Positions 1-64,000 of a DNA stretch of 64,000 nucleotides are shown one piece after another. A program made the translations under genes and the position numbers. Source of the DNA: Alphaproteobacteria bacterium. GTDB lineage: Bacteria > Pseudomonadota > Alphaproteobacteria > Rs-D84. The stretch spans positions 2,096-66,095 of the forward strand of contig JAFQOQ010000009.1 in NCBI GenBank assembly GCA_017403085.1. The letters run 5' to 3'. How positions within the stretch are numbered: the stretch's first letter is position 1; each line of letters starts with the position of its first letter. The notes under the pieces were generated by a model that had not been told where the DNA came from, made no database searches, and saw nothing but the letters and a program-made list of their open reading frames with translations.

Positions 1-749
1 CCGCCGCAACACGCGCACGTGTCGAAGAATTATTGGCACCTAAAAAGCCGGTCAGCAACCTGTGGTTTGAGATGACACCACGTACAGAATACGTGGCACA
101 AGATATGACAACGGTTGTAGAAGAAGTGTTTGGCGAAGACCGCGCCACAGATGACGGTTGTCCATTTGAAACCGAAACAGAATGTGAAATTTGGCGCAGA
201 AAACCAATCGTGCGCGAGACTGTATCACCACGCAGTCCAAAATTGCGCAATGCCAGCGTTAATGAATTTATTCATGCCGCCGATTGCAATATGCATATCA
301 CTGCAAATGAAACAGTATCTGCACCATTGCTGGACAGATATAAAATGTTAATGCGCAGTGCCCAGGCATGCTGTACAGATGGTATGGCGTATGCGTTACG
401 TCAGGCCGGTGCCAGCGATGGATTGGTATATAAGTTCTTGGCAGATGACGCGAATTTCTATGGATTTGGATCACGTTGCCTGATGATGACAGATTATGAT
501 TTGGATTCACGATATCCAAATACAGCAACCGCAGTTGTTGCCGCAGACGTGCGCAATGGGTGTCTGTGTCGCGGTCGTCAATGGTTCCAGGCGATGTTGG
601 CACCATTCCAACAGGTTTATAGCGCGTTGCCAGAATTTAAAGACGCACAGTTTAATTATACATACAAAGATGGCCTGCAACGTGAAATTACGGTATCTGT
701 AAATAACGATGTGCAAAATGTCTTGAAACAACTGGCACAATGTCCATAA
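1..749 (+). CDS. 3' part of a cysteine-rich hypothetical protein, open to the left window edge
   Basis: Track ORF 33..749 begins at an internal TTG. The same frame has no stop back to nt 3, so the gene probably starts upstream of the window. 9 Cys (CC and CxC pairs); no family recognised. A hairpin plus T-run follows. Confidence 0.5.
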   Translation, partial: AATRARVEELLAPKKPVSNLWFEMTPRTEYVAQDMTTVVEEVFGEDRATDDGCPFETETECEIWRRKPIVRETVSPRSPKLRNASVNEFIHAADCNMHITANETVSAPLLDRYKMLMRSAQACCTDGMAYALRQAGASDGLVYKFLADDANFYGFGSRCLMMTDYDLDSRYPNTATAVVAADVRNGCLCRGRQWFQAMLAPFQQVYSALPEFKDAQFNYTYKDGLQREITVSVNNDVQNVLKQLAQCP

Positions 750-751
750 GG

Positions 752-774
752 AACGCCCCACGGGGCGTTTTTTA
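752..774 (+). terminator. Intrinsic terminator
   Basis: AACGCCCC-A-CGGGGCGTT hairpin followed by TTTTTT, directly after the stop at 749. Confidence 0.7.
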
Positions 775-805
775 ATGGCATAACATGGTGGGTAGTGTCA
801 GGAAA

Positions 806-1085
806 ATAAAAAGGCATAATAAGACTGGATTGCCACGCTGCGCTCGCAATGACAAGAGTTATTAAGTGCCGAGGGTGTGGGTGGGGGTGCGTAAGTAAAA
901 AGCATAATAAGACTGGATTGCCACGGCTTCGCCTCGCAATGACAAAAGGGACGAAGAGCCGAGGGTGTTGGTGGTGGATTTCTAGGCCCCTATCCCTGCC
1001 TGCGCAGGGATGACAAAGTATTTTTGCGGGGCGCTTAAACCATGCGATGACAAAGGGGTATGAAGGGGCGAGGGATTGGATGCAG
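806..1085. repeat. Tandem ~89-bp repeats plus short palindromic units, each ending in ATGACAA
   Basis: GCATAATAAGACTGGATTGCCACG..CGCAATGACAA..GCCGAGGGTGT.GGTGG occurs at 813 and again at 902 (period 89 bp). A degenerate third copy lies at about 1040-1085. Perfect palindrome TCCCTGC-CTGC-GCAGGGA at 993-1010. ATGACAA at 849, 939, 1010 and 1047. Confidence 0.75.
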
Positions 1086-1097
1086 GTATCTGGCAAG

Positions 1098-1122
1098 AAA
1101 AAACGCCCCGTGGGGCGTTTTT
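1098..1122 (-). terminator. Bidirectional intrinsic terminator serving the 1136..4300 gene
   Basis: AAAAAACGCCCCGTGGGGCGTTTTT: GC hairpin flanked by an A-run and a T-run, 14 nt beyond the stop. Confidence 0.65.
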
Positions 1123-1135
1123 ATTTACATTTGGA

Positions 1136-4100
1136 TTATTCCATGCTGGTCGATACCACTTCACCATAGGTAGCCACTTCTTCGCCACCGATATAGCAGT
1201 GAATCTTGGACCCGACGTTATCCATGAAATCTTGGATGGCGTCGCGCTTTGCCTTATCAACCGCAGAATCCATGATGCTGTCTGTGACAGTGTATGCCAA
1301 TGCACCACCCGCCACCGCAGTCACCGCCGCGCCGATACCCGCCGCTGCGCCCTTGCTTAGGCCCTTTTTCTTTTCTTCTGTTTCTGAAGATTCCGTAGCG
1401 ATTTCGCATTTTGCCTTTATCGCGTTCAACACGCTAAGGACTTCGCCCTTTTTAGTATCGTATGCAAAATCTCCTAAACATTTAGTTCCTTCAGCAAGGT
1501 CGGTAGAACCACTACCGCAACGCCAGTTGTTGCCTTTTTTCGTTGCTGTTGTTGTTGTTGTTGCAACGTCTGCTGGCCAGGCCGTTACACCCTTTACACC
1601 CATGCTTTCCAGTCTTTTTACAGCGCCAGTTGCATATGTATGGGCCTGGTTCGCTTCGTATGCATTAAGTTGAGTAATTGCAACGTTTGTATATTCTGTA
1701 CATTGTTTTTTCAAATCTGCAAATGATGTCGTCTTTGCTTTCTTTTTGCCGGTCAGGCCGCCCAAAACAGAACCGTCTTGGATACCCGCACCCAGGAACG
1801 CACCACCAACACCGCCACCCACTGCGCCAAGCGCCGTCATCCAGCCACGGATTTTTGGTTGCGATGCCTCTTTATCAGCGGCCGCTTTGTCGCCGGCTGC
1901 GTTTGCCATTTCTTCCAATTTGTCGCTGGGGATCCATGAACCGCATGTGAATGCATCACCCGCAGCAAAGTAACCAACAGACCAATCTGCACCATTAAAG
2001 ATTGCATCTTGGATTGCCTTGTCTTCGGACTGTAATGTCACGCGAACACGGCAGAAAGAACCATATAATTCATTGCTGGCAACAAACTGTTTTGGTGTCA
2101 GACCCGCCACAGAATAATTTGCTGGAACCTTGTTGGATTTCAGTTTAACCCACATAAATGTTGAACCCAAATCATTCTTGCCAACCAGACCACCGTCATT
2201 TGACGACAGACACAGATTCTGCTGTTTGGTCAATTTTGCGTTATATTTCGCCTGGGCCTCGATTTCCAAATCGTAAATCAGGTCTTTGAATAATGTGCTG
2301 GCCGCCTGGGATTCAACATAGGTTGTGTATGCAATCATCACAGGTGTGTCAAACACTGCGCCAGTGCTATCCACTGTATAGCATGGGCCCTGGTCCCCGG
2401 TCTTGGACGAACACAGATTGTTGCCGTTTTCATCAACTGCCTGGACCTGGTCGGTGGTGGCCGCCATCTGGGATGTAGAACCCGCATCAATCCAGCCCGA
2501 ACGGACGTTGTTGGATGCGCCCCAACTGGACTGTTCAGATTTATTCTGCATTGCCAGTTTATTGCGTTCGATTGCCAAGTGTTCTTCGCAAACGTTCGCA
2601 TTTTTAACCGTATCCATACACAGACCCAAGACAATTGTGTAATCTAATACGCCGCCGACCTTGTTCATAGATTTATCAAATGCGGTGTCGCCACTGTTGG
2701 TCAAAGATGAATAGATATCCGTACGATTGCGATAGCAATTCTGGAAATCAGCACCACACAAAGAGCGTACGCAACTGGTTGCGACAGATTGACACTGTTT
2801 CTTCATCTGGGCAATCGCAGCGTCACTGTAATTTGTTGCCAATGCCGCGTTCAATGACGCAACAACGCCAATTGGGTCAGATTCTGCGCCGCCATCATAT
2901 TCGGGGAACAAGATATCAAATGCGTCTGCTTGATTATATGTGTATGCGAACGCGCCCGTTGCACTTGGGTTCTGGGCCGCATATTTACAATTTGCATCGG
3001 TATTAACAATTGCCGCGCATCCTGTTTTGATTTCTTCGCGCGTGTAATCATTATTGATAGATTTGTCTGTGGCACCAAACACCTGGGAATAACATGCCGC
3101 GCCAGAGCCAGACCCGCAAACACGCATTGCGCACGATTTGATTGTGGATACACATTTTTCTTTGGCCTTGGTATCAAATTTATTTACCAAATCTGCAATC
3201 TTGGATTTCATGCCAGAATTCATACGTGATGAATAAGCCTCGCTATAAACTTCGTCCTTGTTGTCTTCGTCCAACAATTGTGACGATGTTGGCATTTTGC
3301 CTTCGCCCAAGAATGTGGCATAGCAGTACTTATTGCCGCCAATTGTATCCAAACAAGAGCCCTTGATATAGGACGCAATTGCAGAACTGCTGATTGTAGA
3401 AATAGCATCTGCACCTTCGGCAACCGCAGTACCGTCGTTAATTGCATCAACGGTTGCAGCCAAACTTTCGGTTGCGTTTTCATAACATCTGTATGGGTTT
3501 GCCGCACATGCGCCCAAGATACAGTTATCAACAACCTTGTAACAGGTCGAAACCGCATTTACCGCCGCCAACGACGCCCCTTCGGCAATCATTTCGCCAA
3601 CACGACTGGTCGCGGTTGGGGATACAGATGCACTGGTGCTGGCGGTGCCGAACAATTCGACCAAGCCGTCACTTTGACATTTGGCCAACGTGGATTCACA
3701 TGCAATACGCTGTTTCTTGAATTCAGAATTTGTTGTACATAATTCAAAATCTGCGCCACAAACACTTTCTTTGCGCAGGCATGAAGAATATCTTTTCACA
3801 CAGGTCGCCGTGTCATATTTATTGGAAATCGCCGCACCTGTAATCATTTGACCCAAGACACTGCCGTCGGTGGGGTATGTGTAATCTGTCACTTCGCCAT
3901 AGGAGTTCTGGGTGGCAACATTTGCCAGGGACGCAGTATTTGATGTGCCAAACAGACTGTTTATACCAGATGACGAACACTGGGCCAACGTTGTTAAACA
4001 CTGGGGCATTTTACCATGAAACAAAACCTTGGTCGTGCATTCTTCGAAATTTTCACCACATGTTTCAGCCGTCTTCATACAGGACGTATATGCATCAATA

Positions 4101-4300
4101 CATTCCATATCGCTTAACAGTGGCGTAGTAGTCGTCGATGACGAAGAACCACCGGTCACACCGTTAATGTACGCCGTCATAGTTGGCATGCGACGCACAG
4201 ATGCATTAGCCATAACACTGGGGCGCGCAGTTGCCGCAAACGCCGCAGGTATTACGCTGAATACAGCCAATAAACTAATTGTGTTTTTCAGAAAAGACAT
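1136..4300 (-). CDS. Giant secreted or membrane-anchored cysteine-module protein, function unknown
   Basis: 1054-aa ORF with signal peptide MSFLKNTISLLAVFSVIPAAFA. C-x6-C-x6-C-x6-C-x12-C-x6-C modules at aa 67-108 and 167-208 (exactly 100 aa apart), each ending LFGT(S/A)xT(A/S)S. Three further C-x6-C-x4-C-x6/7-C modules. Two Gly-zipper hydrophobic segments near the C-terminus. Ser/Thr runs. Confidence 0.8.
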   Translation of the reverse strand: MSFLKNTISLLAVFSVIPAAFAATARPSVMANASVRRMPTMTAYINGVTGGSSSSTTTTPLLSDMECIDAYTSCMKTAETCGENFEECTTKVLFHGKMPQCLTTLAQCSSSGINSLFGTSNTASLANVATQNSYGEVTDYTYPTDGSVLGQMITGAAISNKYDTATCVKRYSSCLRKESVCGADFELCTTNSEFKKQRIACESTLAKCQSDGLVELFGTASTSASVSPTATSRVGEMIAEGASLAAVNAVSTCYKVVDNCILGACAANPYRCYENATESLAATVDAINDGTAVAEGADAISTISSSAIASYIKGSCLDTIGGNKYCYATFLGEGKMPTSSQLLDEDNKDEVYSEAYSSRMNSGMKSKIADLVNKFDTKAKEKCVSTIKSCAMRVCGSGSGAACYSQVFGATDKSINNDYTREEIKTGCAAIVNTDANCKYAAQNPSATGAFAYTYNQADAFDILFPEYDGGAESDPIGVVASLNAALATNYSDAAIAQMKKQCQSVATSCVRSLCGADFQNCYRNRTDIYSSLTNSGDTAFDKSMNKVGGVLDYTIVLGLCMDTVKNANVCEEHLAIERNKLAMQNKSEQSSWGASNNVRSGWIDAGSTSQMAATTDQVQAVDENGNNLCSSKTGDQGPCYTVDSTGAVFDTPVMIAYTTYVESQAASTLFKDLIYDLEIEAQAKYNAKLTKQQNLCLSSNDGGLVGKNDLGSTFMWVKLKSNKVPANYSVAGLTPKQFVASNELYGSFCRVRVTLQSEDKAIQDAIFNGADWSVGYFAAGDAFTCGSWIPSDKLEEMANAAGDKAAADKEASQPKIRGWMTALGAVGGGVGGAFLGAGIQDGSVLGGLTGKKKAKTTSFADLKKQCTEYTNVAITQLNAYEANQAHTYATGAVKRLESMGVKGVTAWPADVATTTTTATKKGNNWRCGSGSTDLAEGTKCLGDFAYDTKKGEVLSVLNAIKAKCEIATESSETEEKKKGLSKGAAAGIGAAVTAVAGGALAYTVTDSIMDSAVDKAKRDAIQDFMDNVGSKIHCYIGGEEVATYGEVVSTSME

Positions 4301-4373
4301 CCCCTGACTCCATATTTTATTATTTTATTCTATCATAAAAGTCATGGGATGAAAAGAGAAAAATCGGCTTTTA

Positions 4374-5330
4374 TTAGATATTTTCAAGGATAAATTTCAA
4401 TTCCTGCATATCATGGGGCATGCGCGATTTAAAATGCATCATTTGACCCGTTATAGGGTGTTTTAGTTCTAAAAATTCTGCATGGAGCATTTGCCCATTG
4501 TGTTCATGCAAAAATTCCAGTAAATCTGGGTCCTTGACCGTGCCAAAACGGGTTGTGCCACGGCCATATAGTGGGTCACACAGCACTGGAAAACCATGCG
4601 CAGACAAATGAACGCGTATCTGATGAGTGCGCCCCGTCAATAAATTACACCGAAATTGAGATACGCCCGCCCGTGGCCACGCATTTAGCACGGACACCTC
4701 GGTCGCGGCATGTTTGCCACCGGTTTTTACCATGGTCATTTTCTGTCTGTTGCGTGAAGAACGTGCGATATTACCCGTAATGTCCGCACTTTCCCAATTT
4801 GGGACACCCCATACGAATGTTGTATATCGACGAACCAAATCGTGATCGGAAAAAGTTTTGACCAGCGCACGAAATGCCGCATCAGATTTCGCAAAAATCA
4901 TAACCCCACTGGTATCCTTGTCCAGTCGATGTACCACCCCGGGACGCGTCGCGCCACCCAACGCAGACAAGTGCGTGTGCGCCAAGATATTCTGGACCAA
5001 GGTGCCGGTTTTGTTGCCTGCCGACGGATACATAACAACGCCACGCGGCTTGTTTATAACAATGATATCGTCATCTTCGAATAATATATCCAATTCAAAA
5101 TCTGTCGAGATATTATCTGCGGCAACGTCGGTTTTGGGCGCCGGGATTTCAACAGCAAGAGTATCGCCCAATCGAATTTTATCCGACGGTTTTACCGAAA
5201 CACCATTTTTAGTCACATTGAATTTTTGAATTTCACTGCGCGAAAATTCTGGCATCTGGGATGTCAAAAATTTATCAACGCGCCCCAAGGCGACATCTTC
5301 TGAAACAGTAAATTCGCGAATTTGTGCCAT
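4374..5330 (-). CDS. rluD: RluA-family 23S rRNA pseudouridine synthase (RluD-like, with S4 domain)
   Basis: HRLDKDTSGVMIFAK catalytic motif and an N-terminal S4-like region. Start moved to the ATG at 5330 (MAQIREF), 7 nt after the upstream gene's stop; the track start 5387 would overlap that gene. Confidence 0.85.
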   Translation of the reverse strand: MAQIREFTVSEDVALGRVDKFLTSQMPEFSRSEIQKFNVTKNGVSVKPSDKIRLGDTLAVEIPAPKTDVAADNISTDFELDILFEDDDIIVINKPRGVVMYPSAGNKTGTLVQNILAHTHLSALGGATRPGVVHRLDKDTSGVMIFAKSDAAFRALVKTFSDHDLVRRYTTFVWGVPNWESADITGNIARSSRNRQKMTMVKTGGKHAATEVSVLNAWPRAGVSQFRCNLLTGRTHQIRVHLSAHGFPVLCDPLYGRGTTRFGTVKDPDLLEFLHEHNGQMLHAEFLELKHPITGQMMHFKSRMPHDMQELKFILENI

Positions 5331-5337
5331 AATAAAC

Positions 5338-5796
5338 CTATCTATAATCACGCCAATCTGGGCCAACGCTGCATTCCGATAAATCAATTATCATTTCGCG
5401 GCCACGATTTTTAACAGGACACGTTAAAATACCCGTTGTTGTCGCCTGGTCTGCATCGCGCGTCGCGTTGCGATACGCAAATTTTAATTCGGTTGGTTCG
5501 GCCACACATGCAATATGCAAATGTTCATGATTCTGTCCATCTGGACCAATCCAAACACGAACACCATAGGCCAGACCATAACACGGAAAACCGTCCAGAT
5601 AATACAATTCCAGACCACGGCCGACCAGTTTTCTATCCTCGACAAAAGTGCCATTATATTCGTTCAGGGTCAGACCCGTCACAGCCTGCCAATCGGTGCT
5701 GGTTGAAAAAATACTGACCCGTGGTTGGGGGGCATCCGCCGCATGTGCAACAAATGTGCAAAAAACCGCAATTGATGCCAGAATATATTTTTTCAT
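5338..5796 (-). CDS. Secreted hypothetical protein
   Basis: Signal peptide MKKYILASIAVFCTFVAHA. No family recognised. Its start overlaps the stop of the zinc-ribbon gene. Confidence 0.6.
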   Translation of the reverse strand: MKKYILASIAVFCTFVAHAADAPQPRVSIFSTSTDWQAVTGLTLNEYNGTFVEDRKLVGRGLELYYLDGFPCYGLAYGVRVWIGPDGQNHEHLHIACVAEPTELKFAYRNATRDADQATTTGILTCPVKNRGREMIIDLSECSVGPDWRDYR

Positions 5797-6317
5797 TATT
5801 TTTTCCCTGTGTTTTGTCCGTCTGCCAAAATGGCGCTGATTTTTTTCACACTGACTGGCGGGATGTTTAAAGTATGCGTAAATTCTGCCACCGCACCCGC
5901 GTCCAGTAATGTCACCGTCGGTAAAAACTTTTGACGACCAACCACATTGTTTTTTTCGTCCTGTAAAACAATGTACAAATCGGGCATTGCGTAAATCGCA
6001 TCAGACTGATTCACGATTTTCCCAGACACGACCAAATGTGTCGCACCATTATCATCGGTCGCAGTTTTGTATTCCGTAATACTGGCAACCAGTGGTTTAT
6101 CCTTGTCCGGGTCGGCATGATATGTAAGCAAAACAACCGCGGTAAATATAATCGCCGCAAATAACGCACATAATGATGCAAAAAATTTTAACCAAACATT
6201 TCGACGTGGCGGTAATGCAACCGTCCATTCATGCCCGCAAACCGCGCATTTCACCGGCGTCGATGGTGCGCCGTCAATATTATATTCAGTCTTGCAAAAG
6301 TCACATTTTATTTTCAT
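5796..6317 (-). CDS. MJ0042-type zinc-ribbon membrane protein (DUF3426-like C-terminus)
   Basis: N-terminal CxxC-x15-CxxC (CDFC..CAVC), one TM helix, beta-rich C-terminal domain. Lies 20 nt downstream of the pilin-like cluster. Confidence 0.7.
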   Translation of the reverse strand: MKIKCDFCKTEYNIDGAPSTPVKCAVCGHEWTVALPPRRNVWLKFFASLCALFAAIIFTAVVLLTYHADPDKDKPLVASITEYKTATDDNGATHLVVSGKIVNQSDAIYAMPDLYIVLQDEKNNVVGRQKFLPTVTLLDAGAVAEFTHTLNIPPVSVKKISAILADGQNTGKK

Positions 6318-6337
6318 GTTATTACTTATACCACAAA

Positions 6338-7657
6338 TTATTCTAAATTCAACAGGCGATATTTACTGCGCACACGAGATTGTATTTCTGTGATTGCATT
6401 CATAAAATCCGCAACCGTTGCGTTTTCGTTTGCTGCGACCGCACCAAACAATTGCGTTGCATATGTCGTGTTGTCACGTTCGTAATAAACCGCCAATTCT
6501 GCCATGCGATTTAATTCTGCAAAAGATGCGTCAGATAAATGTGCCGTCTTGGAATCTACATCCCAAAAGAAATTTGGGTTTGTCGAATCTTCAATGCGTT
6601 CAGATACAATTAAACGGGGCGTAATCGACCCAGTATAACCAACCGTTACAAACATTGCATTTATACGCCCAGCAGTCATATCCAGCGACTGATTAATCTT
6701 CATCAACGCCAAATCGTCGTCTGCACTGATGGATAAACCACCAAGCGTCATATTCGATACCCATAAATTTTCTGCCGCGACAGATGAAAATTTGCCCAGG
6801 TCCGCCAACACAAAAGAACCAGAAACCTCCATATTCTTGGCATCTGATGTCATACTGCCTGCAACAGTTGTGGTTTTGGCATCAAAACGCTTATCCAAGG
6901 TTGTACGTGTGTTAAATATCAGGTTTTGCGTTACGATTTCTGGTGTGATTAACTTTTCGTTAAATTCCGCATAAGCCGCATCAAAGAACGCGACATTTGT
7001 GATATCGTGACCGCCTAAATTTAAGGGCGATAACATTTTGGCATCAGACGCATTTATAGATGGGACACGCCATAAATACAAGGCGTTGTCTTGGCTGATT
7101 GTCGTTGTTTCTATAATTCCGTCTGTTGTATCCAGCCCCAAATCCAATGTATCTGCATGCCACGCACCAAACGTGCCATATGCGTGGGTTCCTTCGACAA
7201 ACCCCATACTGTCGCCACCCATAGATACGATTTCGCGCGTGCGCAATGGCGTTATATCATCTGTTGCACGTACAATTACGCCCTGCAATGTTGCCTGGCC
7301 ATTAACGTCATCTGATTTTAAGACACGCAATTGATATTTGTCGCCAACATTTTCAATTATACCAAGTGGCAATCCATAATCTGTCAGATCCGACAATTCC
7401 ACACGCGTGATATTTTTGCCAACCGTTTTTAATAACTTTTCACGATGCGCAACGATGTATCGTTCCAGCGCAACCTGCACTTCGGTCATTTGATTTGTAA
7501 TCGCAATATTTTCTGCGCGTACGACGGCATTTTGTTGATATCTGAACGCAAACGGTATTATGACCGCCGCCAGCGCAATGCTAAGCAGTAATTCAACCAA
7601 CATATTTCCATGCTGTGAATTTTTAGAAAATAAAAAACATCTGTTATTTGTCTTCAT
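6338..7657 (-). CDS. Giant pilin-like protein P3 (PilV/shufflon-N-like, inferred)
   Basis: Prepilin-type N-terminus ..SQHG|NMLVELLLSIALAAVIIPF. YGLPLGI box. YLWRVPS..KMLSPLNLGGHDITN box. Start set at the ATG at 7657, which gives an ATGA overlap with the P2 stop. Confidence 0.7.
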   Translation of the reverse strand: MKTNNRCFLFSKNSQHGNMLVELLLSIALAAVIIPFAFRYQQNAVVRAENIAITNQMTEVQVALERYIVAHREKLLKTVGKNITRVELSDLTDYGLPLGIIENVGDKYQLRVLKSDDVNGQATLQGVIVRATDDITPLRTREIVSMGGDSMGFVEGTHAYGTFGAWHADTLDLGLDTTDGIIETTTISQDNALYLWRVPSINASDAKMLSPLNLGGHDITNVAFFDAAYAEFNEKLITPEIVTQNLIFNTRTTLDKRFDAKTTTVAGSMTSDAKNMEVSGSFVLADLGKFSSVAAENLWVSNMTLGGLSISADDDLALMKINQSLDMTAGRINAMFVTVGYTGSITPRLIVSERIEDSTNPNFFWDVDSKTAHLSDASFAELNRMAELAVYYERDNTTYATQLFGAVAANENATVADFMNAITEIQSRVRSKYRLLNLE

Positions 7658-8859
7658 CGCGATATCACTGATACAACCGTTGTTTTCCAACCACTGTTCA
7701 TCAGTGGTTTAAATTCGTTTTTGCTGACCGGTGTCGGCAGTTTGGCGCGCGCCAATGTAAAATTCGAAAATTGAGGAGGTTTGGTCGATGGAAATATCCA
7801 CGAACCAATCTTTAACGGCGACGTGGTAGACATCAATAATTCGCCGGAAATTGTTAAACCAAAATTATCATAAAAAATCATTTCTTCGGCAGTCACATAT
7901 GGCGTCATTACAGAATTTACAGTAATGCCTGTAAATCCACTGACGGTTCTGGACGAACTAGATTTCATTATTAAATCATTTGCAACATTTACGCTGCCTG
8001 TGATTTGCGCACGATCGGTGATGATGCGGCCGCTGGTTGTATATCCACGCCCATTCATATCCATCGCATAAATATTTCTGAACCCGGAAACATCACCAGA
8101 TACACGCACCGCACCCAATGTCACATCGTCACTTTCGATTGTCGCACCAGATGAAAAATATACCGTGTTCGCCGCAATGGAATCAGATTCAACAAATGTC
8201 GCGTTTGCGTTTTTTGTTTGGGTCGATTTTGCAGTCAATGTCGCAACATTATAAACGTTATAAGAATTCATATCTAAATCGCGGCCCATAACATTTAAAT
8301 TATCTTCGCCAGATGTTCCACGATGCAGGTATTTAGATGTATCTTCGCCGGCAACATCGCGCGATATTCGGTATATCAAATTACCCGCATTAAATCCAGG
8401 CGCAGACACCGCCCACATATCACCAAATGCAACACCATCGTCACCGACGACCGCTGCATCCGAACCAATATGTTTGGCAATTTGCGATGTGCGCAAATTT
8501 GTATCCTGTAAATCAAATGCCAGATATACATCAGTTATCGCCGCACCATTGACAGTATATTTATCGATAAATCCCGCCGTTGGAAAATCTGAAATCGTCG
8601 CCAATTCTTCATCAGCCAATTTGATTTGCGCGGCGTCTGGCCACTTGTCCTGATTCATACGAACAAAATTTAGCACATTATCACGCGTTTCTGTAATTCT
8701 ATGCGCAACTGCAATATCATGTATTGTTTGATTCGTACGGGCAATCTGGCTATATACAAATGGGGTTGCGGTCGTAACAATCGCCATCGCCAGCAATACT
8801 TCCAACATGCTGGCACCACAGGATTGATTGTTAAAGATTCTAGACGTTATTTTATCCAC
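7654..8859 (-). CDS. Giant pilin-like protein P2 (PilV/shufflon-N-like, inferred)
   Basis: GTG start overlapping the P1 stop (GTGGATAA). ..NQSCG|ASMLEVLLAMAIVTTATPF. YLHRGTSGEDNLNVMGRDLDMNSYNVYN box. Beta-strand-rich C-terminal half. Confidence 0.7.
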   Translation of the reverse strand: MDKITSRIFNNQSCGASMLEVLLAMAIVTTATPFVYSQIARTNQTIHDIAVAHRITETRDNVLNFVRMNQDKWPDAAQIKLADEELATISDFPTAGFIDKYTVNGAAITDVYLAFDLQDTNLRTSQIAKHIGSDAAVVGDDGVAFGDMWAVSAPGFNAGNLIYRISRDVAGEDTSKYLHRGTSGEDNLNVMGRDLDMNSYNVYNVATLTAKSTQTKNANATFVESDSIAANTVYFSSGATIESDDVTLGAVRVSGDVSGFRNIYAMDMNGRGYTTSGRIITDRAQITGSVNVANDLIMKSSSSRTVSGFTGITVNSVMTPYVTAEEMIFYDNFGLTISGELLMSTTSPLKIGSWIFPSTKPPQFSNFTLARAKLPTPVSKNEFKPLMNSGWKTTVVSVISR

Positions 8860-10210
8860 AGTTTCCGTTCCCCGACATTAGACATTGCTTGATATCAATT
8901 CTTTTTTCCAATCTTTGCCAATATACATATTGACAGATTATATACTGAGACAATGACGCCGCATTATACGAGCCTTCTAAATCAGCAATCACAGATTTAC
9001 AATCTATGGTTTTTCCGTCATCTGATTTTGGGTCACTTAAAATTTCAAACGCAGAATTGTTGATTCCAGACACCAAAACATCTGGCAACAATGATGTTCC
9101 CGCCGGTCTGATATCCAATATCACCGCGCCCGTATCACCATCATTAAGCGCAGTTGATGTTTGATCACGCATAGTAATATTTGACGCGTACAAATAAGCA
9201 ACATTTATACCGCTGTTTGAACTGTATTCAAGTGTATCTGCATCTATATACACATCCTGGCCGCGCGTTGCGTTCAAATGCGACGTGATATCCAAGCGTT
9301 CAACACTAAAATTTATCTTGTCTGCCACCAGATTTCCACGAACATTCCACTGACCCGGTCCCGTGAAAGATGTACGCCCAGCAGTCATTGTAAAATCATA
9401 GACCGATACATCTTGGGCCGTGAAATTCCCACCATCGCCAAACTTTGATACGGTTTTTGCATTTACAGAATCTGCGTATAGCACACCGCGCGACAAAGAC
9501 AGTGCAGATGCACCATCATGACTTTGAAATACTGCCTTGGCCGTGGTAATTAAATCAATTGTATTGCGAATTTTACGACCAGATTCAACACCAGATATGG
9601 AAAGCGTATTAAACTGGCCCGAATCAAATACACCTTTTGCAGCAAAAACATTACCACCGTTATCCAACACAAAACCACCCATATCTAAATTTGTTAAGAA
9701 ACCGCTGTTGTCCAGGTCCGGTTCGTTACGTCTGACGATGTCTGAATAAATATCCTGTAATTCTATTCCAATGCGCACATTTTGTTCGTCGGTCACACTG
9801 GCACTAAAACCAATACGCCGCGCCAACTCTGCAATTTCTAGTTCAGATAAATCACCACCACTTAGTTCTAAATACGCCGTAAGTGACATTGGGGTTCTGT
9901 GAATTATTAACGCAATATCCTGGCCCAATGCGGTATGCGGAACAAAACCCAACGGCAGACCGTATGGTTCCAATGTGTCACCAAACGCATTGCCAACAAT
10001 CCTGGTTGTGTCGTACGCCAGATTGTTAATATTTTCACGCACAAATATTTTTGCCGCTGTTTGGGCGGTTTCGACTTGTTTTGTTGTACTGAACATTCGC
10101 GCATCAGTATTGCGCGCCGCCATACGTGTCGCTAAAAACGGCACAAACGCAAAAACCAGAGTCAATGCCAATAATGCCTGTAATAAAAAATTCCCGCGCT
10201 GTTGGTGCAA
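8852..10210 (-). CDS. Giant pilin-like protein P1 (PilV/shufflon-N-like, inferred)
   Basis: TTG start 9 nt after AGGAGG. MHQQRG|NFLLQALLALTLVFAFVPF. YGLPLGF box. IVRRNEPDLDNSGFLTNLDMGGFVLDN box. Cys-rich C-terminal tail. Confidence 0.7.
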   Translation of the reverse strand: MHQQRGNFLLQALLALTLVFAFVPFLATRMAARNTDARMFSTTKQVETAQTAAKIFVRENINNLAYDTTRIVGNAFGDTLEPYGLPLGFVPHTALGQDIALIIHRTPMSLTAYLELSGGDLSELEIAELARRIGFSASVTDEQNVRIGIELQDIYSDIVRRNEPDLDNSGFLTNLDMGGFVLDNGGNVFAAKGVFDSGQFNTLSISGVESGRKIRNTIDLITTAKAVFQSHDGASALSLSRGVLYADSVNAKTVSKFGDGGNFTAQDVSVYDFTMTAGRTSFTGPGQWNVRGNLVADKINFSVERLDITSHLNATRGQDVYIDADTLEYSSNSGINVAYLYASNITMRDQTSTALNDGDTGAVILDIRPAGTSLLPDVLVSGINNSAFEILSDPKSDDGKTIDCKSVIADLEGSYNAASLSQYIICQYVYWQRLEKRIDIKQCLMSGNGNCG

Positions 10211-10356
10211 ATGTTAGCCCCTCCTACAGGAATCAGGATAGCAATTGAAAAAAAATATTGCAATCAGTTTTAAGATGCTTTAATATCCAAATTGTTAGTA
10301 AGCGATAACAGTAAGAATATTGTTATTTGGGTTAATTTCCTGTAAAAAGAAATACA

Positions 10357-10659
10357 ATGCAAAATAAAAAAAATCAATCCTCTGTCGGACAGATGATTCA
10401 ACGTTGCCATAAATGGCGTCAAAAAAGAAAACAATTCATCGACCAGGCACGTCAGACATCTGATGAAATTGAACGCGAACGCTTGTTGCAGGCCGCAGAA
10501 CATTATGGTCGCATCGTAAATGCAGAACAGGTGAAAATAGATTCTGTGCGAGATCCAAAGGAAAAAGCCGTGGCAGAAGTTGAAAACGCGCCAGAGACAA
10601 CGGAAAACACCGACGAAGAAGATACAGGGTTTCCAGACTTTATCACAAATTTGAAGTAG
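10357..10659 (+). CDS. DUF4167-like small basic/acidic protein
   Basis: RERLLQAAEHYGRIV resembles the AEHY motif of alphaproteobacterial DUF4167 proteins (from memory). Preferred over the antisense ORF 10270..10674. Confidence 0.5.
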   Translation: MQNKKNQSSVGQMIQRCHKWRQKRKQFIDQARQTSDEIERERLLQAAEHYGRIVNAEQVKIDSVRDPKEKAVAEVENAPETTENTDEEDTGFPDFITNLK

Positions 10660-10741
10660 TAAATAACGCGTCAATCGACGCGTTTTATTTGTTGAAATTT
10701 ATACGTGTTTTGCTATGCTGAGAACAAAGGAAGTTTTTAGC

Positions 10742-12304
10742 ATGGATACGAATTATACTGTTTTAGCCCGCAAATATCGCAGCCAAGATTTTAAAAGCCT
10801 TATCGGGCAAGACGTTTTGGTAAAAACATTAACAACTGCAATTAACACATCACGTATTGCGCACGCATATATTTTTACCGGTATTCGCGGGACAGGAAAA
10901 ACCAGTACAGCACGTATTTTGGCCAAGGCCTTGAACTGTCTGTCGTCAGACAAGGCGACCGCATCACCATGTGGGACGTGCGAAAATTGTCGCGCAATTG
11001 CCGCAGGCCAGCATATTGACGTTATGGAAATTGACGCGGCGTCACATACGGGCGTTGATAATATGCGCGATATTCTTGATGCGGCGCAATACCGCCCAAC
11101 AAATGGCCGGTACAAAGTATATATTATCGACGAAGTTCATATGTTATCAACCAGCGCATTTAATGCGTTGTTAAAAACATTGGAAGAACCACCTGCACAT
11201 GTTATTTTCATATTGGCAACAACAGAAATTCGCAAGGTTCCAGTGACAATCTTGTCACGTTGCCAGCGATTTGATTTGGTTCGCGTTCCGGTCGATACAC
11301 TGAAAAAACATTTCGCATGGATTGCGGACCAGGAACAGGTTCAATTATCTGATGCAGCAAACGAATTATTGGCACGTGCGGCAGACGGTTCTGTTCGCGA
11401 TGGATTATCTTTGCTGGACCAGGCAATTGCGCAAACCGGTGGCAATGTTGATGAAGCCGCCGTTCTGGATATGCTTAAACGCGCAGACCGTGGTGTCGTT
11501 GTAGATTTTATGAAGACATTACTGTCTGGTGACGTGGCGGCGGCATTGGACAAGGCAGATACCATATATAACAATGGCGCAGATTTGTCTATGTTGCTGA
11601 CCGACATGATGGAATGGACGCATTGGGCAACACGCATGCACCCAAGTTTGCATGCGGGCGATGTCCAAAATTCACCATACACGGCCGATCAACGGGATCA
11701 GATTTATGATATTATTTCTAAAGTTTCACTGAACGTACTGTCACGCATATGGCAAGTCATGGTCGCATCTGTTTCTGAAATGCAGGCATCCAGCAATCAA
11801 AAACAATGTTTCGATATGCTGGTTGTGCGTCTGATGCATATTGCTGATATGCCATCTGTGCCAGAAATATTGAAGCAGCAGGAATCTGCAAATCGCGCAC
11901 AGTCTGTAAAGAATATCTTGGCCGACCGTATGGCCCAGCCCGCAGCCGAGGCGACACCCATAGCTACAACGTGCGTTATTACATCATCGGGTGATTTGGC
12001 ATGTGCGCTGCAAACAAATAAAGAAATACTGTTGTATTCTTATTACAGCAGCAATATCGAAGTCGCAGAATTTTCAGATGGAAAGATTAAGTACTTTGAC
12101 CGTAAGGGCGACCCAGATTTTGCACATAAATTGTCTGTATGGCTGATGGATAAAACGGGACACGCATGGACACTGGAACGTGTGACGGAATCTGTTAATG
12201 CACACACAGTCAGCGAACAAAAACAAGAAGAACTAGAAGCAGATCCACTGGTTGCCAGTGCGATGAGCCTGTTTGAAAATGCAGAAATAGTTGGGGTGAA
12301 ATAA
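10742..12304 (+). CDS. dnaX: DNA polymerase III subunit gamma/tau
   Basis: GIRGTGKTS Walker A, CGTCENC zinc module, YIIDEVHMLS box. ATG at 10742 is preceded by AAGGAA; an alternative ATG lies at 10715. Confidence 0.93.
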   Translation: MDTNYTVLARKYRSQDFKSLIGQDVLVKTLTTAINTSRIAHAYIFTGIRGTGKTSTARILAKALNCLSSDKATASPCGTCENCRAIAAGQHIDVMEIDAASHTGVDNMRDILDAAQYRPTNGRYKVYIIDEVHMLSTSAFNALLKTLEEPPAHVIFILATTEIRKVPVTILSRCQRFDLVRVPVDTLKKHFAWIADQEQVQLSDAANELLARAADGSVRDGLSLLDQAIAQTGGNVDEAAVLDMLKRADRGVVVDFMKTLLSGDVAAALDKADTIYNNGADLSMLLTDMMEWTHWATRMHPSLHAGDVQNSPYTADQRDQIYDIISKVSLNVLSRIWQVMVASVSEMQASSNQKQCFDMLVVRLMHIADMPSVPEILKQQESANRAQSVKNILADRMAQPAAEATPIATTCVITSSGDLACALQTNKEILLYSYYSSNIEVAEFSDGKIKYFDRKGDPDFAHKLSVWLMDKTGHAWTLERVTESVNAHTVSEQKQEELEADPLVASAMSLFENAEIVGVK

Positions 12305-12762
12305 TGAAGACAGAATCGGGACGTTCTTTAATCGAAGTTATTGGGGTATTGGCAATTGCGGGCATCATGACCGCGGGCGCCATTGGTGGATATAACATTA
12401 TTCGAAAAAGCCAAACACGCACAATTGCAACCACACAAATAAAACAAATTGCCCAAGATGCAAAAATGCTGATGGAAATGCGCGGCTCTTATGAAGGGAT
12501 ATCTATTGATTACCTTATCAAAGCTGGCGCATTAAATTCAAACGTGGCACCAATTGGTGGGGATGCATGGTCCGTTGTGTCCAGTGTAGATGGCGCGTCG
12601 TTCTCGATAAATCTGGTCGATTTAACCCAAAGCGAATGTGACTATTTTACTGCGACAAAGCCAGAGTGGGCAGCCGCAGTTTTAGTTAATGGGTATGAGG
12701 CAAATAATGCGGACGCATGCTTTGAGTCTGCAACAAATCAGGTATCGTTTATCATAGAATAA
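12304..12762 (+). CDS. Type IV pilin-like protein
   Basis: MKTESG|RSLIEVIGVLAIAGIMTAGAIGGY (Gly -1, Glu +5, hydrophobic helix). C-terminal C-x26-C pair. ATG overlaps the dnaX stop (TAATG). Confidence 0.7.
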   Translation: MKTESGRSLIEVIGVLAIAGIMTAGAIGGYNIIRKSQTRTIATTQIKQIAQDAKMLMEMRGSYEGISIDYLIKAGALNSNVAPIGGDAWSVVSSVDGASFSINLVDLTQSECDYFTATKPEWAAAVLVNGYEANNADACFESATNQVSFIIE

Positions 12763-13452
12763 ATGGAACAAGTAAAAATTTGTTTTATAGGGTTCTTGTT
12801 ATGCGCGCTGGGGGCGTGTATGCCATATCACAGTCCAAATCGTGCAACATGGCACACGTATTTAAATGGTGCCAGTTTTACAGACATGACGGAAATATCA
12901 CGTGTTGCAAAGCGACCTGTGTATCTGGGGGCGGGTGGCACATTGGTGACAGCAACCGCAGGCACAGATGCGCCAGCCACCATGGCGTATGGCGACAAGA
13001 TTTCAAACGACAATGCAATCGCAACAAATTATATGGCGAATTTAGAATTCGCGCTGTATGACGCCCTGCGCAAGCCAGGAATATCGGTTCAGCGCGCCGG
13101 CACAGATGTCGTTGTAATATTGGTGCGCGATGCGGTTATGGAATTAAATGTCGCAGACATATCTGAAACTGGTGACGACACACTGAAAACAATTGCAAAA
13201 ATATTAAATAAGTATGACGCAACCTTTATAGAAATCGCTGGATACACCGACGCAATGCGGGACGCAAATGCGGCGCACGCACTATCTATGGACATGGCAC
13301 AACGCGTTGCAGTTCATATGGCCCAGCATGATATTAATACGGCACGTATGTTCATTGTTGGACGTGGGGCCGCGCGCCCAATCGCCGCCCAAGATGACAT
13401 TGGACGTCTGACCAACCGTCGGATAGAATTACGTATTGCGCCGGCACGATAA
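12763..13452 (+). CDS. OmpA-domain lipoprotein
   Basis: Lipobox LGAC. C-terminal OmpA/MotB motif GYTD..NxxLSxxRA..NRRIELRI. ATG directly abuts the pilin stop. Confidence 0.8.
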   Translation: MEQVKICFIGFLLCALGACMPYHSPNRATWHTYLNGASFTDMTEISRVAKRPVYLGAGGTLVTATAGTDAPATMAYGDKISNDNAIATNYMANLEFALYDALRKPGISVQRAGTDVVVILVRDAVMELNVADISETGDDTLKTIAKILNKYDATFIEIAGYTDAMRDANAAHALSMDMAQRVAVHMAQHDINTARMFIVGRGAARPIAAQDDIGRLTNRRIELRIAPAR

Positions 13453-13518
13453 CTTTCTCTTTTACTTTCTGTTTTTTCTTGCTATAGTCCAATTACTAAA
13501 CAAAAAAAGGACGGAAAA

Positions 13519-14184
13519 ATGGTAAAAAAATCAACAGAAACACCAGTTGTAAAAAACTATAAAAAGACCGGCATTATTGCGGCCATTGTTATCGCAGTTG
13601 CGGCGTTGGGCGTTTGGGCGGTATCTGCACTGAATTCTAATGGCGGCGCATCAGTTGATGAAGCAATGGAAGTTGTTTCAACAGATGCAGTTAATGCCGC
13701 AGATATGCGTATCGCGGTTATTCATATGGATGTGATTCAAAATGATGCCAAGGCTTTGCAAGATTTGCGCAAACAGAAAGAATCGTATGAATCAAAACTG
13801 CGCGATGAATTGACACGCGAACAGAAAGATTTAGAAGCAGAAAAAGCAGAAATCGAAAAATCTCAGGATGTGTTGTCGCGTGATGCGCTGCAACGTCGTG
13901 TTGTCGATTATCAAAACAAGGTCGCAAAATTACAACGTGATTTGACAGAACGCGCACAGAGCATTGAAATGTCTTATCAAAAGGCATTAAATGAAATTCA
14001 GGCAAAACATCTGGACCCAATTATCGAAGGCATTATCGACAAGAAAGATTTGTCATTGGTAATCGATGGCCGCTTTGCACGCACGGGCGCAAATGCAGAA
14101 GGTCTGAATATCACAAACGAAGTTGTTAAGGCGTTGGATAAGAAAGTATCAAGCGCAAAAATGGAAAAGCCAAAAGGCTTTTAA
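13519..14184 (+). CDS. OmpH/Skp-like periplasmic chaperone
   Basis: N-terminal anchor or signal, long coiled-coil K/E/Q-rich core typical of the OmpH family. AAGGA SD. Confidence 0.6.
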   Translation: MVKKSTETPVVKNYKKTGIIAAIVIAVAALGVWAVSALNSNGGASVDEAMEVVSTDAVNAADMRIAVIHMDVIQNDAKALQDLRKQKESYESKLRDELTREQKDLEAEKAEIEKSQDVLSRDALQRRVVDYQNKVAKLQRDLTERAQSIEMSYQKALNEIQAKHLDPIIEGIIDKKDLSLVIDGRFARTGANAEGLNITNEVVKALDKKVSSAKMEKPKGF

Positions 14185-14202
14185 GCAAATTAAATAAAAA
14201 TA

Positions 14203-14228
14203 AACCGCCCCAAATGGGGCGGTTTTTA
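14203..14228. terminator. Bidirectional intrinsic terminator
   Basis: ACCGCCCC-AAAT-GGGGCGGT followed by TTTTT, between convergent genes. Confidence 0.75.
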
Positions 14229-14525
14229 TTATGGTAGCGGGACACCAGACGTGGCGTCACCCATAACCTGGTCGATTATGGCGTCGGCCTTGCGCTTGGC
14301 ATCCAGATAGGCCGCCATGACCACACGTTCGACCGCAGATGCGCCCTGGGCGACGACATCTGGACTGATGGATATTTTAACCATATCATATTTGCCGGTC
14401 ATATCGACAATGCATGCGCCACTGTCGGCAATGCCCTTGACAGTTGTTTTTGCCAACTGTTCCTGTGCGGCAGCGACTTTGTTTTGTAATTCGGCCGCCT
14501 GTGCCATCAATGTATTCATATCCAT
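14229..14525 (-). CDS. ybaB: YbaB/EbfC nucleoid-associated protein
   Basis: 98 aa. MAQAAELQNKV..Q..L....V.G....G.V.V...G pattern typical of the YbaB family. Confidence 0.85.
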   Translation of the reverse strand: MDMNTLMAQAAELQNKVAAAQEQLAKTTVKGIADSGACIVDMTGKYDMVKISISPDVVAQGASAVERVVMAAYLDAKRKADAIIDQVMGDATSGVPLP

Positions 14526-14543
14526 TGCTGTACCCCTGCCCTT

Positions 14544-14909
14544 TTATTTTTGTTTTTTATTTTCAATATGCAACAGTTGAAATGCACCAACAGGCACACC
14601 CATTATTTTTGCCGACAGTGGCGTCAATTGCATGCGAGGCAAAATTTCTTCGTTCGCATAGCGGGTTGCTTGGTCGTGTGATTCAAACTGCTTGTCAGAA
14701 GATACAACTGGCATGACACGCCGCGCACCAGATGGCGCAATATCCAGTTTCGTCATACAAAAGTAATAATTCCCAGTTCTGGAATTTCGGGCAATTTGAG
14801 GAAAAAAGTTTTCTTGCATCCATTCACGTAATACGGGAATATCACTGACATCCCACGATAAGTGGGATGCCCATTCTTTGTCCGTCCATTTTAATTGTTC
14901 TGGGGTCAT
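14544..14909 (-). CDS. Hypothetical protein
   Basis: 121-aa ORF starting 3 nt after the pnp stop. No motif recognised. Confidence 0.5.
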   Translation of the reverse strand: MTPEQLKWTDKEWASHLSWDVSDIPVLREWMQENFFPQIARNSRTGNYYFCMTKLDIAPSGARRVMPVVSSDKQFESHDQATRYANEEILPRMQLTPLSAKIMGVPVGAFQLLHIENKKQK

Positions 14910-14912
14910 GTA

Positions 14913-17084
14913 TTACTCCTTTACAATTTCTGCGCCTGTTTTTTGATCAATGCCGACCATGGACATGCGGGTTTTACCGCGCTTGTCTGCGCCCAAATAA
15001 CGGACATAAACTGTGTCGCCTTCTTTGATTTTTGTATCTTCGATTTTCGCAATGCGTTCGCCTGTGATTTCAGAAATATGAACCATGGCTTCGAACCCAT
15101 TTAAAATCTTTACAAATAAACCAAAATCTTTCATCCCAGATACAGTGCCTTTGTAAATTTGGCCAACTTCTGGTTCGGCAACAATATCTTTGATGCGCGC
15201 AATTGCGGCGTCTGCATCTTCTTTGCTGACCGCCATGATTTTGATAGAACCGTCATCTGCCAAATCAATCTGGGTATTTGTTTCGCGGGTCAAGGCCTGG
15301 ATAACACTGCCACCCTTGCCGATAACTTCGCGAACCTTGTCTGGATTGATTTTCATAGAATACGCCTGGGGTGCATACTCTGACACATTTGCGCGTGGCT
15401 TTTTAATCGCCTTTTCAATCTTGCCCAAGATGTGCATACGGCCATCTTTTGCCTGGGCCAATGCGCGTTCCATGATTTCAAATGTGATAGATGTGATTTT
15501 AATATCCATCTGCAGGGCAGTGACACCTTGGTCTGTACCAGTCACCTTGAAATCCATATCGCCCAGGTGGTCTTCGTCACCCAAAATGTCTGTCAGAATT
15601 GCGTAATCATCGCCTTCTTTAATCAGACCCATTGCGATACCTGCAACCGGGCGTTTCATTGGAACGCCACCGTCCATCATTGCCAATGTTGCGCCACATG
15701 TTGTCGCCATTGATGATGAACCGTTTGATTCCAAGATATCTGAAACGATACGAATTACATAATCAAATTCGCTGCGACTTGGCACCATTGGATGCACCGC
15801 GCGCCACGCCAAATTACCATGACCGATTTCACGGCGACCCGGGGATTTTAATCCTTTGCATTCGCCAACAGAATAGCCTGGGAAATTATAGTTCAAGATA
15901 AAGTCGCGTTCTTCGGCACCATCCAAGGATTCAATTGGCAGTGCGTCTTTGCCACCGCCCAATGTCAAGGATACCAGCGCCTGGGTTTCACCACGTGTAA
16001 ATAATGCAGAACCGTGTGCGCGTGGCAGAACGCCTAATTCAATTTCAATTGGACGCACGGTCTTGTTATCACGGCCGTCAATACGTGGTTTGCCCGCCAA
16101 AATGTTGCCGCGCATGATGCGTGCAGTTATATTTTCAATAACTTCATCTGCCCATGATTCCAAGGTAGATGTCGCACGAACAGATTCTGGGAATAATTCT
16201 GGGATGCGTGCCTTGGCATCTGCATGAATGGACGCCAACGTTTCCAGACGTGTCAATTTTTCTTTGATTTGCAGTGCAGATTCAATCGCAGGCGCAAAAG
16301 ATTCAAAGTTTTCTTCCATTGCGATTTGTTCAGCAGTCTTTTCTGGTGTTGCCCAGCGTTCTTTGCCGGCTTGGGCCGCCAATTCGTTGATTGCCGCAAT
16401 AACTGCCTGTTGTGCATCAAAACCAAATTTTACCGCGCCCAAAACAGTTGCTTCGTCCAGTTCGCCAATTTCTGATTCAACCATCAATACGCCGTCTTTG
16501 GTTGCAGCAACAACCAAATCCATTTCAGATTCTTCAACCGCCTTTTTTGATGGATTTAAAACATACTGGCCATCCATGTATCCAACACGCGCCGCACCAA
16601 TTGGGCCCTGAAATGGAACACCGCTTAATGCCAATGCCGCAGATGACGCAATCATCGCCAAGATGTCAGGCTGGTTCTTTTTATCGTATGAAAATACCTG
16701 GGCAATAATTTGGACCTTGTTCTTGAAAGTTTCTGGGAACAATGGACGAATAGGACGGTCAATCAAACGTGCAGTCAATGTTTCTGCGGTTGATGCCTTG
16801 CCTTCGCGACGATCGCGAGAACCAGGAATACGGCCAGCAGACGCAAACTTTTCTTGGTAATCAACCGTCAAAGGAAAGAAATCCTGACCTTCGACCGCAG
16901 ATTTTTCCGCACAAACCGTTGCCAAAACCATTGTGCCACCCATTGTTGCCAATACAGAACCATTTGCCTGTTTCGCCATACGACCAGTTTCCAGGCGCAG
17001 TGTTTCATCACCGTATGGAATTTCAACAGCAATCGGATTGTTCAGATGAGTTTTTTCATCCTTGTTAAATAAACCAAATAACAT
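14913..17084 (-). CDS. pnp: Polynucleotide phosphorylase
   Basis: 723 aa with two RNase PH-like halves, then KH and S1 domains at the C-terminus (GQIYKGTVSGMKDFGLFV). Confidence 0.97.
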   Translation of the reverse strand: MLFGLFNKDEKTHLNNPIAVEIPYGDETLRLETGRMAKQANGSVLATMGGTMVLATVCAEKSAVEGQDFFPLTVDYQEKFASAGRIPGSRDRREGKASTAETLTARLIDRPIRPLFPETFKNKVQIIAQVFSYDKKNQPDILAMIASSAALALSGVPFQGPIGAARVGYMDGQYVLNPSKKAVEESEMDLVVAATKDGVLMVESEIGELDEATVLGAVKFGFDAQQAVIAAINELAAQAGKERWATPEKTAEQIAMEENFESFAPAIESALQIKEKLTRLETLASIHADAKARIPELFPESVRATSTLESWADEVIENITARIMRGNILAGKPRIDGRDNKTVRPIEIELGVLPRAHGSALFTRGETQALVSLTLGGGKDALPIESLDGAEERDFILNYNFPGYSVGECKGLKSPGRREIGHGNLAWRAVHPMVPSRSEFDYVIRIVSDILESNGSSSMATTCGATLAMMDGGVPMKRPVAGIAMGLIKEGDDYAILTDILGDEDHLGDMDFKVTGTDQGVTALQMDIKITSITFEIMERALAQAKDGRMHILGKIEKAIKKPRANVSEYAPQAYSMKINPDKVREVIGKGGSVIQALTRETNTQIDLADDGSIKIMAVSKEDADAAIARIKDIVAEPEVGQIYKGTVSGMKDFGLFVKILNGFEAMVHISEITGERIAKIEDTKIKEGDTVYVRYLGADKRGKTRMSMVGIDQKTGAEIVKE

Positions 17085-17116
17085 TAGTTTTCTCCATTTT
17101 TAATTGTTTTGATTTT

Positions 17117-17181
17117 GCGAAGAAAAATCATTCATTTATGCGTTCCGCACCAAGCGCATAAAAGAACAATTTCATCTTCGC
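17117..17181 (-). promoter_or_regulatory. Long imperfect hairpin in the pnp 5' leader
   Basis: GCGAAGA at 17117-17123 pairs with TCTTCGC at 17175-17181. Inner ATGCG/CGCAT stem. Lies between the putative promoter and the pnp ATG. Confidence 0.5.
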
Positions 17182-17188
17182 CACGTGA

Positions 17189-17216
17189 ATTATAAAATAT
17201 ATTTGGGGCTTTGCAA
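17189..17216 (-). promoter_or_regulatory. Putative sigma-70 promoter of pnp
   Basis: Minus strand reads TTGCAA (17216-17211), 16 nt, TATAAT (17194-17189). Confidence 0.45.
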
Positions 17217-17241
17217 GCCAAGAATAAAAATCAAGGGCAGT

Positions 17242-17270
17242 AAAAAAAATCCCCCAAACGGGGGATTTTT
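17242..17270 (-). terminator. Bidirectional intrinsic terminator after the TPR gene
   Basis: AAAAAAAATCCCCC-AAAC-GGGGGATTTTT. Confidence 0.7.
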
Positions 17271-17271
17271 C

Positions 17272-18324
17272 TTAATTCTGGGCAGGTGCCGCAACCGGGG
17301 CGGTGACAGGTTCTGCCACAGCAGGCGCCTGGGTTGGTAATTCAGAAATTAACTTCTGTAATCTATCAACCGTTTCAACATCATTTAATGCGGTTGCAAT
17401 TGTGTATGCAGATTCTAAATCACTGCGTGCCGCATCAATATTACCCAACTGTAAATTCAATGCCGCAGATTTTTCAAAATACTGCATTGCACTGGCCGAC
17501 AAAGATTCGCGACCTTCGGCCGTTGGCATACCCTGAATCTGTTCAGAGATTACGCGGATGGCAGATGCATAATCGTTAATCGCGTCTGCATAATTACCCA
17601 ACGCAGTGTATGCTTCGGCGCGTTCGGCATATACGTTGTATTTCACTGTGCCTTCTGGGCGGGCCAAAGAATTTGTATAATCAGCAATTGCACCTTCCCA
17701 ATTCTTTAACCACAGATTTAACTGACCACGTTTGGCATACAAATCACGCATCTGCAAAACATTGCTGGGGTTAGAAGAATTTGCCGCCAATGCGTTGTTA
17801 ATATCTGCCAGGGCCGCATTATAGTCTTCTAAGCGTACGTTCAACAATGCACGGTCATAATATGCAACCGCGTTTGCAGGATCTTTGGTCAAGGCCGCAT
17901 TGAAATCCGCCAACGCTGCACGATAATCGCCAGATTGCATATACGCTTCGCCACGCAGGATATATGATTCAACAGATGCCGCACCAGAATCAATCGCCGC
18001 AGTTAAATCAGCAATCGCTTCTTCGATATTGCCCGCGACTAATTTTGTTTTACCACTTTCATAATAATCACCGGACTGCATTAACATCTCTTCGGTAATT
18101 TCGACGTTATTTGCAGTTGGTGTCAAGTTGTGGGAACGACCCAAAATATAAAATGTTGCCGCGATAAAGAACAAAATTATAAACCAATAGACATAAATCG
18201 ATAATGACCATGGATTAAAACATGGTTTTGCATTACCTGTTTTTACCGTTGGCTTTGACGCCACAGGGCGCACTTTTGCGGTCTTTTTTAAGTTATTTGT
18301 CTTTTTTGCAGGTGTTTTTTTCAT
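17272..18324 (-). CDS. TPR-repeat membrane-anchored protein
   Basis: Basic N-terminus, one TM helix, then repeated AxxDxxxAL..P.NA..Y..RA TPR-like units. Confidence 0.7.
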   Translation of the reverse strand: MKKTPAKKTNNLKKTAKVRPVASKPTVKTGNAKPCFNPWSLSIYVYWFIILFFIAATFYILGRSHNLTPTANNVEITEEMLMQSGDYYESGKTKLVAGNIEEAIADLTAAIDSGAASVESYILRGEAYMQSGDYRAALADFNAALTKDPANAVAYYDRALLNVRLEDYNAALADINNALAANSSNPSNVLQMRDLYAKRGQLNLWLKNWEGAIADYTNSLARPEGTVKYNVYAERAEAYTALGNYADAINDYASAIRVISEQIQGMPTAEGRESLSASAMQYFEKSAALNLQLGNIDAARSDLESAYTIATALNDVETVDRLQKLISELPTQAPAVAEPVTAPVAAPAQN

Positions 18325-18353
18325 TGTGAATCTCCCTTCCTTTTAACAGAATA

Positions 18354-19052
18354 TTAGAGAGATTTTAACAGTTCGTCAATTGTTTTCTGTGAAATTTGTT
18401 CAATTTTTCCAACGGGCAATTTTCCCAGCCTTATTTTTCCAAACGAAATTCGATGTAATTTTCGCACAGGACAACCACAGGCGCGCAACACAATTCGCAC
18501 TTCGTTCTTTTTACCTTCGGTAATTGTGACGCGCAAATTATTGTCGTCCAACACATCTATTTCCATTGGTGCATATCGTATGCCATCAACAGTAATCCCA
18601 TTGCGCGCACGTGACAGGCCAGATGTATTTATGCAATTTACAGTCGCAATATATGTGCGCGGTATCTGCGATGATGGCAATGTTAATTTACGCGCCAATG
18701 CACCATCGTTTGTTAATAATAACAGACCTGTTGTCTTGTAATCCAAACGGCCAATGTATTTTAAATTTTGAAATTGTGATGGCAGACAATCATAAATTGT
18801 TTTGCGACCATCTGGGTCACGCGATGTTGTCATAACATTTATTGGTTTATGAAACATATATAATTTTGTTTCTTCGCGCGCAGATATCGTCACACCATCA
18901 ATCGTAACAACGTCCGACGCGGCAACAAAATAAACCGGCGAATCTATGACGGTGCCATTTACGGTGACGCGACCATCTGAAATCATCGATTCTGCAACGC
19001 GACGCGATGCATATCCAGAATCTGCGATAAATTTTGCAATACGGACAGTCAT
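18354..19052 (-). CDS. RsuA/RluB-family pseudouridine synthase
   Basis: N-terminal S4 domain and GRLDYKTTGLLLLTNDG motif. Confidence 0.85.
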   Translation of the reverse strand: MTVRIAKFIADSGYASRRVAESMISDGRVTVNGTVIDSPVYFVAASDVVTIDGVTISAREETKLYMFHKPINVMTTSRDPDGRKTIYDCLPSQFQNLKYIGRLDYKTTGLLLLTNDGALARKLTLPSSQIPRTYIATVNCINTSGLSRARNGITVDGIRYAPMEIDVLDDNNLRVTITEGKKNEVRIVLRACGCPVRKLHRISFGKIRLGKLPVGKIEQISQKTIDELLKSL

Positions 19053-19054
19053 TG

Positions 19055-19711
19055 TTATTTTAACACCTTGGCAATTGCGATTGGGGCGGCCAATTCCGCA
19101 CGAAGAATTGTTTTTCCCAGACTGATACCACGGGCACCAGCCGAATCCAGCGCAGCAAATTCATCGTCTGAAAAGCCACCTTCGGGGCCAACCAATACGG
19201 CAGAGACATCACAGATATCATCCGCCACATTATGACCATATGCCGCACGTTCGTCCGCAAAAACCAAACCAGATAAATCAAGGTCAGAGAATTTAACCGC
19301 CGGCAATATCTTTGGCACACTGTTGCGATTTGATTGTTCTGCGCTTTCTGTGACTATTTTCTGCATACGCGCCCAGTTGATGTTATGCGCAACTGTACGC
19401 GCCGTGATTACCGGCAAAAAAGCCGCCACACCCATTTGGGTTGCCATATTTAACAAATCATCTGTTCGTTTTATCGGCGCAAACATCAACGTGATGTTGT
19501 TTGATGGGTCGGTGTGCGACGTCTGGTCACCAATTATCATAGATTTTCCGTCGTCCGACAGGTGCGCCATAAATTCACGCCCCCCACCAAAAGCCAAACA
19601 ATCGCCACGACGCATAACGCGCGTCAAATAATGCGCAATATCCCGCGGGATAGAAACACAATCGCCCGTCTGGATATTATCTGAGATAAAAATTCTTGGA
19701 ATATTTTTCAT
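19055..19711 (-). CDS. rsmE: 16S rRNA (uracil1498-N3)-methyltransferase
   Basis: RsmE-like length. VGPEGGFSDDEF motif near the C-terminus. Confidence 0.8.
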   Translation of the reverse strand: MKNIPRIFISDNIQTGDCVSIPRDIAHYLTRVMRRGDCLAFGGGREFMAHLSDDGKSMIIGDQTSHTDPSNNITLMFAPIKRTDDLLNMATQMGVAAFLPVITARTVAHNINWARMQKIVTESAEQSNRNSVPKILPAVKFSDLDLSGLVFADERAAYGHNVADDICDVSAVLVGPEGGFSDDEFAALDSAGARGISLGKTILRAELAAPIAIAKVLK

Positions 19712-19766
19712 ATTTTTATAATTCCTGATTTATAAATTATCATTTTTCTGATATAATCTTAGCATT

Positions 19767-22010
19767 ATGGCAGTTAAATTCAACTTTTTATCCGCGTCCG
19801 GCAAAGGAAAGGGATTAGATATATTCAAATCTAGTTCGTATAAAGAGCATGAACGCACCCCAATGGCCCAAATATTTTGGACGATTCGTTGGGCAATACT
19901 AATTTGGATAATTGCGGCACTGATGTTTGCGGCCGCATTTCCGGTTGAACATATATGGCGATATGGTTGGTCACCGGCCACACGACATTGGATTAGTATA
20001 TATCTGCAAAATATGCTGGCCAGTGGGGGGATGTCTGTAATCGCAGAAATCCCATATTGGATTGGACGCAGCATTATGCGTCCTGATTTGGCATGCATAA
20101 CACCGCTGTTGCCAATTATTGGATACTTCTTTTTATCAGACGCAACATTGACCGATGAATTTAACCCGCATGGCAAAGATAAATTTGATGCAAAATCTTC
20201 GAATAAGGCAACCGCGGATGATATTAAAAAAATGGCCACGGACTTCAAAAACAAAGAGGGGTTATTTGGCGGATTTATGATGGTACTGGGGTATTTTAAA
20301 AACAAAGGTAAATCGGTACCACTGAAAATGGATGAATGTTTGTCTGCATTATTATTGGCACCCGCAGGTACCGGTAAAACTGTTGGTGTCGTTATACCTA
20401 CGGTATTGGGGTGTGATAATGTGTCAATGGTTATTAACGACCCAAAGGTTGAATTGGTGCCAAAAACGTCTGCGTATCGCGCAACCGTTGGACCAACATT
20501 TATTCTGAACTGGGCCGAACCAGACAGACCAGAACAAGGAATTTATTATCCGTCTTGGAACCCGTTGTCGCCAGAAAATATGCCGATGGAGGCAGAAGCG
20601 CGAAATACATATATCCAAACAATTGTTAATTCATTGATTGAACATAACGTCAAAGACCCACACTGGTCAAATACAGCGCGTGCGGCATTAACAGGATTTA
20701 TCAACTTTATTATTTCCAAGGTTGAACGCGCCAAGGCAGATGATTATTTCTATCACAGAATAAGCAATGGCACGTTTGACGCAGAAGACGCAGCAGTGTT
20801 GATGGATTATTACCTGACCATGAACAGTAATCCAAACGCATACGCAGCGATTGCATTATTGCAACGTGGGGAATTGAATTCTATGAACTATGTGCATGTC
20901 GGCACATGGCAAGGACTGCCCCAGGATTGGCACGGGGCCGAGGCATCAATCCCAATGTTCCTGGCGTGGTATACCGAAGGACAGATAAAAGTCGCCCAAG
21001 AATTAGAAGACAGACGTCGTCAAGGCGACCAGATGGTAATGATGGCCGACCCAATGAAAGACTTCTTGAACGAAGCAGTTGATGAATCACGCATGTATGC
21101 ATACGACCCGGACGCGACGTCTGCGCTGATTAATTTGGCAAATACACCGGACAAAGAACGCGGTTCTACGATTTCTACGATGAACGCGGGCTTGAATATT
21201 TTCCGCCATCCAGCAATTAACAAGCATACCAGAAGTTCTGATTTTCACTTTTCAGATATGCGCGGAATGATTGACCCGCGTGACGGAAAGTTAAAGCCTG
21301 TGACGGTGTATCTGGCCGTTAATGTGGCAGACGCATCTGCGTTTAGTCAGATTACAAGTATGTTTATTGAACTGCTGTCTAAGTTCTTAATCGCAAACCC
21401 ACCAGACAAGGTTAATAATGGTGAAAAAATGGGGCCGTACCCTGCCCTGTTCGTGTTGGATGAAATGCCAACAATGAATAAGTTAGAAGCGATTATCCAA
21501 GGGCCAGCCGTCGGACGTGGGCAAAAGGTGTCGTACCTGATTGTGGGTCAGGACATCAGTCAGATTGCAGAAAAATATGGCGATAAATCCGCAGATACAA
21601 TTGTGGCGAATACCGCTGCGAAAATTATTCTGCGCGTAAATGATCCAGCGACCGCAGAAAGATTTTCAAAAATGATGGGCAAAAAGATTAAGATGAAGAA
21701 AGGCGCAGACGGCAAGGAAGTGCCTAGCGAGGAAGATTTGTTCAGCCCAATGGATTTGATGACAATGAGTACCGAAAAACAATTGGTATTGTTCCAGGGA
21801 TACTATAATAAACCAATCGAAGCAGACCAGGAAAGATGGTATAGAAACAAATCCCCAATCGAAAAAGAACTGCACGCCAAGGTTATGATGGGGGCAACAT
21901 CACCATTGCCAGAATTTTTGATTCCACAGCATCATCGCGCCTTGCAATACGCCGGGAAACCACGCGTGTATAATCCAGCGACCAAGGAAATTAAAGAACT
22001 GGCACAATAA
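19767..22010 (+). CDS. TraG/VirD4-type type IV secretion coupling protein (orphan)
   Basis: N-terminal TM helices. Walker A LLLAPAGTGKTVGVVIPTVL. Walker B/DE box ALFVLDEMPTMNKL. GQDISQIAEKYG motif. Confidence 0.85.
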   Translation: MAVKFNFLSASGKGKGLDIFKSSSYKEHERTPMAQIFWTIRWAILIWIIAALMFAAAFPVEHIWRYGWSPATRHWISIYLQNMLASGGMSVIAEIPYWIGRSIMRPDLACITPLLPIIGYFFLSDATLTDEFNPHGKDKFDAKSSNKATADDIKKMATDFKNKEGLFGGFMMVLGYFKNKGKSVPLKMDECLSALLLAPAGTGKTVGVVIPTVLGCDNVSMVINDPKVELVPKTSAYRATVGPTFILNWAEPDRPEQGIYYPSWNPLSPENMPMEAEARNTYIQTIVNSLIEHNVKDPHWSNTARAALTGFINFIISKVERAKADDYFYHRISNGTFDAEDAAVLMDYYLTMNSNPNAYAAIALLQRGELNSMNYVHVGTWQGLPQDWHGAEASIPMFLAWYTEGQIKVAQELEDRRRQGDQMVMMADPMKDFLNEAVDESRMYAYDPDATSALINLANTPDKERGSTISTMNAGLNIFRHPAINKHTRSSDFHFSDMRGMIDPRDGKLKPVTVYLAVNVADASAFSQITSMFIELLSKFLIANPPDKVNNGEKMGPYPALFVLDEMPTMNKLEAIIQGPAVGRGQKVSYLIVGQDISQIAEKYGDKSADTIVANTAAKIILRVNDPATAERFSKMMGKKIKMKKGADGKEVPSEEDLFSPMDLMTMSTEKQLVLFQGYYNKPIEADQERWYRNKSPIEKELHAKVMMGATSPLPEFLIPQHHRALQYAGKPRVYNPATKEIKELAQ

Positions 22011-22013
22011 ACA

Positions 22014-22035
22014 AAACGCCCAATTGGGCGTTTTT
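22014..22035. terminator. Bidirectional intrinsic terminator
   Basis: AAACGCCC-AATT-GGGCGTTT followed by TT, between convergent genes. Confidence 0.7.
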
Positions 22036-23134
22036 ATTTCTTGGCATTATTCAATCTTAACTGGCCACAGGCCGAACCAATATCCGTGCCACGTTCGCGA
22101 CGTATGCGCGTATGAATACCGTTTTTAATCAATATATCTTGGAAACGATGCACCGCATTGCCAGACGGGGATGCAAAGTCACGCTCATCAACGGCGTTCC
22201 ATGGGATTAAATTTACCATGCAATTTTTTCCACGCAACAGGTCTGATAATTTTTCGGCGTATTCTGGGGTGGCGTTATATAACACCGTGTCGCCATTTTC
22301 GTCTTTTTTGCCCAACAGGATGTATTCTATCATTAACTGGCGGTTGTGCAGGTCCGTAAAACGCCATGCGGCATCTAAAACGTCTGATAATTTATAGCGA
22401 TTATTTATTGGCATTATTTGACTGCGCAATTCGTCGGTGGGCGCATGTAAAGATATTGCCAGGTTAATTGGACGCCCCCATTCAATTAAACGTTCTATCC
22501 CGGGTACAATACCGCATGTCGAAACCGTTATACGGCGCCAGCCAATCCCCATGTCCGTGTTGGCGCGTTCAATAAAACCGATAACGTTTTCTGTATTTTG
22601 CAGCGGTTCGCCCGTACCCATAATAACAATATGCGACACATCACCGTTATTTGCATCGCCATTTGGACGTATTGGTTTGTCCGAAGCCCTGTCGCGACGC
22701 AATTCCCATTGCGCAACCAATATTTGCGCATAAATTTCATCAGATGTTAAATTACGCTTTAACCCCAACAAGGTACTGGCACAGAATTTACAACCCATTG
22801 CACAGCCGGCCTGGGAACTGACGCAGACACTGTTGCCGTATGTTGTGCGCATTAAAACACATTCGATTTGTTCGCCATCATTTAATTCTAGTAAGAACTT
22901 GGTCGTTTCGCCGTCAGATGATTCCAGTTTTTTTACAATGCGCAGTGGTAATGTTTGGGCAACGCTATCTAAATCATGACGCAATGCATCAGGAATATTT
23001 TTCATAGATGCAAAATCAGGCGCGCCACGATTTAACCAATCGCGAATTTGTCGCGCGCGAAATTTTGGTTGGCCCATATCTGTGATAAATTTTTCTAATT
23101 CACCGTCAGTGAATGTAAATAATGTTGGTTTCAT
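22034..23134 (-). CDS. rlmN: 23S rRNA/tRNA (adenine-C2)-methyltransferase, radical SAM
   Basis: CAMGCKFCAS radical-SAM cluster, GEPL motif, C-terminal SACGQL. Confidence 0.93.
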   Translation of the reverse strand: MKPTLFTFTDGELEKFITDMGQPKFRARQIRDWLNRGAPDFASMKNIPDALRHDLDSVAQTLPLRIVKKLESSDGETTKFLLELNDGEQIECVLMRTTYGNSVCVSSQAGCAMGCKFCASTLLGLKRNLTSDEIYAQILVAQWELRRDRASDKPIRPNGDANNGDVSHIVIMGTGEPLQNTENVIGFIERANTDMGIGWRRITVSTCGIVPGIERLIEWGRPINLAISLHAPTDELRSQIMPINNRYKLSDVLDAAWRFTDLHNRQLMIEYILLGKKDENGDTVLYNATPEYAEKLSDLLRGKNCMVNLIPWNAVDERDFASPSGNAVHRFQDILIKNGIHTRIRRERGTDIGSACGQLRLNNAKK

Positions 23135-23958
23135 AATTTATACCGATTATCGTTAATTACAATTACCGCACGACGACGCAATTGTTTTAATTGCTGGTCT
23201 GCCAGGAACATCGCCTGTTTATACTGGGCATTTTGCTTGATTATATTATCCAAATCGCCGTATTCAGATGTTTTTTTGCTGGAACATATTAATAGCACAC
23301 TGCCATCTTGGCGTTTTGACCACGTCATTGTTGGCAAAGACGCAATCCGTTCGCGAATATCGGCAGATAATTCATACTGCATGGCGGTAAATTTCTGGGG
23401 GGCGCCACCAAAAGATTCTGCCATTTCAATGGCCGCGTCACAATTCTTGGGCTTTGTTAATTTGGCAGCAATATCTTCGGGAATATCGACCAGGCGAATA
23501 ATCGTCATTTCGATAGGCAGTCCCTGATCACGCGCCAACGCATTGCGTTCGGATTGAATATCTTCTTTGGTAATATCAACCGTGGGCAGAATCGTACGCG
23601 CAACAATTATTTGCCATGCAATTTCTGCACGTAATGCGTTTAGGGCCATTTCCCGCTCGGCTGCGGATAATTCGCCCAGATTCATCTTGTTTAATTCCTT
23701 TTCGACAATTGCATCTTCGGGGACCGCATTAAAATTAGATGCATACGCCAGTTTAATATTATCATCAATTATGGCCTGTAAGGCGACGCGACGATTGTCT
23801 GTTGATGTTTTTCCCTGGCGCGCCATTAACTTTGTACGCATAGTGACGTCAGTGTCAGTTATCGGCGTGCCATTGATATTGGCAACAACACTGGCGGCGA
23901 ACACGTTCGTGGTTATTGCCGCAAACATACATGTCATAAATAGCAATAGTTTTTTCAT
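23131..23958 (-). CDS. SurA-like periplasmic chaperone (N-terminal domain type)
   Basis: Signal peptide MKKLLLFMTCMFAAITTNVFA, then VANINGTPITDTDV typical of SurA_N. ATG at 23958 is preceded by AAGGAAAGAGAG. Sits downstream of lptD as in many proteobacteria. Confidence 0.7.
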   Translation of the reverse strand: MKKLLLFMTCMFAAITTNVFAASVVANINGTPITDTDVTMRTKLMARQGKTSTDNRRVALQAIIDDNIKLAYASNFNAVPEDAIVEKELNKMNLGELSAAEREMALNALRAEIAWQIIVARTILPTVDITKEDIQSERNALARDQGLPIEMTIIRLVDIPEDIAAKLTKPKNCDAAIEMAESFGGAPQKFTAMQYELSADIRERIASLPTMTWSKRQDGSVLLICSSKKTSEYGDLDNIIKQNAQYKQAMFLADQQLKQLRRRAVIVINDNRYKL

Positions 23959-23974
23959 CTCTCTTTCCTTGGGG

Positions 23975-25987
23975 TTAATATCGCTGACCTTCAATACTCA
24001 TGCCGAAACGGAATTGGAATGTTGTTGTTCCGACATAGTCTTCTTTGATTGCGTTATCACGTCTGTATTCAACCGACAGATAATAACACGGGTGCGTGTA
24101 AAAGAATCCGCCGGTATGACGTTGAAATTCATTATATTCCATGTTGTAAATCGCGTTCCAGCGCACAGACCAACGATTTGTTAATTGTATGCCGGCACCA
24201 ATGACAGCCTCGTTAATATCTTCGTCTGCGGTTTGGGCATCAATAAACTGTTGGGACCAGATATGGCCAATGTTCAGGAAATTGCGTGATGTACCAATGT
24301 TCGCAGATGTTTCAACATGACGCAACGATAGGCTTTCTTGACCCAATCTGAAACGCGTGGCAACATTTAACCATTTCGTATTGTTATAACTGATGCGACC
24401 AACATAGTCTGATGCGCCATTGTGGAAACCGCTGTTTGGATCGGTGGCAGCGCGGTCAATGAAGTCATATGTTTGACCCAAAAAGATTTCGAACGTATGT
24501 CCGTTTTCATTAAACCCAGACCAGCGCAACCCATAGTCTGCGAACGTGCCATTTTCCCATAAATCTAGGCCGGAAAAACGATTGTCTGAAAATAACGTGG
24601 AATCTGTTAATAATGCACCCGCGGAATCATTGTTTAATGCAAACCTGTCTTCGTCTGTGCGACGCATAACAGTTAAGCGGGCGCGAGGTTCCAAAATCTG
24701 GGTCCAGTTACTGGATGGGCGGAACATTGGCAGTCCCCATTCCAGATATCCACTGGGTAAAAATCTGTTTTTGAATCCAGAAAAGTTTTGCTGGTCTATC
24801 ATTTCGGTATTATTGAAATGATAAACGTCATATCGTGCAGACACACTGGCCGTTACGCGATTGCCGCCCCACAGGGTCCATGGCGTTGTCAGGCGCGCAT
24901 CGCCAATTAAACGTTGGGATGATGTGCCGTCACCAGAAATCCCCAATACGTCTGCACCAAATGTTGCATATGTTTCACCAAATAATGGCTGGGTCTGATG
25001 GACGGCGCGGATATTTGGTAAAATGTTTCCGTCGGGCGCAGAATAACGACCCGTACTGTCACGTAATTCTTGGAAAATATGTGCGTCGGCAACGATATAA
25101 CTGCTTTGCCCAAACAGTTCTAGTTTTGCACCAGAATCAAGATATGGTTGGTCCCCATAAAATCCATATTTCTGCAAATAGGTCTTATCAGATGTGCGTT
25201 CCAAAAATACAGTTGCGCGCGCATATTCGCCCAATTCTATAACATCGTCATTAAAGATATGCCAACGATTTTCCCCCGCGCGGTTATGCGTAAAAGACCC
25301 CCGGGTTCTGTATTCAGAATGTGGCGCATTTAAGCGATGTTCAATTTGAAACAGTGGATTTTCCTGGGTCAGATATGATGTTGTCAGCGTCACATCATGC
25401 GTATCAGATATCGCAATATACAACGGTATATTTATCTGGGTGCCCATCTTGTTTGTAGATTCAAAATCAGGCATCAAAAAGCCCGTCTTGTGCTTAATAC
25501 CCGGATCAGGCATTTCAAAGAACGGCAACCATAATACGGGTATGTCATACGTCCATAAAATCGGACTGTAAAACCGCAACATACGCGTATCCATATTATG
25601 AACAATTTTATAGGTCGAAATCTTCCACGCATCACCGAACGAGTCGCAATTGTCACATGCAGTAAATAATGCGTTGCGCGCAATTGTTATATCGCCTTTG
25701 CGTTCAATATTCTCAGATTCTATATAAACATGGTTACCCAGCCACAAACGGATATCATCACCAGATAAACTTTCACCATTTTTGGTCAAATACGAATCAA
25801 TCAATGTCATACGCTGGCCAGATGCATTAACAATTTCTGTATCGCCAGTTGTTTTAATTGTTTCTGTCTTTAAATCGTATTCGATTTTGTCGGCGGTTAT
25901 AACCTTAGGCTCGGACATATCGACAGAGGCACCAAGTACAACACTTGGCAATAAAAGCACAGTAAAAAATGAAATTATTTTTTTCAT
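23975..25987 (-). CDS. lptD: LPS-assembly outer-membrane protein LptD
   Basis: 670 aa, signal peptide, OstA-like N-terminus, large beta-barrel rich in aromatic residues. lptFG-lptD-surA context. Confidence 0.85.
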   Translation of the reverse strand: MKKIISFFTVLLLPSVVLGASVDMSEPKVITADKIEYDLKTETIKTTGDTEIVNASGQRMTLIDSYLTKNGESLSGDDIRLWLGNHVYIESENIERKGDITIARNALFTACDNCDSFGDAWKISTYKIVHNMDTRMLRFYSPILWTYDIPVLWLPFFEMPDPGIKHKTGFLMPDFESTNKMGTQINIPLYIAISDTHDVTLTTSYLTQENPLFQIEHRLNAPHSEYRTRGSFTHNRAGENRWHIFNDDVIELGEYARATVFLERTSDKTYLQKYGFYGDQPYLDSGAKLELFGQSSYIVADAHIFQELRDSTGRYSAPDGNILPNIRAVHQTQPLFGETYATFGADVLGISGDGTSSQRLIGDARLTTPWTLWGGNRVTASVSARYDVYHFNNTEMIDQQNFSGFKNRFLPSGYLEWGLPMFRPSSNWTQILEPRARLTVMRRTDEDRFALNNDSAGALLTDSTLFSDNRFSGLDLWENGTFADYGLRWSGFNENGHTFEIFLGQTYDFIDRAATDPNSGFHNGASDYVGRISYNNTKWLNVATRFRLGQESLSLRHVETSANIGTSRNFLNIGHIWSQQFIDAQTADEDINEAVIGAGIQLTNRWSVRWNAIYNMEYNEFQRHTGGFFYTHPCYYLSVEYRRDNAIKEDYVGTTTFQFRFGMSIEGQRY

Positions 25988-27042
25988 TTCTTGGACAACA
26001 CGCCTAGGATTATCAATAATAATGCACCCAAACCAAACGCCAATAACACAAATTCAGTCATACTGCCAATAACGTTTGATATGGACATGTATAATGCCAT
26101 AACGCCTGCCATGGATGCAACCGCAACAATTGGCGCAAAACTGGCACGACGACGCAACAACGACGAACGTAATAATACGCATACGCACAAGGCCGCTAAA
26201 AGCAAATTCATAAATGGTGATAAAAACCGATTACACAATTCAGTTAATATCATTTTTTGCTGCTTTTTAGTTTCTGCATCAAACGCAACACGCAACAATG
26301 CCAATGTTGGCACGCGACGAACACGGAAGGATGTATTACCGTCTTTATCAACAACGTTCAAATCCATGTCAAATGTATCAAATGTACCAGTCACCATATG
26401 ATTGCCACTGGATTGTAATGCGCCATTTGTCATTACCAAGGACAGGCCACGAATAGTTAAAACCAACTTGCCCTTTTCTGCAAAAATCATGCTGGGGGAT
26501 TTTTCATCACGCATGTCAGACAACATAACCTGACTAAGATCATGGCCAGAAACCTTATCCACATAGACAACCAGACCATTTGATATTTCTGTAAAGGCCC
26601 CTTCTTGCAGTTTCATATGCGCCATACCATATTGCAAATTCCACTGGGTATCATAAAACTGGCCCTGGGATGCGGGGACAATAAATATATTTAAAAATAA
26701 ATGCAACGCAGTCAGAACAGTGGCCAACAACAATGCCGGACGTGCAATTTGACGTGGCGCCAGGCCAGATGCCGCCATAACCGTTACTTCGTTATCAGAT
26801 ATCAATTTATTATAAACAAATATCACCGCAATAAACGTGACGAACGGGATAATTATTGACATAATAAACGGTATCATTAACGCGGTTAATCCCAAAAAAC
26901 TGCCCAAATCGATGCCGTATTTTAACAAAAACTTCATCATGGACATAATTTGCATCATCCACGCCAAACCAGTTAAAACCAGCAACAGCATGATAAAAAT
27001 CGCAACCAATTGGCGTAAAAAATACTTGTTCAGAATCTTCAT
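25984..27042 (-). CDS. LptF/LptG-family LPS export permease
   Basis: MKILNKYFLRQL start typical of the YjgP/YjgQ family, with six TM segments. Track start 27078 is a TTG without an SD. Confidence 0.8.
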   Translation of the reverse strand: MKILNKYFLRQLVAIFIMLLLVLTGLAWMMQIMSMMKFLLKYGIDLGSFLGLTALMIPFIMSIIIPFVTFIAVIFVYNKLISDNEVTVMAASGLAPRQIARPALLLATVLTALHLFLNIFIVPASQGQFYDTQWNLQYGMAHMKLQEGAFTEISNGLVVYVDKVSGHDLSQVMLSDMRDEKSPSMIFAEKGKLVLTIRGLSLVMTNGALQSSGNHMVTGTFDTFDMDLNVVDKDGNTSFRVRRVPTLALLRVAFDAETKKQQKMILTELCNRFLSPFMNLLLAALCVCVLLRSSLLRRRASFAPIVAVASMAGVMALYMSISNVIGSMTEFVLLAFGLGALLLIILGVLSKK

Positions 27043-27103
27043 ATAACGCAGTATAAAATATAACTTTGCCCTTTTCAAGGTATAGATACACCGAAAAAGA
27101 CTT

Positions 27104-27128
27104 AAAAAAATCCCCCGAAACGGGGGAT
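27104..27128 (-). terminator. Intrinsic terminator after infB
   Basis: ATCCCCCG-AAA-CGGGGGAT, with a T-run on the minus strand. Confidence 0.7.
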
Positions 27129-27141
27129 AATTTTTGCATTT

Positions 27142-47120: not shown

Positions 47121-47194
47121 TGGAGGCCTGGGTCGGAATCGAACCGGCATACAAGGATTTGCAGTCCTCTGCATAACCACTCTGCCACCAGGCC
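47121..47194 (-). tRNA. tRNA-Cys (anticodon GCA)
   Basis: Minus strand GGCCTGG..GGACTGCAAATCC..GCCGG-TTCGATT-CCGAC-CCAGGCC-T-CCA. 74 nt, with one C-A mismatch in the T stem. Confidence 0.88.
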
Positions 47195-47289
47195 TGAACT
47201 GGTAGTGGCATATTACGCAAAAAAAAATTGTAATTCAACATAAAAATTGTATAATTTGTAATAATATTATTCGAGAGAGAGTGTTTTCT

Positions 47290-48624
47290 ATGAAAAAGGC
47301 TTTGTTTTTATTGCTTTATGCAGTGCCTTGCGTTGCGTGGGGCGCCGGACAGGACTGTATGACGCGCACAACGGTGCCAACAGACCAAATGGATTTGGCA
47401 CAGGTGATTGAATTGGGGCTGTGCAGAAACCCACAGACCGCCGCATCTTATTTGGCGTATCAGTCTGCACGTTTTTCAAAAAATGCACAATATGCGAACT
47501 ATTTGCCAAGCGTATCTGGGTCAGCGAACGCATCTTTGCCATACAGAAATCAAGAGTGGGGCGATTGGTCGTATGGCGCGTCGTTGTCTGCATCTTATTT
47601 AATATTTGATTTTGGCAAACGTTTATCTGATCTGAATCAATCTGCGGCGTCATGGCGTGCGGCCGGGTTTGATTATGATGAAACCGTACAAAATTATGTG
47701 TATGGAATTATTGGATCTTATTATGCCCTGTTAAAGGCGGACGCGGATGTTAAGTCGGCAGAATCTTTGAAAACAGTTGCACAGACCGCAAAGGATACCG
47801 CGCAAAAGAAATTTCGCGCAGGGTCTGTTGCCAAGGCAGACGTTTTAAAGGCAGAAACAACGTTGGCCAGTCGTAATCTGGATTTAGAACGCGCAAAAAA
47901 CAATCGTGAAATTGCCAAGGGAACATTGCTGAATAAACTGTCGTTTCCCGCAGACCAAGATATAAATATTGCAGATATGCCGTCTGAATTTGGCACACCG
48001 CAAGAAACCAAGACGTTGGATGAACTGTTTGCACAGGCACAAAAGACCAGACCAGATTTATTGCGCGCAACCGCGAATAAAGATGCCGCATGGCACAGAC
48101 GAAACAGCAGTTTCCTGCGCAATTTGCCAAGTATTTCTGCATCTGGTTCGCTGTCTTGGGCGGATACACCATCAGAATCTTTTAATGCGGGCAACGATAA
48201 CATTAGTGGCAGCATAGGAATACGTGCATCTATGCCTTTGTTTGCTGGATTTGCCAATATGTATGGCGTACGCGAGGCACAGGCGAATTACGACCGTGCA
48301 ATCGAACAGGAACGCGCAACACAAGATAACGCGTCACTGGATATATTTACCGCATATCAGAACTATAAAACTGCACAGACCGTGCTGAAACAGACAGATA
48401 CATTGCTGGCGTCTGCAACCGAAAGCGAACGCGTGACCGCCGGCATGTACAAGGTTGGACGTGCGACCATGCTAGATTGGCAGACAGCACAATCAGAACT
48501 GGTCGATGCACAAAAACAAAATAATGCTGCAAAATACGACTTATTTACAAAACGCGCCGCAGTGGCGTTGGCAGTTGGTGAAATCAAGGCAGAATTAATC
48601 AAGGAAGAAAACGATGGCGAATAA
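47290..48624 (+). CDS. TolC-family outer-membrane efflux channel
   Basis: Signal peptide MKKALFLLLYAVPCVAWGA and two internally repeated halves with long coiled-coil segments. ATG at 47290 is preferred over the GTG at 47281. Confidence 0.85.
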   Translation: MKKALFLLLYAVPCVAWGAGQDCMTRTTVPTDQMDLAQVIELGLCRNPQTAASYLAYQSARFSKNAQYANYLPSVSGSANASLPYRNQEWGDWSYGASLSASYLIFDFGKRLSDLNQSAASWRAAGFDYDETVQNYVYGIIGSYYALLKADADVKSAESLKTVAQTAKDTAQKKFRAGSVAKADVLKAETTLASRNLDLERAKNNREIAKGTLLNKLSFPADQDINIADMPSEFGTPQETKTLDELFAQAQKTRPDLLRATANKDAAWHRRNSSFLRNLPSISASGSLSWADTPSESFNAGNDNISGSIGIRASMPLFAGFANMYGVREAQANYDRAIEQERATQDNASLDIFTAYQNYKTAQTVLKQTDTLLASATESERVTAGMYKVGRATMLDWQTAQSELVDAQKQNNAAKYDLFTKRAAVALAVGEIKAELIKEENDGE

Positions 48625-49831
48625 TAAAAAACCAGTAAAGAAACAAGGTAAAAAACAATCGTTGGCGCGTCGCGTACTAAAATGGATTTGGCGTAAAAAA
48701 TGGTGGTTCTTTATACTAATGGCTATTTTGGTTGTGCTGAGTTTTATTTTTGGTGGCAATACACAGAAGGCGTCTGAATATATAACACTTGGTATTTCAC
48801 GTGGTGATTTAAAGCAAGTAGTGACGGCAACCGGTGAAATACAACCCGTGAATACCGTTAATGTCGGATCGCAAGTGTCGGGTACAATTGATAATCTGTA
48901 TGTGGATTTTAATACCAAAGTGAAAAAGGGAGATATCTTATTAACAATCGAACCGTCCGTATTGCAGGCGTCTGTTGATGAAGCCAAGGCATCTTTGGAC
49001 AGTGCAATTTCCCAGCGAAATTTTGCAAAAAATGAATTCGAACGAAATAAAATGCTGTACGAAGGTGATATGATTTCACGCGCAGAAATGGAACAATCAC
49101 AGACAGTATATGAACAGGCAGAACAGTCTGTTAATCGTATGCAATCACAATACGAACGTGCGGTCACAAACCTGGGGTATGCAACAATTGTGTCGCCGGT
49201 CGATGGCACAGTTATATCGCGCAAGGTCGATGTAGGACAGACAGTTGCTGCTTCTTTCCAAACACCAGATTTGTTCGAAATCGCCGAAGATTTAACTAAA
49301 ATGCAAATCGAAACATCTGTATCAGAGGCAGATATCGGCGTTATCAAAGACAATATGCCGGTGACATTTACCGTAGATGCGTATCCAACAGAAACATTTA
49401 GTGGTGTTGTGCGCCAGATTCGCCTGTCACCAACAACCACATCAAACGTTGTTGTTTATACTGTTGTGATTGACGTAGATAATTCTGATTTAAGGTTGAT
49501 GCCGGGGATGACCGCGTTTGTGACAATTATTATATCTGAAAAAGACAATGTGTGGAAGGCACCAAATTCTGCATTCTTAATCCGCAGTTTTAACGAGATT
49601 TTAGAAAACGCAAATGGTGCAACACCTGTTACACATCTGGCGATTGAACGCGAAGGTGAAATTATCACTGTGCCATATTCCAAGGGACTGAGTACAGCAA
49701 CAGAGACAGAAATTATTTCTGATGAAATTCAGATGGGCGACAGGGTCGTCGTTGGAAAAGTTGGTGCCACCAGCAGCAATACAAATAAAAACATGCGTAT
49801 GGGCGGCCCAATGGGCGGTGGCAGAAGATAA
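48614..49831 (+). CDS. HlyD/MacA-type periplasmic adaptor (membrane fusion protein)
   Basis: N-terminal TM helix, lipoyl-like halves flanking a coiled-coil hairpin, beta-barrel motif GMTAFV. Overlaps the tolC-like stop. Confidence 0.85.
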   Translation: MANNKKPVKKQGKKQSLARRVLKWIWRKKWWFFILMAILVVLSFIFGGNTQKASEYITLGISRGDLKQVVTATGEIQPVNTVNVGSQVSGTIDNLYVDFNTKVKKGDILLTIEPSVLQASVDEAKASLDSAISQRNFAKNEFERNKMLYEGDMISRAEMEQSQTVYEQAEQSVNRMQSQYERAVTNLGYATIVSPVDGTVISRKVDVGQTVAASFQTPDLFEIAEDLTKMQIETSVSEADIGVIKDNMPVTFTVDAYPTETFSGVVRQIRLSPTTTSNVVVYTVVIDVDNSDLRLMPGMTAFVTIIISEKDNVWKAPNSAFLIRSFNEILENANGATPVTHLAIEREGEIITVPYSKGLSTATETEIISDEIQMGDRVVVGKVGATSSNTNKNMRMGGPMGGGRR

Positions 49832-49863
49832 AAAAACCGGCGAACGCCGGTTTTTCTTTTTTT
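49831..49863. terminator. Bidirectional intrinsic terminator
   Basis: AAAAAA-CCGGCG-AA-CGCCGG-TTTTTCTTTTTTTTT. Confidence 0.7.
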
Positions 49864-50928
<1,065 letters not shown>

Positions 50929-51025
50929 TTATGATTTTTCTGAACTATAAATCACGATGTTAAAAAAATCAAGGCAGGCCAACAAATTTATTTGATTTAT
51001 TATATAATCTGATATTATAGCCCCT

Positions 51026-51373
51026 ATGCGAGATACAATTAAGAATCATAAAGATTTTGCAATGGGCACAAACGACCCAACGGGACGTTGCGCATTCTTT
51101 TTGGCGCGCGCAAAGCCTGCCAAGATACCAGATGATGCGCGGTATGGACTGATTGTGACCAAAAAAACATTTAAGCATGCCGTTGATAGAAATCGGGCAA
51201 AGCGACTATTGCGCGACTGGATTCGGTTTAATGAAAAGTTATTGCGACCCGAATGGGACTATATCTTTGTTGCACGGCGCGCAATACTGGATGCAGATAG
51301 ACAATCTGGGCGCATCGCAATGAAAAAAGCATTGAATTATATGCGAAAATTAAATACCGATAATGCAGAATAA
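51026..51373 (+). CDS. rnpA: RNase P protein component
   Basis: Basic 115-aa protein with the RNR-type motif VDRNRAKRLLRD. Confidence 0.85.
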   Translation: MRDTIKNHKDFAMGTNDPTGRCAFFLARAKPAKIPDDARYGLIVTKKTFKHAVDRNRAKRLLRDWIRFNEKLLRPEWDYIFVARRAILDADRQSGRIAMKKALNYMRKLNTDNAE

Positions 51374-51599
51374 ATTATCAATATCTAAACGCGTCGCAAT
51401 TGCAATGGTACGCATGTACCAATTGGCAATTTCACCAATAATCGGGGGACGCGCAGCATGCCGTTTTACCCCAACATGCAGCGAATATACACGCCAGGCC
51501 ATCGAAAAATATGGCGCAATTCGTGGCACCATAATGGGCGTTCGCAGAATATGCCGATGCAGGCCTGCAGGTGGATTTGGATACGACCCTGTCCCTTGA
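51363..51599 (+). CDS. yidD: Membrane protein insertion efficiency factor YidD
   Basis: YQ..ISP.....CRF.PTCSEY...A....G...G......RI.RC.P motif. Confidence 0.9.
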   Translation: MQNKLSISKRVAIAMVRMYQLAISPIIGGRAACRFTPTCSEYTRQAIEKYGAIRGTIMGVRRICRCRPAGGFGYDPVP

Positions 51600-51655
51600 C
51601 AAGCGGTGACTTTGTGATAAAATTAGAAACTGAAGCGAATATATATAAAGGATTT

Positions 51656-52096
51656 ATGATGTCATTTCGTGCAACCGTTGAATCTATGTCTAAAATCATG
51701 GACGATATGGGAATTACTGAACTGGAACTGGAACGTCAGTTTTTATTTGGCGTGTATCGCAAACATATTCATCTATCAAAACAACAAGTTGCCGCGGTTA
51801 CAACAACGTCGGCCGTACCATGTGCAGATGTAAAATGCGCAACAACGCCTGAAAAAATATGCGGGCATGTATTAAAATCACCAATGGTTGGGGTTGTATA
51901 TCTGGCGCCAGAGCCGGGGGCAGACGTTTTCGTCAAGGTCGGTGACACTGTCAAGGTTGGCGATACGGTCGCACTGGTCGAAGCAATGAAAACATTTAAC
52001 CCAATAAAGTCAGACAAAGACGGCGTGGTAAAGAAGGTGTTGGTGTCTGATGGACAGGCCGTTGAATTTGAACAACCGTTAATCGTAATTGAATAA
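51656..52096 (+). CDS. accB: Biotin carboxyl carrier protein
   Basis: EAMKTFN biotinylation motif. ATG at 51656 after AAAGGA; the track ORF start at 51458 overlaps yidD. Confidence 0.88.
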   Translation: MMSFRATVESMSKIMDDMGITELELERQFLFGVYRKHIHLSKQQVAAVTTTSAVPCADVKCATTPEKICGHVLKSPMVGVVYLAPEPGADVFVKVGDTVKVGDTVALVEAMKTFNPIKSDKDGVVKKVLVSDGQAVEFEQPLIVIE

Positions 52097-52097
52097 A

Positions 52098-53444
52098 ATG
52101 TCACAAATTAAAAAAGTATTAATCGCAAATCGTGGCGAAATCGCATTGCGTATAATACGCGCATGTCGCGATATGGGGATTCGTACGGTTGCCGTTTATT
52201 CAACTGCAGATCGCGACGCAATGCATGTACAGTTGGCCGATGAATCTGTGTGCATTGGACCGGCGGTCGCACGCGATTCTTATTTAAACGAATCCGCGAT
52301 TTTGACGGCGGCACTGCTGACGAACGCAGATGCAATTCATCCAGGATATGGATTCTTGTCCGAACGTGCAGATTTTGCACAAAAGGTCGAACAGCATGGC
52401 ATGATTTGGATTGGCCCTGCGCCAGATATGATTGTGCGTATGGGCGACAAGGTTAATGCAAAAAAAACCGCGATTGAATGCGGGTTGCCTGTTGTGCCAG
52501 GGTCTGATGGCGCGTTACAGTCTTTGGATGATGCACTAAGCACTGCAGAAAAAATCGGTTATCCAGTTATGTTAAAGGCCGCAGCCGGCGGTGGTGGGCG
52601 CGGAATGCGACCGGTTATGAACGCCGACGAAATGGCCGAGGCATATCAATTAACCAAGAACGAGGCAAAGTCTGCGTTTGGTGATGATACGTTGTATATG
52701 GAAAAACTGTTGCTGCATCCACGACACATTGAATTTCAAGTGTTGGGGGACAAGCATGGAAACGTTGTCATATTTGGCGAACGTGACTGTTCATTACAAC
52801 GCAGAAACCAAAAAATTATGGAAGAATGTCCGGCGGCGGCATTGTCACAAAAACAACGCGATGACATGATAGAGATTTGTAAGACAGCCGCAAAAAAAAT
52901 GGGATATACCAATGCAGGGACATTTGAATTTATGTTCGAAGATGGTAAATTCTATTTCTTGGAAATGAACACCAGATTACAGGTTGAACACCCTGTCACG
53001 GAAATGGTGTATGGTGTCGATTTGGTGCGCGAACAAATTCGTGTAGCGGCGGGTGAAAAACTGGGCTATTCACAGGCAAATGTTGTACCAAATGGTCATG
53101 CAATTGAATTTCGTATCAATGCCGAAGACCCAGAAACATTTATTCCAAACCCTGGGAAAATTACGTTGTATGCACCGGCAGGTGGCATGGGAGTGCGCGT
53201 GGATAGTGCGGTCTATACGGGATACAATATACCACCAACATACGATTCTATGATTGCAAAATTAATCGTTCATGCACCAAACAGACCGGCGTGCATTATG
53301 CGCGCGGGACGGGCATTGGACGAATTTGTTATAGAGGGCGTTAAAACAACAATCCCATTACAACAAAAATTGTTATCAAACAAGGATGTCAAACAATTGA
53401 ATTTTGATAATCACTGGTTGGAAAACTTTTTAAAAAAAGAATAA
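52098..53444 (+). CDS. accC: Biotin carboxylase
   Basis: KVLIANRGEIALRIIRAC, ATP-grasp GGGGRGMR, EMNTRLQVEHPVTE. An alternative TTG start lies at 52089. Confidence 0.95.
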   Translation: MSQIKKVLIANRGEIALRIIRACRDMGIRTVAVYSTADRDAMHVQLADESVCIGPAVARDSYLNESAILTAALLTNADAIHPGYGFLSERADFAQKVEQHGMIWIGPAPDMIVRMGDKVNAKKTAIECGLPVVPGSDGALQSLDDALSTAEKIGYPVMLKAAAGGGGRGMRPVMNADEMAEAYQLTKNEAKSAFGDDTLYMEKLLLHPRHIEFQVLGDKHGNVVIFGERDCSLQRRNQKIMEECPAAALSQKQRDDMIEICKTAAKKMGYTNAGTFEFMFEDGKFYFLEMNTRLQVEHPVTEMVYGVDLVREQIRVAAGEKLGYSQANVVPNGHAIEFRINAEDPETFIPNPGKITLYAPAGGMGVRVDSAVYTGYNIPPTYDSMIAKLIVHAPNRPACIMRAGRALDEFVIEGVKTTIPLQQKLLSNKDVKQLNFDNHWLENFLKKE

Positions 53445-53473
53445 AAAATGCCGGTATTTACCGGTATTTTTTT
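53445..53473. terminator. Bidirectional intrinsic terminator
   Basis: AAAAAATG-CCGGT-ATTT-ACCGG-TATTTTTTT. Confidence 0.6.
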
Positions 53474-53655
53474 ATTGTTTCCAATGGATAACGCGCAACG
53501 GATATAAACATAATTAATTGATATACACTTGGACGAAATTTACCGTTATAGATATGCCAATATTCATTTTCTTGGATTGCCATCGCATTACAAACATCAA
53601 TTATAGATAAACCGCGCAGTTTCCGAACGTATTCTATTTCATGCCCAATTGTCAT
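53458..53655 (-). CDS. Small XRE-like HTH protein
   Basis: 65 aa. IGHEIEYVRKLRGLSIIDVCNAMAI fits an HTH_XRE pattern. The longer track ORF to 53871 crosses a terminator hairpin and was trimmed. Confidence 0.5.
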   Translation of the reverse strand: MTIGHEIEYVRKLRGLSIIDVCNAMAIQENEYWHIYNGKFRPSVYQLIMFISVARYPLETIKKYR

Positions 53656-53697
53656 ATGACCCCCAAAAAGTTTTAAATAAAAAACCACCATAACGGG

Positions 53698-53827
53698 GTG
53701 GTTGGAGGTTAGTACTTTGCACAACAACATGCTCAGCGACTTATTCAATATATTCATCGCCCTCCAACCAGTGGTTGGAGCAATTAACGTCTGCGCAGAC
53801 GGTTGTTGGGCGAGAGTACTAATCTCG
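53698..53827. other. MITE-like insertion or structured small-RNA locus
   Basis: Flanked by the direct repeat CATAACGGG (53689-53697 and 53828-53836). Imperfect inverted arms at 53707-53728 and 53802-53824. Internal hairpins at 53762-53780 and 53788-53801. Confidence 0.4.
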
Positions 53828-53878
53828 CATAACGGGTTCCCCATTACAACTGGTATTATATCCCATAACAAATATTAT

Positions 53879-53906
53879 TTGCAATCTTAAATTTCTTTGA
53901 TATAAT
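53879..53906 (+). promoter_or_regulatory. Promoter of tRNA-Val(GAC)
   Basis: TTGCAA, 16 nt, TGaTATAAT (extended -10), followed by the GC-rich discriminator GGGCGGCGC 12 nt before the mature tRNA 5' end. Confidence 0.6.
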
Positions 53907-53918
53907 GGGCGGCGCAAT

Positions 53919-53995
53919 GGGTGGTTAGCTCAGTTGGTTAGAGCGTTACGTTGACATCGTAAAGGTCGTTGGTTCGAGTCCAATACCACCCACCA
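53919..53995 (+). tRNA. tRNA-Val (anticodon GAC)
   Basis: GGGTGGT-TA-GCTC..GAGC-G-TTACG-TTGACAT-CGTAA-AGGTC-GTTGG-TTCGAGT-CCAAT-ACCACCC-A-CCA. Confidence 0.95.
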
Positions 53996-54067
53996 GAATT
54001 CTTGACAGGGAAAGTTAAAAAATGCGAATGCACAATTAAATTTTACCAGATGTTCAACGGGTTTCAT

Positions 54068-54095
54068 TAGACGCCCCGTTGGCGTCTATTTTTTT
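54068..54095 (+). terminator. Intrinsic terminator downstream of tRNA-Val(GAC)
   Basis: TAGACGCC-CCGT-TGGCGTCTA followed by TTTTTTT. Confidence 0.65.
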
Positions 54096-54119
54096 CGAAA
54101 AAAAGGGCAAGAGAAAAAC

Positions 54120-56108
54120 ATGGCTAAAAAATATTTAATCACATCTGCACTGCCGTATGTTAATAATAATTTACATATAGGGCATTTGGTTGGTTGTTGG
54201 TTGCCAAGTGACGTGTATGCGCGTTTCTGTCGCGCAATGGGACGTGATGTCTTGTATGTGTGTGGCGCCGACGAACACGGCACAACCAGCGAAGTAGGGG
54301 CCAGAAAAGAAAATATGCCCATCGAAGAATATGTTGATAAATATCGCAAAGCGCACGAACAATCCGTTCGCGACTTTAACCTGTCGTTTGATATGTATGG
54401 CCGAACACATACAAAAAAACATGAAGAATTGATTCAGTCTTTGTTCCTGCGATTGGAACAGGAAAATATGATTGTCGAAAAATCGTCTATGCAGCCATAT
54501 TCTGTGAATGAAAATATGTTCTTGGCCGATAGATTTGTTATCGGCACGTGTCCAAAGTGTGGCTATGAAAAGGCGTATGGAAATGAATGCGGAAAATGTG
54601 GCGCGACATTGGAACCAGAACAATTGATAAATCCACACAGTGCGATTGATTCATCATCACCCGTTGAAATGCGTGAAACAAAACACCTGTATTTCCGTAC
54701 CAGCGCAATGCAAGATAAATTGCGCACATGGATTGCATCGCGCGTCGGATGGTCAAAAACAGCGTTGGCCATCGCAAATAAGTGGCTGGACGAAGGATTA
54801 CACGACAGCCCAATCACACGTGATTTAAAGTGGGGGATTCCTGTTAATAAGCCAGGGTACGAAAACAAGGTTTTCTATGTTTGGTTTGATGCACCATGGG
54901 GATACGTTTCAATTTCACAGGCGGCAAATGAAAAATGGGCAGACTGGTGGCACGGTGGTGATGATGTAAAGTATGCGCAATTTATGGCCAAAGATAACGT
55001 GTCGTTCCATTCTATTTTCTTTCCAGCACAAGAATTGGCGATGAACGATAACTGGAAAACAGTTGATATACTAAAAGGTTTTAACTTTTTAAACTTTAAC
55101 GGGGCAAAGATTTCAAAATCAACCGGAAATGGGATTTTCTTGAACGATGCAATAAATGACGCACCGGCGGATGCGTGGCGTTATGCACTGATTGCCAGCG
55201 CACCCGAGACGGACGATACAGACTTTACCATCGCGCGTTTTGCAGATATTGTGAATAAAGACCTGAACGGTATGTTGGGGAACTTTGTATCACGTGTATG
55301 CAAATTGACCGCTAAAAATTTCAGTAATGTTGTGCCAAAGGCCGGCAAAATAAACGTAGAGTTAGAATCGCAAATCAATGAAAAGTTGGCAGAACTGACA
55401 AATGCGCTGGATGCGTGCGAATTCCGTGCATCTATTGCGGCGTTGCGTGGTTTGTATGCAATTGGAAATGAATATATGACCAAATGCGAACCATGGGCAT
55501 TGGTTAAAAATGGCGACACAGATGGCGCGGCGGCGTGTCTGAACGAATGTTTTCAGTTAATTGACCTGTATGCGCGTGTGTCTGCACCATTTATTCCGGA
55601 CGCGGCCGCGAAAATGCAAAATATTTTTGCAACGACACATGATTTGACGTGGCCAGAAAAATACGAACATCGTATCAAAGACGGCGCAGAATTTACAGTG
55701 CCAGAAAATCTGTTTAATCGTATTGATGATGATACGGTTGCAAAACTGACGGAAAAATATACCCCAAAGGCAGAAGATAACACGCCAAAACCAATCGTTG
55801 CAGAAATCGTGTCTGTTGAAAATCATCCAACACGTGAAAATCTGCATGTGTTAAAGGTAAATATTGGCACAGACGCACCGGTTCAGGTTGTATGCGCGGC
55901 ACCAAATGTACGCGTCGGATTGCGCGGGGTTTTGGCACCGGTCGGATGTATATTGCCCAATCAAAAGAAACCTATTGCGCAAAGAAAGGTTGCAGATGTA
56001 GATTCTTTTGGTATGATGTGCAGCCCAGCCGAATTAGCAAGCGGCACAGAAAACGATAAAATTATAGAACTAAGTAACGAAGAAACAATAGGCAAGGAAT
56101 ATAAATAA
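54120..56108 (+). CDS. metG: Methionyl-tRNA synthetase with C-terminal tRNA-binding domain
   Basis: HIGH-type motif (NNNLHIGHL), Zn knuckles CPKCG/CGKCG, KISKS (KMSKS) motif. Confidence 0.96.
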   Translation: MAKKYLITSALPYVNNNLHIGHLVGCWLPSDVYARFCRAMGRDVLYVCGADEHGTTSEVGARKENMPIEEYVDKYRKAHEQSVRDFNLSFDMYGRTHTKKHEELIQSLFLRLEQENMIVEKSSMQPYSVNENMFLADRFVIGTCPKCGYEKAYGNECGKCGATLEPEQLINPHSAIDSSSPVEMRETKHLYFRTSAMQDKLRTWIASRVGWSKTALAIANKWLDEGLHDSPITRDLKWGIPVNKPGYENKVFYVWFDAPWGYVSISQAANEKWADWWHGGDDVKYAQFMAKDNVSFHSIFFPAQELAMNDNWKTVDILKGFNFLNFNGAKISKSTGNGIFLNDAINDAPADAWRYALIASAPETDDTDFTIARFADIVNKDLNGMLGNFVSRVCKLTAKNFSNVVPKAGKINVELESQINEKLAELTNALDACEFRASIAALRGLYAIGNEYMTKCEPWALVKNGDTDGAAACLNECFQLIDLYARVSAPFIPDAAAKMQNIFATTHDLTWPEKYEHRIKDGAEFTVPENLFNRIDDDTVAKLTEKYTPKAEDNTPKPIVAEIVSVENHPTRENLHVLKVNIGTDAPVQVVCAAPNVRVGLRGVLAPVGCILPNQKKPIAQRKVADVDSFGMMCSPAELASGTENDKIIELSNEETIGKEYK

Positions 56109-56434
56109 TGACGAACGATTTCGCAAAACGTCTTGGTGAAAAACTTATAATCAATGGATGCAATATTTCGCAGGGAACTGTGACAATTGAATTTTCTTAT
56201 AAATTCCCATGTTGTACATGTAAAAAAGTCGAAACATGTTCTGGGTTGCATATGTGCAATGTTGCAAAGTATATCGAAGAACGCACCAATACACATACAC
56301 GAACATATGGTTCAGGCCAATGCGTCTTGACAATTAACGCGGCAACCGAAAAAGATTTAAAAAATGCGCACAAGGTTGCACAACGTGCAATTAAATTGCG
56401 CGCACATAGTTGTAATAAAAGTTTGTATCGATAA
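56108..56434 (+). CDS. Small cysteine-rich hypothetical protein
   Basis: 108 aa with 8 Cys, including CCTC-x5-C-x5-C. Start and stop both overlap neighbouring genes (TAATG at each end). Confidence 0.5.
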   Translation: MTNDFAKRLGEKLIINGCNISQGTVTIEFSYKFPCCTCKKVETCSGLHMCNVAKYIEERTNTHTRTYGSGQCVLTINAATEKDLKNAHKVAQRAIKLRAHSCNKSLYR

Positions 56435-56973
56435 TGAATAATATTCGTCTGGTATTGCTGTCATGTTGTGCGCCGTGCAGTTGTGGGGCAATTCAACAAT
56501 TGGCAGACAAACAAATACCAGACGTTTCTGATTTTATCGTTCTGTTCTTTAATCCAAATATTTTTCCAGAATCTGAATACACAAAACGTATGCAGGAACA
56601 AATTAAATACTGCGAAGCCGTCGGGGTAAAATACGCGATTCTGGAATATGACCATGATGCATGGCGCGATGCGGTACGCGGGTTTGAGACTGCACCAGAA
56701 CGCGGTGCGCGGTGTAGTCTATGTTTTGAATACAGATTCCGACGCGCCGCACAATGGGCGCGCGAAAACGGATATAACGCAATTGCCAGCGTACTGGGGG
56801 TGTCACGACATAAAAATCAAACCCAGGTCGATAATGCCGCCACCAGTACATGCGACAACGTTCAATATATGCCAATTAAGTGGGATGACAATTTGCGCAC
56901 ACAGATAAACCGTTCAACAGACTTTTATCGCCAAAATTATTGTGGTTGCGAATTCTCTATACGCAAAGTATAA
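56434..56973 (+). CDS. queH: Epoxyqueuosine reductase QueH (DUF208)
   Basis: SCCAPCS, RCSLCFEYR and YRQNYCGCEFS motifs. Confidence 0.85.
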   Translation: MNNIRLVLLSCCAPCSCGAIQQLADKQIPDVSDFIVLFFNPNIFPESEYTKRMQEQIKYCEAVGVKYAILEYDHDAWRDAVRGFETAPERGARCSLCFEYRFRRAAQWARENGYNAIASVLGVSRHKNQTQVDNAATSTCDNVQYMPIKWDDNLRTQINRSTDFYRQNYCGCEFSIRKV

Positions 56974-57001
56974 TGCAGTGTGTGTAACAAAAGGACAATA
57001 A

Positions 57002-57877
57002 ATGTCATCAATTTTTGTCTTTCCGGGCCAGGGCGCACAAAGCGTTGGTATGGGGAAAGAATTATATGAAAACAATGCGGCCGCACGCGCAGTATTTGAT
57101 GAAGTAGATGATGCGCTGGGGGAAAAATTATCCGATATTATTTTTAATGGACCGGCCGAAGAATTAACACTGACTGCAAATGTTCAGCCTGCAATTATGG
57201 CAACGTCTATTGCCATGATGCGCGCCGCAAATGCCACGGTGCCAGAATTTGTCGCAGGACACAGTTTAGGTGAATACACCGCACTGTGTGCCGCAGGGGC
57301 GATTTCTGTGGGGGATGCCGCAAAATTATTGCGTGTGCGCGGTAATGCAATGCAGACCGCAGTACCTGTTGGACAGGGCCTGACCGCGGTTATATTGGGA
57401 TTAAATATTGATGCCGTACGCGAAATATGCGCAAAAACAGATTGCGATGTTGCAAATGACAATTCAGATGGCCAGGTCGTTATTTCTGGGGCGCGCGATG
57501 TGGTAGAGGCAACAATGGCCGCTGCAAAAGAGGCGGGCGCTAAACGCGCAATGCCGTTGGCGTTGTCTGTACCAGTGCATTGCAGAATTCAGGCGCCGGC
57601 CGCAGATGCAATGCGGGCCGCACTGGAAAACACCAATATGGTCACACCAATCGTTCCAATTATTTCTAATAAAACATGCACACCATTGACGGATGTCGAT
57701 GAAATAAAAGACGCGTTGGTTTATCAAATTACGCATGGGGTGCGCTGGCGTGAAAGCGTCTTAAATATGGCGAATCTGGGGATAACCGATATGATAGAAG
57801 TTGGCCCGGGCGCAGTTTTGACGGGACTATGTTCGCGTATCACAGATAAGATAAATGCTAAAAAATTGGAGATTTAA
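57002..57877 (+). CDS. fabD: Malonyl-CoA-ACP transacylase
   Basis: FPGQGAQ and GHSLGEY motifs. Confidence 0.95.
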   Translation: MSSIFVFPGQGAQSVGMGKELYENNAAARAVFDEVDDALGEKLSDIIFNGPAEELTLTANVQPAIMATSIAMMRAANATVPEFVAGHSLGEYTALCAAGAISVGDAAKLLRVRGNAMQTAVPVGQGLTAVILGLNIDAVREICAKTDCDVANDNSDGQVVISGARDVVEATMAAAKEAGAKRAMPLALSVPVHCRIQAPAADAMRAALENTNMVTPIVPIISNKTCTPLTDVDEIKDALVYQITHGVRWRESVLNMANLGITDMIEVGPGAVLTGLCSRITDKINAKKLEI

Positions 57878-57879
57878 TT

Positions 57880-58608
57880 ATGTTTGATTTAACAGGAAAA
57901 GTTGCGTTGATTACCGGGGCCACAGGTGGTATTGGTGCGGCAATCGCAAAAAAAATGAAGGAAGCGGGCGCAACCGTTGTTGTGTCTGGACGCAATGTCG
58001 CAAAAATGAACGCAGAATTTGACGACAGTTTCATCAAAATTCCATGTGATTTGGCATCTGATGGTGGGGCGGTTGAACTGATTATGGATACAATCGAAAA
58101 GGCAGGGAAATTAGATATCTTAATCAATAACGCAGGTATTACCAAAGACACGCTGTTGATGCGCATGACAGATGAACAATTTGACGACGTTATTAACACT
58201 AACTTGCGTTCATGCTTTAAAATGTGTCGCGCCGCAATTATGCCAATGATGAAAAATCGATTTGGACGTATTATCAATATGGCGTCTATCATCGGAACTA
58301 TTGGCGGGGCAGGGCAGGCAAACTATGCCGCGTCCAAGGGCGGCATGATTGCAATGACAAAATCCATCGCCGCAGAAGTTGGCAGTCGTGGTATCACTGC
58401 AAATGCAATTGCGCCTGGGTTTATAAAAACACCAATGACAGATGTTTTGCCCGAAGAATTAAAAAAGACATATTTGTCACAAATCCCAGCAGGTCGATTT
58501 GGCGAACCAGAAGACGTTGCAAATGCATGTGTGTTCTTGGCGTCTGACGAGGCATCATATATCAACGGCCAAACATTACATATAAATGGTGGTATGGGCA
58601 GATTCTAA
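57880..58608 (+). CDS. fabG: 3-oxoacyl-ACP reductase
   Basis: TGATGGIG, NNAG and YAASKGG SDR motifs. Confidence 0.93.
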   Translation: MFDLTGKVALITGATGGIGAAIAKKMKEAGATVVVSGRNVAKMNAEFDDSFIKIPCDLASDGGAVELIMDTIEKAGKLDILINNAGITKDTLLMRMTDEQFDDVINTNLRSCFKMCRAAIMPMMKNRFGRIINMASIIGTIGGAGQANYAASKGGMIAMTKSIAAEVGSRGITANAIAPGFIKTPMTDVLPEELKKTYLSQIPAGRFGEPEDVANACVFLASDEASYINGQTLHINGGMGRF

Positions 58609-60251
58609 TGAATAAATACGACGTGATTGTTATCGGTGGGGGACACGCCGGCATCGAAGCCGCGGCGGCGGCGGCACGTCGTGGTGCAAAAACACTGTTG
58701 ATGACACAATGCATGTCTGATTTAGGGGCCCTGTCATGTAATCCAAGTATTGGTGGGCCCGGCAAATCACAGATGGTGGCAGAAATAACTGCACTGGGGG
58801 GCGTTATGGGACGCGCCGCGGATCGCAGTGGTATTCATTGGCGAACACTGAACGCAACACATGGGGCCGCAACACAGGCGTTGCGCGCACAGATTGACCG
58901 TGATATGTATCACAATGCAATTGTTGATATACTGGGCGAATATAAAAATCTGGATATTGTATTTGAAACGGTTGTTTCTTTGGATATCGAACGTGCGATT
59001 GTTAATGATAAATATAACGGCACGGCACTGGTTTTAACAACAGGTACATTTTTGAACGGATTGGTGACGCGGGGCGATGAAAAATTATCGTCAGGCCGAT
59101 TGCAAGACGATGGGACGTATCAGGCGGCCGATAAAAATATTTCTGATGTGTTGCGCAGCGCAGGATTTAAAATTATGCGACTGAAAACAGGAACGCCCGC
59201 GCGCATAAGACGATCATCAATTGATTTTTCTTTGTGCGAAGTGCAACCTGGGGACACGCCACACGATTGGTTTGCAGACGGGTGCGCTGATAATAAATAT
59301 GATAGTGTTTGCTATATCACACACACAACAGAAAAAACGCATCAAATCATTCGCGATAACATTAAAAACGCACCGATGTATAATGGCGATATTCAGGGCA
59401 CTGGACCGCGATATTGCCCCAGCCTGGAAGACAAGGTTATGCGTTTCCCGGAACATACATCACACCATGTATTCTTGGAACCAGAAGGATGGGACAGTGA
59501 TTTAATTTATCCTAATGGTATATCAACCAGTTTTGGCAGCGATATACAAGATAAATGGATACGCACGATACCTGCACTGGAAAATGCAGAAATTGTACGA
59601 TATGGATATGCAATTGAATATGACGCAATTGATGCGCGCAGTCTGAACGACAAACTGCAAAGCAAAGATGTGCCACATTTATTCTTTGCAGGACAAATAA
59701 ACGGAACATCGGGATACGAAGAAGCCGCCGCCCAAGGTTTGGTTGCAGGCGCAAATGCCGCGGCATTTGCATGCGGGAAAGAATACCTGGAAATCGATCG
59801 TACAAACGCCATGATTGGTGTGATGATTGACGATATCACAACATTGGGGGTTGATGAACCATATCGAATGTTTTCATCACGTGCAGAATATAGACTTAGC
59901 CTGCGGGCGGATAATGCAATTGCACGACTGGGACCAATTGGGGTAAAAATCGGACTGACGACCAAAGATTGGTACAATAAAATATTTGATTCAAAGAAAG
60001 AAACTATTGCAGAAAACGATAAATTCTATGCGGGATACATTGCACGAAACGAGCGTGAAATTGCAGCATATAAACGCGACGCAAACCTAAAAATACCAAA
60101 CGATTTTGTATATGCAGGGTTACCAGGACTGACAAATGAATTGATAGAAAAACTGACGGCGACACGTCCTGAAAACATCGCAGATTTATCGCGTATCCCG
60201 GGCATGACACCAGCAGGAATAATGGTCGTTCTGCGAAAGATAAAGAATTAA
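58608..60251 (+). CDS. mnmG: tRNA uridine 5-carboxymethylaminomethyl modification enzyme MnmG (short, 547 aa)
   Basis: YDVIVIGGGHAG FAD motif, FFAGQINGTSGYEEAAAQG, C-terminal RIPGMTPAG. Confidence 0.93.
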   Translation: MNKYDVIVIGGGHAGIEAAAAAARRGAKTLLMTQCMSDLGALSCNPSIGGPGKSQMVAEITALGGVMGRAADRSGIHWRTLNATHGAATQALRAQIDRDMYHNAIVDILGEYKNLDIVFETVVSLDIERAIVNDKYNGTALVLTTGTFLNGLVTRGDEKLSSGRLQDDGTYQAADKNISDVLRSAGFKIMRLKTGTPARIRRSSIDFSLCEVQPGDTPHDWFADGCADNKYDSVCYITHTTEKTHQIIRDNIKNAPMYNGDIQGTGPRYCPSLEDKVMRFPEHTSHHVFLEPEGWDSDLIYPNGISTSFGSDIQDKWIRTIPALENAEIVRYGYAIEYDAIDARSLNDKLQSKDVPHLFFAGQINGTSGYEEAAAQGLVAGANAAAFACGKEYLEIDRTNAMIGVMIDDITTLGVDEPYRMFSSRAEYRLSLRADNAIARLGPIGVKIGLTTKDWYNKIFDSKKETIAENDKFYAGYIARNEREIAAYKRDANLKIPNDFVYAGLPGLTNELIEKLTATRPENIADLSRIPGMTPAGIMVVLRKIKN

Positions 60252-60300
60252 AAAAATCACTGGAATTTATTCTAGCAATGGTTTATAGTCATTTTCGCAC

Positions 60301-60338
60301 GCCGGTGTAGCTCAGCTGGTAGAGCATCTCATTCGTAA
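60301..60338 (+). pseudogene. 5' half of tRNA-Thr(CGT), truncated in the anticodon loop
   Basis: GCCGGTG-TA-GCTC-AGCTGGTA-GAGC-A-TCTCA-TTCGTAA. The following AGTCAGTCGG cannot pair with TCTCA. No T-arm or CACCGGC acceptor strand follows. Confidence 0.8.
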
Positions 60339-60404
60339 AGTCAGTCGGCAAATTTCCTAACCTATTGATTATCGTTGGATTTTAAGTTGTTTTTATTAAC
60401 CAAA

Positions 60405-60542
60405 GGGACAACGCAGGGACATTTTTTACAAAAAAATGCAACAATTTGCATATACGTACAACACAATCTTATGTGGCTGCATACACTTAAAAACCAACTA
60501 AAATTTATGTGTTTTGCAGTGTAATTGTCCCTTGTTTGTCCC
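60405..60542. promoter_or_regulatory. Four GGGACA(A) sites in two inverted pairs (putative arm-type or operator sites)
   Basis: Plus strand GGGACAA at 60405 and GGGACAT at 60416. Minus strand GGGACAA at 60531-60525 and 60542-60536. 11-bp spacing within each pair. Palindrome ATGCAA-CAAT-TTGCAT lies between them. Confidence 0.5.
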
Positions 60543-60671
60543 CGAATATAAATCAACCTATCAAAACTAGCGCATTATCGGGATTTTTTGGTGGTTAGTC
60601 ATCTCATTGTATATGTTGAAATCACCAAAAAACATCCTATATATTAACCAAATACAAAAGGATTATCCAAG

Positions 60672-61721
60672 ATGGCAACAATAGAAAAGCGCAAGAGTGG
60701 AGATGGTTTTGTTTATCGTGCACGTGTGCGTGTAAAGGGCGCTGAGCCCAGAACAGCGACATTCCCAAATAAGACACTTGCCAAGGCCTGGGCACAGAAG
60801 ATAGAAGTTGAAATCAAAGAAGGGCAGTATATGCCCACTCTGCAATCACAAAAACGCACCCTGGGCGAAATAATCACTATTTACAAAGAAAGACATAATC
60901 CACTATCAATCACAACATCTGGACAGCTGGATGTATGGAACGAACAAATGGGCGCATGCAGTTTAAATATGATAACGCCAGACCGTATCTATAATACACT
61001 AAAAACGATAGAATCTATAACAACACACAATGGACAACCAAAGTCCGCCAGCACATTAAACAGATATTTGGCGGTATTAAGTTCTGCATTAACTTTTGCA
61101 GTTAAAGAGTTGGGGTGGATGCGCGAAAATCCAGCGTTCAAAGTATCACGACGTGCCGAGCCAAAGGGACGTGTCAGATTCTTGTCGGATGACGAACGCA
61201 ACAGATTATTGACCGAGATACAAAAAGCACCAAACCCATTTTTATACCCAGCAGTTATACTGGCGATTTCAACAGGGGCAAGACGTGGCGAGATATTAAA
61301 CCTAAAATGGGCGGATGTTGACTTACATCGTGGCTGGGCAACGCTGCAAGACACCAAAAATGGCGACAGACGTGGTATTGCGTTGCGTGGCCTGGCATTA
61401 GACCTGATGCGCCAACTGTGGGCAAAGAGATTATCTAACATCTGGGTATTTCCAAACGAAACAAACTCTGGACCATTTAATATCAGATACAGCTGGAACA
61501 AGGCGGTTCGTGATGCAAATTTGATAGATTTTAGATTTCACGACCTGCGACACACATGTGCCAGCTATTTAATTATGAACGGTGCATCCCTGGGCGAAAT
61601 CGCAGACGTTCTGGGACACAAAACATTGCAGATGGTGCAACGATACGCCCATATATCAGACAGCCACAAAGGTGGCGTTATTGAACGCATGAATGATAAA
61701 GTTTTCGGAGAATCAAAATGA
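60672..61721 (+). CDS. int: Tyrosine-type site-specific integrase
   Basis: TGARRGEIL (Arg I), HDLRHTCAS (His-x-x-Arg), LGHKTLQMVQRYAH (catalytic Tyr). AAAGGA SD. Confidence 0.92.
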   Translation: MATIEKRKSGDGFVYRARVRVKGAEPRTATFPNKTLAKAWAQKIEVEIKEGQYMPTLQSQKRTLGEIITIYKERHNPLSITTSGQLDVWNEQMGACSLNMITPDRIYNTLKTIESITTHNGQPKSASTLNRYLAVLSSALTFAVKELGWMRENPAFKVSRRAEPKGRVRFLSDDERNRLLTEIQKAPNPFLYPAVILAISTGARRGEILNLKWADVDLHRGWATLQDTKNGDRRGIALRGLALDLMRQLWAKRLSNIWVFPNETNSGPFNIRYSWNKAVRDANLIDFRFHDLRHTCASYLIMNGASLGEIADVLGHKTLQMVQRYAHISDSHKGGVIERMNDKVFGESK

Positions 61722-62386
61722 CACAACAATTACCTTTTGCCGATATTTTTCCACACTTGCATCCAATGCAAAAATTCACACAGCCCAACTATCCAATACT
61801 AGCTGATATTTTATTGGAATACGCACAAGATTTGGCACACTATCGTGAAAACTATCTAGATGAAGACAGAATTGCTAACGCACTGGATTGGATAAAACAA
61901 CATGGCGATTTAGACCATAAAACAATTAAACGCATCATCGAGCATTTTAGCATTCTTGACTTTAAATCAGATGTAAAAATTCAGACCTATAACAAACAAT
62001 GGATTGTATGGTTATTCGTTATTGGTGCTTTCATCCTGATAAATCAAGCAATAGAAAATGACGACATCAATACCGTTAAAAGTGATATTCAAACATGCTT
62101 AAAAAACGCACATGACTATAAAAGATTGTGGGGCGAAAGAAAAGGTCGTTATAAAGGCGCAAGCAAGACAAACGCCAAGAAAGCTGAAATAAAAAAAACA
62201 GTGCTAAAAATAACACGAGAAACAAACAATGCAAACCCCGCCAAATCCGATGATGAAAAACTAATCATCATAAAAAACAAATTTAAAAAAACATCCCCCA
62301 ACAGGGATTTCCCTTACAAAGATTCTAGTTTTACTAGAAACGATGATGCAAACATGTTTGCCCAGGCTGCAAAGCACAAGCCATAA
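61718..62386 (+). CDS. Hypothetical element protein with one TM helix and a Lys-rich tail
   Basis: ATGA overlap with the int stop. WIVWLFVIGAFILI hydrophobic segment. No family recognised. Confidence 0.55.
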   Translation: MTQQLPFADIFPHLHPMQKFTQPNYPILADILLEYAQDLAHYRENYLDEDRIANALDWIKQHGDLDHKTIKRIIEHFSILDFKSDVKIQTYNKQWIVWLFVIGAFILINQAIENDDINTVKSDIQTCLKNAHDYKRLWGERKGRYKGASKTNAKKAEIKKTVLKITRETNNANPAKSDDEKLIIIKNKFKKTSPNRDFPYKDSSFTRNDDANMFAQAAKHKP

Positions 62387-62495
62387 AGCCATCACGCTAG
62401 CGTTATGGGCAACCGCCTTGATAGGCGGTATTTTTGCATATATATTTGCCATGAACCCGCGGGCAAACCATAACCAAAAACCTAAGGAGAAAACA

Positions 62496-62726
62496 ATGGC
62501 AAATATGACGCCCAACTTTAAAACCATTCGGCAATTTGCTGAATCATATCCTGCATTTACGCAGGGCTCGCTGCGTGATTTGGTGTTTTATGCGGACTAT
62601 AACGGATTAAATCAATTTGATGCAATCCGTCGTGTCGGCGCAAAAATACTAATAAACGTTGATAATTTCTTTCGGTGGGTTGATACCAACCCTGCAAGCA
62701 AAGGAGGGTTAAATGCAAGAATTTGA
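62496..62726 (+). CDS. Excisionase/AlpA-like small DNA-binding protein (tentative)
   Basis: 76 aa from the ATG at 62496 after TAAGGAGA. ..RRVGAKILINVDNFFRWV resembles the Xis/MerR-type winged HTH C-terminus. Confidence 0.45.
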   Translation: MANMTPNFKTIRQFAESYPAFTQGSLRDLVFYADYNGLNQFDAIRRVGAKILINVDNFFRWVDTNPASKGGLNARI

Positions 62727-63777
62727 CCCACAATACGAAAATGATTATCTGGACAATATCACCGGCGATGATGATATGGACAACACCGTTCAAAAACCGA
62801 ACATCTTTTCTGTTGGCGATTTATTGGACATGGATTTACCAGAAATCAAATGGCTGCTGTATCCATTTATTCCACAAAAGGGTGTTTGTATGATTTCCGC
62901 ACCACGAGGTGTCGGGAAATCATTCTTGGCGATGACAATGGCTATTTCAATCGCATCATCTATTGACTTTCTGGGGTTCAAAACAGAACAACAATACAAA
63001 GTCCTTTATATAGATGGCGAAATGAACGGCAAGATGCTGCAAGAACGTTTTTCTAAGTTGATTGACGGCATGGAAAAAGATGGCGCAACTGTTAATCGTG
63101 ATAATCTGAAAATATTCGGATGCGATTTTCAGGGCCGTTCATCTATGCCTGATATGTCAAAGCCAACACACTGGCGTATCATAGAAAACGCTATCAACAG
63201 CATTGGTGGTGTTGACCTTATCATTCTGGATAATGTATTTACCCTGTACGGTTGTCAGGACGAAAATGCTGCATCCAGCTGGCAGGCGTTTAATCGATGG
63301 TCTGTCAGCCAGCGCATACAAAATCGTTCTGTCTTGTGGATACACCATACGGGCAAGGATACAGAAAAGGGCGGACGTGGTTCGTCAGCGATTGAAACGC
63401 TGATGGATTCGTCCATACTGCTAAAAAGGCCTGCTGGATATAACCAACAAGATGGCGCAGCGGTTGTTGTAGAATACACAAAAAGCCGCAGCGTTGCTGG
63501 CGATGCGGTTGCAAAATTTGTAATCAAATTGTGTGGCACAGATAATATACTTTATTGGACAGTCGCAAAAACAGACGAGCAATCCGAATTGGATGACTTG
63601 TTGGATTTTGTCGATAACAAAGGCATGGACGTTATGGAAATTTCAAAAGAAACCGGCATGTCCAAGTCTGCAATATATCGAAAATTTCATGCAGCTGGAA
63701 TAAAGGATGTATCCGCACGCGCAAAGCTTGCCAAACAAAAACAAGCCGAAGACACAAAATCTTTAATTGATATCTGA
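62713..63777 (+). CDS. RepA/AAA_25-like RecA-fold ATPase with C-terminal HTH
   Basis: Walker A SAPRGVGKSF, Walker B LIILDN, WIHHTGKD sensor-like motif, C-terminal ISKETGMSKSAIYRKF HTH. AAGGAGGG SD. Confidence 0.7.
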   Translation: MQEFDPQYENDYLDNITGDDDMDNTVQKPNIFSVGDLLDMDLPEIKWLLYPFIPQKGVCMISAPRGVGKSFLAMTMAISIASSIDFLGFKTEQQYKVLYIDGEMNGKMLQERFSKLIDGMEKDGATVNRDNLKIFGCDFQGRSSMPDMSKPTHWRIIENAINSIGGVDLIILDNVFTLYGCQDENAASSWQAFNRWSVSQRIQNRSVLWIHHTGKDTEKGGRGSSAIETLMDSSILLKRPAGYNQQDGAAVVVEYTKSRSVAGDAVAKFVIKLCGTDNILYWTVAKTDEQSELDDLLDFVDNKGMDVMEISKETGMSKSAIYRKFHAAGIKDVSARAKLAKQKQAEDTKSLIDI

Positions 63778-63867
63778 TGGCAAGAAAAATCCCATTTTCC
63801 CACCCTATTAAGGTACGGGAAAATGGGAATTGTATTTCTGTCCAGTTTTTGTGGATGGGATTATTGT

Positions 63868-63999
63868 CTATATTTTGCGCACCCAACCCCAACGACTCTT
63901 AATCCAATAAAAGATACAGCCGAGTCCACATACCCCCAGCAGAGGCGAAACAAAGAAAAAGCATATTGTTAATCCGGTTAAGATAAGAAAACTAAGCAT
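63868..63999 (-). CDS. Small hydrophobic ORF at the window edge (very tentative; may extend beyond the window)
   Basis: Hand translation MLSFLILTGLTICFFFVSPLLGVCGLGCIFYWIKSRWGWVRKI. Below the 60-aa track cutoff. Confidence 0.2.
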   Translation of the reverse strand: MLSFLILTGLTICFFFVSPLLGVCGLGCIFYWIKSRWGWVRKI

Positions 64000-64000
64000 A

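Follow-up and report, generated by a model that had tools for sequence, protein, structure and literature searches.

The left end of the window (the whole 64,000-nt stretch of DNA that was analysed) carries, as the original prediction had it, a minus-strand gene for a 1054-aa protein with a signal peptide, which faces the 3′ part of a convergent ORF (Table 1). The protein contains 40 Cys in total, is 100% identical to the representative of its cluster (P0001) and has more than 1000 homologues. Its gene lies among rluD, a gene for a 152-aa exported protein, one for a DUF3426 zinc-ribbon protein and dnaX. In 65 of 82 related loci rluD adjoins it, the gene downstream of the coding sequence is not conserved among these loci, and no conserved secretion, chaperone or immunity gene was found beside it. 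The convergent ORF does have the nine Cys ascribed to its partial reading frame (3-749, plus strand), but the suggested link between the two genes did not hold since this ORF, for which no family match was found, adjoins the gene in only 18 of the 82 loci (10 convergent, 8 tandem) and is an incidental neighbour outside the unit.

Table 1. Features of the locus, with positions in the window and residues of the 1054-aa protein.
Feature	Position	Strand	Remark
TG-extended promoter-like site TTTTCA-17-TAGAAT, 27 nt before ATG	4327..4355	-	consensus match only
GGAG ribosome-binding site of the 1054-aa gene	4304-4310	-	consensus match only
Cysteine-rich exported protein, complete CDS, 1054 aa + stop	1136..4300	-	ORF list
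Sec-type signal peptide, residues 1-22, cleavage AFA/A	4235..4300	-	read by eye
N-terminal motif ATARPSV..RRMPTMTAY, then Ser/Thr tract, residues 23-61	4118..4234	-	
Two six-Cys modules C-x6-C-x6-CG-x2-F-x2-C-x12-C-x6-C, residues 62-120 and 162-220	3641..4117	-	
Three 120-130-aa modules, C-x6-C-x4-C-x6/7-C then C-x9-C pair, residues 246-575	2576..3565	-	
Beta-hairpin (C630/C640), long helix, alpha/beta domain (C697, C750, C786), residues 615-800	1901..2458	-	
Glycine zipper 1, W..LG.LGGG.GGA.LG.GIQ.G.VF.GLTGK, residues 820-850	1751..1843	-	
Hypervariable head, between the two zippers, residues 851-982	1355..1750	-	
Glycine zipper 2, AAAGIGAAVTAVAGGALAYTV, residues 983-1005	1286..1354	-	
Conserved tail ending ..VGSKIxCYIGG.EVG.YG.V.STSME, residues 1006-1054	1139..1285	-	
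GC-rich hairpin, T/A runs on both sides, just past the stop codon	1099..1122		terminator-like on either strand
Convergent ORF, 3′ part of a 425-aa signal-peptide protein with 13 Cys	1..749	+	full ORF C5:1507-2841, beginning ahead of the window

The signal peptide (MSFLKNTISLLAVFSVIPAAFA, cleaved before ATARP) is conserved in the orthologue alignment; it ends in AAFA and contains no lipobox, there being no Cys before residue 67. The segment that follows (residues 23-61) has a pLDDT <50 in the predicted structure, and T24, A25, R26, R37, P39 and T40 are invariant in the orthologue alignment. The Cys residues of the two long modules fall exactly where they had been placed, at 67, 74, 81, 88, 101 and 108 and again at 167, 174, 181, 188, 201 and 208, and the claimed duplication at an exact 100-aa offset is borne out by a gap-free match of 24 identities over 64 positions, against 4.8 on average and at most 14 in 10,000 shuffled controls. 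Each is predicted to form a helix-loop-helix (pLDDT 70-80). The three shorter modules are likewise present (Cys 253/260/265/272, 383/390/395/403 and 503/510/515/522, all invariant), each followed after 40-60 aa by a C-x9-C pair (316/326, 428/438 and 561/571) that had been missed, and a module HMM recovers all five copies with E-values of 1e-10 to 1e-13. Since 175 full-length homologues, down to ~30% identity, retain this pattern, its periodicity is far beyond chance; the 70 closest orthologues (at least 61% identity) all have 38 of the 40 Cys in common.

In the C-terminal half, an AF2 model of which gives the alpha/beta part a pLDDT of 85-91, Foldseek yielded no match for residues 615-800. Both Gly/Ala-rich hydrophobic segments quoted in the original prediction exist (residues 820-850 and 983-1005). 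They are 43-45% Gly+Ala, with repeated GxxxG in a weakly hydrophobic context (consensus LG.LGGG.GGA.LG.G), and their hydrophobicity is at or below the usual inner-membrane stop-transfer level, the median of the best Kyte-Doolittle value being 1.22 over 19 residues for zipper 1 and 1.53 for zipper 2. Both have a pLDDT <50 in the C-terminal model as well as in the full-length AF2 model, which is of moderate confidence (pLDDT 62.7, pTM 0.35). There is no family-wide positive-inside bias around them. Taken alone, the Lys-rich stretches KKKAK and KKKGLSK that flank the intervening domain in the 1054-aa protein itself would point to a cytoplasmic loop, and they count against a surface-exposed head. 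In the tail, C1035 is near-invariant (99% of 175 homologues), and 171 of the 175 tails carry one Cys.

The Cys counts are even only after removal of the 22 signal-peptide residues. The number in the body is odd and becomes even once the single Cys of the tail is added, so that the mature body and tail together have an even count in 171 of 175 homologues. This parity in ~98% of homologues, for body plus tail and for the domain between the zippers separately, argues that every Cys is paired. A DsbA-like oxidase gene is present in 41 of 41 family genomes, whereas the other half of the proposed DsbA/B check was negative, DsbB and VKOR being found in 0 of 41 genomes and DsbD likewise not found. As far as can be told from sequence, Cys invariance, even counts and the universal DsbA-like gene together give strong support to a disulfide-stapled exported protein; the surface or envelope location that was part of the same prediction is something we infer.

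The gene is single-copy and intact in 120 of 121 family genomes sampled (106 of 107 in the genus) and free of stops in every sampled relative that carries it, with no sign of a pseudogene. All the genus and family genomes in which it occurs measure 0.7-1.1 Mb. The host family consists of Ca. Enterousia and close kin, in the order Rs-D84, and the titles of the 231 species genomes name Ca. Enterousia, uncultured Alphaproteobacteria or Rickettsiales of animal and human gut. The gene was found only in these tiny-genome gut bacteria, where it resembles a housekeeping gene in being inherited vertically and held under strong purifying selection. Rs-D84 has been read as a group of partner-dependent bacteria with many unexplained membrane proteins (PMC12306168). 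The initial statement that no family could be recognised stands: there is no match in Pfam, NCBIfam, PDB sequences or Foldseek, a whole-protein Pfam scan with E-values up to 1 returned zero families, and the remote-homology and predicted-structure searches that had been called for matched no known family or fold, adhesins and autotransporters included. No published description of the protein family was found.

The most informative feature of the protein is one that had gone unnoticed, a strain-hypervariable domain (the head) between the two zippers. Where bodies are 97-99% identical between strains, the heads differ in length and share 27-33% identity, with breakpoints right at the zippers, and of the amino-acid differences within the 90% cluster, 27 of 29 and 15 of 19 fall in the head. 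The tips of 169 proteins form 110 clusters, and no relative of the head of the 1054-aa protein was found in 5.8 billion proteins. Body and head are unlike in their synonymous/non-synonymous split (Fisher p = 5e-6), dN/dS being 0.04 in the former and 1.07-1.09 in the latter, with dS raised 2-4 fold, a ratio near 1 that would equally be expected from relaxed constraint. Despite the poor alignment in this region, the C-terminal model reaches a pLDDT of 84-93 and depicts a helical stalk and a variable tip; C867 and C965, which occur in 95% and 93% of the 175 homologues respectively, close the stalk, and C928 and C941 lie in the tip. The head is never lost, remains within 100-290 aa and is as Cys-rich as the rest of the protein (3.3%), its Cys count varying from 2 to 10 yet being even in 172 of 175 homologues and in 98 of 100 head clusters. 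Two candidate explanations were rejected, namely a diversity-generating retroelement target, since the only RT-domain gene of the genome (C28:1326-2918) has no similarity to head DNA and no second copy of the latter was found in the genome, and a polymorphic toxin or contact-dependent inhibition system, since the variable part lies inside the protein, with a conserved zipper and tail after it, and since the downstream gene is not conserved.

Several known systems resemble parts of this architecture. SlyB/PCP and the Rickettsia 17-kDa antigen are outer-membrane ‘glycine zipper 2TM’ proteins (PF05433, PF13488 and relatives), with which our protein shares Gly/Ala-rich GxxxG segments of marginal hydrophobicity, export and a diderm alphaproteobacterial host. 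It is, however, ~5 times larger, its zippers are split by a folded domain, and PF05433, PF13488, PF13436 and PF13441 match neither the whole protein nor residues 800-1054, 800-850 or 981-1054 at E-values up to 10. By analogy, the zippers could plausibly be a helical outer-membrane anchor or form a ring. Chlamydial OmcB and OmcA come from a host-dependent bacterium with a small genome and are, as our protein may be, Cys-rich components of the envelope, which their disulfides are believed to stiffen. OmcB, whose profile (PF03504, Chlam_OMP6) gave no Pfam match, is nevertheless beta-rich, cross-linked between molecules and devoid of a hypervariable insert, whereas the even Cys counts found here point to intramolecular pairing. 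Helicobacter Hcp (Sel1-like repeats) and CHCH helix-hairpins are helix-turn-helix units pinned by regularly spaced Cys, and the C-x6-C pairs would similarly lie on one face of predicted helices; yet spacing (C-x6-C-x4/6-CG-x2-[FY]-x2-C), module length and the presence of six Cys per module are different, and neither a Sel1 nor a CHCH HMM matches. Another likeness, in design only, is to TraN (PF06986), the mating-pair stabilisation protein of F-like conjugative plasmids, in which at least 20 conserved Cys are all thought to be disulfide-bonded and a variable ‘tip’ on a conserved scaffold sets which surface protein of the partner cell is bound (PMC9246713). Both are large signal-peptide proteins, of the envelope in TraN and probably so here, with many conserved Cys that would all be paired and a variable tip. 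TraN, however, is mostly beta with a beta-sandwich tip (PMC9246713), whereas the present protein is predicted to be mostly alpha with a helical stalk and short strands in its head. TraN is encoded in a plasmid tra operon rather than on the chromosome beside rluD, and has a handful of tip classes against ~100 head clusters among 170 proteins here. Relatedness to TraN was rejected, as there is no profile match (Pfam, E up to 1), no tra/T4SS operon and a different fold.

The reading that we favour, and to which we give about an even chance, is that of a disulfide-braced envelope protein displaying a fast-changing head, probably on the cell surface. This would be a Sec-exported, mostly alpha-helical, structural component of the cell envelope, specific to the Rs-D84 family, in which a membrane-anchored DsbA-like oxidase would pair all Cys after export. 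Some 20 disulfides are predicted in total, of which ~18 would staple the conserved body (residues 23-819), one of these tying it to the tail, and a further 1-5 would lie inside the head. The zippers flanking the head would probably anchor the protein in a membrane, in all likelihood the outer one, or drive oligomerisation; body and tail would remain together on one side, opposite the exposed head. Even between near-identical strains, this head would be replaced by recombination and would also change by point substitution, a pattern that is as expected of an exposed contact or recognition surface; candidate contacts are a partner cell, host mucus, phage or antibody. Alpha-helical outer-membrane anchors are rare, and this counts against an outer-membrane location, as the poor modelling of the zippers does against the reading as a whole. 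A further difficulty is the route of DsbA re-oxidation, since no DsbB, VKOR or DsbD was found in a lineage that has been characterised as fermenting, anaerobic and devoid of respiratory chains (PMC12306168).

Some of the same evidence would suit a wholly periplasmic scaffold, in which the Gly-rich segments are flexible or oligomerising linkers and the variable domain a tolerated insert with no role in recognition. The paired-Cys statistics of all three parts fit a single oxidising compartment, and the marginal hydrophobicity and low pLDDT of the zippers are in accord with it. We nevertheless think this unlikely, because there is no obvious reason for a buried insert to be the fastest-evolving, recombining part of a very conserved gene, and because the insert is present throughout, its first and last Cys are near-invariant and its length does not leave its size range. 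It is quite unlikely, too, that the protein acts as a pore former, translocon or similar membrane-inserting factor, released or contact-dependent, whose zippers enter the membrane of a partner or prey, with the variable domain binding a receptor. Glycine zippers are reportedly typical of oligomeric channel formers, and in a profile search residues 891-1040 gave a sub-threshold match to the alpha-pore-forming toxin component XaxA (E 0.16), which is non-significant and was not reproduced by Foldseek. The lineage has been proposed to obtain metabolites from other cells (PMC12306168), but the hydrophobic segments enclose a folded domain of 100-290 aa instead of forming a hairpin, secretion, chaperone and immunity genes are not conserved nearby, and the gene has the single-copy, vertical, strongly constrained character of a housekeeping one. 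An inner-membrane protein with two ordinary TM helices, periplasmic body and tail and a cytoplasmic loop under relaxed constraint is very improbable, for although it would account for two hydrophobic segments of 20-30 residues (zipper 2 reaching 1.5-1.75), for the Lys-rich stretches on the loop side and for the odd-plus-one Cys count of a body and tail sharing a compartment, a reduced cytoplasmic domain would not be expected to be so Cys-rich with even numbers, the charge bias is not family-wide, zipper 1 is too weakly hydrophobic, and 99% identical bodies with 28% identical loops need allele replacement.

In a more specific version of the favoured reading, which we consider doubtful, the protein would be the device by which an obligately cell-dependent gut alphaproteobacterium recognises or docks with its partner. 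The zippers would then cross the outer membrane, and a rigid periplasmic rod of 18 disulfides, formed by DsbA without DsbB, VKOR or quinones, would couple the disulfide-closed hypervariable head at the surface to the envelope. If true, this would be a helical scaffold of a new kind for display at the outer membrane, and it would point to an unknown disulfide-generating pathway in an anaerobe.

The paralogue check that had been advised revealed at least eight other large, Cys-rich exported proteins in the genome, which share one six-Cys module (N-x-YD-x3-C-x6-C-x6-CG-x-D[FY]-x2-C-x12-C-x6-C) with the 1054-aa protein. All six Cys of module 2 are in register with those of eight paralogues (hhalign probability 91%, E 1e-6), blastp identities are 34-48% over 29-50 aa, and a profile search of the same genome retrieved three paralogues at E 1e-5 to 5e-4. 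The protein thus has the six-Cys module after a Sec signal peptide by which the lineage-specific Enterousia Cys-rich exported superfamily is defined, but it has no detectable similarity to the paralogues elsewhere, and its gene is single-copy and forms an orthologue group apart, with five copies of the module and a head-and-tail unit of its own. The paralogues carry C-x3-Y-x2-CMDxFC N-terminal motifs and likewise begin with a signal peptide, after which comes a basic Ser/Thr/Arg tract, and one of them also ends in a glycine zipper.

The ORF under study is uninterrupted, and its architecture had been read correctly in the original prediction. A scripted count places the 40 Cys precisely where they had been reported, including two six-Cys modules (residues 67-108 and 167-208, spacing C-x6-C-x6-C-x6-C-x12-C-x6-C) and three shorter C-x6-C-x4-C-x6/7-C modules starting at residues 253, 383 and 503, and the signal peptide is as stated, as are the two Gly/Ala-rich hydrophobic segments. 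In an ungapped alignment, with the second module shifted by exactly 100 residues, the long modules agree at 24 of 64 positions; 10,000 shuffles averaged 4.8 identities and never exceeded 14. What had been overlooked is a C-x9-C pair found 40-60 residues after each short module (316/326, 428/438 and 561/571), so that the body (residues 23-819) consists of five six-Cys units, a C630/C640 hairpin and three more Cys. It is followed by a first glycine zipper (820-850), a head (851-982), a second zipper (983-1005) and a C-tail (1006-1054).

That no family could be recognized also holds, since the whole protein has no match in Pfam and NCBIfam at E values up to 1. The zipper, tail and module segments have none at E values up to 10, and a profile of 70 orthologues run against PDB sequences returned sub-threshold matches only, the best meaningful-looking one being XaxA (E 0.16). 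An AlphaFold2 model built with the 70-orthologue alignment is mostly helical (mean pLDDT 62.7, pTM 0.35, residues 60-390 at 70-85), and a second model, covering residues 606-1054 (45 sequences), has a pLDDT of 72.8, rising to 85-91 in an alpha/beta domain and to 84-93 in the head. When both models were compared with the PDB, and the full model with BFVD, the Foldseek matches were generic helical hairpins, none of them below E 0.1. No solved fold corresponds to the modules or to the head. No paper on this protein family was found in the literature, including in a search pairing Rs-D84 with cysteine-rich. Because neither sequence nor fold gives the family a known relative, we rate it as a new kind of protein, the function of which we infer.

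Relatives occur in 231 species-level genomes of gut origin (ruminant, chicken, rabbit and human), assigned to Candidatus Enterousia, uncultured Alphaproteobacteria and uncultured Rickettsiales. When HMMER was run exhaustively on 1.84 billion representative proteins, only 232 clusters were recovered. At the 90% level more than 1000 sequences match, and all those that are named are 'hypothetical'. Short proteins matching residues 944-1054 only were rejected as a separate family, as they appear to be truncated gene calls. Among genomes sampled from the order, 106 of 107 in the genus and 120 of 121 in the family carry one stop-free copy of the gene, while matches in other families were limited to 3 of 29 genomes, all weak. 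The source assembly is 1.04 Mb, 42% GC and 92% complete, and genomes of the gene-carrying family all measure 0.7-1.1 Mb. Candidatus Enterousia and its relatives, common in human, ruminant and bird guts, have no known synthesis of most building blocks. Rs-D84/Enterousia have been described as fermenters that lack respiratory chains and most biosynthesis and that probably rely on other cells (PMC12306168).

The pattern of Cys conservation is informative about pairing. Of the 40 Cys, 38 never vary among the 70 orthologues (61-86% identity). In 175 full-length homologues, cut at the landmarks of the query to count Cys in each part, the head has 2, 4, 6, 8 or 10 Cys, an even number in 172 of them and in 98 of 100 when each head cluster (40% identity) is reduced to one representative. 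The mature body has an odd number, mostly 35, and the C-tail exactly one in 171 of 175; once the signal peptide is removed (it contains Cys in 40 sequences), the sum of body and C-tail is even in 171 of 175. Since these homologues are related, formal p-values for such parity would overstate the case. Parity that is maintained while Cys numbers change is nevertheless hard to explain unless all Cys are disulfide-bonded, and it implies that a single disulfide would join body to tail and that the head would be self-contained. An attempt to identify disulfide partners by co-loss of Cys was uninformative, because only whole modules are lost.

The Dsb check proposed with the original prediction gave a mixed result: a membrane-anchored DsbA-like oxidoreductase (CPYC, two N-terminal hydrophobic helices) is encoded outside the window, among the Cys-rich paralogue genes discussed below, and in 41 of 41 family genomes at least 95% complete and 149 of 151 of the order, but DsbB and VKOR were found in none of the 41 family genomes, nor DsbD in the source genome. 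This gene was rejected as a marker tied to the studied gene, being order-wide and present in families without the latter. The family thus has a DsbA-like oxidase, although in an anaerobe that ferments and lacks quinones its re-oxidation is unexplained. Each molecule would have about 20 disulfides, and the paralogues many more, in a lineage that lacks DsbB, VKOR and a respiratory quinone system to recycle the DsbA-like protein.

Variation is concentrated in the head. Conservation per 50-residue block is 0.6-0.84 in the body, 0.13-0.32 across residues 851-1000 and 0.92 in the last four residues. Among 120 homologues, pairs with 97-99% identical bodies have heads that are just 27-33% identical and of unequal length (e.g. 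P0071/P0092, P0073/P0091 and P0022/P0023), the switch points lying directly after GGLTGKKK and directly before KGLSKG-AAAGIG at the start of zipper 2. At 50% identity, the tips of 169 proteins form 110 clusters; the head encoded in the source genome has no relative at E 1e-3 in 5.8 billion proteins, and the nearest orthologue of the studied protein shows 93% identity over the body but 33% over the head. The first and last Cys of the head, C867 and C965, never vary among the 70 closest orthologues and are kept in 95% and 93% of all 175 homologues; they sit on two predicted stalk helices, with the variable Cys pairs on the tip strands.

Within a 90% cluster, the head accounts for 27 of 29 amino-acid differences in one comparison and for 15 of 19 in another. 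DNA of three alleles of that cluster gave dN/dS (Nei-Gojobori) of 0.04-0.07 for the body versus 1.07-1.09 for the head, and the synonymous/non-synonymous split differs between the two (Fisher p = 5e-6). The high dN/dS indicates that the head at the least tolerates amino-acid changes and that these are probably favoured. Head dS is 2-4 times that of the body, which together with the length changes indicates that diverged alleles were imported by recombination. There is little sign of head exchange between distant lineages, head identity rarely exceeding body identity. A diversity-generating retroelement (DGR) or silent cassette was rejected as the source of variation, since the only reverse transcriptase (RT) gene has no head-matching repeat and the genome contains no second copy of the head DNA. 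That RT gene, on contig C28, encodes 531 aa with a PF00078 domain (E 4.5e-16) and lacks a template/variable repeat; copies of 1.4-2 kb of neighbouring DNA, 78-89% identical, occur on C10 and C19, suggesting a mobile or defence element.

Our reading, of middling confidence, is that the protein belongs to the envelope, is braced by disulfides and displays a head that is exposed and diversifying. With a frozen body and a small head replaced from strain to strain, a 3-kb gene kept in nearly all family genomes is a prime candidate for an interface with a partner, host or phage. How the head would be displayed is more doubtful. The zippers are weakly hydrophobic (median best 19-residue Kyte-Doolittle 1.22 and 1.53, Gly+Ala 43-45%) and are modelled at pLDDT below 50 in both models; Lys-rich stretches flank the head in the studied protein, but no positive-inside bias is seen family-wide. 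Tentatively, the zippers could span the outer membrane or be embedded in it and leave the head on the outside, a possibility to which we give rather less credence and which accounts best for hypervariability being confined to the head. The alternative remains that all parts lie in one compartment, the zippers serving oligomerization, which accounts less well for that restriction. An inner-membrane hairpin with a cytoplasmic loop is disfavoured, because body and tail would share one oxidizing compartment and the head would be in an oxidizing one too.

In design, the nearest likeness to such a braced protein with a displayed head is TraN of F-like plasmids, a Cys-rich envelope protein with all its Cys paired, in which a conserved scaffold carries a variable tip choosing the surface protein of the partner (PMC9246713). 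Membership of TraN itself was rejected, as the studied protein has neither its profile, its operon context nor its beta fold. The zippers recall the glycine-zipper outer-membrane lipoproteins SlyB/PCP and the Rickettsia 17-kDa antigen; unlike these, the studied protein has no profile match and no lipobox, and has a folded domain between its zippers. OmcB and Helicobacter Hcp are looser analogies.

The source genome encodes at least eight other large signal-peptide proteins (750-950 aa, 23-37 Cys, 3-5%) that are mutually paralogous. Most begin with a basic Ser/Thr/Arg-rich tract and have a C-x3-Y-x2-CMDxFC motif in common. Three end in Met (..CEDVNM, ..CEDIQM and ..NKIKM); the studied protein ends in ..STSME. 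A direct phmmer search of the genome links none of them to the studied protein. The orthologue profile matches three (E 1e-5 to 5e-4), and a profile-profile alignment (91% probability, E 1e-6) spans 55 columns with all six module-2 Cys in register; the short module HMM by itself recovers one paralogue only, and Pfam contains no family for any of the four paralogues scanned. The studied gene is thus a separate orthologue group having one module in common with a lineage-specific superfamily.

Coordinates of the features discussed (positions in the window, or in contigs of the source genome where a contig is named)
Location	Strand	Feature
Window 1136-4300	-	Studied gene, 1054 aa
Window 3-749	+	Convergent partial ORF
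Window 750-1135		Convergent intergenic region, 385 bp
Window 752-772, 1099-1122		Mirrored GC-rich hairpins, AACGCCCCxxGGGGCGTT, T/A runs
Window 809-887, 897-977		89/90-bp direct repeats, 82-97% identical
Window 5338-6317	-	Genes for 152-aa and 173-aa proteins
Window 6338-10210	-	Pilin-like cluster, three consecutive genes (450, 401, 452 aa)
C1:10062-12503		Cys-rich paralogue
C1:12866-15148		Cys-rich paralogue, ends in long glycine zipper
C1:15177-17678		Cys-rich paralogue
C1:26227-28584		Cys-rich paralogue
C2:58623-60914		Cys-rich paralogue
C15:37458-40292		Cys-rich paralogue
C20:37361-40009		Cys-rich paralogue
C20:71324-73804		Cys-rich paralogue
C20:7737-12956	+	Candidate gene, open frame of 1740 aa, 132 Cys (7.6%)
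C1:23937-24824	+	DsbA-like oxidoreductase gene
C28:1326-2918	-	Reverse transcriptase gene

The 73-bp gap after rluD provides the studied gene with a promoter-like site of its own (TTTTCA-17-TAGAAT, TG-extended) and with a GGAG ribosome-binding site, and a GC-rich, terminator-like hairpin lies 3' of its stop codon. Its only stable neighbour is rluD, adjoining it in 65 of 82 related loci; at least one genome departs from this, with lptF/G and lptD next to the gene instead. The convergent ORF is Cys-rich as described (nine Cys in the window; in full a 425-aa signal-peptide protein with 13 Cys), but as a partner it fares poorly, being adjacent in just 18 of 82 loci. With no consistent linkage, and given the gene's own promoter-like site and terminator, both this ORF and the upstream pilin-like cluster were rejected as operon partners, and genes for secretion, a chaperone or immunity do not accompany the studied gene in the related loci. 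Between the pilin-like cluster and rluD lie genes for a signal-peptide protein of no family (152 aa), found with rluD upstream of the studied gene in 64 of 82 loci, and for a zinc-ribbon/DUF3426 (FxLYD-like) membrane protein (173 aa). The three proteins of the pilin-like cluster belong to no Pfam or NCBIfam family and have type IV prepilin-like N-termini, in which a G precedes NMLVELLLSIALAAVI, ASMLEVLLAMAIVTT (both with Glu at +5) and NFLLQALLALTLVFA; the cluster lies upstream of rluD, its order unchanged in three related loci (L004, L005 and L006).

Follow-up and report, generated by a model that had tools for sequence, protein, structure and literature searches.

Three fixed chromosomal genes, probably encoding PilV-family minor pilins, in Candidatus Enterousia

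The window analyzed here, a continuous stretch of 64 kb, carries three tandem open reading frames (ORFs) on the minus strand, P1, P2 and P3, followed on the same strand by two smaller genes, and a block of co-directional genes on the plus strand beyond dnaX (Table 1). The source organism is a Candidatus Enterousia species (Alphaproteobacteria, order Rs-D84) from the gut; genomes are ~0.75–1.0 Mb in size. The ORF list bears out the coordinates given for the trio in a preliminary description as well as the overlaps, 8 nt between P1 and P2 (GTGGATAA), with the P2 start inside the stop region of P1, and 4 nt between P2 and P3 (ATGA), with the P3 start placed on the P2 stop. P1 begins with TTG at 10210–10208, and the Shine-Dalgarno sequence claimed for it was found at a spacing of nine nt. 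The P1 sequence is 100% identical to that of a MAG protein annotated as hypothetical and has 963 homologues; for P3, the gene calls of most database homologues include the leader (437 aa), and some gene callers set the start at MLVELL, giving 420–421 aa. The three ORFs are genuine genes, translationally coupled, and form a tight operon together with a ZitP-like zinc-ribbon/DUF3426 gene.

Table 1. Genes and signals at the locus (positions in the window)
Feature	Position	Strand	Remarks
Secreted protein, 152 aa, with Sec signal peptide (MKKYILASIAVFCTFVAHA)	5338-5796	-	overlaps the ZitP-like gene by one base
ZitP-like bitopic protein, 173 aa	5796-6317	-	starts 20 nt past the P3 stop
P3, PilV-like minor prepilin, 439 aa	6338-7657	-	ATG start
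P2, PilV-like minor prepilin, 401 aa	7654-8859	-	GTG start
P1, PilV-like minor prepilin, 452 aa	8852-10210	-	ORF list
P1 ribosome-binding site, AGGAGG	10220-10225	-	9 nt upstream of TTG; read from sequence
Pilin-like gene, 152 aa, candidate major pilin	12304-12762	+	motif scan; directly after dnaX
OmpA-like lipoprotein	12763-13452	+	Pfam, NCBIfam; co-directional with pilin gene
OmpH-like protein	13519-14184	+	Pfam, NCBIfam; co-directional with pilin gene
Strong hairpin terminator	14202-14225		after OmpH-like gene

The P1 leader, MHQQRG, is followed by a mature N-terminus beginning with NFLLQ, which places Gln, not Glu, at position +5, and the junctions of P2 (G/ASMLE) and P3 (G/NMLVE) have Glu at this position. 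We aligned each window protein with 120 database homologues (121 rows per alignment). Gly-1 was found in all leader-bearing rows of the three alignments (120/120 for P1), and Pro+18 was invariant across them (121/121 for P1). Position +5 was Q in 121/121 rows for P1 and E in 121/121 rows for P3; for P2, 118 of the 121 rows had E and 3 had D. The leader sequences drift among orthologues beside an invariant mature N-terminus, a pattern expected for peptidase recognition and packing into filaments rather than for a plain anchor. The N-terminal strings quoted in the preliminary description and both of its boxes (YGLPLG-type and central) are present as given, and the class III prepilin signal it assigned to all three proteins is kept, with Gly-1, Glu/Gln+5 and Pro+18, in ~120 orthologues each. 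Such conservation is far beyond chance and, on sequence grounds, P1–P3 are prepilin-type proteins. Alternatively, they could be pilin-derived proteins that are now N-terminally anchored (type II membrane) at the surface or in the periplasm, independent of a pilus machine. The +1 residues (N, A and N/S) are unusual for prepilins, some callers place the P3 start at MLVELL, the standard pilin HMMs (N_methyl, TIGR02532-type) give no match, and no sequence searched contained a peptidase. However, the invariant Gly-1 and Glu/Gln+5 next to a freely drifting leader, the linkage of the genes to a ZitP-like pilus-biogenesis factor and the co-occurrence within the genus of a pilus machine that two species carry on the same contig make this reading very unlikely.

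The Pfam models Shufflon_N and N_methyl did not match P1–P3 even at E-values up to 1, and NCBIfam, including TIGR02532-type pilin models, left them unrecognized; the N-terminus of P2 weakly matched GspI (NCBIfam, E = 0.012). In a profile–profile comparison using hhalign with a strict PilV profile, built from IncI1 PilV and six direct relatives, P3 matched at 99.1% (E = 5.7e-19, 227 columns), P2 at 98.0% (E = 1.4e-13, 257 columns) and P1 at 88% (E = 3.1e-6, ~193 columns); with two intermediate sequences added to the profile, the values were 99.7%, 99.0% and 96.4%, respectively. The match spans the first ~230 residues, and the central box of P3 aligns onto the PilV motif LYR...LN.M.T.IDMG.N.I.N, in line with the PilV/shufflon-N likeness proposed earlier for this box. 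A P3-profile search of representative clusters recovered 69 distant relatives, 16 of which carry Pfam Shufflon_N (best E = 4e-69), and the intermediate P0478 matches this model at E = 3.7e-21. With IncI1 PilV as phmmer query against 10,204 ORFs, P2 and P3 orthologues were matched directly (E ~3e-4), and the sole matches of P3 in a tblastn search of 72,556 plasmids (E up to 10) were three Ralstonia pilV genes. By these comparisons, the homology of P1–P3 to the PilV/Shufflon_N constant region is genuine though remote; each protein is composed of a ~230-aa PilV-type N-terminal module and its own C-terminal region. Their size, formerly called giant, is ordinary for the PilV family (IncI1 PilV has 474 aa). 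Their paralogy is real but weaker than had been claimed, as the similarity in BLASTP (E = 4e-6, 1e-5 and 9e-4) is limited to the N-terminal 60–260 residues; hhalign pairs P2 with P3 at 97%, P1 with P3 at 87.5% and P1 with P2 at 50%.

In the AF2 model of P2, residues 15–170 have a pLDDT of 80–91 and are predicted to form a 55-residue alpha1 helix, as anticipated, followed by five strands of a beta-sheet. The C-terminal regions, putatively beta-helical in the preliminary description, have a pLDDT <50 in both models, and over half of each model is of low confidence. Foldseek comparison of the P2 model with the PDB, in which no PilV structure exists to compare, returned no pilin (best E = 0.097). 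The C-terminal halves, described as divergent, do differ between the paralogues, but among orthologues they are conserved as strongly as the N-terminal halves (121-row alignments). No family of sfx-like repeats was found in the window, as stated previously, and the repeat search gave one lone 21-nt inverted pair, specific to the source species. The statement that the 64 kb contain no Rci-type recombinase has to be qualified by a tyrosine recombinase (Phage_integrase family) at 60672–61721, which however lies within a mobile element 50 kb from the trio. The trio has no shufflon and is a fixed set, hard-wired and non-shuffling as proposed.

To describe the conservation of the locus, we used a synteny set of 84 loci from 81 assemblies. 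The order P1-P2-P3-ZitP-152aa-RluD is kept at every one of these loci that reaches that far, with the ZitP-like gene next after P3 in 84/84 loci and the gene of the 152-aa secreted protein syntenic in 84/84 as well. About 80 species possess the trio as a fixed orthologous set with even conservation, its order being the same wherever a locus spans it. The ZitP-like protein combines an MJ0042-type zinc ribbon at its N-terminus with a single TM segment and, on the periplasmic side, a DUF3426 domain (27.9 bits in Pfam, cut-off 27.7), and also matches Zn_ribbon_4 and NCBIfam TIGR02098. In Caulobacter, the DUF3426 domain of ZitP is needed for pilus biogenesis (PMC5182063). The 152-aa secreted protein has no family match in Pfam or NCBIfam, and its operon position alone suggests that it may belong to the pilus system.

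The preliminary description offered P1–P3 as alternative tip adhesins, one per pilus, with three fixed binding specificities acting as a static substitute for a shufflon. Different C-termini on a common N-terminal PilV module mirror the constant-plus-variable design of shufflons (PMC9045228), but the translational coupling implies co-expression rather than choice, the trio order is kept in every spanning locus with C-terminal halves conserved like the N-terminal ones, divergence is high even among the N-terminal modules (P1–P2 only 50% by hhalign), and the distinct Gln+5 of P1 suggests non-equivalent structural roles. This proposal fits poorly and is unlikely: three distinct, evenly kept orthologous groups in the same order, with P1 invariably devoid of Glu+5, suggest obligate co-components.

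The preliminary description overlooked a fourth, ordinary-sized pilin-like gene 2 kb from the trio. The N-terminus of its product reads MKTESG/RSLIEVIGVLAIAG, and the sequence, MKTESG/RSLIEVIGVLAIAGIMT, has two C-terminal Cys; in 65 distinct orthologous sequences, M..ESG/RSLIE and the C-terminal pattern C...NCF are conserved, with Glu+5 in every one shown. In NCBIfam, only weak pilin-type matches were obtained (ComGE, 0.003; GspH, 0.07; prepilin-peptidase-dependent protein, 0.09). The dnaX-pilin-OmpA-OmpH block is unbroken even where relocated (loci L013, L076 and L084), and the OmpA-like and OmpH-like genes are possibly linked to the pilus.

Apart from this pilin gene, no pilus machinery is in view in the window, as had been noted: Pfam scans, covering ~55 ORFs (nearly all ORFs of at least 150 aa) and the remainder by precomputed Pfam hits, revealed no ATPase, platform protein, secretin or peptidase in the 64 kb. 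Prepilin peptidase and secretin were likewise absent from 10 kb beyond the window and from ~100 related loci, and PilOPQR genes from 74 kb of the source genome. The PilOPQR genes adjoin the locus in only 2/80 species; in these (L041 and L063, Ca. Enterousia), one strand carries dnaX, the 152-aa pilin, the OmpA-like and OmpH-like genes, PAP_PilO (PF06864), a PilP-like gene (45 bits against TIGR03021, cut-off 34.65) and a T2SSE ATPase. In 17 metagenome loci, placed in the lineage solely by Pil-protein similarity, PilO is followed by as many of the downstream genes as the contig accommodates; the set PilO-PilP-ATPase-GspF-like platform (pilO-pilP-pilQ-pilR) is complete in 10 of them, and the ATPase is 78–86% identical to that of L041. 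The wider search yielded R64-type PilO, PilP and a PilQ-type (GspE-type) ATPase in the genus, with a PilR-type (GspF-type) platform gene after them on related metagenome contigs, but neither peptidase nor secretin, so that processing and outer-membrane passage of P1–P3 are putative. With a small pilin gene nearby and the assembly machine in related species, on the same contig in two of them, the orphan premise is not supported, and the findings point to a pilus system whose genes are dispersed, not to fibre proteins standing alone. A new pilin-anchored surface fibre, considered earlier, is not needed given this machine and the nearby pilin gene.

GspK of type II secretion has no Glu+5. Considering that P1 shares this feature, that the ATPase and platform protein score best against the GspE and GspF models and that the P2 N-terminus weakly matches GspI (E = 0.012), P1–P3 could be pseudopilins of a short periplasmic pseudopilus with a GspK-I-J-like cap, in which PilO/P/Q/R drives secretion or DNA uptake. 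A scavenging organism without most transporters (PMC12306168) would be in keeping with this, and no secretin, which could help to choose between pseudopilus and adhesive pilus, was seen. The probability of this explanation is nevertheless low. The accessory proteins belong with those of R64-type type IVb systems (PAP_PilO PF06864, pilP_fam TIGR03021) and not with GspL/M/C, and P1–P3 have their nearest relatives among the PilV adhesins of extended thin pili. The conserved 152-aa pilin has a C-terminal Cys pair of the sort typical of pilins that form filaments, and C-terminal domains of at least 200 aa, as found in each member of the trio, would be large in a periplasmic cap.

PilV of IncI1/IncI2 plasmids (R64, TP114; PF04917 Shufflon_N) is the shufflon-encoded tip adhesin of a conjugative type IVb thin pilus, a minor-pilin adhesin (PMC9045228). 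It shares with P1–P3 a length of 400–475 aa, a prepilin leader whose last residue is Gly, Glu+5 (Gln in P1), the homologous ~230-aa N-terminal module with a YGLP-type box and an LYR...LN.M.T.(I/L)DMGG.xIxN box, a separate C-terminal region and, in the Enterousia lineage, accompanying PilO, PilP, PilQ and PilR-type genes. In contrast to IncI PilV, P1–P3 are too diverged for the Pfam model, are chromosomal amid housekeeping genes, have no rci, sfx repeats or invertible segments, have a ZitP-like gene attached, and form a tandem of three full genes where IncI PilV is one gene with exchangeable 3' ends. The Enterousia machinery genes are dispersed rather than united in a single pilI-pilV operon; the pilus genes at the locus lie outside a transfer operon, although VirB4- and VirD4-type T4SS genes are present nearby. 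In Pseudomonas aeruginosa, PilV2 of the PAPI-1/ICE-type conjugative type IVb pilus, which binds recipient-cell LPS (PMC5297154), is a non-shuffling PilV-family minor pilin with an R64-like machine, but is encoded by a single gene of a mobile island and serves conjugation, whereas the trio comprises three core-genome paralogues in an organism of <1 Mb. ZitP of Caulobacter crescentus resembles the ZitP-like protein in its zinc ribbon, TM segment and DUF3426, but functions with a Tad/Cpa (type IVc) pilus and has PopZ and CpaM as binding partners; the Enterousia gene is operonic with type IVb-like minor pilins, and its product is shorter (173 versus 311 aa), with a Pfam score at threshold only.

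GspK-GspI-GspJ form the minor-pilin tip complex in type II secretion, and CofB and TcpB of type IVb pili are homotrimers of one gene. The complex proposed for the trio would resemble GspK-I-J in having three subunits at the filament tip, one of them (GspK there) without Glu+5, and both kinds of tip complex in stoichiometric co-expression; CofB and TcpB are large minor pilins with a pilin domain and beta-rich C-terminal domains, as P1–P3 would be. The trio has no detectable sequence kinship with these proteins past the N-terminal helix (GspI, E = 0.012), however, and its complex is hypothetical. CofB is located at the pilus tip (PMC9045228).

Taken together, P1–P3 are probably three fixed chromosomal PilV-family paralogues, large minor pilins of the R64/IncI- and PAPI-1-type type IVb thin-pilus kind, and their pilus is a divergent variant of a known system. 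The even conservation of a fixed trio is better explained by a tip or priming complex than by alternative adhesins, and we infer a heterotrimer, its tip location and an adhesin role. A prepilin peptidase encoded elsewhere would cleave the short leaders, the PilO/P/Q/R machine would build the filament from the 152-aa pilin, and P1–P3, made at ~1:1:1, would form the priming or tip complex, with P1 possibly at the apex given its constant lack of Glu+5, a trait of GspK in type II secretion and of the type IVa pilus counterparts of GspK. Their different C-terminal domains may bind a partner surface, i.e. a host cell, another microbe or mucus, and the lineage would thereby carry three invariant PilV C-termini where DNA inversion varies one. 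Type IV pili go unmentioned for Rs-D84 in the published Enterousia genome literature covered here, which describes a reduced genome and a dependent lifestyle, with most transporters lacking and scavenging required (PMC12306168). Binding to a partner surface, if true, would matter to an organism without a TCA cycle, respiration and most transporters.

The three tandem pilin-like ORFs P1, P2 and P3 overlap one another (8 nt between P1 and P2, 4 nt between P2 and P3), and the start of P1 follows an AGGAGG sequence at a distance of 9 nt. The ORFs do contain the N-terminal strings and the two boxes given for them in the preliminary description. Similarity among the paralogues is weak and confined to the N-terminal part (BLASTP E values of 4e-6, 1e-5 and 9e-4), with hhalign giving 97% for P2–P3, 87.5% for P1–P3 and 50% for P1–P2. 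Database searches returned 850–960 homologues for each protein, every one of them unnamed or "hypothetical" and lacking a precomputed Pfam domain; a MAG labelled "Alphaproteobacteria bacterium" encodes a protein identical to P1.

All three proteins open with a class III signal: a short polar leader whose last residue is Gly, followed by about 20 helical hydrophobic residues with Glu at position +5 from the predicted cleavage junction, replaced by Gln in P1. In alignments of 121 rows each, comprising the window protein and 120 homologues, Gly-1 was invariant in all sequences containing the leader, and Pro+18 was invariant as well. The residue at +5 was Glu in 121/121 sequences for P3, Glu in 118 and Asp in the remaining 3 of 121 for P2, and Gln in all 121 for P1. 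Leader sequences drift freely, but mature N-termini do not vary; judged from these alignments, a conserved junction behind a free leader is the pattern expected of prepilins, not of chance. Loss of Glu+5 is a known type of exception among apex minor pilins, and GspK-type minor pilins lack Glu5. The P3 leader is included by most gene callers (437 aa), with some beginning the protein at MLVELL. Conservation was even along each protein and the C-terminal halves were not hypervariable, ruling out hypervariable adhesin tips.

General family models detected little of this. The N-terminal methylation models (PF07963 N_methyl and TIGR02532) gave no match to P1–P3 at E ≤ 1, pilin models gave weak matches only (GspI, 0.012; ComGG, 0.21), and direct scans of the three proteins against Pfam, NCBIfam and PHROGs returned no significant family. 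A prepilin peptidase of the A24 type was found neither in the window, nor in the next 10 kb, nor in about 100 related loci. A rival, less likely reading would make P1–P3 membrane anchors derived from pilins; against it stand the invariant junction and, as described below, the pilus machine in the genus and the linked ZitP-like gene.

To place P1–P3 in a family, we searched an alignment profile of P3 against 1.84 billion representative proteins and recovered only 186 clusters, with proteins of 400–1600 aa whose common part is the N-terminal 230–280 residues. Nearly all full-length members have G....E N-termini, some of them canonical, G↓F(S/T)L(I/L)E, where the arrow marks the junction. Among the distant members, Pfam Shufflon_N was detected in 16/69 (best E 4e-69) and N_methyl in 3/69. 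We then compared the proteins by hhalign with a strict PilV profile, made from PilV of an IncI1 pil operon and its six direct phmmer matches. P3 aligned over 227 columns (99.1%, E 5.7e-19), followed by P2 (98.0%, E 1.4e-13) and P1 (88%, E 3.1e-6), and the central box singled out in the preliminary description aligned with the PilV signature box. The IncI1 PilV matched P2 and P3 orthologues directly, with E values of about 3e-4 among 10,204 ORFs, and a tblastn search of P3 against 7.3 Gb of plasmids yielded, at E ≤ 10, three pilV genes and nothing else. The three lines of evidence agree, and thus the resemblance to PilV and the shufflon N-terminal region, proposed in the preliminary description, was correct. 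The Pfam model Shufflon_N (PF04917) itself matched neither P1–P3 at E ≤ 1 nor their close relatives P0361–P0411 and was limited to more distant intermediates (P0478, 3.7e-21; P0493, 4.7e-46). By sequence comparison, P1–P3 are remote PilV-family proteins beyond the reach of the Pfam model.

The same search uncovered large relatives. P0457, P0467, P0470, P0476, P0479, P0484, P0485, P0499 and P0505 are proteins of 900–1600 aa combining a PilV-like N-terminal module, with N-termini of the form G↓S(M/L)M(V/I)EA, and very long C-terminal regions. Two distant relatives contain bactofilin-like Pfam repeats, P0493 has a weak bactofilin match, and one distant relative carries a phage tail-collar domain (Pfam). 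The bactofilin matches are the sole hints of a putative beta-helix in the C-terminal halves of P1–P3.

Structure prediction with AF2 gave no usable model of P3, the pLDDT being 39.8 with a shallow alignment of 31 close homologues. For P2, modelled from a mixed alignment of 132 P1, P2 and P3 sequences, residues 15–170 reached pLDDT values of 80–91 and the remainder stayed below 50. The model has a 55-residue N-terminal helix (18–72) followed by five strands, a topology that looks pilin-like. Foldseek found no significant pilin match for it in the PDB (best E 0.097), and sequence searches of the PDB with P1, the P3 profile, IncI1 PilV and the 152-aa pilin described below gave no usable structure, the sole pilin match being a Geobacter pilin N-terminus (E 0.07), and no solved PilV structure. 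With a model confident in part, no significant Foldseek match and PilV unsolved, the case for a pilin fold is no more than suggestive.

The host belongs to Candidatus Enterousia (order Rs-D84), and a scan of GTDB species representatives placed P3 orthologues, 50–69% identical, in 80 assemblies, which are labelled Candidatus Enterousia or unclassified Alphaproteobacteria and derive from the gut of ruminants, horses, chickens and humans. Enterousia genomes are 0.75–1.0 Mb in size, with no TCA cycle, no respiration and no standard transporters; a published survey describes no flagella and brings up type IV pili solely in connection with another lineage (PMC12306168).

Pfam scans of about 55 ORFs, together with precomputed Pfam hits for the remaining few, confirmed that the 64 kb contain no assembly ATPase, platform protein, secretin or A24 peptidase; apart from the pilin-like genes, the window shows housekeeping genes and a VirD4-type coupling protein, and a mobile element occupies its far end. 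The premise drawn from this, that P1–P3 are orphans with no pilus genes around, proved wrong. A motif scan identified a further pilin-like gene within the window. It encodes 152 aa, with dnaX immediately ahead of it and OmpA-like and OmpH-like genes behind. The gene is unannotated in public records, without a Pfam match, and its family matches are weak and all of pilin type. It is conserved in 65 distinct orthologue sequences; Glu+5 occurs in all those listed, two C-terminal Cys residues are conserved as well, and the protein is the obvious candidate for the major pilin. The block dnaX-pilin-OmpA-like-OmpH-like is intact even where it has been relocated.

In two Enterousia species (L041 and L063), this block runs on, on the same strand, into three more genes, encoding PAP_PilO (PF06864), a PilP-like protein and a T2SSE ATPase that matches R64 PilQ with an E value of 1.9e-39; in both species the three share a contig with P1–P3. 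A further 17 metagenome contigs (L086–L102) carry PilO and whatever downstream genes the contig accommodates, the longer ones showing the full order lipoprotein-PilO-PilP-ATPase-GspF-like platform, with the platform gene on 10/17. Here the pil genes sit between lpxK/lpxC, with a small lipoprotein gene, and gyrB, about 8 kb downstream of a VirB4 gene; the ATPase and its L041 counterpart are 78–86% identical, and the PilP-like protein exceeds the TIGR03021 cut-off. The lineage thus holds PilO, PilP, PilQ ATPase and PilR, none of them in the window, in the pilO-pilP-pilQ-pilR order of R64, and we therefore conclude from gene content that it has an R64-type type IVb machine whose genes are dispersed. 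Reduced genomes commonly show such dispersal. In the 74 kb read of this genome none of the machine genes turned up, the 10 kb past the window containing the mobile element and an autotransporter and nothing else. R64 PilN, PilU, PilS, PilL and PilM had no phmmer match in any of the loci searched, and no related locus searched contained a secretin. A rival, less likely reading of this gene set is a pseudopilus serving secretion or DNA uptake.

The coupling protein, of the VirD4/TraG T4SS type, stands alone among housekeeping genes, and T4SS genes appear scattered round the genome, as do the pilus genes. An IncI-type (Dot/Icm-like) T4SS partner was ruled out, since the neighbouring T4SS genes are of VirB4/VirD4 type. 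The probable integrated mobile element, located after mnmG, contains a tyrosine integrase, a 222-aa ORF, an AAA_25 protein and a Bro-N protein and is followed by a 791-aa autotransporter.

Downstream of P3, after 20 nt, lies a gene for a 173-aa protein with a zinc ribbon, a TM segment and DUF3426, the same architecture as Caulobacter ZitP, whose periplasmic DUF3426 is needed for pilus biogenesis (PMC5182063). It is followed by genes for a Sec-secreted 152-aa protein, an RluD-like synthase and a Cys-rich protein of 1054 aa, and the order P1-P2-P3-ZitP-152aa-RluD is kept in every locus reaching that far (84 loci). The 1054-aa protein is Sec-secreted, with repeated Cys-rich motifs (C..Y..C......CG..F..C), Gly-rich, TM-like C-terminal segments and no Pfam match; its gene is co-directional downstream of the P1-RluD genes in 69/84 loci, and the protein may likewise lie at the surface. 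In promoter and terminator scans, counts did not exceed those of shuffled controls, except for three strong GC-rich hairpins flanked by T or A runs; two of the three are symmetric and could mediate bidirectional termination.

Table. Positions of the pilin-like genes and associated features (window coordinates unless a locus is named)
Feature	Position	Strand	Remarks
P1–P3 trio	6338-10210	-	
P1	8852-10210	-	452 aa, TTG start
AGGAGG before P1	10225-10220	-	
P2	7654-8859	-	401 aa, GTG start
P3	6338-7657	-	439 aa from ATG at 7657
152-aa pilin-like gene	12304-12762	+	MKTESG↓RSLIEVIGVLAIAG
pilO-pilP-pilQ genes	L041 1-3384; L063 1-3327	-	after dnaX-pilin-OmpA-OmpH block
1054-aa Cys-rich protein	1136-4300	-	
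VirD4/TraG-type coupling protein	19767-22010	+	
Mobile element	60672-63777; L103 11156-16688	+ (window part)	L103, this genome beyond the window
21-nt inverted pair	6377-6397 / 8985-9005		3' coding ends of P3 and P1
Hairpin	14202-14225		closes pilin block
Hairpin	10665-10684		closes DUF4167 gene
Hairpin	1099-1122		closes 1054-aa gene

A shufflon has invertible 3' segments bounded by repeated sfx sites, with an Rci-type tyrosine recombinase next to them; here no sfx-like repeat family is present. A single 21-nt inverted pair, 19/21 complementary, is present in this species only (window and L001–L004), with matches at background level in 21 other species, and is probably due to chance. The nearest tyrosine recombinase lies 50 kb away within the mobile element, and none is adjacent. 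With no repeat family and a lone inverted pair that is not conserved, inversion was ruled out, and the hard-wired, non-shuffling arrangement considered in the preliminary description, whose observation was largely right, holds.

P1–P3 are best read as a fixed trio of PilV-family minor pilins belonging to a chromosomal type IVb pilus. Pili of this type that include a large minor pilin are well-known systems, of which the present one is a divergent variant. The trio might serve as a true panel of alternative adhesins, or as a stoichiometric priming or tip complex; we favor the complex because of the translational coupling, the retention of the trio in every spanning locus, the non-equivalence of the N-terminal modules and the invariant Gln+5 of P1. 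In such a complex P1 would occupy the apex, by analogy with GspK-type minor pilins lacking Glu5, and the C-terminal domains, distinct but conserved, would be the parts that bind an unchanging surface on the partner. In IncI plasmids (PMC9045228), and in PAPI-1 too (PMC5297154), PilV serves as an adhesin for the selection of recipient cells, which by analogy makes attachment of a dependent bacterium to its partner a plausible role. A more far-reaching scenario, which we consider speculative and rather unlikely in its entirety, is that a plasmid-type (R64/PAPI-1-like) thin pilus was domesticated into the core genome of a host-dependent gut alphaproteobacterium of <1 Mb, with shufflon variation replaced by three obligate PilV paralogues forming a heterotrimeric tip with the Glu5-less P1 at its apex. 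A ZitP-like polarity factor would position the complex, and the pilus would be the main device for attaching to a partner cell and perhaps feeding on it or exchanging DNA with it, VirB4/VirD4 genes being nearby.

These results extend the PilV/Shufflon_N family well past Pfam detection, to members of 400–1600 aa with varied C-terminal domains, and assign about 4 kb of conserved "hypothetical" genes to PilV-family minor pilins, providing a natural example of three fixed paralogues in place of variation by DNA inversion. Enterousia and its order, Rs-D84, comprise uncultured bacteria that are widespread in the gut, have genomes of <1 Mb and show no obvious means of living independently; the published surveys consulted report no pili for them. 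The PilV-like trio, the major pilin candidate and the R64-type machine in the genus together constitute a testable candidate for partner attachment.

Follow-up and report, generated by a model that had tools for sequence, protein, structure and literature searches.

The closest described counterparts of the pilin analyzed here are the type IVb pilins TcpA (toxin co-regulated pilus), BfpA (bundle-forming pilus), CofA (CFA/III), and PilS (Salmonella Typhi). These proteins have a long N-terminal helix, Gly at -1, Glu at +5, a first residue other than Phe, and a type IVb globular fold with a Cys pair bounding the C-terminal D-region; their leaders classically measure ~13 to 30 aa and their mature forms ~160 to 200 aa. 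Length criteria for type IVb pilins are, according to a review, no longer valid (PMC4471445). Among assembly systems, the nearest are the R64/IncI thin pilus (PilL-V), whose genes form one operon on a mobile element, and its chromosomal relatives; PF06864 (PilO2) serves as a marker of this R64 variant of type IVb pili (Tfpb; PMC3984277). Type IVa pilins and the pseudopilins of type II secretion systems (PilA/GspG) have a short leader, a mature size of ~145 aa, and the spacing G|x-[ST]-L-I-E. For the bacteria studied here, a genomic description of Enterousia/Rs-D84 reports non-flagellated organisms and credits type IV pili to another lineage alone (PMC12306168), and our literature search brought up no pertinent report of pili in Rs-D84 or RF32.

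We analyzed a stretch of 64,000 nucleotides (the window) from the ~1-Mb genome (G000) of a gut alphaproteobacterium whose lineage appears in related records as Candidatus Enterousia, order Rs-D84. The ORF list for the window contains a pilin-like ORF of 152 aa on the forward strand (12304-12762). Its N-terminus reads MKTESG|RSLIEV, where the bar marks the predicted cleavage site (G6|R7): a 6-aa leader (codons 12304-12321) closes with the invariant Gly at -1 and is followed by the codon for Arg at +1, and Glu lies at +5. MKTESG|RSLIEVIGVLAIAGIMTAGAIGGY thus combines the elements of a class III signal, namely, Gly at -1, a hydrophobic helix of ~20 residues (alpha1N), and Glu at +5. The mature protein would be 146 aa long, with Cys112 and Cys139 (C-x26-C) flanking a putative D-region. 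The first-pass annotation of the window had pointed to this 152-aa ORF, its 6-aa leader, Gly -1, Glu +5, and the C-x26-C pair; each of these features is present at its position and conserved in relatives. Homologues fell into 334 clusters, and among the best 120 listed, nearly all were 152 to 153 aa long. Across the alignment of these 120 homologues, G6, R7, and S8 were invariant wherever the residue was present, E11, C112, and C139 were invariant, and L9 and I10 were nearly so. Judged from this alignment, conservation is well past the chance level, which rules out a chance ORF. By segment, alpha1N varied least and the D-region most. Most public records call the protein a "hypothetical protein."

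The predicted structure and a family profile both place the protein among the type IVb pilins. The AlphaFold2 (AF2) model (pLDDT 79.5, and around or over 90 for most of the globular part) consists of a long helix (residues 8 to 60) and four strands (90 to 93, 100 to 107, 125 to 128, and 145 to 151), that is, the helix-plus-beta-sheet "lollipop" of a pilin. Foldseek matches of this model at E <= 0.05 were exclusively type IVb pilins (TcpA, CofA, and PilS), with a TMq of 0.6 to 0.72 to TcpA and sequence identities of 12 to 20%; pseudopilins were absent among the structural matches listed. A PDB search with the single sequence gave no significant match, and the family profile alone succeeded: it matched TcpA (E 1.2e-12), BfpA (E 5.4e-11, over the globular domain and both Cys residues, with C112 and C139 aligned to the BfpA cysteines), CofA (E 5e-6), and PilS (E 1e-3). 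In the HMM check suggested in the first-pass annotation, the Pfam models N_methyl (PF07963, 16.4 bits versus 21.2) and PilS (PF08805, 18.8 bits versus 22) stayed below their cut-offs; the N-terminus with Arg at +1 deviates from the PF07963 model. No GspG- or ComGC-type model scored above its cut-off, and GspH and ComGE were far below threshold; together with the fold, these scores rule out a type II secretion pseudopilin. A tblastn search against 72,556 plasmids returned a single chance-level match (E 0.3), so the protein has no close plasmid PilS relative in that set. Taken together, the profile and the model identify the 152-aa ORF as a genuine type IV pilin, specifically one predicted to have the type IVb fold. 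This agrees with the first-pass proposal of a type IV pilin and with its expectation that structure prediction of the protein alone would yield a pilin fold.

We then compared the pilin with its described counterparts. It shares with TcpA, BfpA, CofA, and PilS all of the helix, cleavage-site, fold, and cysteine features listed above, and it differs from them in its 6-aa leader, its 146-aa mature length, and an invariant Arg as first residue. Leader length, mature size, and the G|x-[ST]-L-I-E spacing are shared with PilA/GspG, from which it differs in having no Phe at +1 and in being encoded in a genome without the methyltransferase domain. The first-pass annotation had called Arg at +1 unusual; the residue is indeed there, but it characterizes a large family and is not the oddity of a single gene. 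Of 141 motif-bearing representatives, 134 carry G|RSLIE with Arg at +1. The family counts at least 537 loci in species-representative genomes, nearly all of them in MAGs labelled as Alphaproteobacteria from gut, rumen, or termite. By their sequences, these proteins constitute a previously unnamed pilin family with Arg as the first mature residue, in which a short leader and small size (type IVa-like) are combined with a type IVb fold and machinery.

The pilin is no orphan. The same genome encodes a T2SSE ATPase, a T2SSF platform, and an A24 prepilin peptidase (contig C20), and it also encodes PilO2 (PAP_PilO, PF06864; 36.4 bits versus a cut-off of 26.7) and PilP (TIGR03021; 38.3 bits versus 34.65). 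The PilQ-like ATPase, the PilR-like platform, and PilO2/PilP lie at G000:C5:109.7-114.4 kb. A secretin on contig C18 has TIGR02520 (PilN family) as its best match, with 234 bits, below the cut-off of 287.65, and adjoins a TcpQ-domain protein (66.6 bits). Pilus genes are found on contigs C5 (at two sites separated by 95 kb), C11, C18, and C20, with no single pil operon. By these matches, the genome carries a complete but dispersed R64-type type IVb assembly set. Because the machinery is spread over at least four loci, we infer that it functions together with the pilin; a distant relative (L138) has Arg+1 pilins just downstream of its ATPase and platform genes, all in a single cluster on one strand. 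With the R64/IncI thin pilus, this set shares a PilN-family lipoprotein secretin, PilO2, PilP, an ATPase, a platform, a small pilin with large PilV-like pilins, and a TcpQ/PilL-like protein. As in that system, no PilT-type retraction ATPase was found in the genome, where the sole other T2SSE-family match is an isolated 320-aa ATPase, putatively VirB11-like by size and partial match. It differs from the R64 pilus in that chromosomal genes at four or more loci replace one operon on a mobile element, in having a pair of small pilins and a fixed set of three PilV-like genes, with no shufflon seen, and in the very short peptidase (~157 aa). No A24_N_bact domain, the presumed methyltransferase (PMC4471445), was found anywhere in the genome, so the mature Arg1 is probably unmethylated.

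The pilin gene lies directly behind dnaX, which encodes the tau/gamma subunit of the clamp loader (10715-12304, forward strand; Pfam DNA_pol3_delta2, E 9e-45, with gamma3 and DUF3646). The dnaX stop overlaps the pilin ATG (TAATG, 12302-12306), and the pilin stop abuts the ATG of an OmpA-domain lipoprotein gene, ompA (TAAATG, 12760-12765), both as first described. The block ends with a gene for a Skp/OmpH-family periplasmic chaperone (13519-14184, forward strand; Pfam OmpH, E 1e-15), which follows ompA in nearly all loci of the family. Beyond it, ybaB/ebfC (14229-14525; PF02575, E 8.7e-18) lies on the reverse strand, inverted relative to dnaX and beginning 1.9 kb past the dnaX stop, and recR is on a separate contig (C2), so that the canonical dnaX-ybaB-recR order is not kept here. 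The first-pass suggestion that the pilin occupies the normal slot of ybaB fits the sister families (f2, f3, and f4), in which ybaB is the next gene after dnaX, in the same orientation, and the pilin is placed elsewhere; there, the orthologous pilin gene is followed by one for an AMIN-domain amidase, a peptidoglycan-directed gene. The order dnaX-pilin-ompA was present in 28 of 28 sampled members of the genus, in three other genera of the family, and in ~20 named MAGs, and at one locus (L074) the flanks are rearranged with the block intact. A synteny comparison had been proposed as a check, and it showed tight dnaX-pilin-OmpA packing throughout the family. Because the sister families retain dnaX-ybaB with the pilin elsewhere, the dnaX-pilin link is derived. 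The pilin was thus described correctly as adjoining a replication gene, and the adjacency is conserved, but it is derived and confined to one family. On this comparison of gene orders, the placement is a family-specific rearrangement with no sign of a new mechanism.

Next, we looked into how the pilin gene might be expressed. An SD-like GGGGTGA lies inside the 3' end of dnaX, just ahead of the TAATG overlap (12293-12306, forward strand). Among relatives, 13 loci have a spacing of -1 nt between dnaX stop and pilin ATG and the others one of 1 to 27 nt, with a purine-rich SD before the pilin ATG in every locus compared. No terminator-like site was predicted on the forward strand from the dnaX start to 14202, where a predicted bidirectional, GC-rich hairpin terminator (14202-14225) separates the convergent skp and ybaB genes. 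The third-position entropy of the last 20 dnaX codons (1.19 bits) is at the gene-wide level (0.93 to 1.32 bits), so no conserved nucleotide element is visible, and a promoter embedded in the 3' end of dnaX was rejected, as synonymous-site conservation is not raised there. A promoter-like TTGCCA-17-GAAAAT (12252-12280) was set aside as well, because the underlying codons vary in relatives (FENA versus FADA). An Rfam scan of 9500-15500 (E <= 0.1) gave no match and therefore no known RNA element at the junctions. These features suggest that dnaX and the pilin gene most likely share a transcript, on which the SD within the dnaX 3' end would start translation of the pilin. A bolder proposal, which we consider possible if doubtful, is that in these lineages, whose prepilin peptidase lacks the methylation domain, the charge of Glu5, buried first in the membrane and then in the core of the filament, is neutralized by the guanidinium of the invariant Arg1 rather than by an N-methylated amine; the Arg+1 pilins would then be a distinct class with assembly rules of their own, and in Enterousia the dose of this pilin would be tied to dnaX expression through a fixed, translationally coupled operon.

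The genome encodes a second small Arg+1 pilin beside uvrC (G000:C11:12743-13207), which bears on the role of the dnaX-linked one. The uvrC linkage is conserved across the order and is therefore the older fixed locus. A major pilin normally requires far higher expression than DnaX, and it is common for type IVb systems to have a small number of pilins, each with its own role. The dnaX-linked protein could accordingly be a low-abundance minor or priming pilin held at a low, dnaX-set dose, with the uvrC-linked paralogue as the major subunit; the spacers of at most 27 nt are too short for a promoter of its own, synonymous sites hold no trace of an embedded one, and the paralogue has the older, order-wide position. 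We nevertheless judge this rather unlikely. The uvrC-linked gene is equally squeezed between housekeeping genes, and the best structural and profile matches of the dnaX-linked pilin are major pilins. Moreover, the dnaX-linked pilin diverges faster (in the genome pairs compared, 49 to 59% identity versus 68 to 73% for the paralogue) and varies most in its D-region, the segment in which exposed major subunits usually vary most. Because of this faster and D-region-centered evolution, the dnaX-linked pilin is, from sequence comparison, more likely than its paralogue to be the major subunit.

Three large prepilin-like genes (401 to 452 aa; 6338-10210, reverse strand) are divergent from dnaX. The N-termini of their products contain G|NMLVE, G|ASMLE, and G|NFLLQ, each continuing into a hydrophobic helix, and they are probably PilV-like minor pilins. 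The first-pass annotation had cast the dnaX-linked pilin as the natural major-subunit partner of these giant genes; this is plausible, and the genes have stayed on the upstream side of dnaX-pilin in most of the family's sampled species, but the uvrC-linked pilin is a second candidate for the major role.

The gene that follows the pilin (12763-13452, forward strand) encodes, as first noted, an OmpA-domain lipoprotein. The 229-aa product has a lipobox (LGAC) with an invariant Cys19 and matches PF00691 with 48 bits versus a cut-off of 27.2; its score against the NCBIfam YiaD model (95.7 bits) is below the cut-off of 175. In its family alignment (A3), C19, D163, D177, M178, A179, and R181 are invariant. 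In canonical OmpA-like lipoproteins, an Asp...Arg pair (TD ... LSxxRA) binds meso-DAP. Here the corresponding segment reads GYTD...LSMDMAQR, with the invariant Met178 in place of the canonical Arg of LSxxRA and D-M-A-x-R as the invariant motif, whereas a canonical YiaD-like copy elsewhere in the window (31254-31895) has GHTD...LSKSRA. The AF2 model of the lipoprotein matches PA0833, YiaD, YfiB, and MotB domains; with YiaD, PA0833, and Pal-type proteins it shares the lipobox and the C-terminal OmpA-like fold (TMt 0.87 to PA0833 and 0.82 to YiaD), and it differs from them in the Met substitution and a degenerate glycine zipper. A search of the model for a pilus-specific domain found an OmpA-like domain and a poorly defined helical linker and nothing else. 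By sequence and predicted structure, the protein is a divergent YiaD/PA0833-like paralogue, an envelope lipoprotein.

These properties bear on whether dnaX-pilin-ompA-skp is a functional operon that couples envelope or pilus output to replication or growth rate, with the OmpA lipoprotein as a dedicated peptidoglycan-side pilus anchor. The block is intact in every sampled family member, also where its flanks are rearranged, its spacers are near zero, its OmpA gene is distinct from the canonical YiaD copy and has an altered binding motif, and the AMIN-domain amidase gene behind the orthologous pilin of the sister families would suit a peptidoglycan connection. Yet the divergent lipoprotein also occurs in the sister families, never beside a pilin there, and OmpA-pilin linkage is absent outside the family, to which the whole arrangement is limited. 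In addition, the lipoprotein model holds no pilus-specific domain, and reduced genomes often fuse unrelated genes into compact units. We therefore regard such a coupling as unlikely. Also unlikely is a pseudopilus (endopilus), a short filament that would span the periplasm and serve in DNA uptake or protein secretion rather than extend as an adhesive pilus. The short leader, the small subunit of pseudopilin-like size, the presence of ComEC, the lack of a detected PilT-type ATPase, and a strongly reduced metabolism suggestive of scavenging (PMC12306168) would agree with it. Against it, no GspG or ComGC-type match exceeded its cut-off, the proteins matched by fold and profile belong to extended type IVb pili, three PilV-like proteins of 400 to 450 aa suit tip adhesins better, and the secretin falls into the PilN family of type IVb systems.

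We consider it likely that the ORF encodes a prepilin for a type IVb pilus resembling the R64 thin pilus, of which it is a better candidate for the major subunit than its paralogue, and that its position behind dnaX is derived. Extrapolating from the families to which the components belong, the hydrophobic alpha1N helix would insert the prepilin into the inner membrane, and the short A24 peptidase would cleave after Gly6, exposing an Arg1 that probably stays unmethylated. The PilQ-like ATPase, the PilR-like platform, and the PilO2/PilP complex would polymerize the pilin, and the filament would leave the cell through the PilN-family lipoprotein secretin with its TcpQ-domain partner (C18); the three PilV-like large pilins would probably serve as tip or initiator subunits. 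As for the gene order, a rearrangement in the ancestor of the family probably put pilin-ompA-skp behind dnaX and displaced ybaB, with near-zero spacers kept since then.

A complete but scattered type IVb pilus of this kind is a candidate tool of gut bacteria with transporter-poor genomes of ~1 Mb, for attachment to partners or hosts or for DNA uptake. At the level of the family, its loci fall under the current Pfam and NCBIfam pilin cut-offs, and a dedicated model would better annotate gut alphaproteobacteria. For pilin classification, it is relevant that the family unites a leader and size of type IVa character with the fold and machinery of type IVb. Furthermore, the fixed dnaX-pilin junction offers a natural experiment on operon re-formation in genome reduction.

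The first-pass annotation had placed a type IV pilin-like gene between dnaX and an OmpA-domain lipoprotein gene, and all of the elements that it described (ORFs, junctions, pilin features, ybaB, and upstream prepilin-like genes) were present in the window. ORF and domain calls placed dnaX at 10715-12304 (+), the 152-aa pilin ORF at 12304-12762 (+), a 229-aa OmpA-domain ORF at 12763-13452 (+), and an OmpH/Skp gene at 13519-14184 (+), with ybaB on the opposite strand at 14229-14525 (-; PF02575, E value = 9e-18) and three ORFs of 401 to 452 aa with prepilin-like N-termini, here called PilV-like, at 6338-10210 (-). The dnaX TAA overlaps the pilin ATG (TAATG, 12302-12306), and the pilin TAA directly abuts the ATG of the OmpA-domain ORF (12760-12765); recR sits on a different contig from dnaX. 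The N-terminus of the pilin reads MKTESG/RSLIEVIGVLAIAGIM, which places Gly at -1, Arg at +1, and Glu at +5, and its C-x26-C pair is Cys112 and Cys139.

We then looked at how well this ORF is conserved. A word-indexed search returned 334 clusters of homologues; among the best 120, nearly all were 152 to 153 aa long, and identity was 59 to 96% throughout. In these 120 homologues, G6, R7, and S8 were invariant wherever the residue was present, E11, C112, and C139 were invariant, and L9 and I10 were almost so. Far from being absent or unconserved in relatives, the pilin was found in all 41 of those searched, and most carried a second, weaker copy too. Mean entropy was lowest in the alpha1N segment (0.72 bits) and highest in the D-region (1.38 bits), which matches the usual pilin pattern of variation. 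These comparisons indicate that the 152-aa ORF is a real gene under selection.

Curated pilin models scored the protein below threshold (N_methyl, 16.4 versus a cutoff of 21.2; PilS, 18.8 versus 22), and its scores were far below the cutoffs of the NCBIfam pseudopilin models; yet a profile built from 40 diverse family members matched TcpA (E value = 1.2e-12), BfpA (5.4e-11), CofA (5e-6), and PilS (1e-3), with the TcpA alignment extending to the first Cys and that of BfpA spanning both. An AlphaFold model built from 48 homologues (pLDDT 79.5, with the globular part mostly near or >90) gave a pilin fold, a 53-residue helix on a sheet of four strands, and its only Foldseek matches in the PDB at an E value of ≤0.05 were type IVb pilins (TcpA, CofA, and PilS; TMq 0.59 to 0.72 to TcpA in the TCP filament). 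These structural and profile matches show that the head domain is homologous to those of type IVb pilins. The 6-aa leader and the mature length of 146 aa instead resemble those of type IVa pilins, but, according to a review, length rules of this kind no longer divide the pilin classes (PMC4471445). The ORF is thus confirmed as a pilin, and the type IV call of the first-pass annotation can be refined to type IVb homology.

Searched exhaustively, 1.84 billion representatives yielded only 301 relatives at an E value of ≤1e-3. Where a search for G-x4-E found a site, 134 of 141 relatives had G/R-[ST]-x-x-E, and Arg at +1 is a hallmark of this pilin family; the three PilV-like neighbors do not share it (+1 residues Asn, Ala, and Asn). 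In species-representative genomes, the pattern GRS[ML][IV]E[MIT][LVI]GV occurred at no fewer than 537 loci, and nearly all of these carry the labels of alphaproteobacterial MAGs from gut, rumen, or termite (Candidatus Enterousia, "Rickettsiales bacterium," and Acetobacter sp. CAG:977); the few labeled Bacteroides, Muribaculaceae, or Ruminococcus are probably misbinned contigs. In one genome of a sister family (G025, family f2), 18 pilin-like matches, including ORFs of 500 to 540 aa, point to an expansion of Arg+1-type pilins specific to that lineage. The single A24 peptidase of the genome holding the window is short and lacks the A24_N_bact domain, presumed to be an N-methyltransferase (PMC4471445), which was found nowhere in this 92%-complete genome. 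Mature Arg1 is therefore probably unmethylated, and one may speculate that its side chain pairs with Glu5.

Next, we compared the dnaX junction across relatives. The order dnaX-pilin-ompA(-skp) was kept in 7/7 loci first compared, in 28/28 genus members sampled, in three other genera of the family, and in about 20 named MAGs, and the block stayed intact in one locus whose flank had changed (pnp-ybaB upstream of dnaX). Between the dnaX stop and the pilin ATG, the spacing was -1 nt in 13 loci and 1 to 27 nt elsewhere, always with a Shine-Dalgarno sequence; the pilin-ompA gap was mostly -11 to +3 nt where the lipobox start could be placed. The three PilV-like genes lie divergently upstream in most loci. 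The arrangement is therefore fixed in the family but absent from sister families f2, f3, and f4, where ybaB directly follows dnaX. In sister families the orthologous pilin sits elsewhere, followed in three cases by an AMIN-domain amidase gene: in three loci of f5 and f6 (L015, L017, and L019), a gene of about 400 aa comes immediately after it, with AMIN and Amidase_3 domains (AmiC-like) in L015 and similar sequence in the other two. The amiC of our genome is at C20:109789-110982. Since sister families hold dnaX-ybaB with the pilin elsewhere, the dnaX-pilin arrangement is derived and family specific.

Immediately ahead of dnaX, a 100-aa ORF at 10357-10659 (+) with a weak DUF4167 match (22 bits versus a cutoff of 25) is followed by a terminator-like hairpin (10665-10684). 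Transcription of dnaX is thus probably driven by a separate promoter within the 30 nt that precede its start. Past that start, the first predicted plus-strand terminator-like site is a bidirectional hairpin at 14202-14225, with none predicted between the two, and the 3' end of dnaX shows no excess of synonymous conservation such as an embedded promoter would leave. Given this fixed block with near-zero gaps, the simplest reading is that the pilin would be cotranscribed with dnaX.

The OmpA-domain ORF bears out the lipoprotein call: its lipobox Cys is invariant, and it has an OmpA-like domain (model TMt 0.87 to PA0833 and 0.82 to YiaD). Its motif, GYTD...LSMDMAQR, has an invariant Met at the place of the expected meso-DAP-binding Arg. 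A canonical YiaD-like lipoprotein at 31254-31895 (-), with a true glycine zipper and GHTD...LSKSRA, is its probable housekeeping counterpart. A pilus role for the divergent gene is possible but unsupported, because this type is also found apart from any pilin in sister families.

Assembly machinery is present in the same genome (G000), spread over several loci. Outside the window, G000:C5:109687-114357 encodes PilO2 (PF06864), a protein of the PilP family that scores above the TIGR03021 cutoff, a T2SSE ATPase of 546 aa, and a T2SSF platform; PF06864 marks the R64 thin-pilus variant (PMC3984277). Contig C18 carries a lipoprotein secretin that best fits the PilN type IVB family model (234 bits) and adjoins a TcpQ-domain protein. 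The secretin C-terminus and amiC each recur almost unchanged at a contig end (G000:C4:2157-2687 and G000:C10:19075-20118), probably through strain heterogeneity or contamination of the MAG (contamination level, 3.96%). The one further T2SSE-family match, an isolated 320-aa ATPase (G000:C22:47305-48267), may be VirB11-like, judging by its size and partial match; no PilT was seen among the T2SSE-family matches, and we saw no further T4SS genes around this ATPase or around a 747-aa ORF in the window (19767-22010). In a distant MAG (RGIG3920, JAFTLF010000121.1, 1-7650), one same-strand cluster holds a PilO-like end, a 462-aa ORF, an ATPase, a platform gene, a 179-aa ORF, two Arg+1 pilins just downstream of the ATPase and platform genes, and a second ATPase of 325 aa, which ties the Arg+1 family to this machinery.

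The second small Arg+1 pilin of the genome (154 aa, MRQESG/RSMIEM, G000:C11:12743-13207, outside the window) lies between divergent uvrC and an rluC-like gene, and the gene order uvrC-pilin-rluC-asmA is conserved order-wide and recurs in dozens of named MAGs. For the same genome pairs, identity to our copy was 49 to 59% for the dnaX-linked pilin and 68 to 73% for this paralogue. Because of its faster change and D-region variability, we lean slightly toward the dnaX-linked pilin as the exposed major subunit.

What is new is that, in gut alphaproteobacteria with reduced genomes, Arg+1 and a short leader are combined with a type IVb fold and a dispersed R64-like system. The link to dnaX is a fixed, lineage-restricted product of genome compaction. 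Furthermore, a ComEC-family gene (G000:C2:4066-4884, 667-aa frame) indicates that this reduced genome encodes a DNA-uptake channel, making DNA uptake one possible use of the pilus; adhesion via the PilV-like proteins is another.

Follow-up and report, generated by a model that had tools for sequence, protein, structure and literature searches.

A 6.5-kb integrase-encoding element most likely inserted in the anticodon loop of the single tRNA-Thr(CGT) gene of a gut alphaproteobacterium, with a complete tRNA-Thr(CGT) as cargo

The window, that is, the whole stretch of 64,000 nucleotides that we analysed, corresponds to C5:2096-66095 of G000, a 1.04-Mb metagenome-assembled genome (MAG) of 34 contigs, 92% complete and with 4% contamination. 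Near its right end, 50 bp after the end of mnmG, positions 60301-60338 read GCCGGTG TA GCTC AGCTGGTA GAGC A TCTCA TTCGTAA. These are nt 1-38 of a tRNA-Thr(CGT), namely the 5' strand of the acceptor stem, the D-arm, the 5' strand of the anticodon stem (TCTCA) and, at the very end, the loop TTCGTAA. Where the 3' strand of the anticodon stem was expected, AGTCAGTCGGC directly followed the loop at 60338, and a tyrosine integrase gene (int) lay 334 bp away. The features are as follows:

58608..60251, + strand: mnmG/gidA, conserved on the left side of the attachment site (PF01134 GIDA, 2.6e-142)
60301..60338, + strand: attL, made up of the displaced 5' half of the host tRNA-Thr(CGT), nt 1-38 (100% match to the rejoined host tRNA)
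60332..60338: crossover core TTCGTAA, identical to the anticodon loop, the sole repeat common to both insert ends
60339..64000, + strand: left 3.66 kb of the element, whose bounds are set by the two tRNA halves and which extends as far as window-equivalent 66840 (C5 68935)
60405-60410 and 60416-60421 (direct), 60526-60531 and 60537-60542 (inverted): four GGGACA, putative arm-type integrase sites, enriched and conserved
60586..60645, + strand: conserved block with the likely int promoter, TTGAAA-18-TATATT at 60616-60645 (promoter scan); it holds 60592-60608
60672..61721, + strand: tyrosine integrase, 349 aa (PF00589, 3.1e-29; phrog_1 integrase, 8e-69)
61718..62386, + strand: 222-aa ORF overlapping the int stop codon, without Pfam or PHROG match
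62496..62726, + strand: 76-aa ORF, predicted as a gene in other assemblies that contain the element, without Pfam match at E<=1
62713..63777, + strand: RepA-like P-loop ATPase (AAA_25; PF13481, 1.4e-28; PHROG primase/helicase families)

Neither ARAGORN nor the Infernal/Rfam tRNA model, even at E<=10, called a tRNA at 60301-60338. This agreed with the first-pass annotation, which had read the fragment as the 5' part of a tRNA-Thr(CGT) ending in its loop at an integrase junction, with the 3' part missing. The same annotation had advised looking for that 3' part beyond nt 64000, and BLAST together with a pattern search located it there. The 3' half, TTCGTAA-TGAGG-GGGTC-GTAGGTTCAAGTCCTAT-CACCGGCACCA (nt 32-76, attR), lies on the + strand at C5 68936-68981, that is, at window-equivalent 66841-66886, just beyond the window and 6,502 bp downstream of the 5' half. 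ARAGORN and Rfam called no tRNA at attR either. Once the 6,502 bp were removed, the two halves formed a tRNA-Thr(cgt) of 76 nt that folds as a perfect cloverleaf. The junctions read CATCTCA/TTCGTAA/AGTCAG for attL and CTATCC/TTCGTAA/TGAGGG for attR. Because the repeat between element and target is the 7-bp anticodon loop only, no tRNA is rebuilt at either junction.

Comparison with island-free relatives, which had also been suggested as a way to define attB, showed the empty site. Of the 150 genomes sampled from the family, 132 had one copy of the uninterrupted host-type sequence GAGCATCTCATTCGTAATGAGGGGGTC, as did 102 of the 108 of the genus; G000 had none. In three relatives (G095, G096, and G075), the mnmG flank was directly followed by an intact tRNA-Thr(CGT), and the left and right flanks of G000 aligned contiguously on all three, overlapping by exactly the 7-bp core. 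ARAGORN reported one tRNA-Thr(cgt) in the whole G000 genome, at C5 c68571-68646, 6.1 kb downstream of the fragment; a second one may possibly lie on unassembled DNA, the MAG being 92% complete. ACG usage was 13.6 per 1000 codons, and the tRNA-Thr(UGU) present in G000 might read this codon by wobble.

The element delimited by the two halves measures 6,502 bp (C5 62434-68935) and has 8 ORFs. In Pfam and PHROG, family matches were confined to the integrase, the RepA-like ATPase and a Bro-N domain protein; besides the genes listed above, the element has two minus-strand ORFs with no assigned function, a 106-aa ORF and the Bro-N gene. The closest solved relative of the integrase was the HP1 integrase (7e-12), and phage HP1 crosses over in a tRNA anticodon loop. 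The ATPase, which gave weak matches to phage RepA-like genes, is likely the replication helicase of the element, judging from its families. We considered the 76-aa ORF as a Xis/AlpA-like protein, and dropped this idea as it had no Pfam match at E<=1. Searches of Pfam and PHROG revealed no capsid, tail, lysis, or conjugation genes in the 6.5 kb, and phage collections held no close relatives of the element, only the weak RepA-like matches. We infer that the element has kept its mobility. None of 10 ENA/Logan assemblies of the element showed an attP or attB junction; an attP pattern gave 0 matches in JGI metagenomes and IMG/VR, where the attL control likewise gave 0, which makes that search uninformative.

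Incidentally, we noticed a sub-threshold match to the Rfam sRNA-Xcc1 family inside the element and outside the window, between the 229-aa and 106-aa ORFs (L001 7218-7307, minus strand, equal to C5 67218-67307; 42.1 bits for a gathering score of 53, E = 5e-5). We also noticed that elements with 100%-identical integrases (L084, L085, L088-L090, and L092; e.g., L084 11191-13727) come in two cargo versions. The first has the Bro-N gene, as in G000. In the second, five small ORFs stand in place of that half, among them one for a SocA_Panacea-domain protein beside a 118-aa ORF, an arrangement that resembles a toxin-antitoxin pair.

The int-proximal arm carried the four GGGACA repeats listed above, and three more were present in the distal arm, outside the window. 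This hexamer occurred 19 times in L001 against 6.8 expected, and none of 200 shuffles reached 19. Its positions were kept in the related elements of G267 and G099, and GGGCCA stood in its place in the more distant element of G150. Such a pattern is as expected of arm-type sites, and these repeats would be the arm sites of the integrase. The conserved block upstream of int was also kept in G267 and G099, where the promoter reads TTGACA. Within this block, immediately upstream of the best int promoter candidate, lies the stretch TGGTTAGTCATCTCATT (60592-60608), which the first-pass annotation had taken for a second partial copy of the break region. This claim did not hold. Of its 17 positions, only 13 agreed with the break region, and it was not found when 3 mismatches or fewer were allowed. 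Among 300 shuffles, 19 gave the half-tRNA a match of 13/17 in the 333-bp arm, and 7 gave a 9-nt exact run. Moreover, the stretch does not track the target because it stays CATCTCATT in G099, whose target reads CATCTGATT. A relic att site and a core-type integrase site were rejected on the same two grounds, a match that is marginal by shuffling and the lack of covariation with the target. We therefore read 60592-60608 as probably part of the int regulatory region, and not as an att copy. The host tRNA promoter and the 5' half are co-oriented with int, and no terminator-like site was seen between them (60301-60671). Hence it is possible that, in the integrated state, the strong host tRNA promoter reads through into int.

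The same element, with an integrase 99-100% identical, was found after mnmG in MAGs of two other species from yak gut. Their attL and attR were letter-identical to those of G000, and their flanks were only 78-87% identical to G000. Ten further ENA/Logan assemblies contained the same element with identical junctions and at least three different right flanks, and contigs with identical attL and attR reached 172 kb. The layout was also preserved at integrase identities of 77% (G267), 78% (G099), and 62% (G150): the host 5' half and the core came first, then about 330 bp, int and the cargo, followed by the complete tRNA in inverted orientation, 276-365 bp, the core again and the host 3' half. In G099, a tRNA-Thr(TGT) is split via the overlap TTTGTAA, and the cargo is a tRNA-Thr(TGT). 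G095 and G059 (integrase identity 53%) likewise have a split tRNA-Thr(TGT) and carry a tRNA-Thr(TGT), with a 10-bp core and a target orientation relative to the element opposite to that of G000. In all three of these genomes, the cargo gene was the only complete tRNA-Thr(TGT) found. As a side observation, the displaced 3' half in G188 (L003 16175-16220) showed a compensatory T-stem change, GCAGG/CCTGT versus GTAGG/CCTAT, which is most simply a species variation older than an independent insertion.

The sole tRNA-Thr(CGT) found in the G000 assembly is thus carried by the element itself. It is complete (68.7 bits against the Rfam tRNA model) and lies on the minus strand at C5 68571-68646, 289 bp inside attR. 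The promoter scan gave it a promoter, TTGAAA-17-TATACT, and a hairpin-T terminator, both of which were kept in five related elements. Its first 26 nt are common to the fragment, but its anticodon stem reads GTGCA/TGCAA versus TCTCA in the fragment, and both this stem and the T stem are unlike those of the two host halves. Since the anticodon stem differs, the cargo tRNA cannot simply be the remainder of the interrupted gene. An invertible segment, with the 5' half and the intact gene forming a 26-bp inverted repeat, was rejected on account of the differing anticodon stems and of the true 3' half being on the + strand. The notion that the altered stem protects the cargo tRNA from its own integrase was weakened by G099, whose cargo tRNA is identical to the rejoined host tRNA. 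Our main argument as to the role of the cargo gene comes from its anticodon, which equals that of the target in G000, G267, G150, G099, G095, and G059. As the cargo anticodon follows the target anticodon, the cargo gene would serve to replace what integration destroys. This, along with the promoter and terminator, suggests that expression of the cargo tRNA makes up functionally for the loss of the host gene.

Collectively, these data make it highly probable that 60301-60338 is the attL of a 6,502-bp element inserted by a tyrosine integrase in the anticodon loop of a single tRNA-Thr(CGT) gene, with a complete inverted tRNA-Thr(CGT) as cargo. Among the explanations offered by the first-pass annotation, a truly inactivated tRNA came closest: the host gene is indeed split and rebuilt at neither junction, with the addition that an intact tRNA-Thr(CGT) is carried as a separate cargo. 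In the mechanism that we propose, the target would be the host's single tRNA-Thr(CGT), just downstream of mnmG, and the integrase, presumably bound to the GGGACA arm-type sites, four int-proximal and three distal, would insert the element in the anticodon loop. Strand exchange would take place within the 7-bp overlap TTCGTAA, the sole sequence common to attP and attB. With neither junction receiving a tRNA half from the element, the host gene would persist only as two non-functional fragments, and decoding capacity would be kept because a complete tRNA-Thr(CGT) is carried on the opposite strand, inside attR.

A possibility was that this arrangement is an accidental outcome of nested or tandem integrations, or of decay, with a tRNA that is incidental or has another use, such as evading anticodon nucleases, and that replaces nothing. 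The occurrence of several att architectures in the integrase clade indicates that rearrangements happen, a role against tRNA-cleaving defences has been suggested for phage tRNAs (PMC10865867), and tRNA-Thr(UGU) might cover ACG. Yet an accident would hardly leave the layout intact down to an integrase identity of 62%, nor would it make the cargo anticodon switch with the target, CGT with CGT and TGT in G099, G095, and G059; neither does an incidental tRNA fit with the cargo being the only complete tRNA-Thr(TGT) gene found in the genomes with TGT elements. We consider such an origin, which takes in the two successive integration or decay events envisaged in the first-pass annotation, improbable.

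That annotation had also envisaged an element supplying the 5' half, with the intact gene at the distal end. Integrative elements with the target in the reverse of its usual orientation, which bring along the 5' part of the gene, were reportedly described by Zhao and Williams in 2002. The element of G000 resembles them by the host 5' fragment at its int-proximal junction, and true 5'-supplying members exist in the clade, as G226, G207, and G145 (integrase identity 55%) do supply a promoter and 5' half, with a repeat of about 95 bp. Under such a reversed restoration, the 5' half of the element and the 3' half of the host would form a chimeric distal tRNA. An intact tRNA-Thr(CGT) is indeed found near the distal end, and to that extent the earlier proposal was right. 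However, this is a separate and complete gene, inverted onto the other strand and set 289 bp away from the core. The displaced 3' half of the host gene still follows beyond it, and the anticodon stem GTGCA/TGCAA and the T stem of the intact gene differ from both host halves. Unlike 5'-supplying elements, the element of G000 supplies neither half. Strand and position refute a reversed restoration unless the contig is misassembled, against which 13 independent assemblies speak, and we regard it as very improbable.

We give next to no credit to a chimeric join at a tRNA repeat in the MAG itself. G000 is indeed in 34 contigs with 4% contamination, and tRNA repeats break assemblies, the Logan contigs L092 and L093 ending inside tRNA halves; but attL and attR were identical in G000, in the MAGs of two other species and in 10 independent ENA/Logan assemblies, and diverged versions occurred in G267, G099, and G150. 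Just as hard to credit is a split tRNA whose halves are joined in trans, as in Nanoarchaeum, for which the compensatory T-stem change of the G188 3' half (GCAGG/CCTGT) might be invoked, since AGTCAGTCGGC after the 5' half is not complementary to CAGTGCTATCC before the 3' half, the 3' half lacks an evident promoter, the cargo includes a complete gene, and that change is more simply a species variation predating independent insertions.

Returning to integration with replacement, the integrase tree placed the split-and-replace elements related to that of G000 in one clade. Its sister clade holds three types, namely inverted split-and-replace elements (G095 and G059), elements supplying the 3' half and elements supplying a promoter plus the 5' half. 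G109 and G123 are of the classical type, supplying the 3' half with a 46-bp repeat, and G226, G207, and G145 are of the promoter-plus-5'-half type. More distant relatives of the integrase restore tRNA-Thr(TGT), tRNA-Arg(TCT), and tRNA-Asn. We noticed that one integrase subclade, with branch lengths of 0.06-0.17, has only tRNA-Thr(TGT) targets and three att designs (L076 and L077 in G109 and G123; L080 in G226; L078 and L079 in G095 and G059). Tentatively, and with more doubt than conviction, one may see in one integrase clade of this genus a natural series in which attP repeatedly switched among 3'-half, promoter-plus-5'-half and whole-gene designs, the split-and-replace types retarget isoacceptors by a one-base change of the 7-bp overlap together with a swap of the cargo tRNA, and single-copy, possibly essential tRNA genes are permanently replaced in genomes of about 1 Mb. 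G029 might be an example. This genome, from another genus, has a tRNA-Thr(CGT) with the element-like stem GTGCT/AGCAA (L041 9979-10054, G029:C1), located 48 bp after mnmG and on the strand opposite to it, just as the cargo gene is oriented. In neither G029 nor G037 was the tRNA with the element-like stem flanked by remnants of an element. The G029 gene may represent a replacement that became fixed, or the origin of the cargo gene.

The closest known system is tRNA-dependent lysogeny, named by Guerrero-Bustamante and Hatfull (mBio 2024, PMC10865867) and shown experimentally in actinobacteriophages, mycobacteriophages among them (Fionnbharth, LeBron, Gaia, and others). In this system, attP and attB share 8-17 bp, the tRNA is not rebuilt, and a cognate phage tRNA is required for viable lysogens, while sister phages with related integrases do rebuild the tRNA (PMC10865867). 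The element studied here likewise has a tyrosine integrase, an attB inside a tRNA gene and arm-type sites, putative in our case, that flank the core. Its core is also too short to rebuild the tRNA (8-17 bp there, 7-10 bp here), its tRNA has the anticodon of the disrupted gene, and relatives with related integrases rebuild the tRNA. In contrast, it measures 6.5 kb, has 8 ORFs and no phage structural genes, and resides in a gut alphaproteobacterium with a genome of about 1 Mb; its core is exactly the 7-nt anticodon loop, and the cargo tRNA lies in an att arm, 276-365 bp from the core. Whereas tRNA-dependent lysogeny is a property of temperate phages, nothing in the 6.5-kb element marks it as one. 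Going by its sequence, the element has the structural hallmarks of tRNA-dependent integration, with the requirement for the cargo as a prediction.

A bioinformatic parallel exists within the Alphaproteobacteria, where S. meliloti prophages inactivate tRNA-Leu(UAG) (PMC11476347). There too, the host is an alphaproteobacterium, the tRNA gene is disrupted centrally and it is replaced by an element-borne gene with the same anticodon. The replacement gene of these prophages, like the cargo here, resembles genes of other species (PMC11476347). The difference is that they are intact prophages.

Islands and prophages of the classical, tRNA-restoring type (Williams 2002; Islander, PMC4383910), phage HP1 among them, share with our element the tyrosine integrase and the tRNA target, and the clade relatives in G109 and G123 do restore. 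The Islander definition has a regenerated tRNA at one end, a displaced fragment at the other and a direct repeat of tens of bp (PMC4383910). Unlike such islands, the element of G000 has a direct repeat of just 7 bp, regenerates no chimeric tRNA, leaves both parts of the host gene displaced and has the complete tRNA gene in its interior, in inverted orientation. Island finders that expect a regenerated tRNA and a displaced 3' fragment would miss or mis-map such elements. There is also a warning for annotation, as the cargo gene would be counted as the host's own tRNA.

What we describe is therefore a known arrangement, tRNA-dependent integration, now in a small non-phage element of gut alphaproteobacteria. 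This mode of integration, shown experimentally only for actinobacteriophages, is thereby extended to a minimal element that is not a phage and that resides in uncultured alphaproteobacteria of the gut, whose tRNA sets are near-minimal and in which the splitting of a single-copy tRNA gene should matter most. The system is compact, with att arms of about 340 bp and 290 bp, a 349-aa integrase and one tRNA. Such an element opens to study the part of the 7-bp overlap in target choice, as well as the evolution of attP between restoring and non-restoring forms.

Incidentally, second copies of other tRNA genes were noticed on short contigs of G000, for Ser(cga), Arg(ccg), Val(gac), Arg(cct), Gln(ctg), Asn(gtt), Trp(cca), and Thr(ggt). 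The contigs concerned are C10 (52-141), C23 (50-126), C14, C24, C25, C27, and C32; GC was low (37-39%) in C10, C23, and C27, and the tRNA stood right at the start of the contig in C10 and C23. These second copies may reflect further tRNA-associated islands or a strain mixture, given the 4% contamination.
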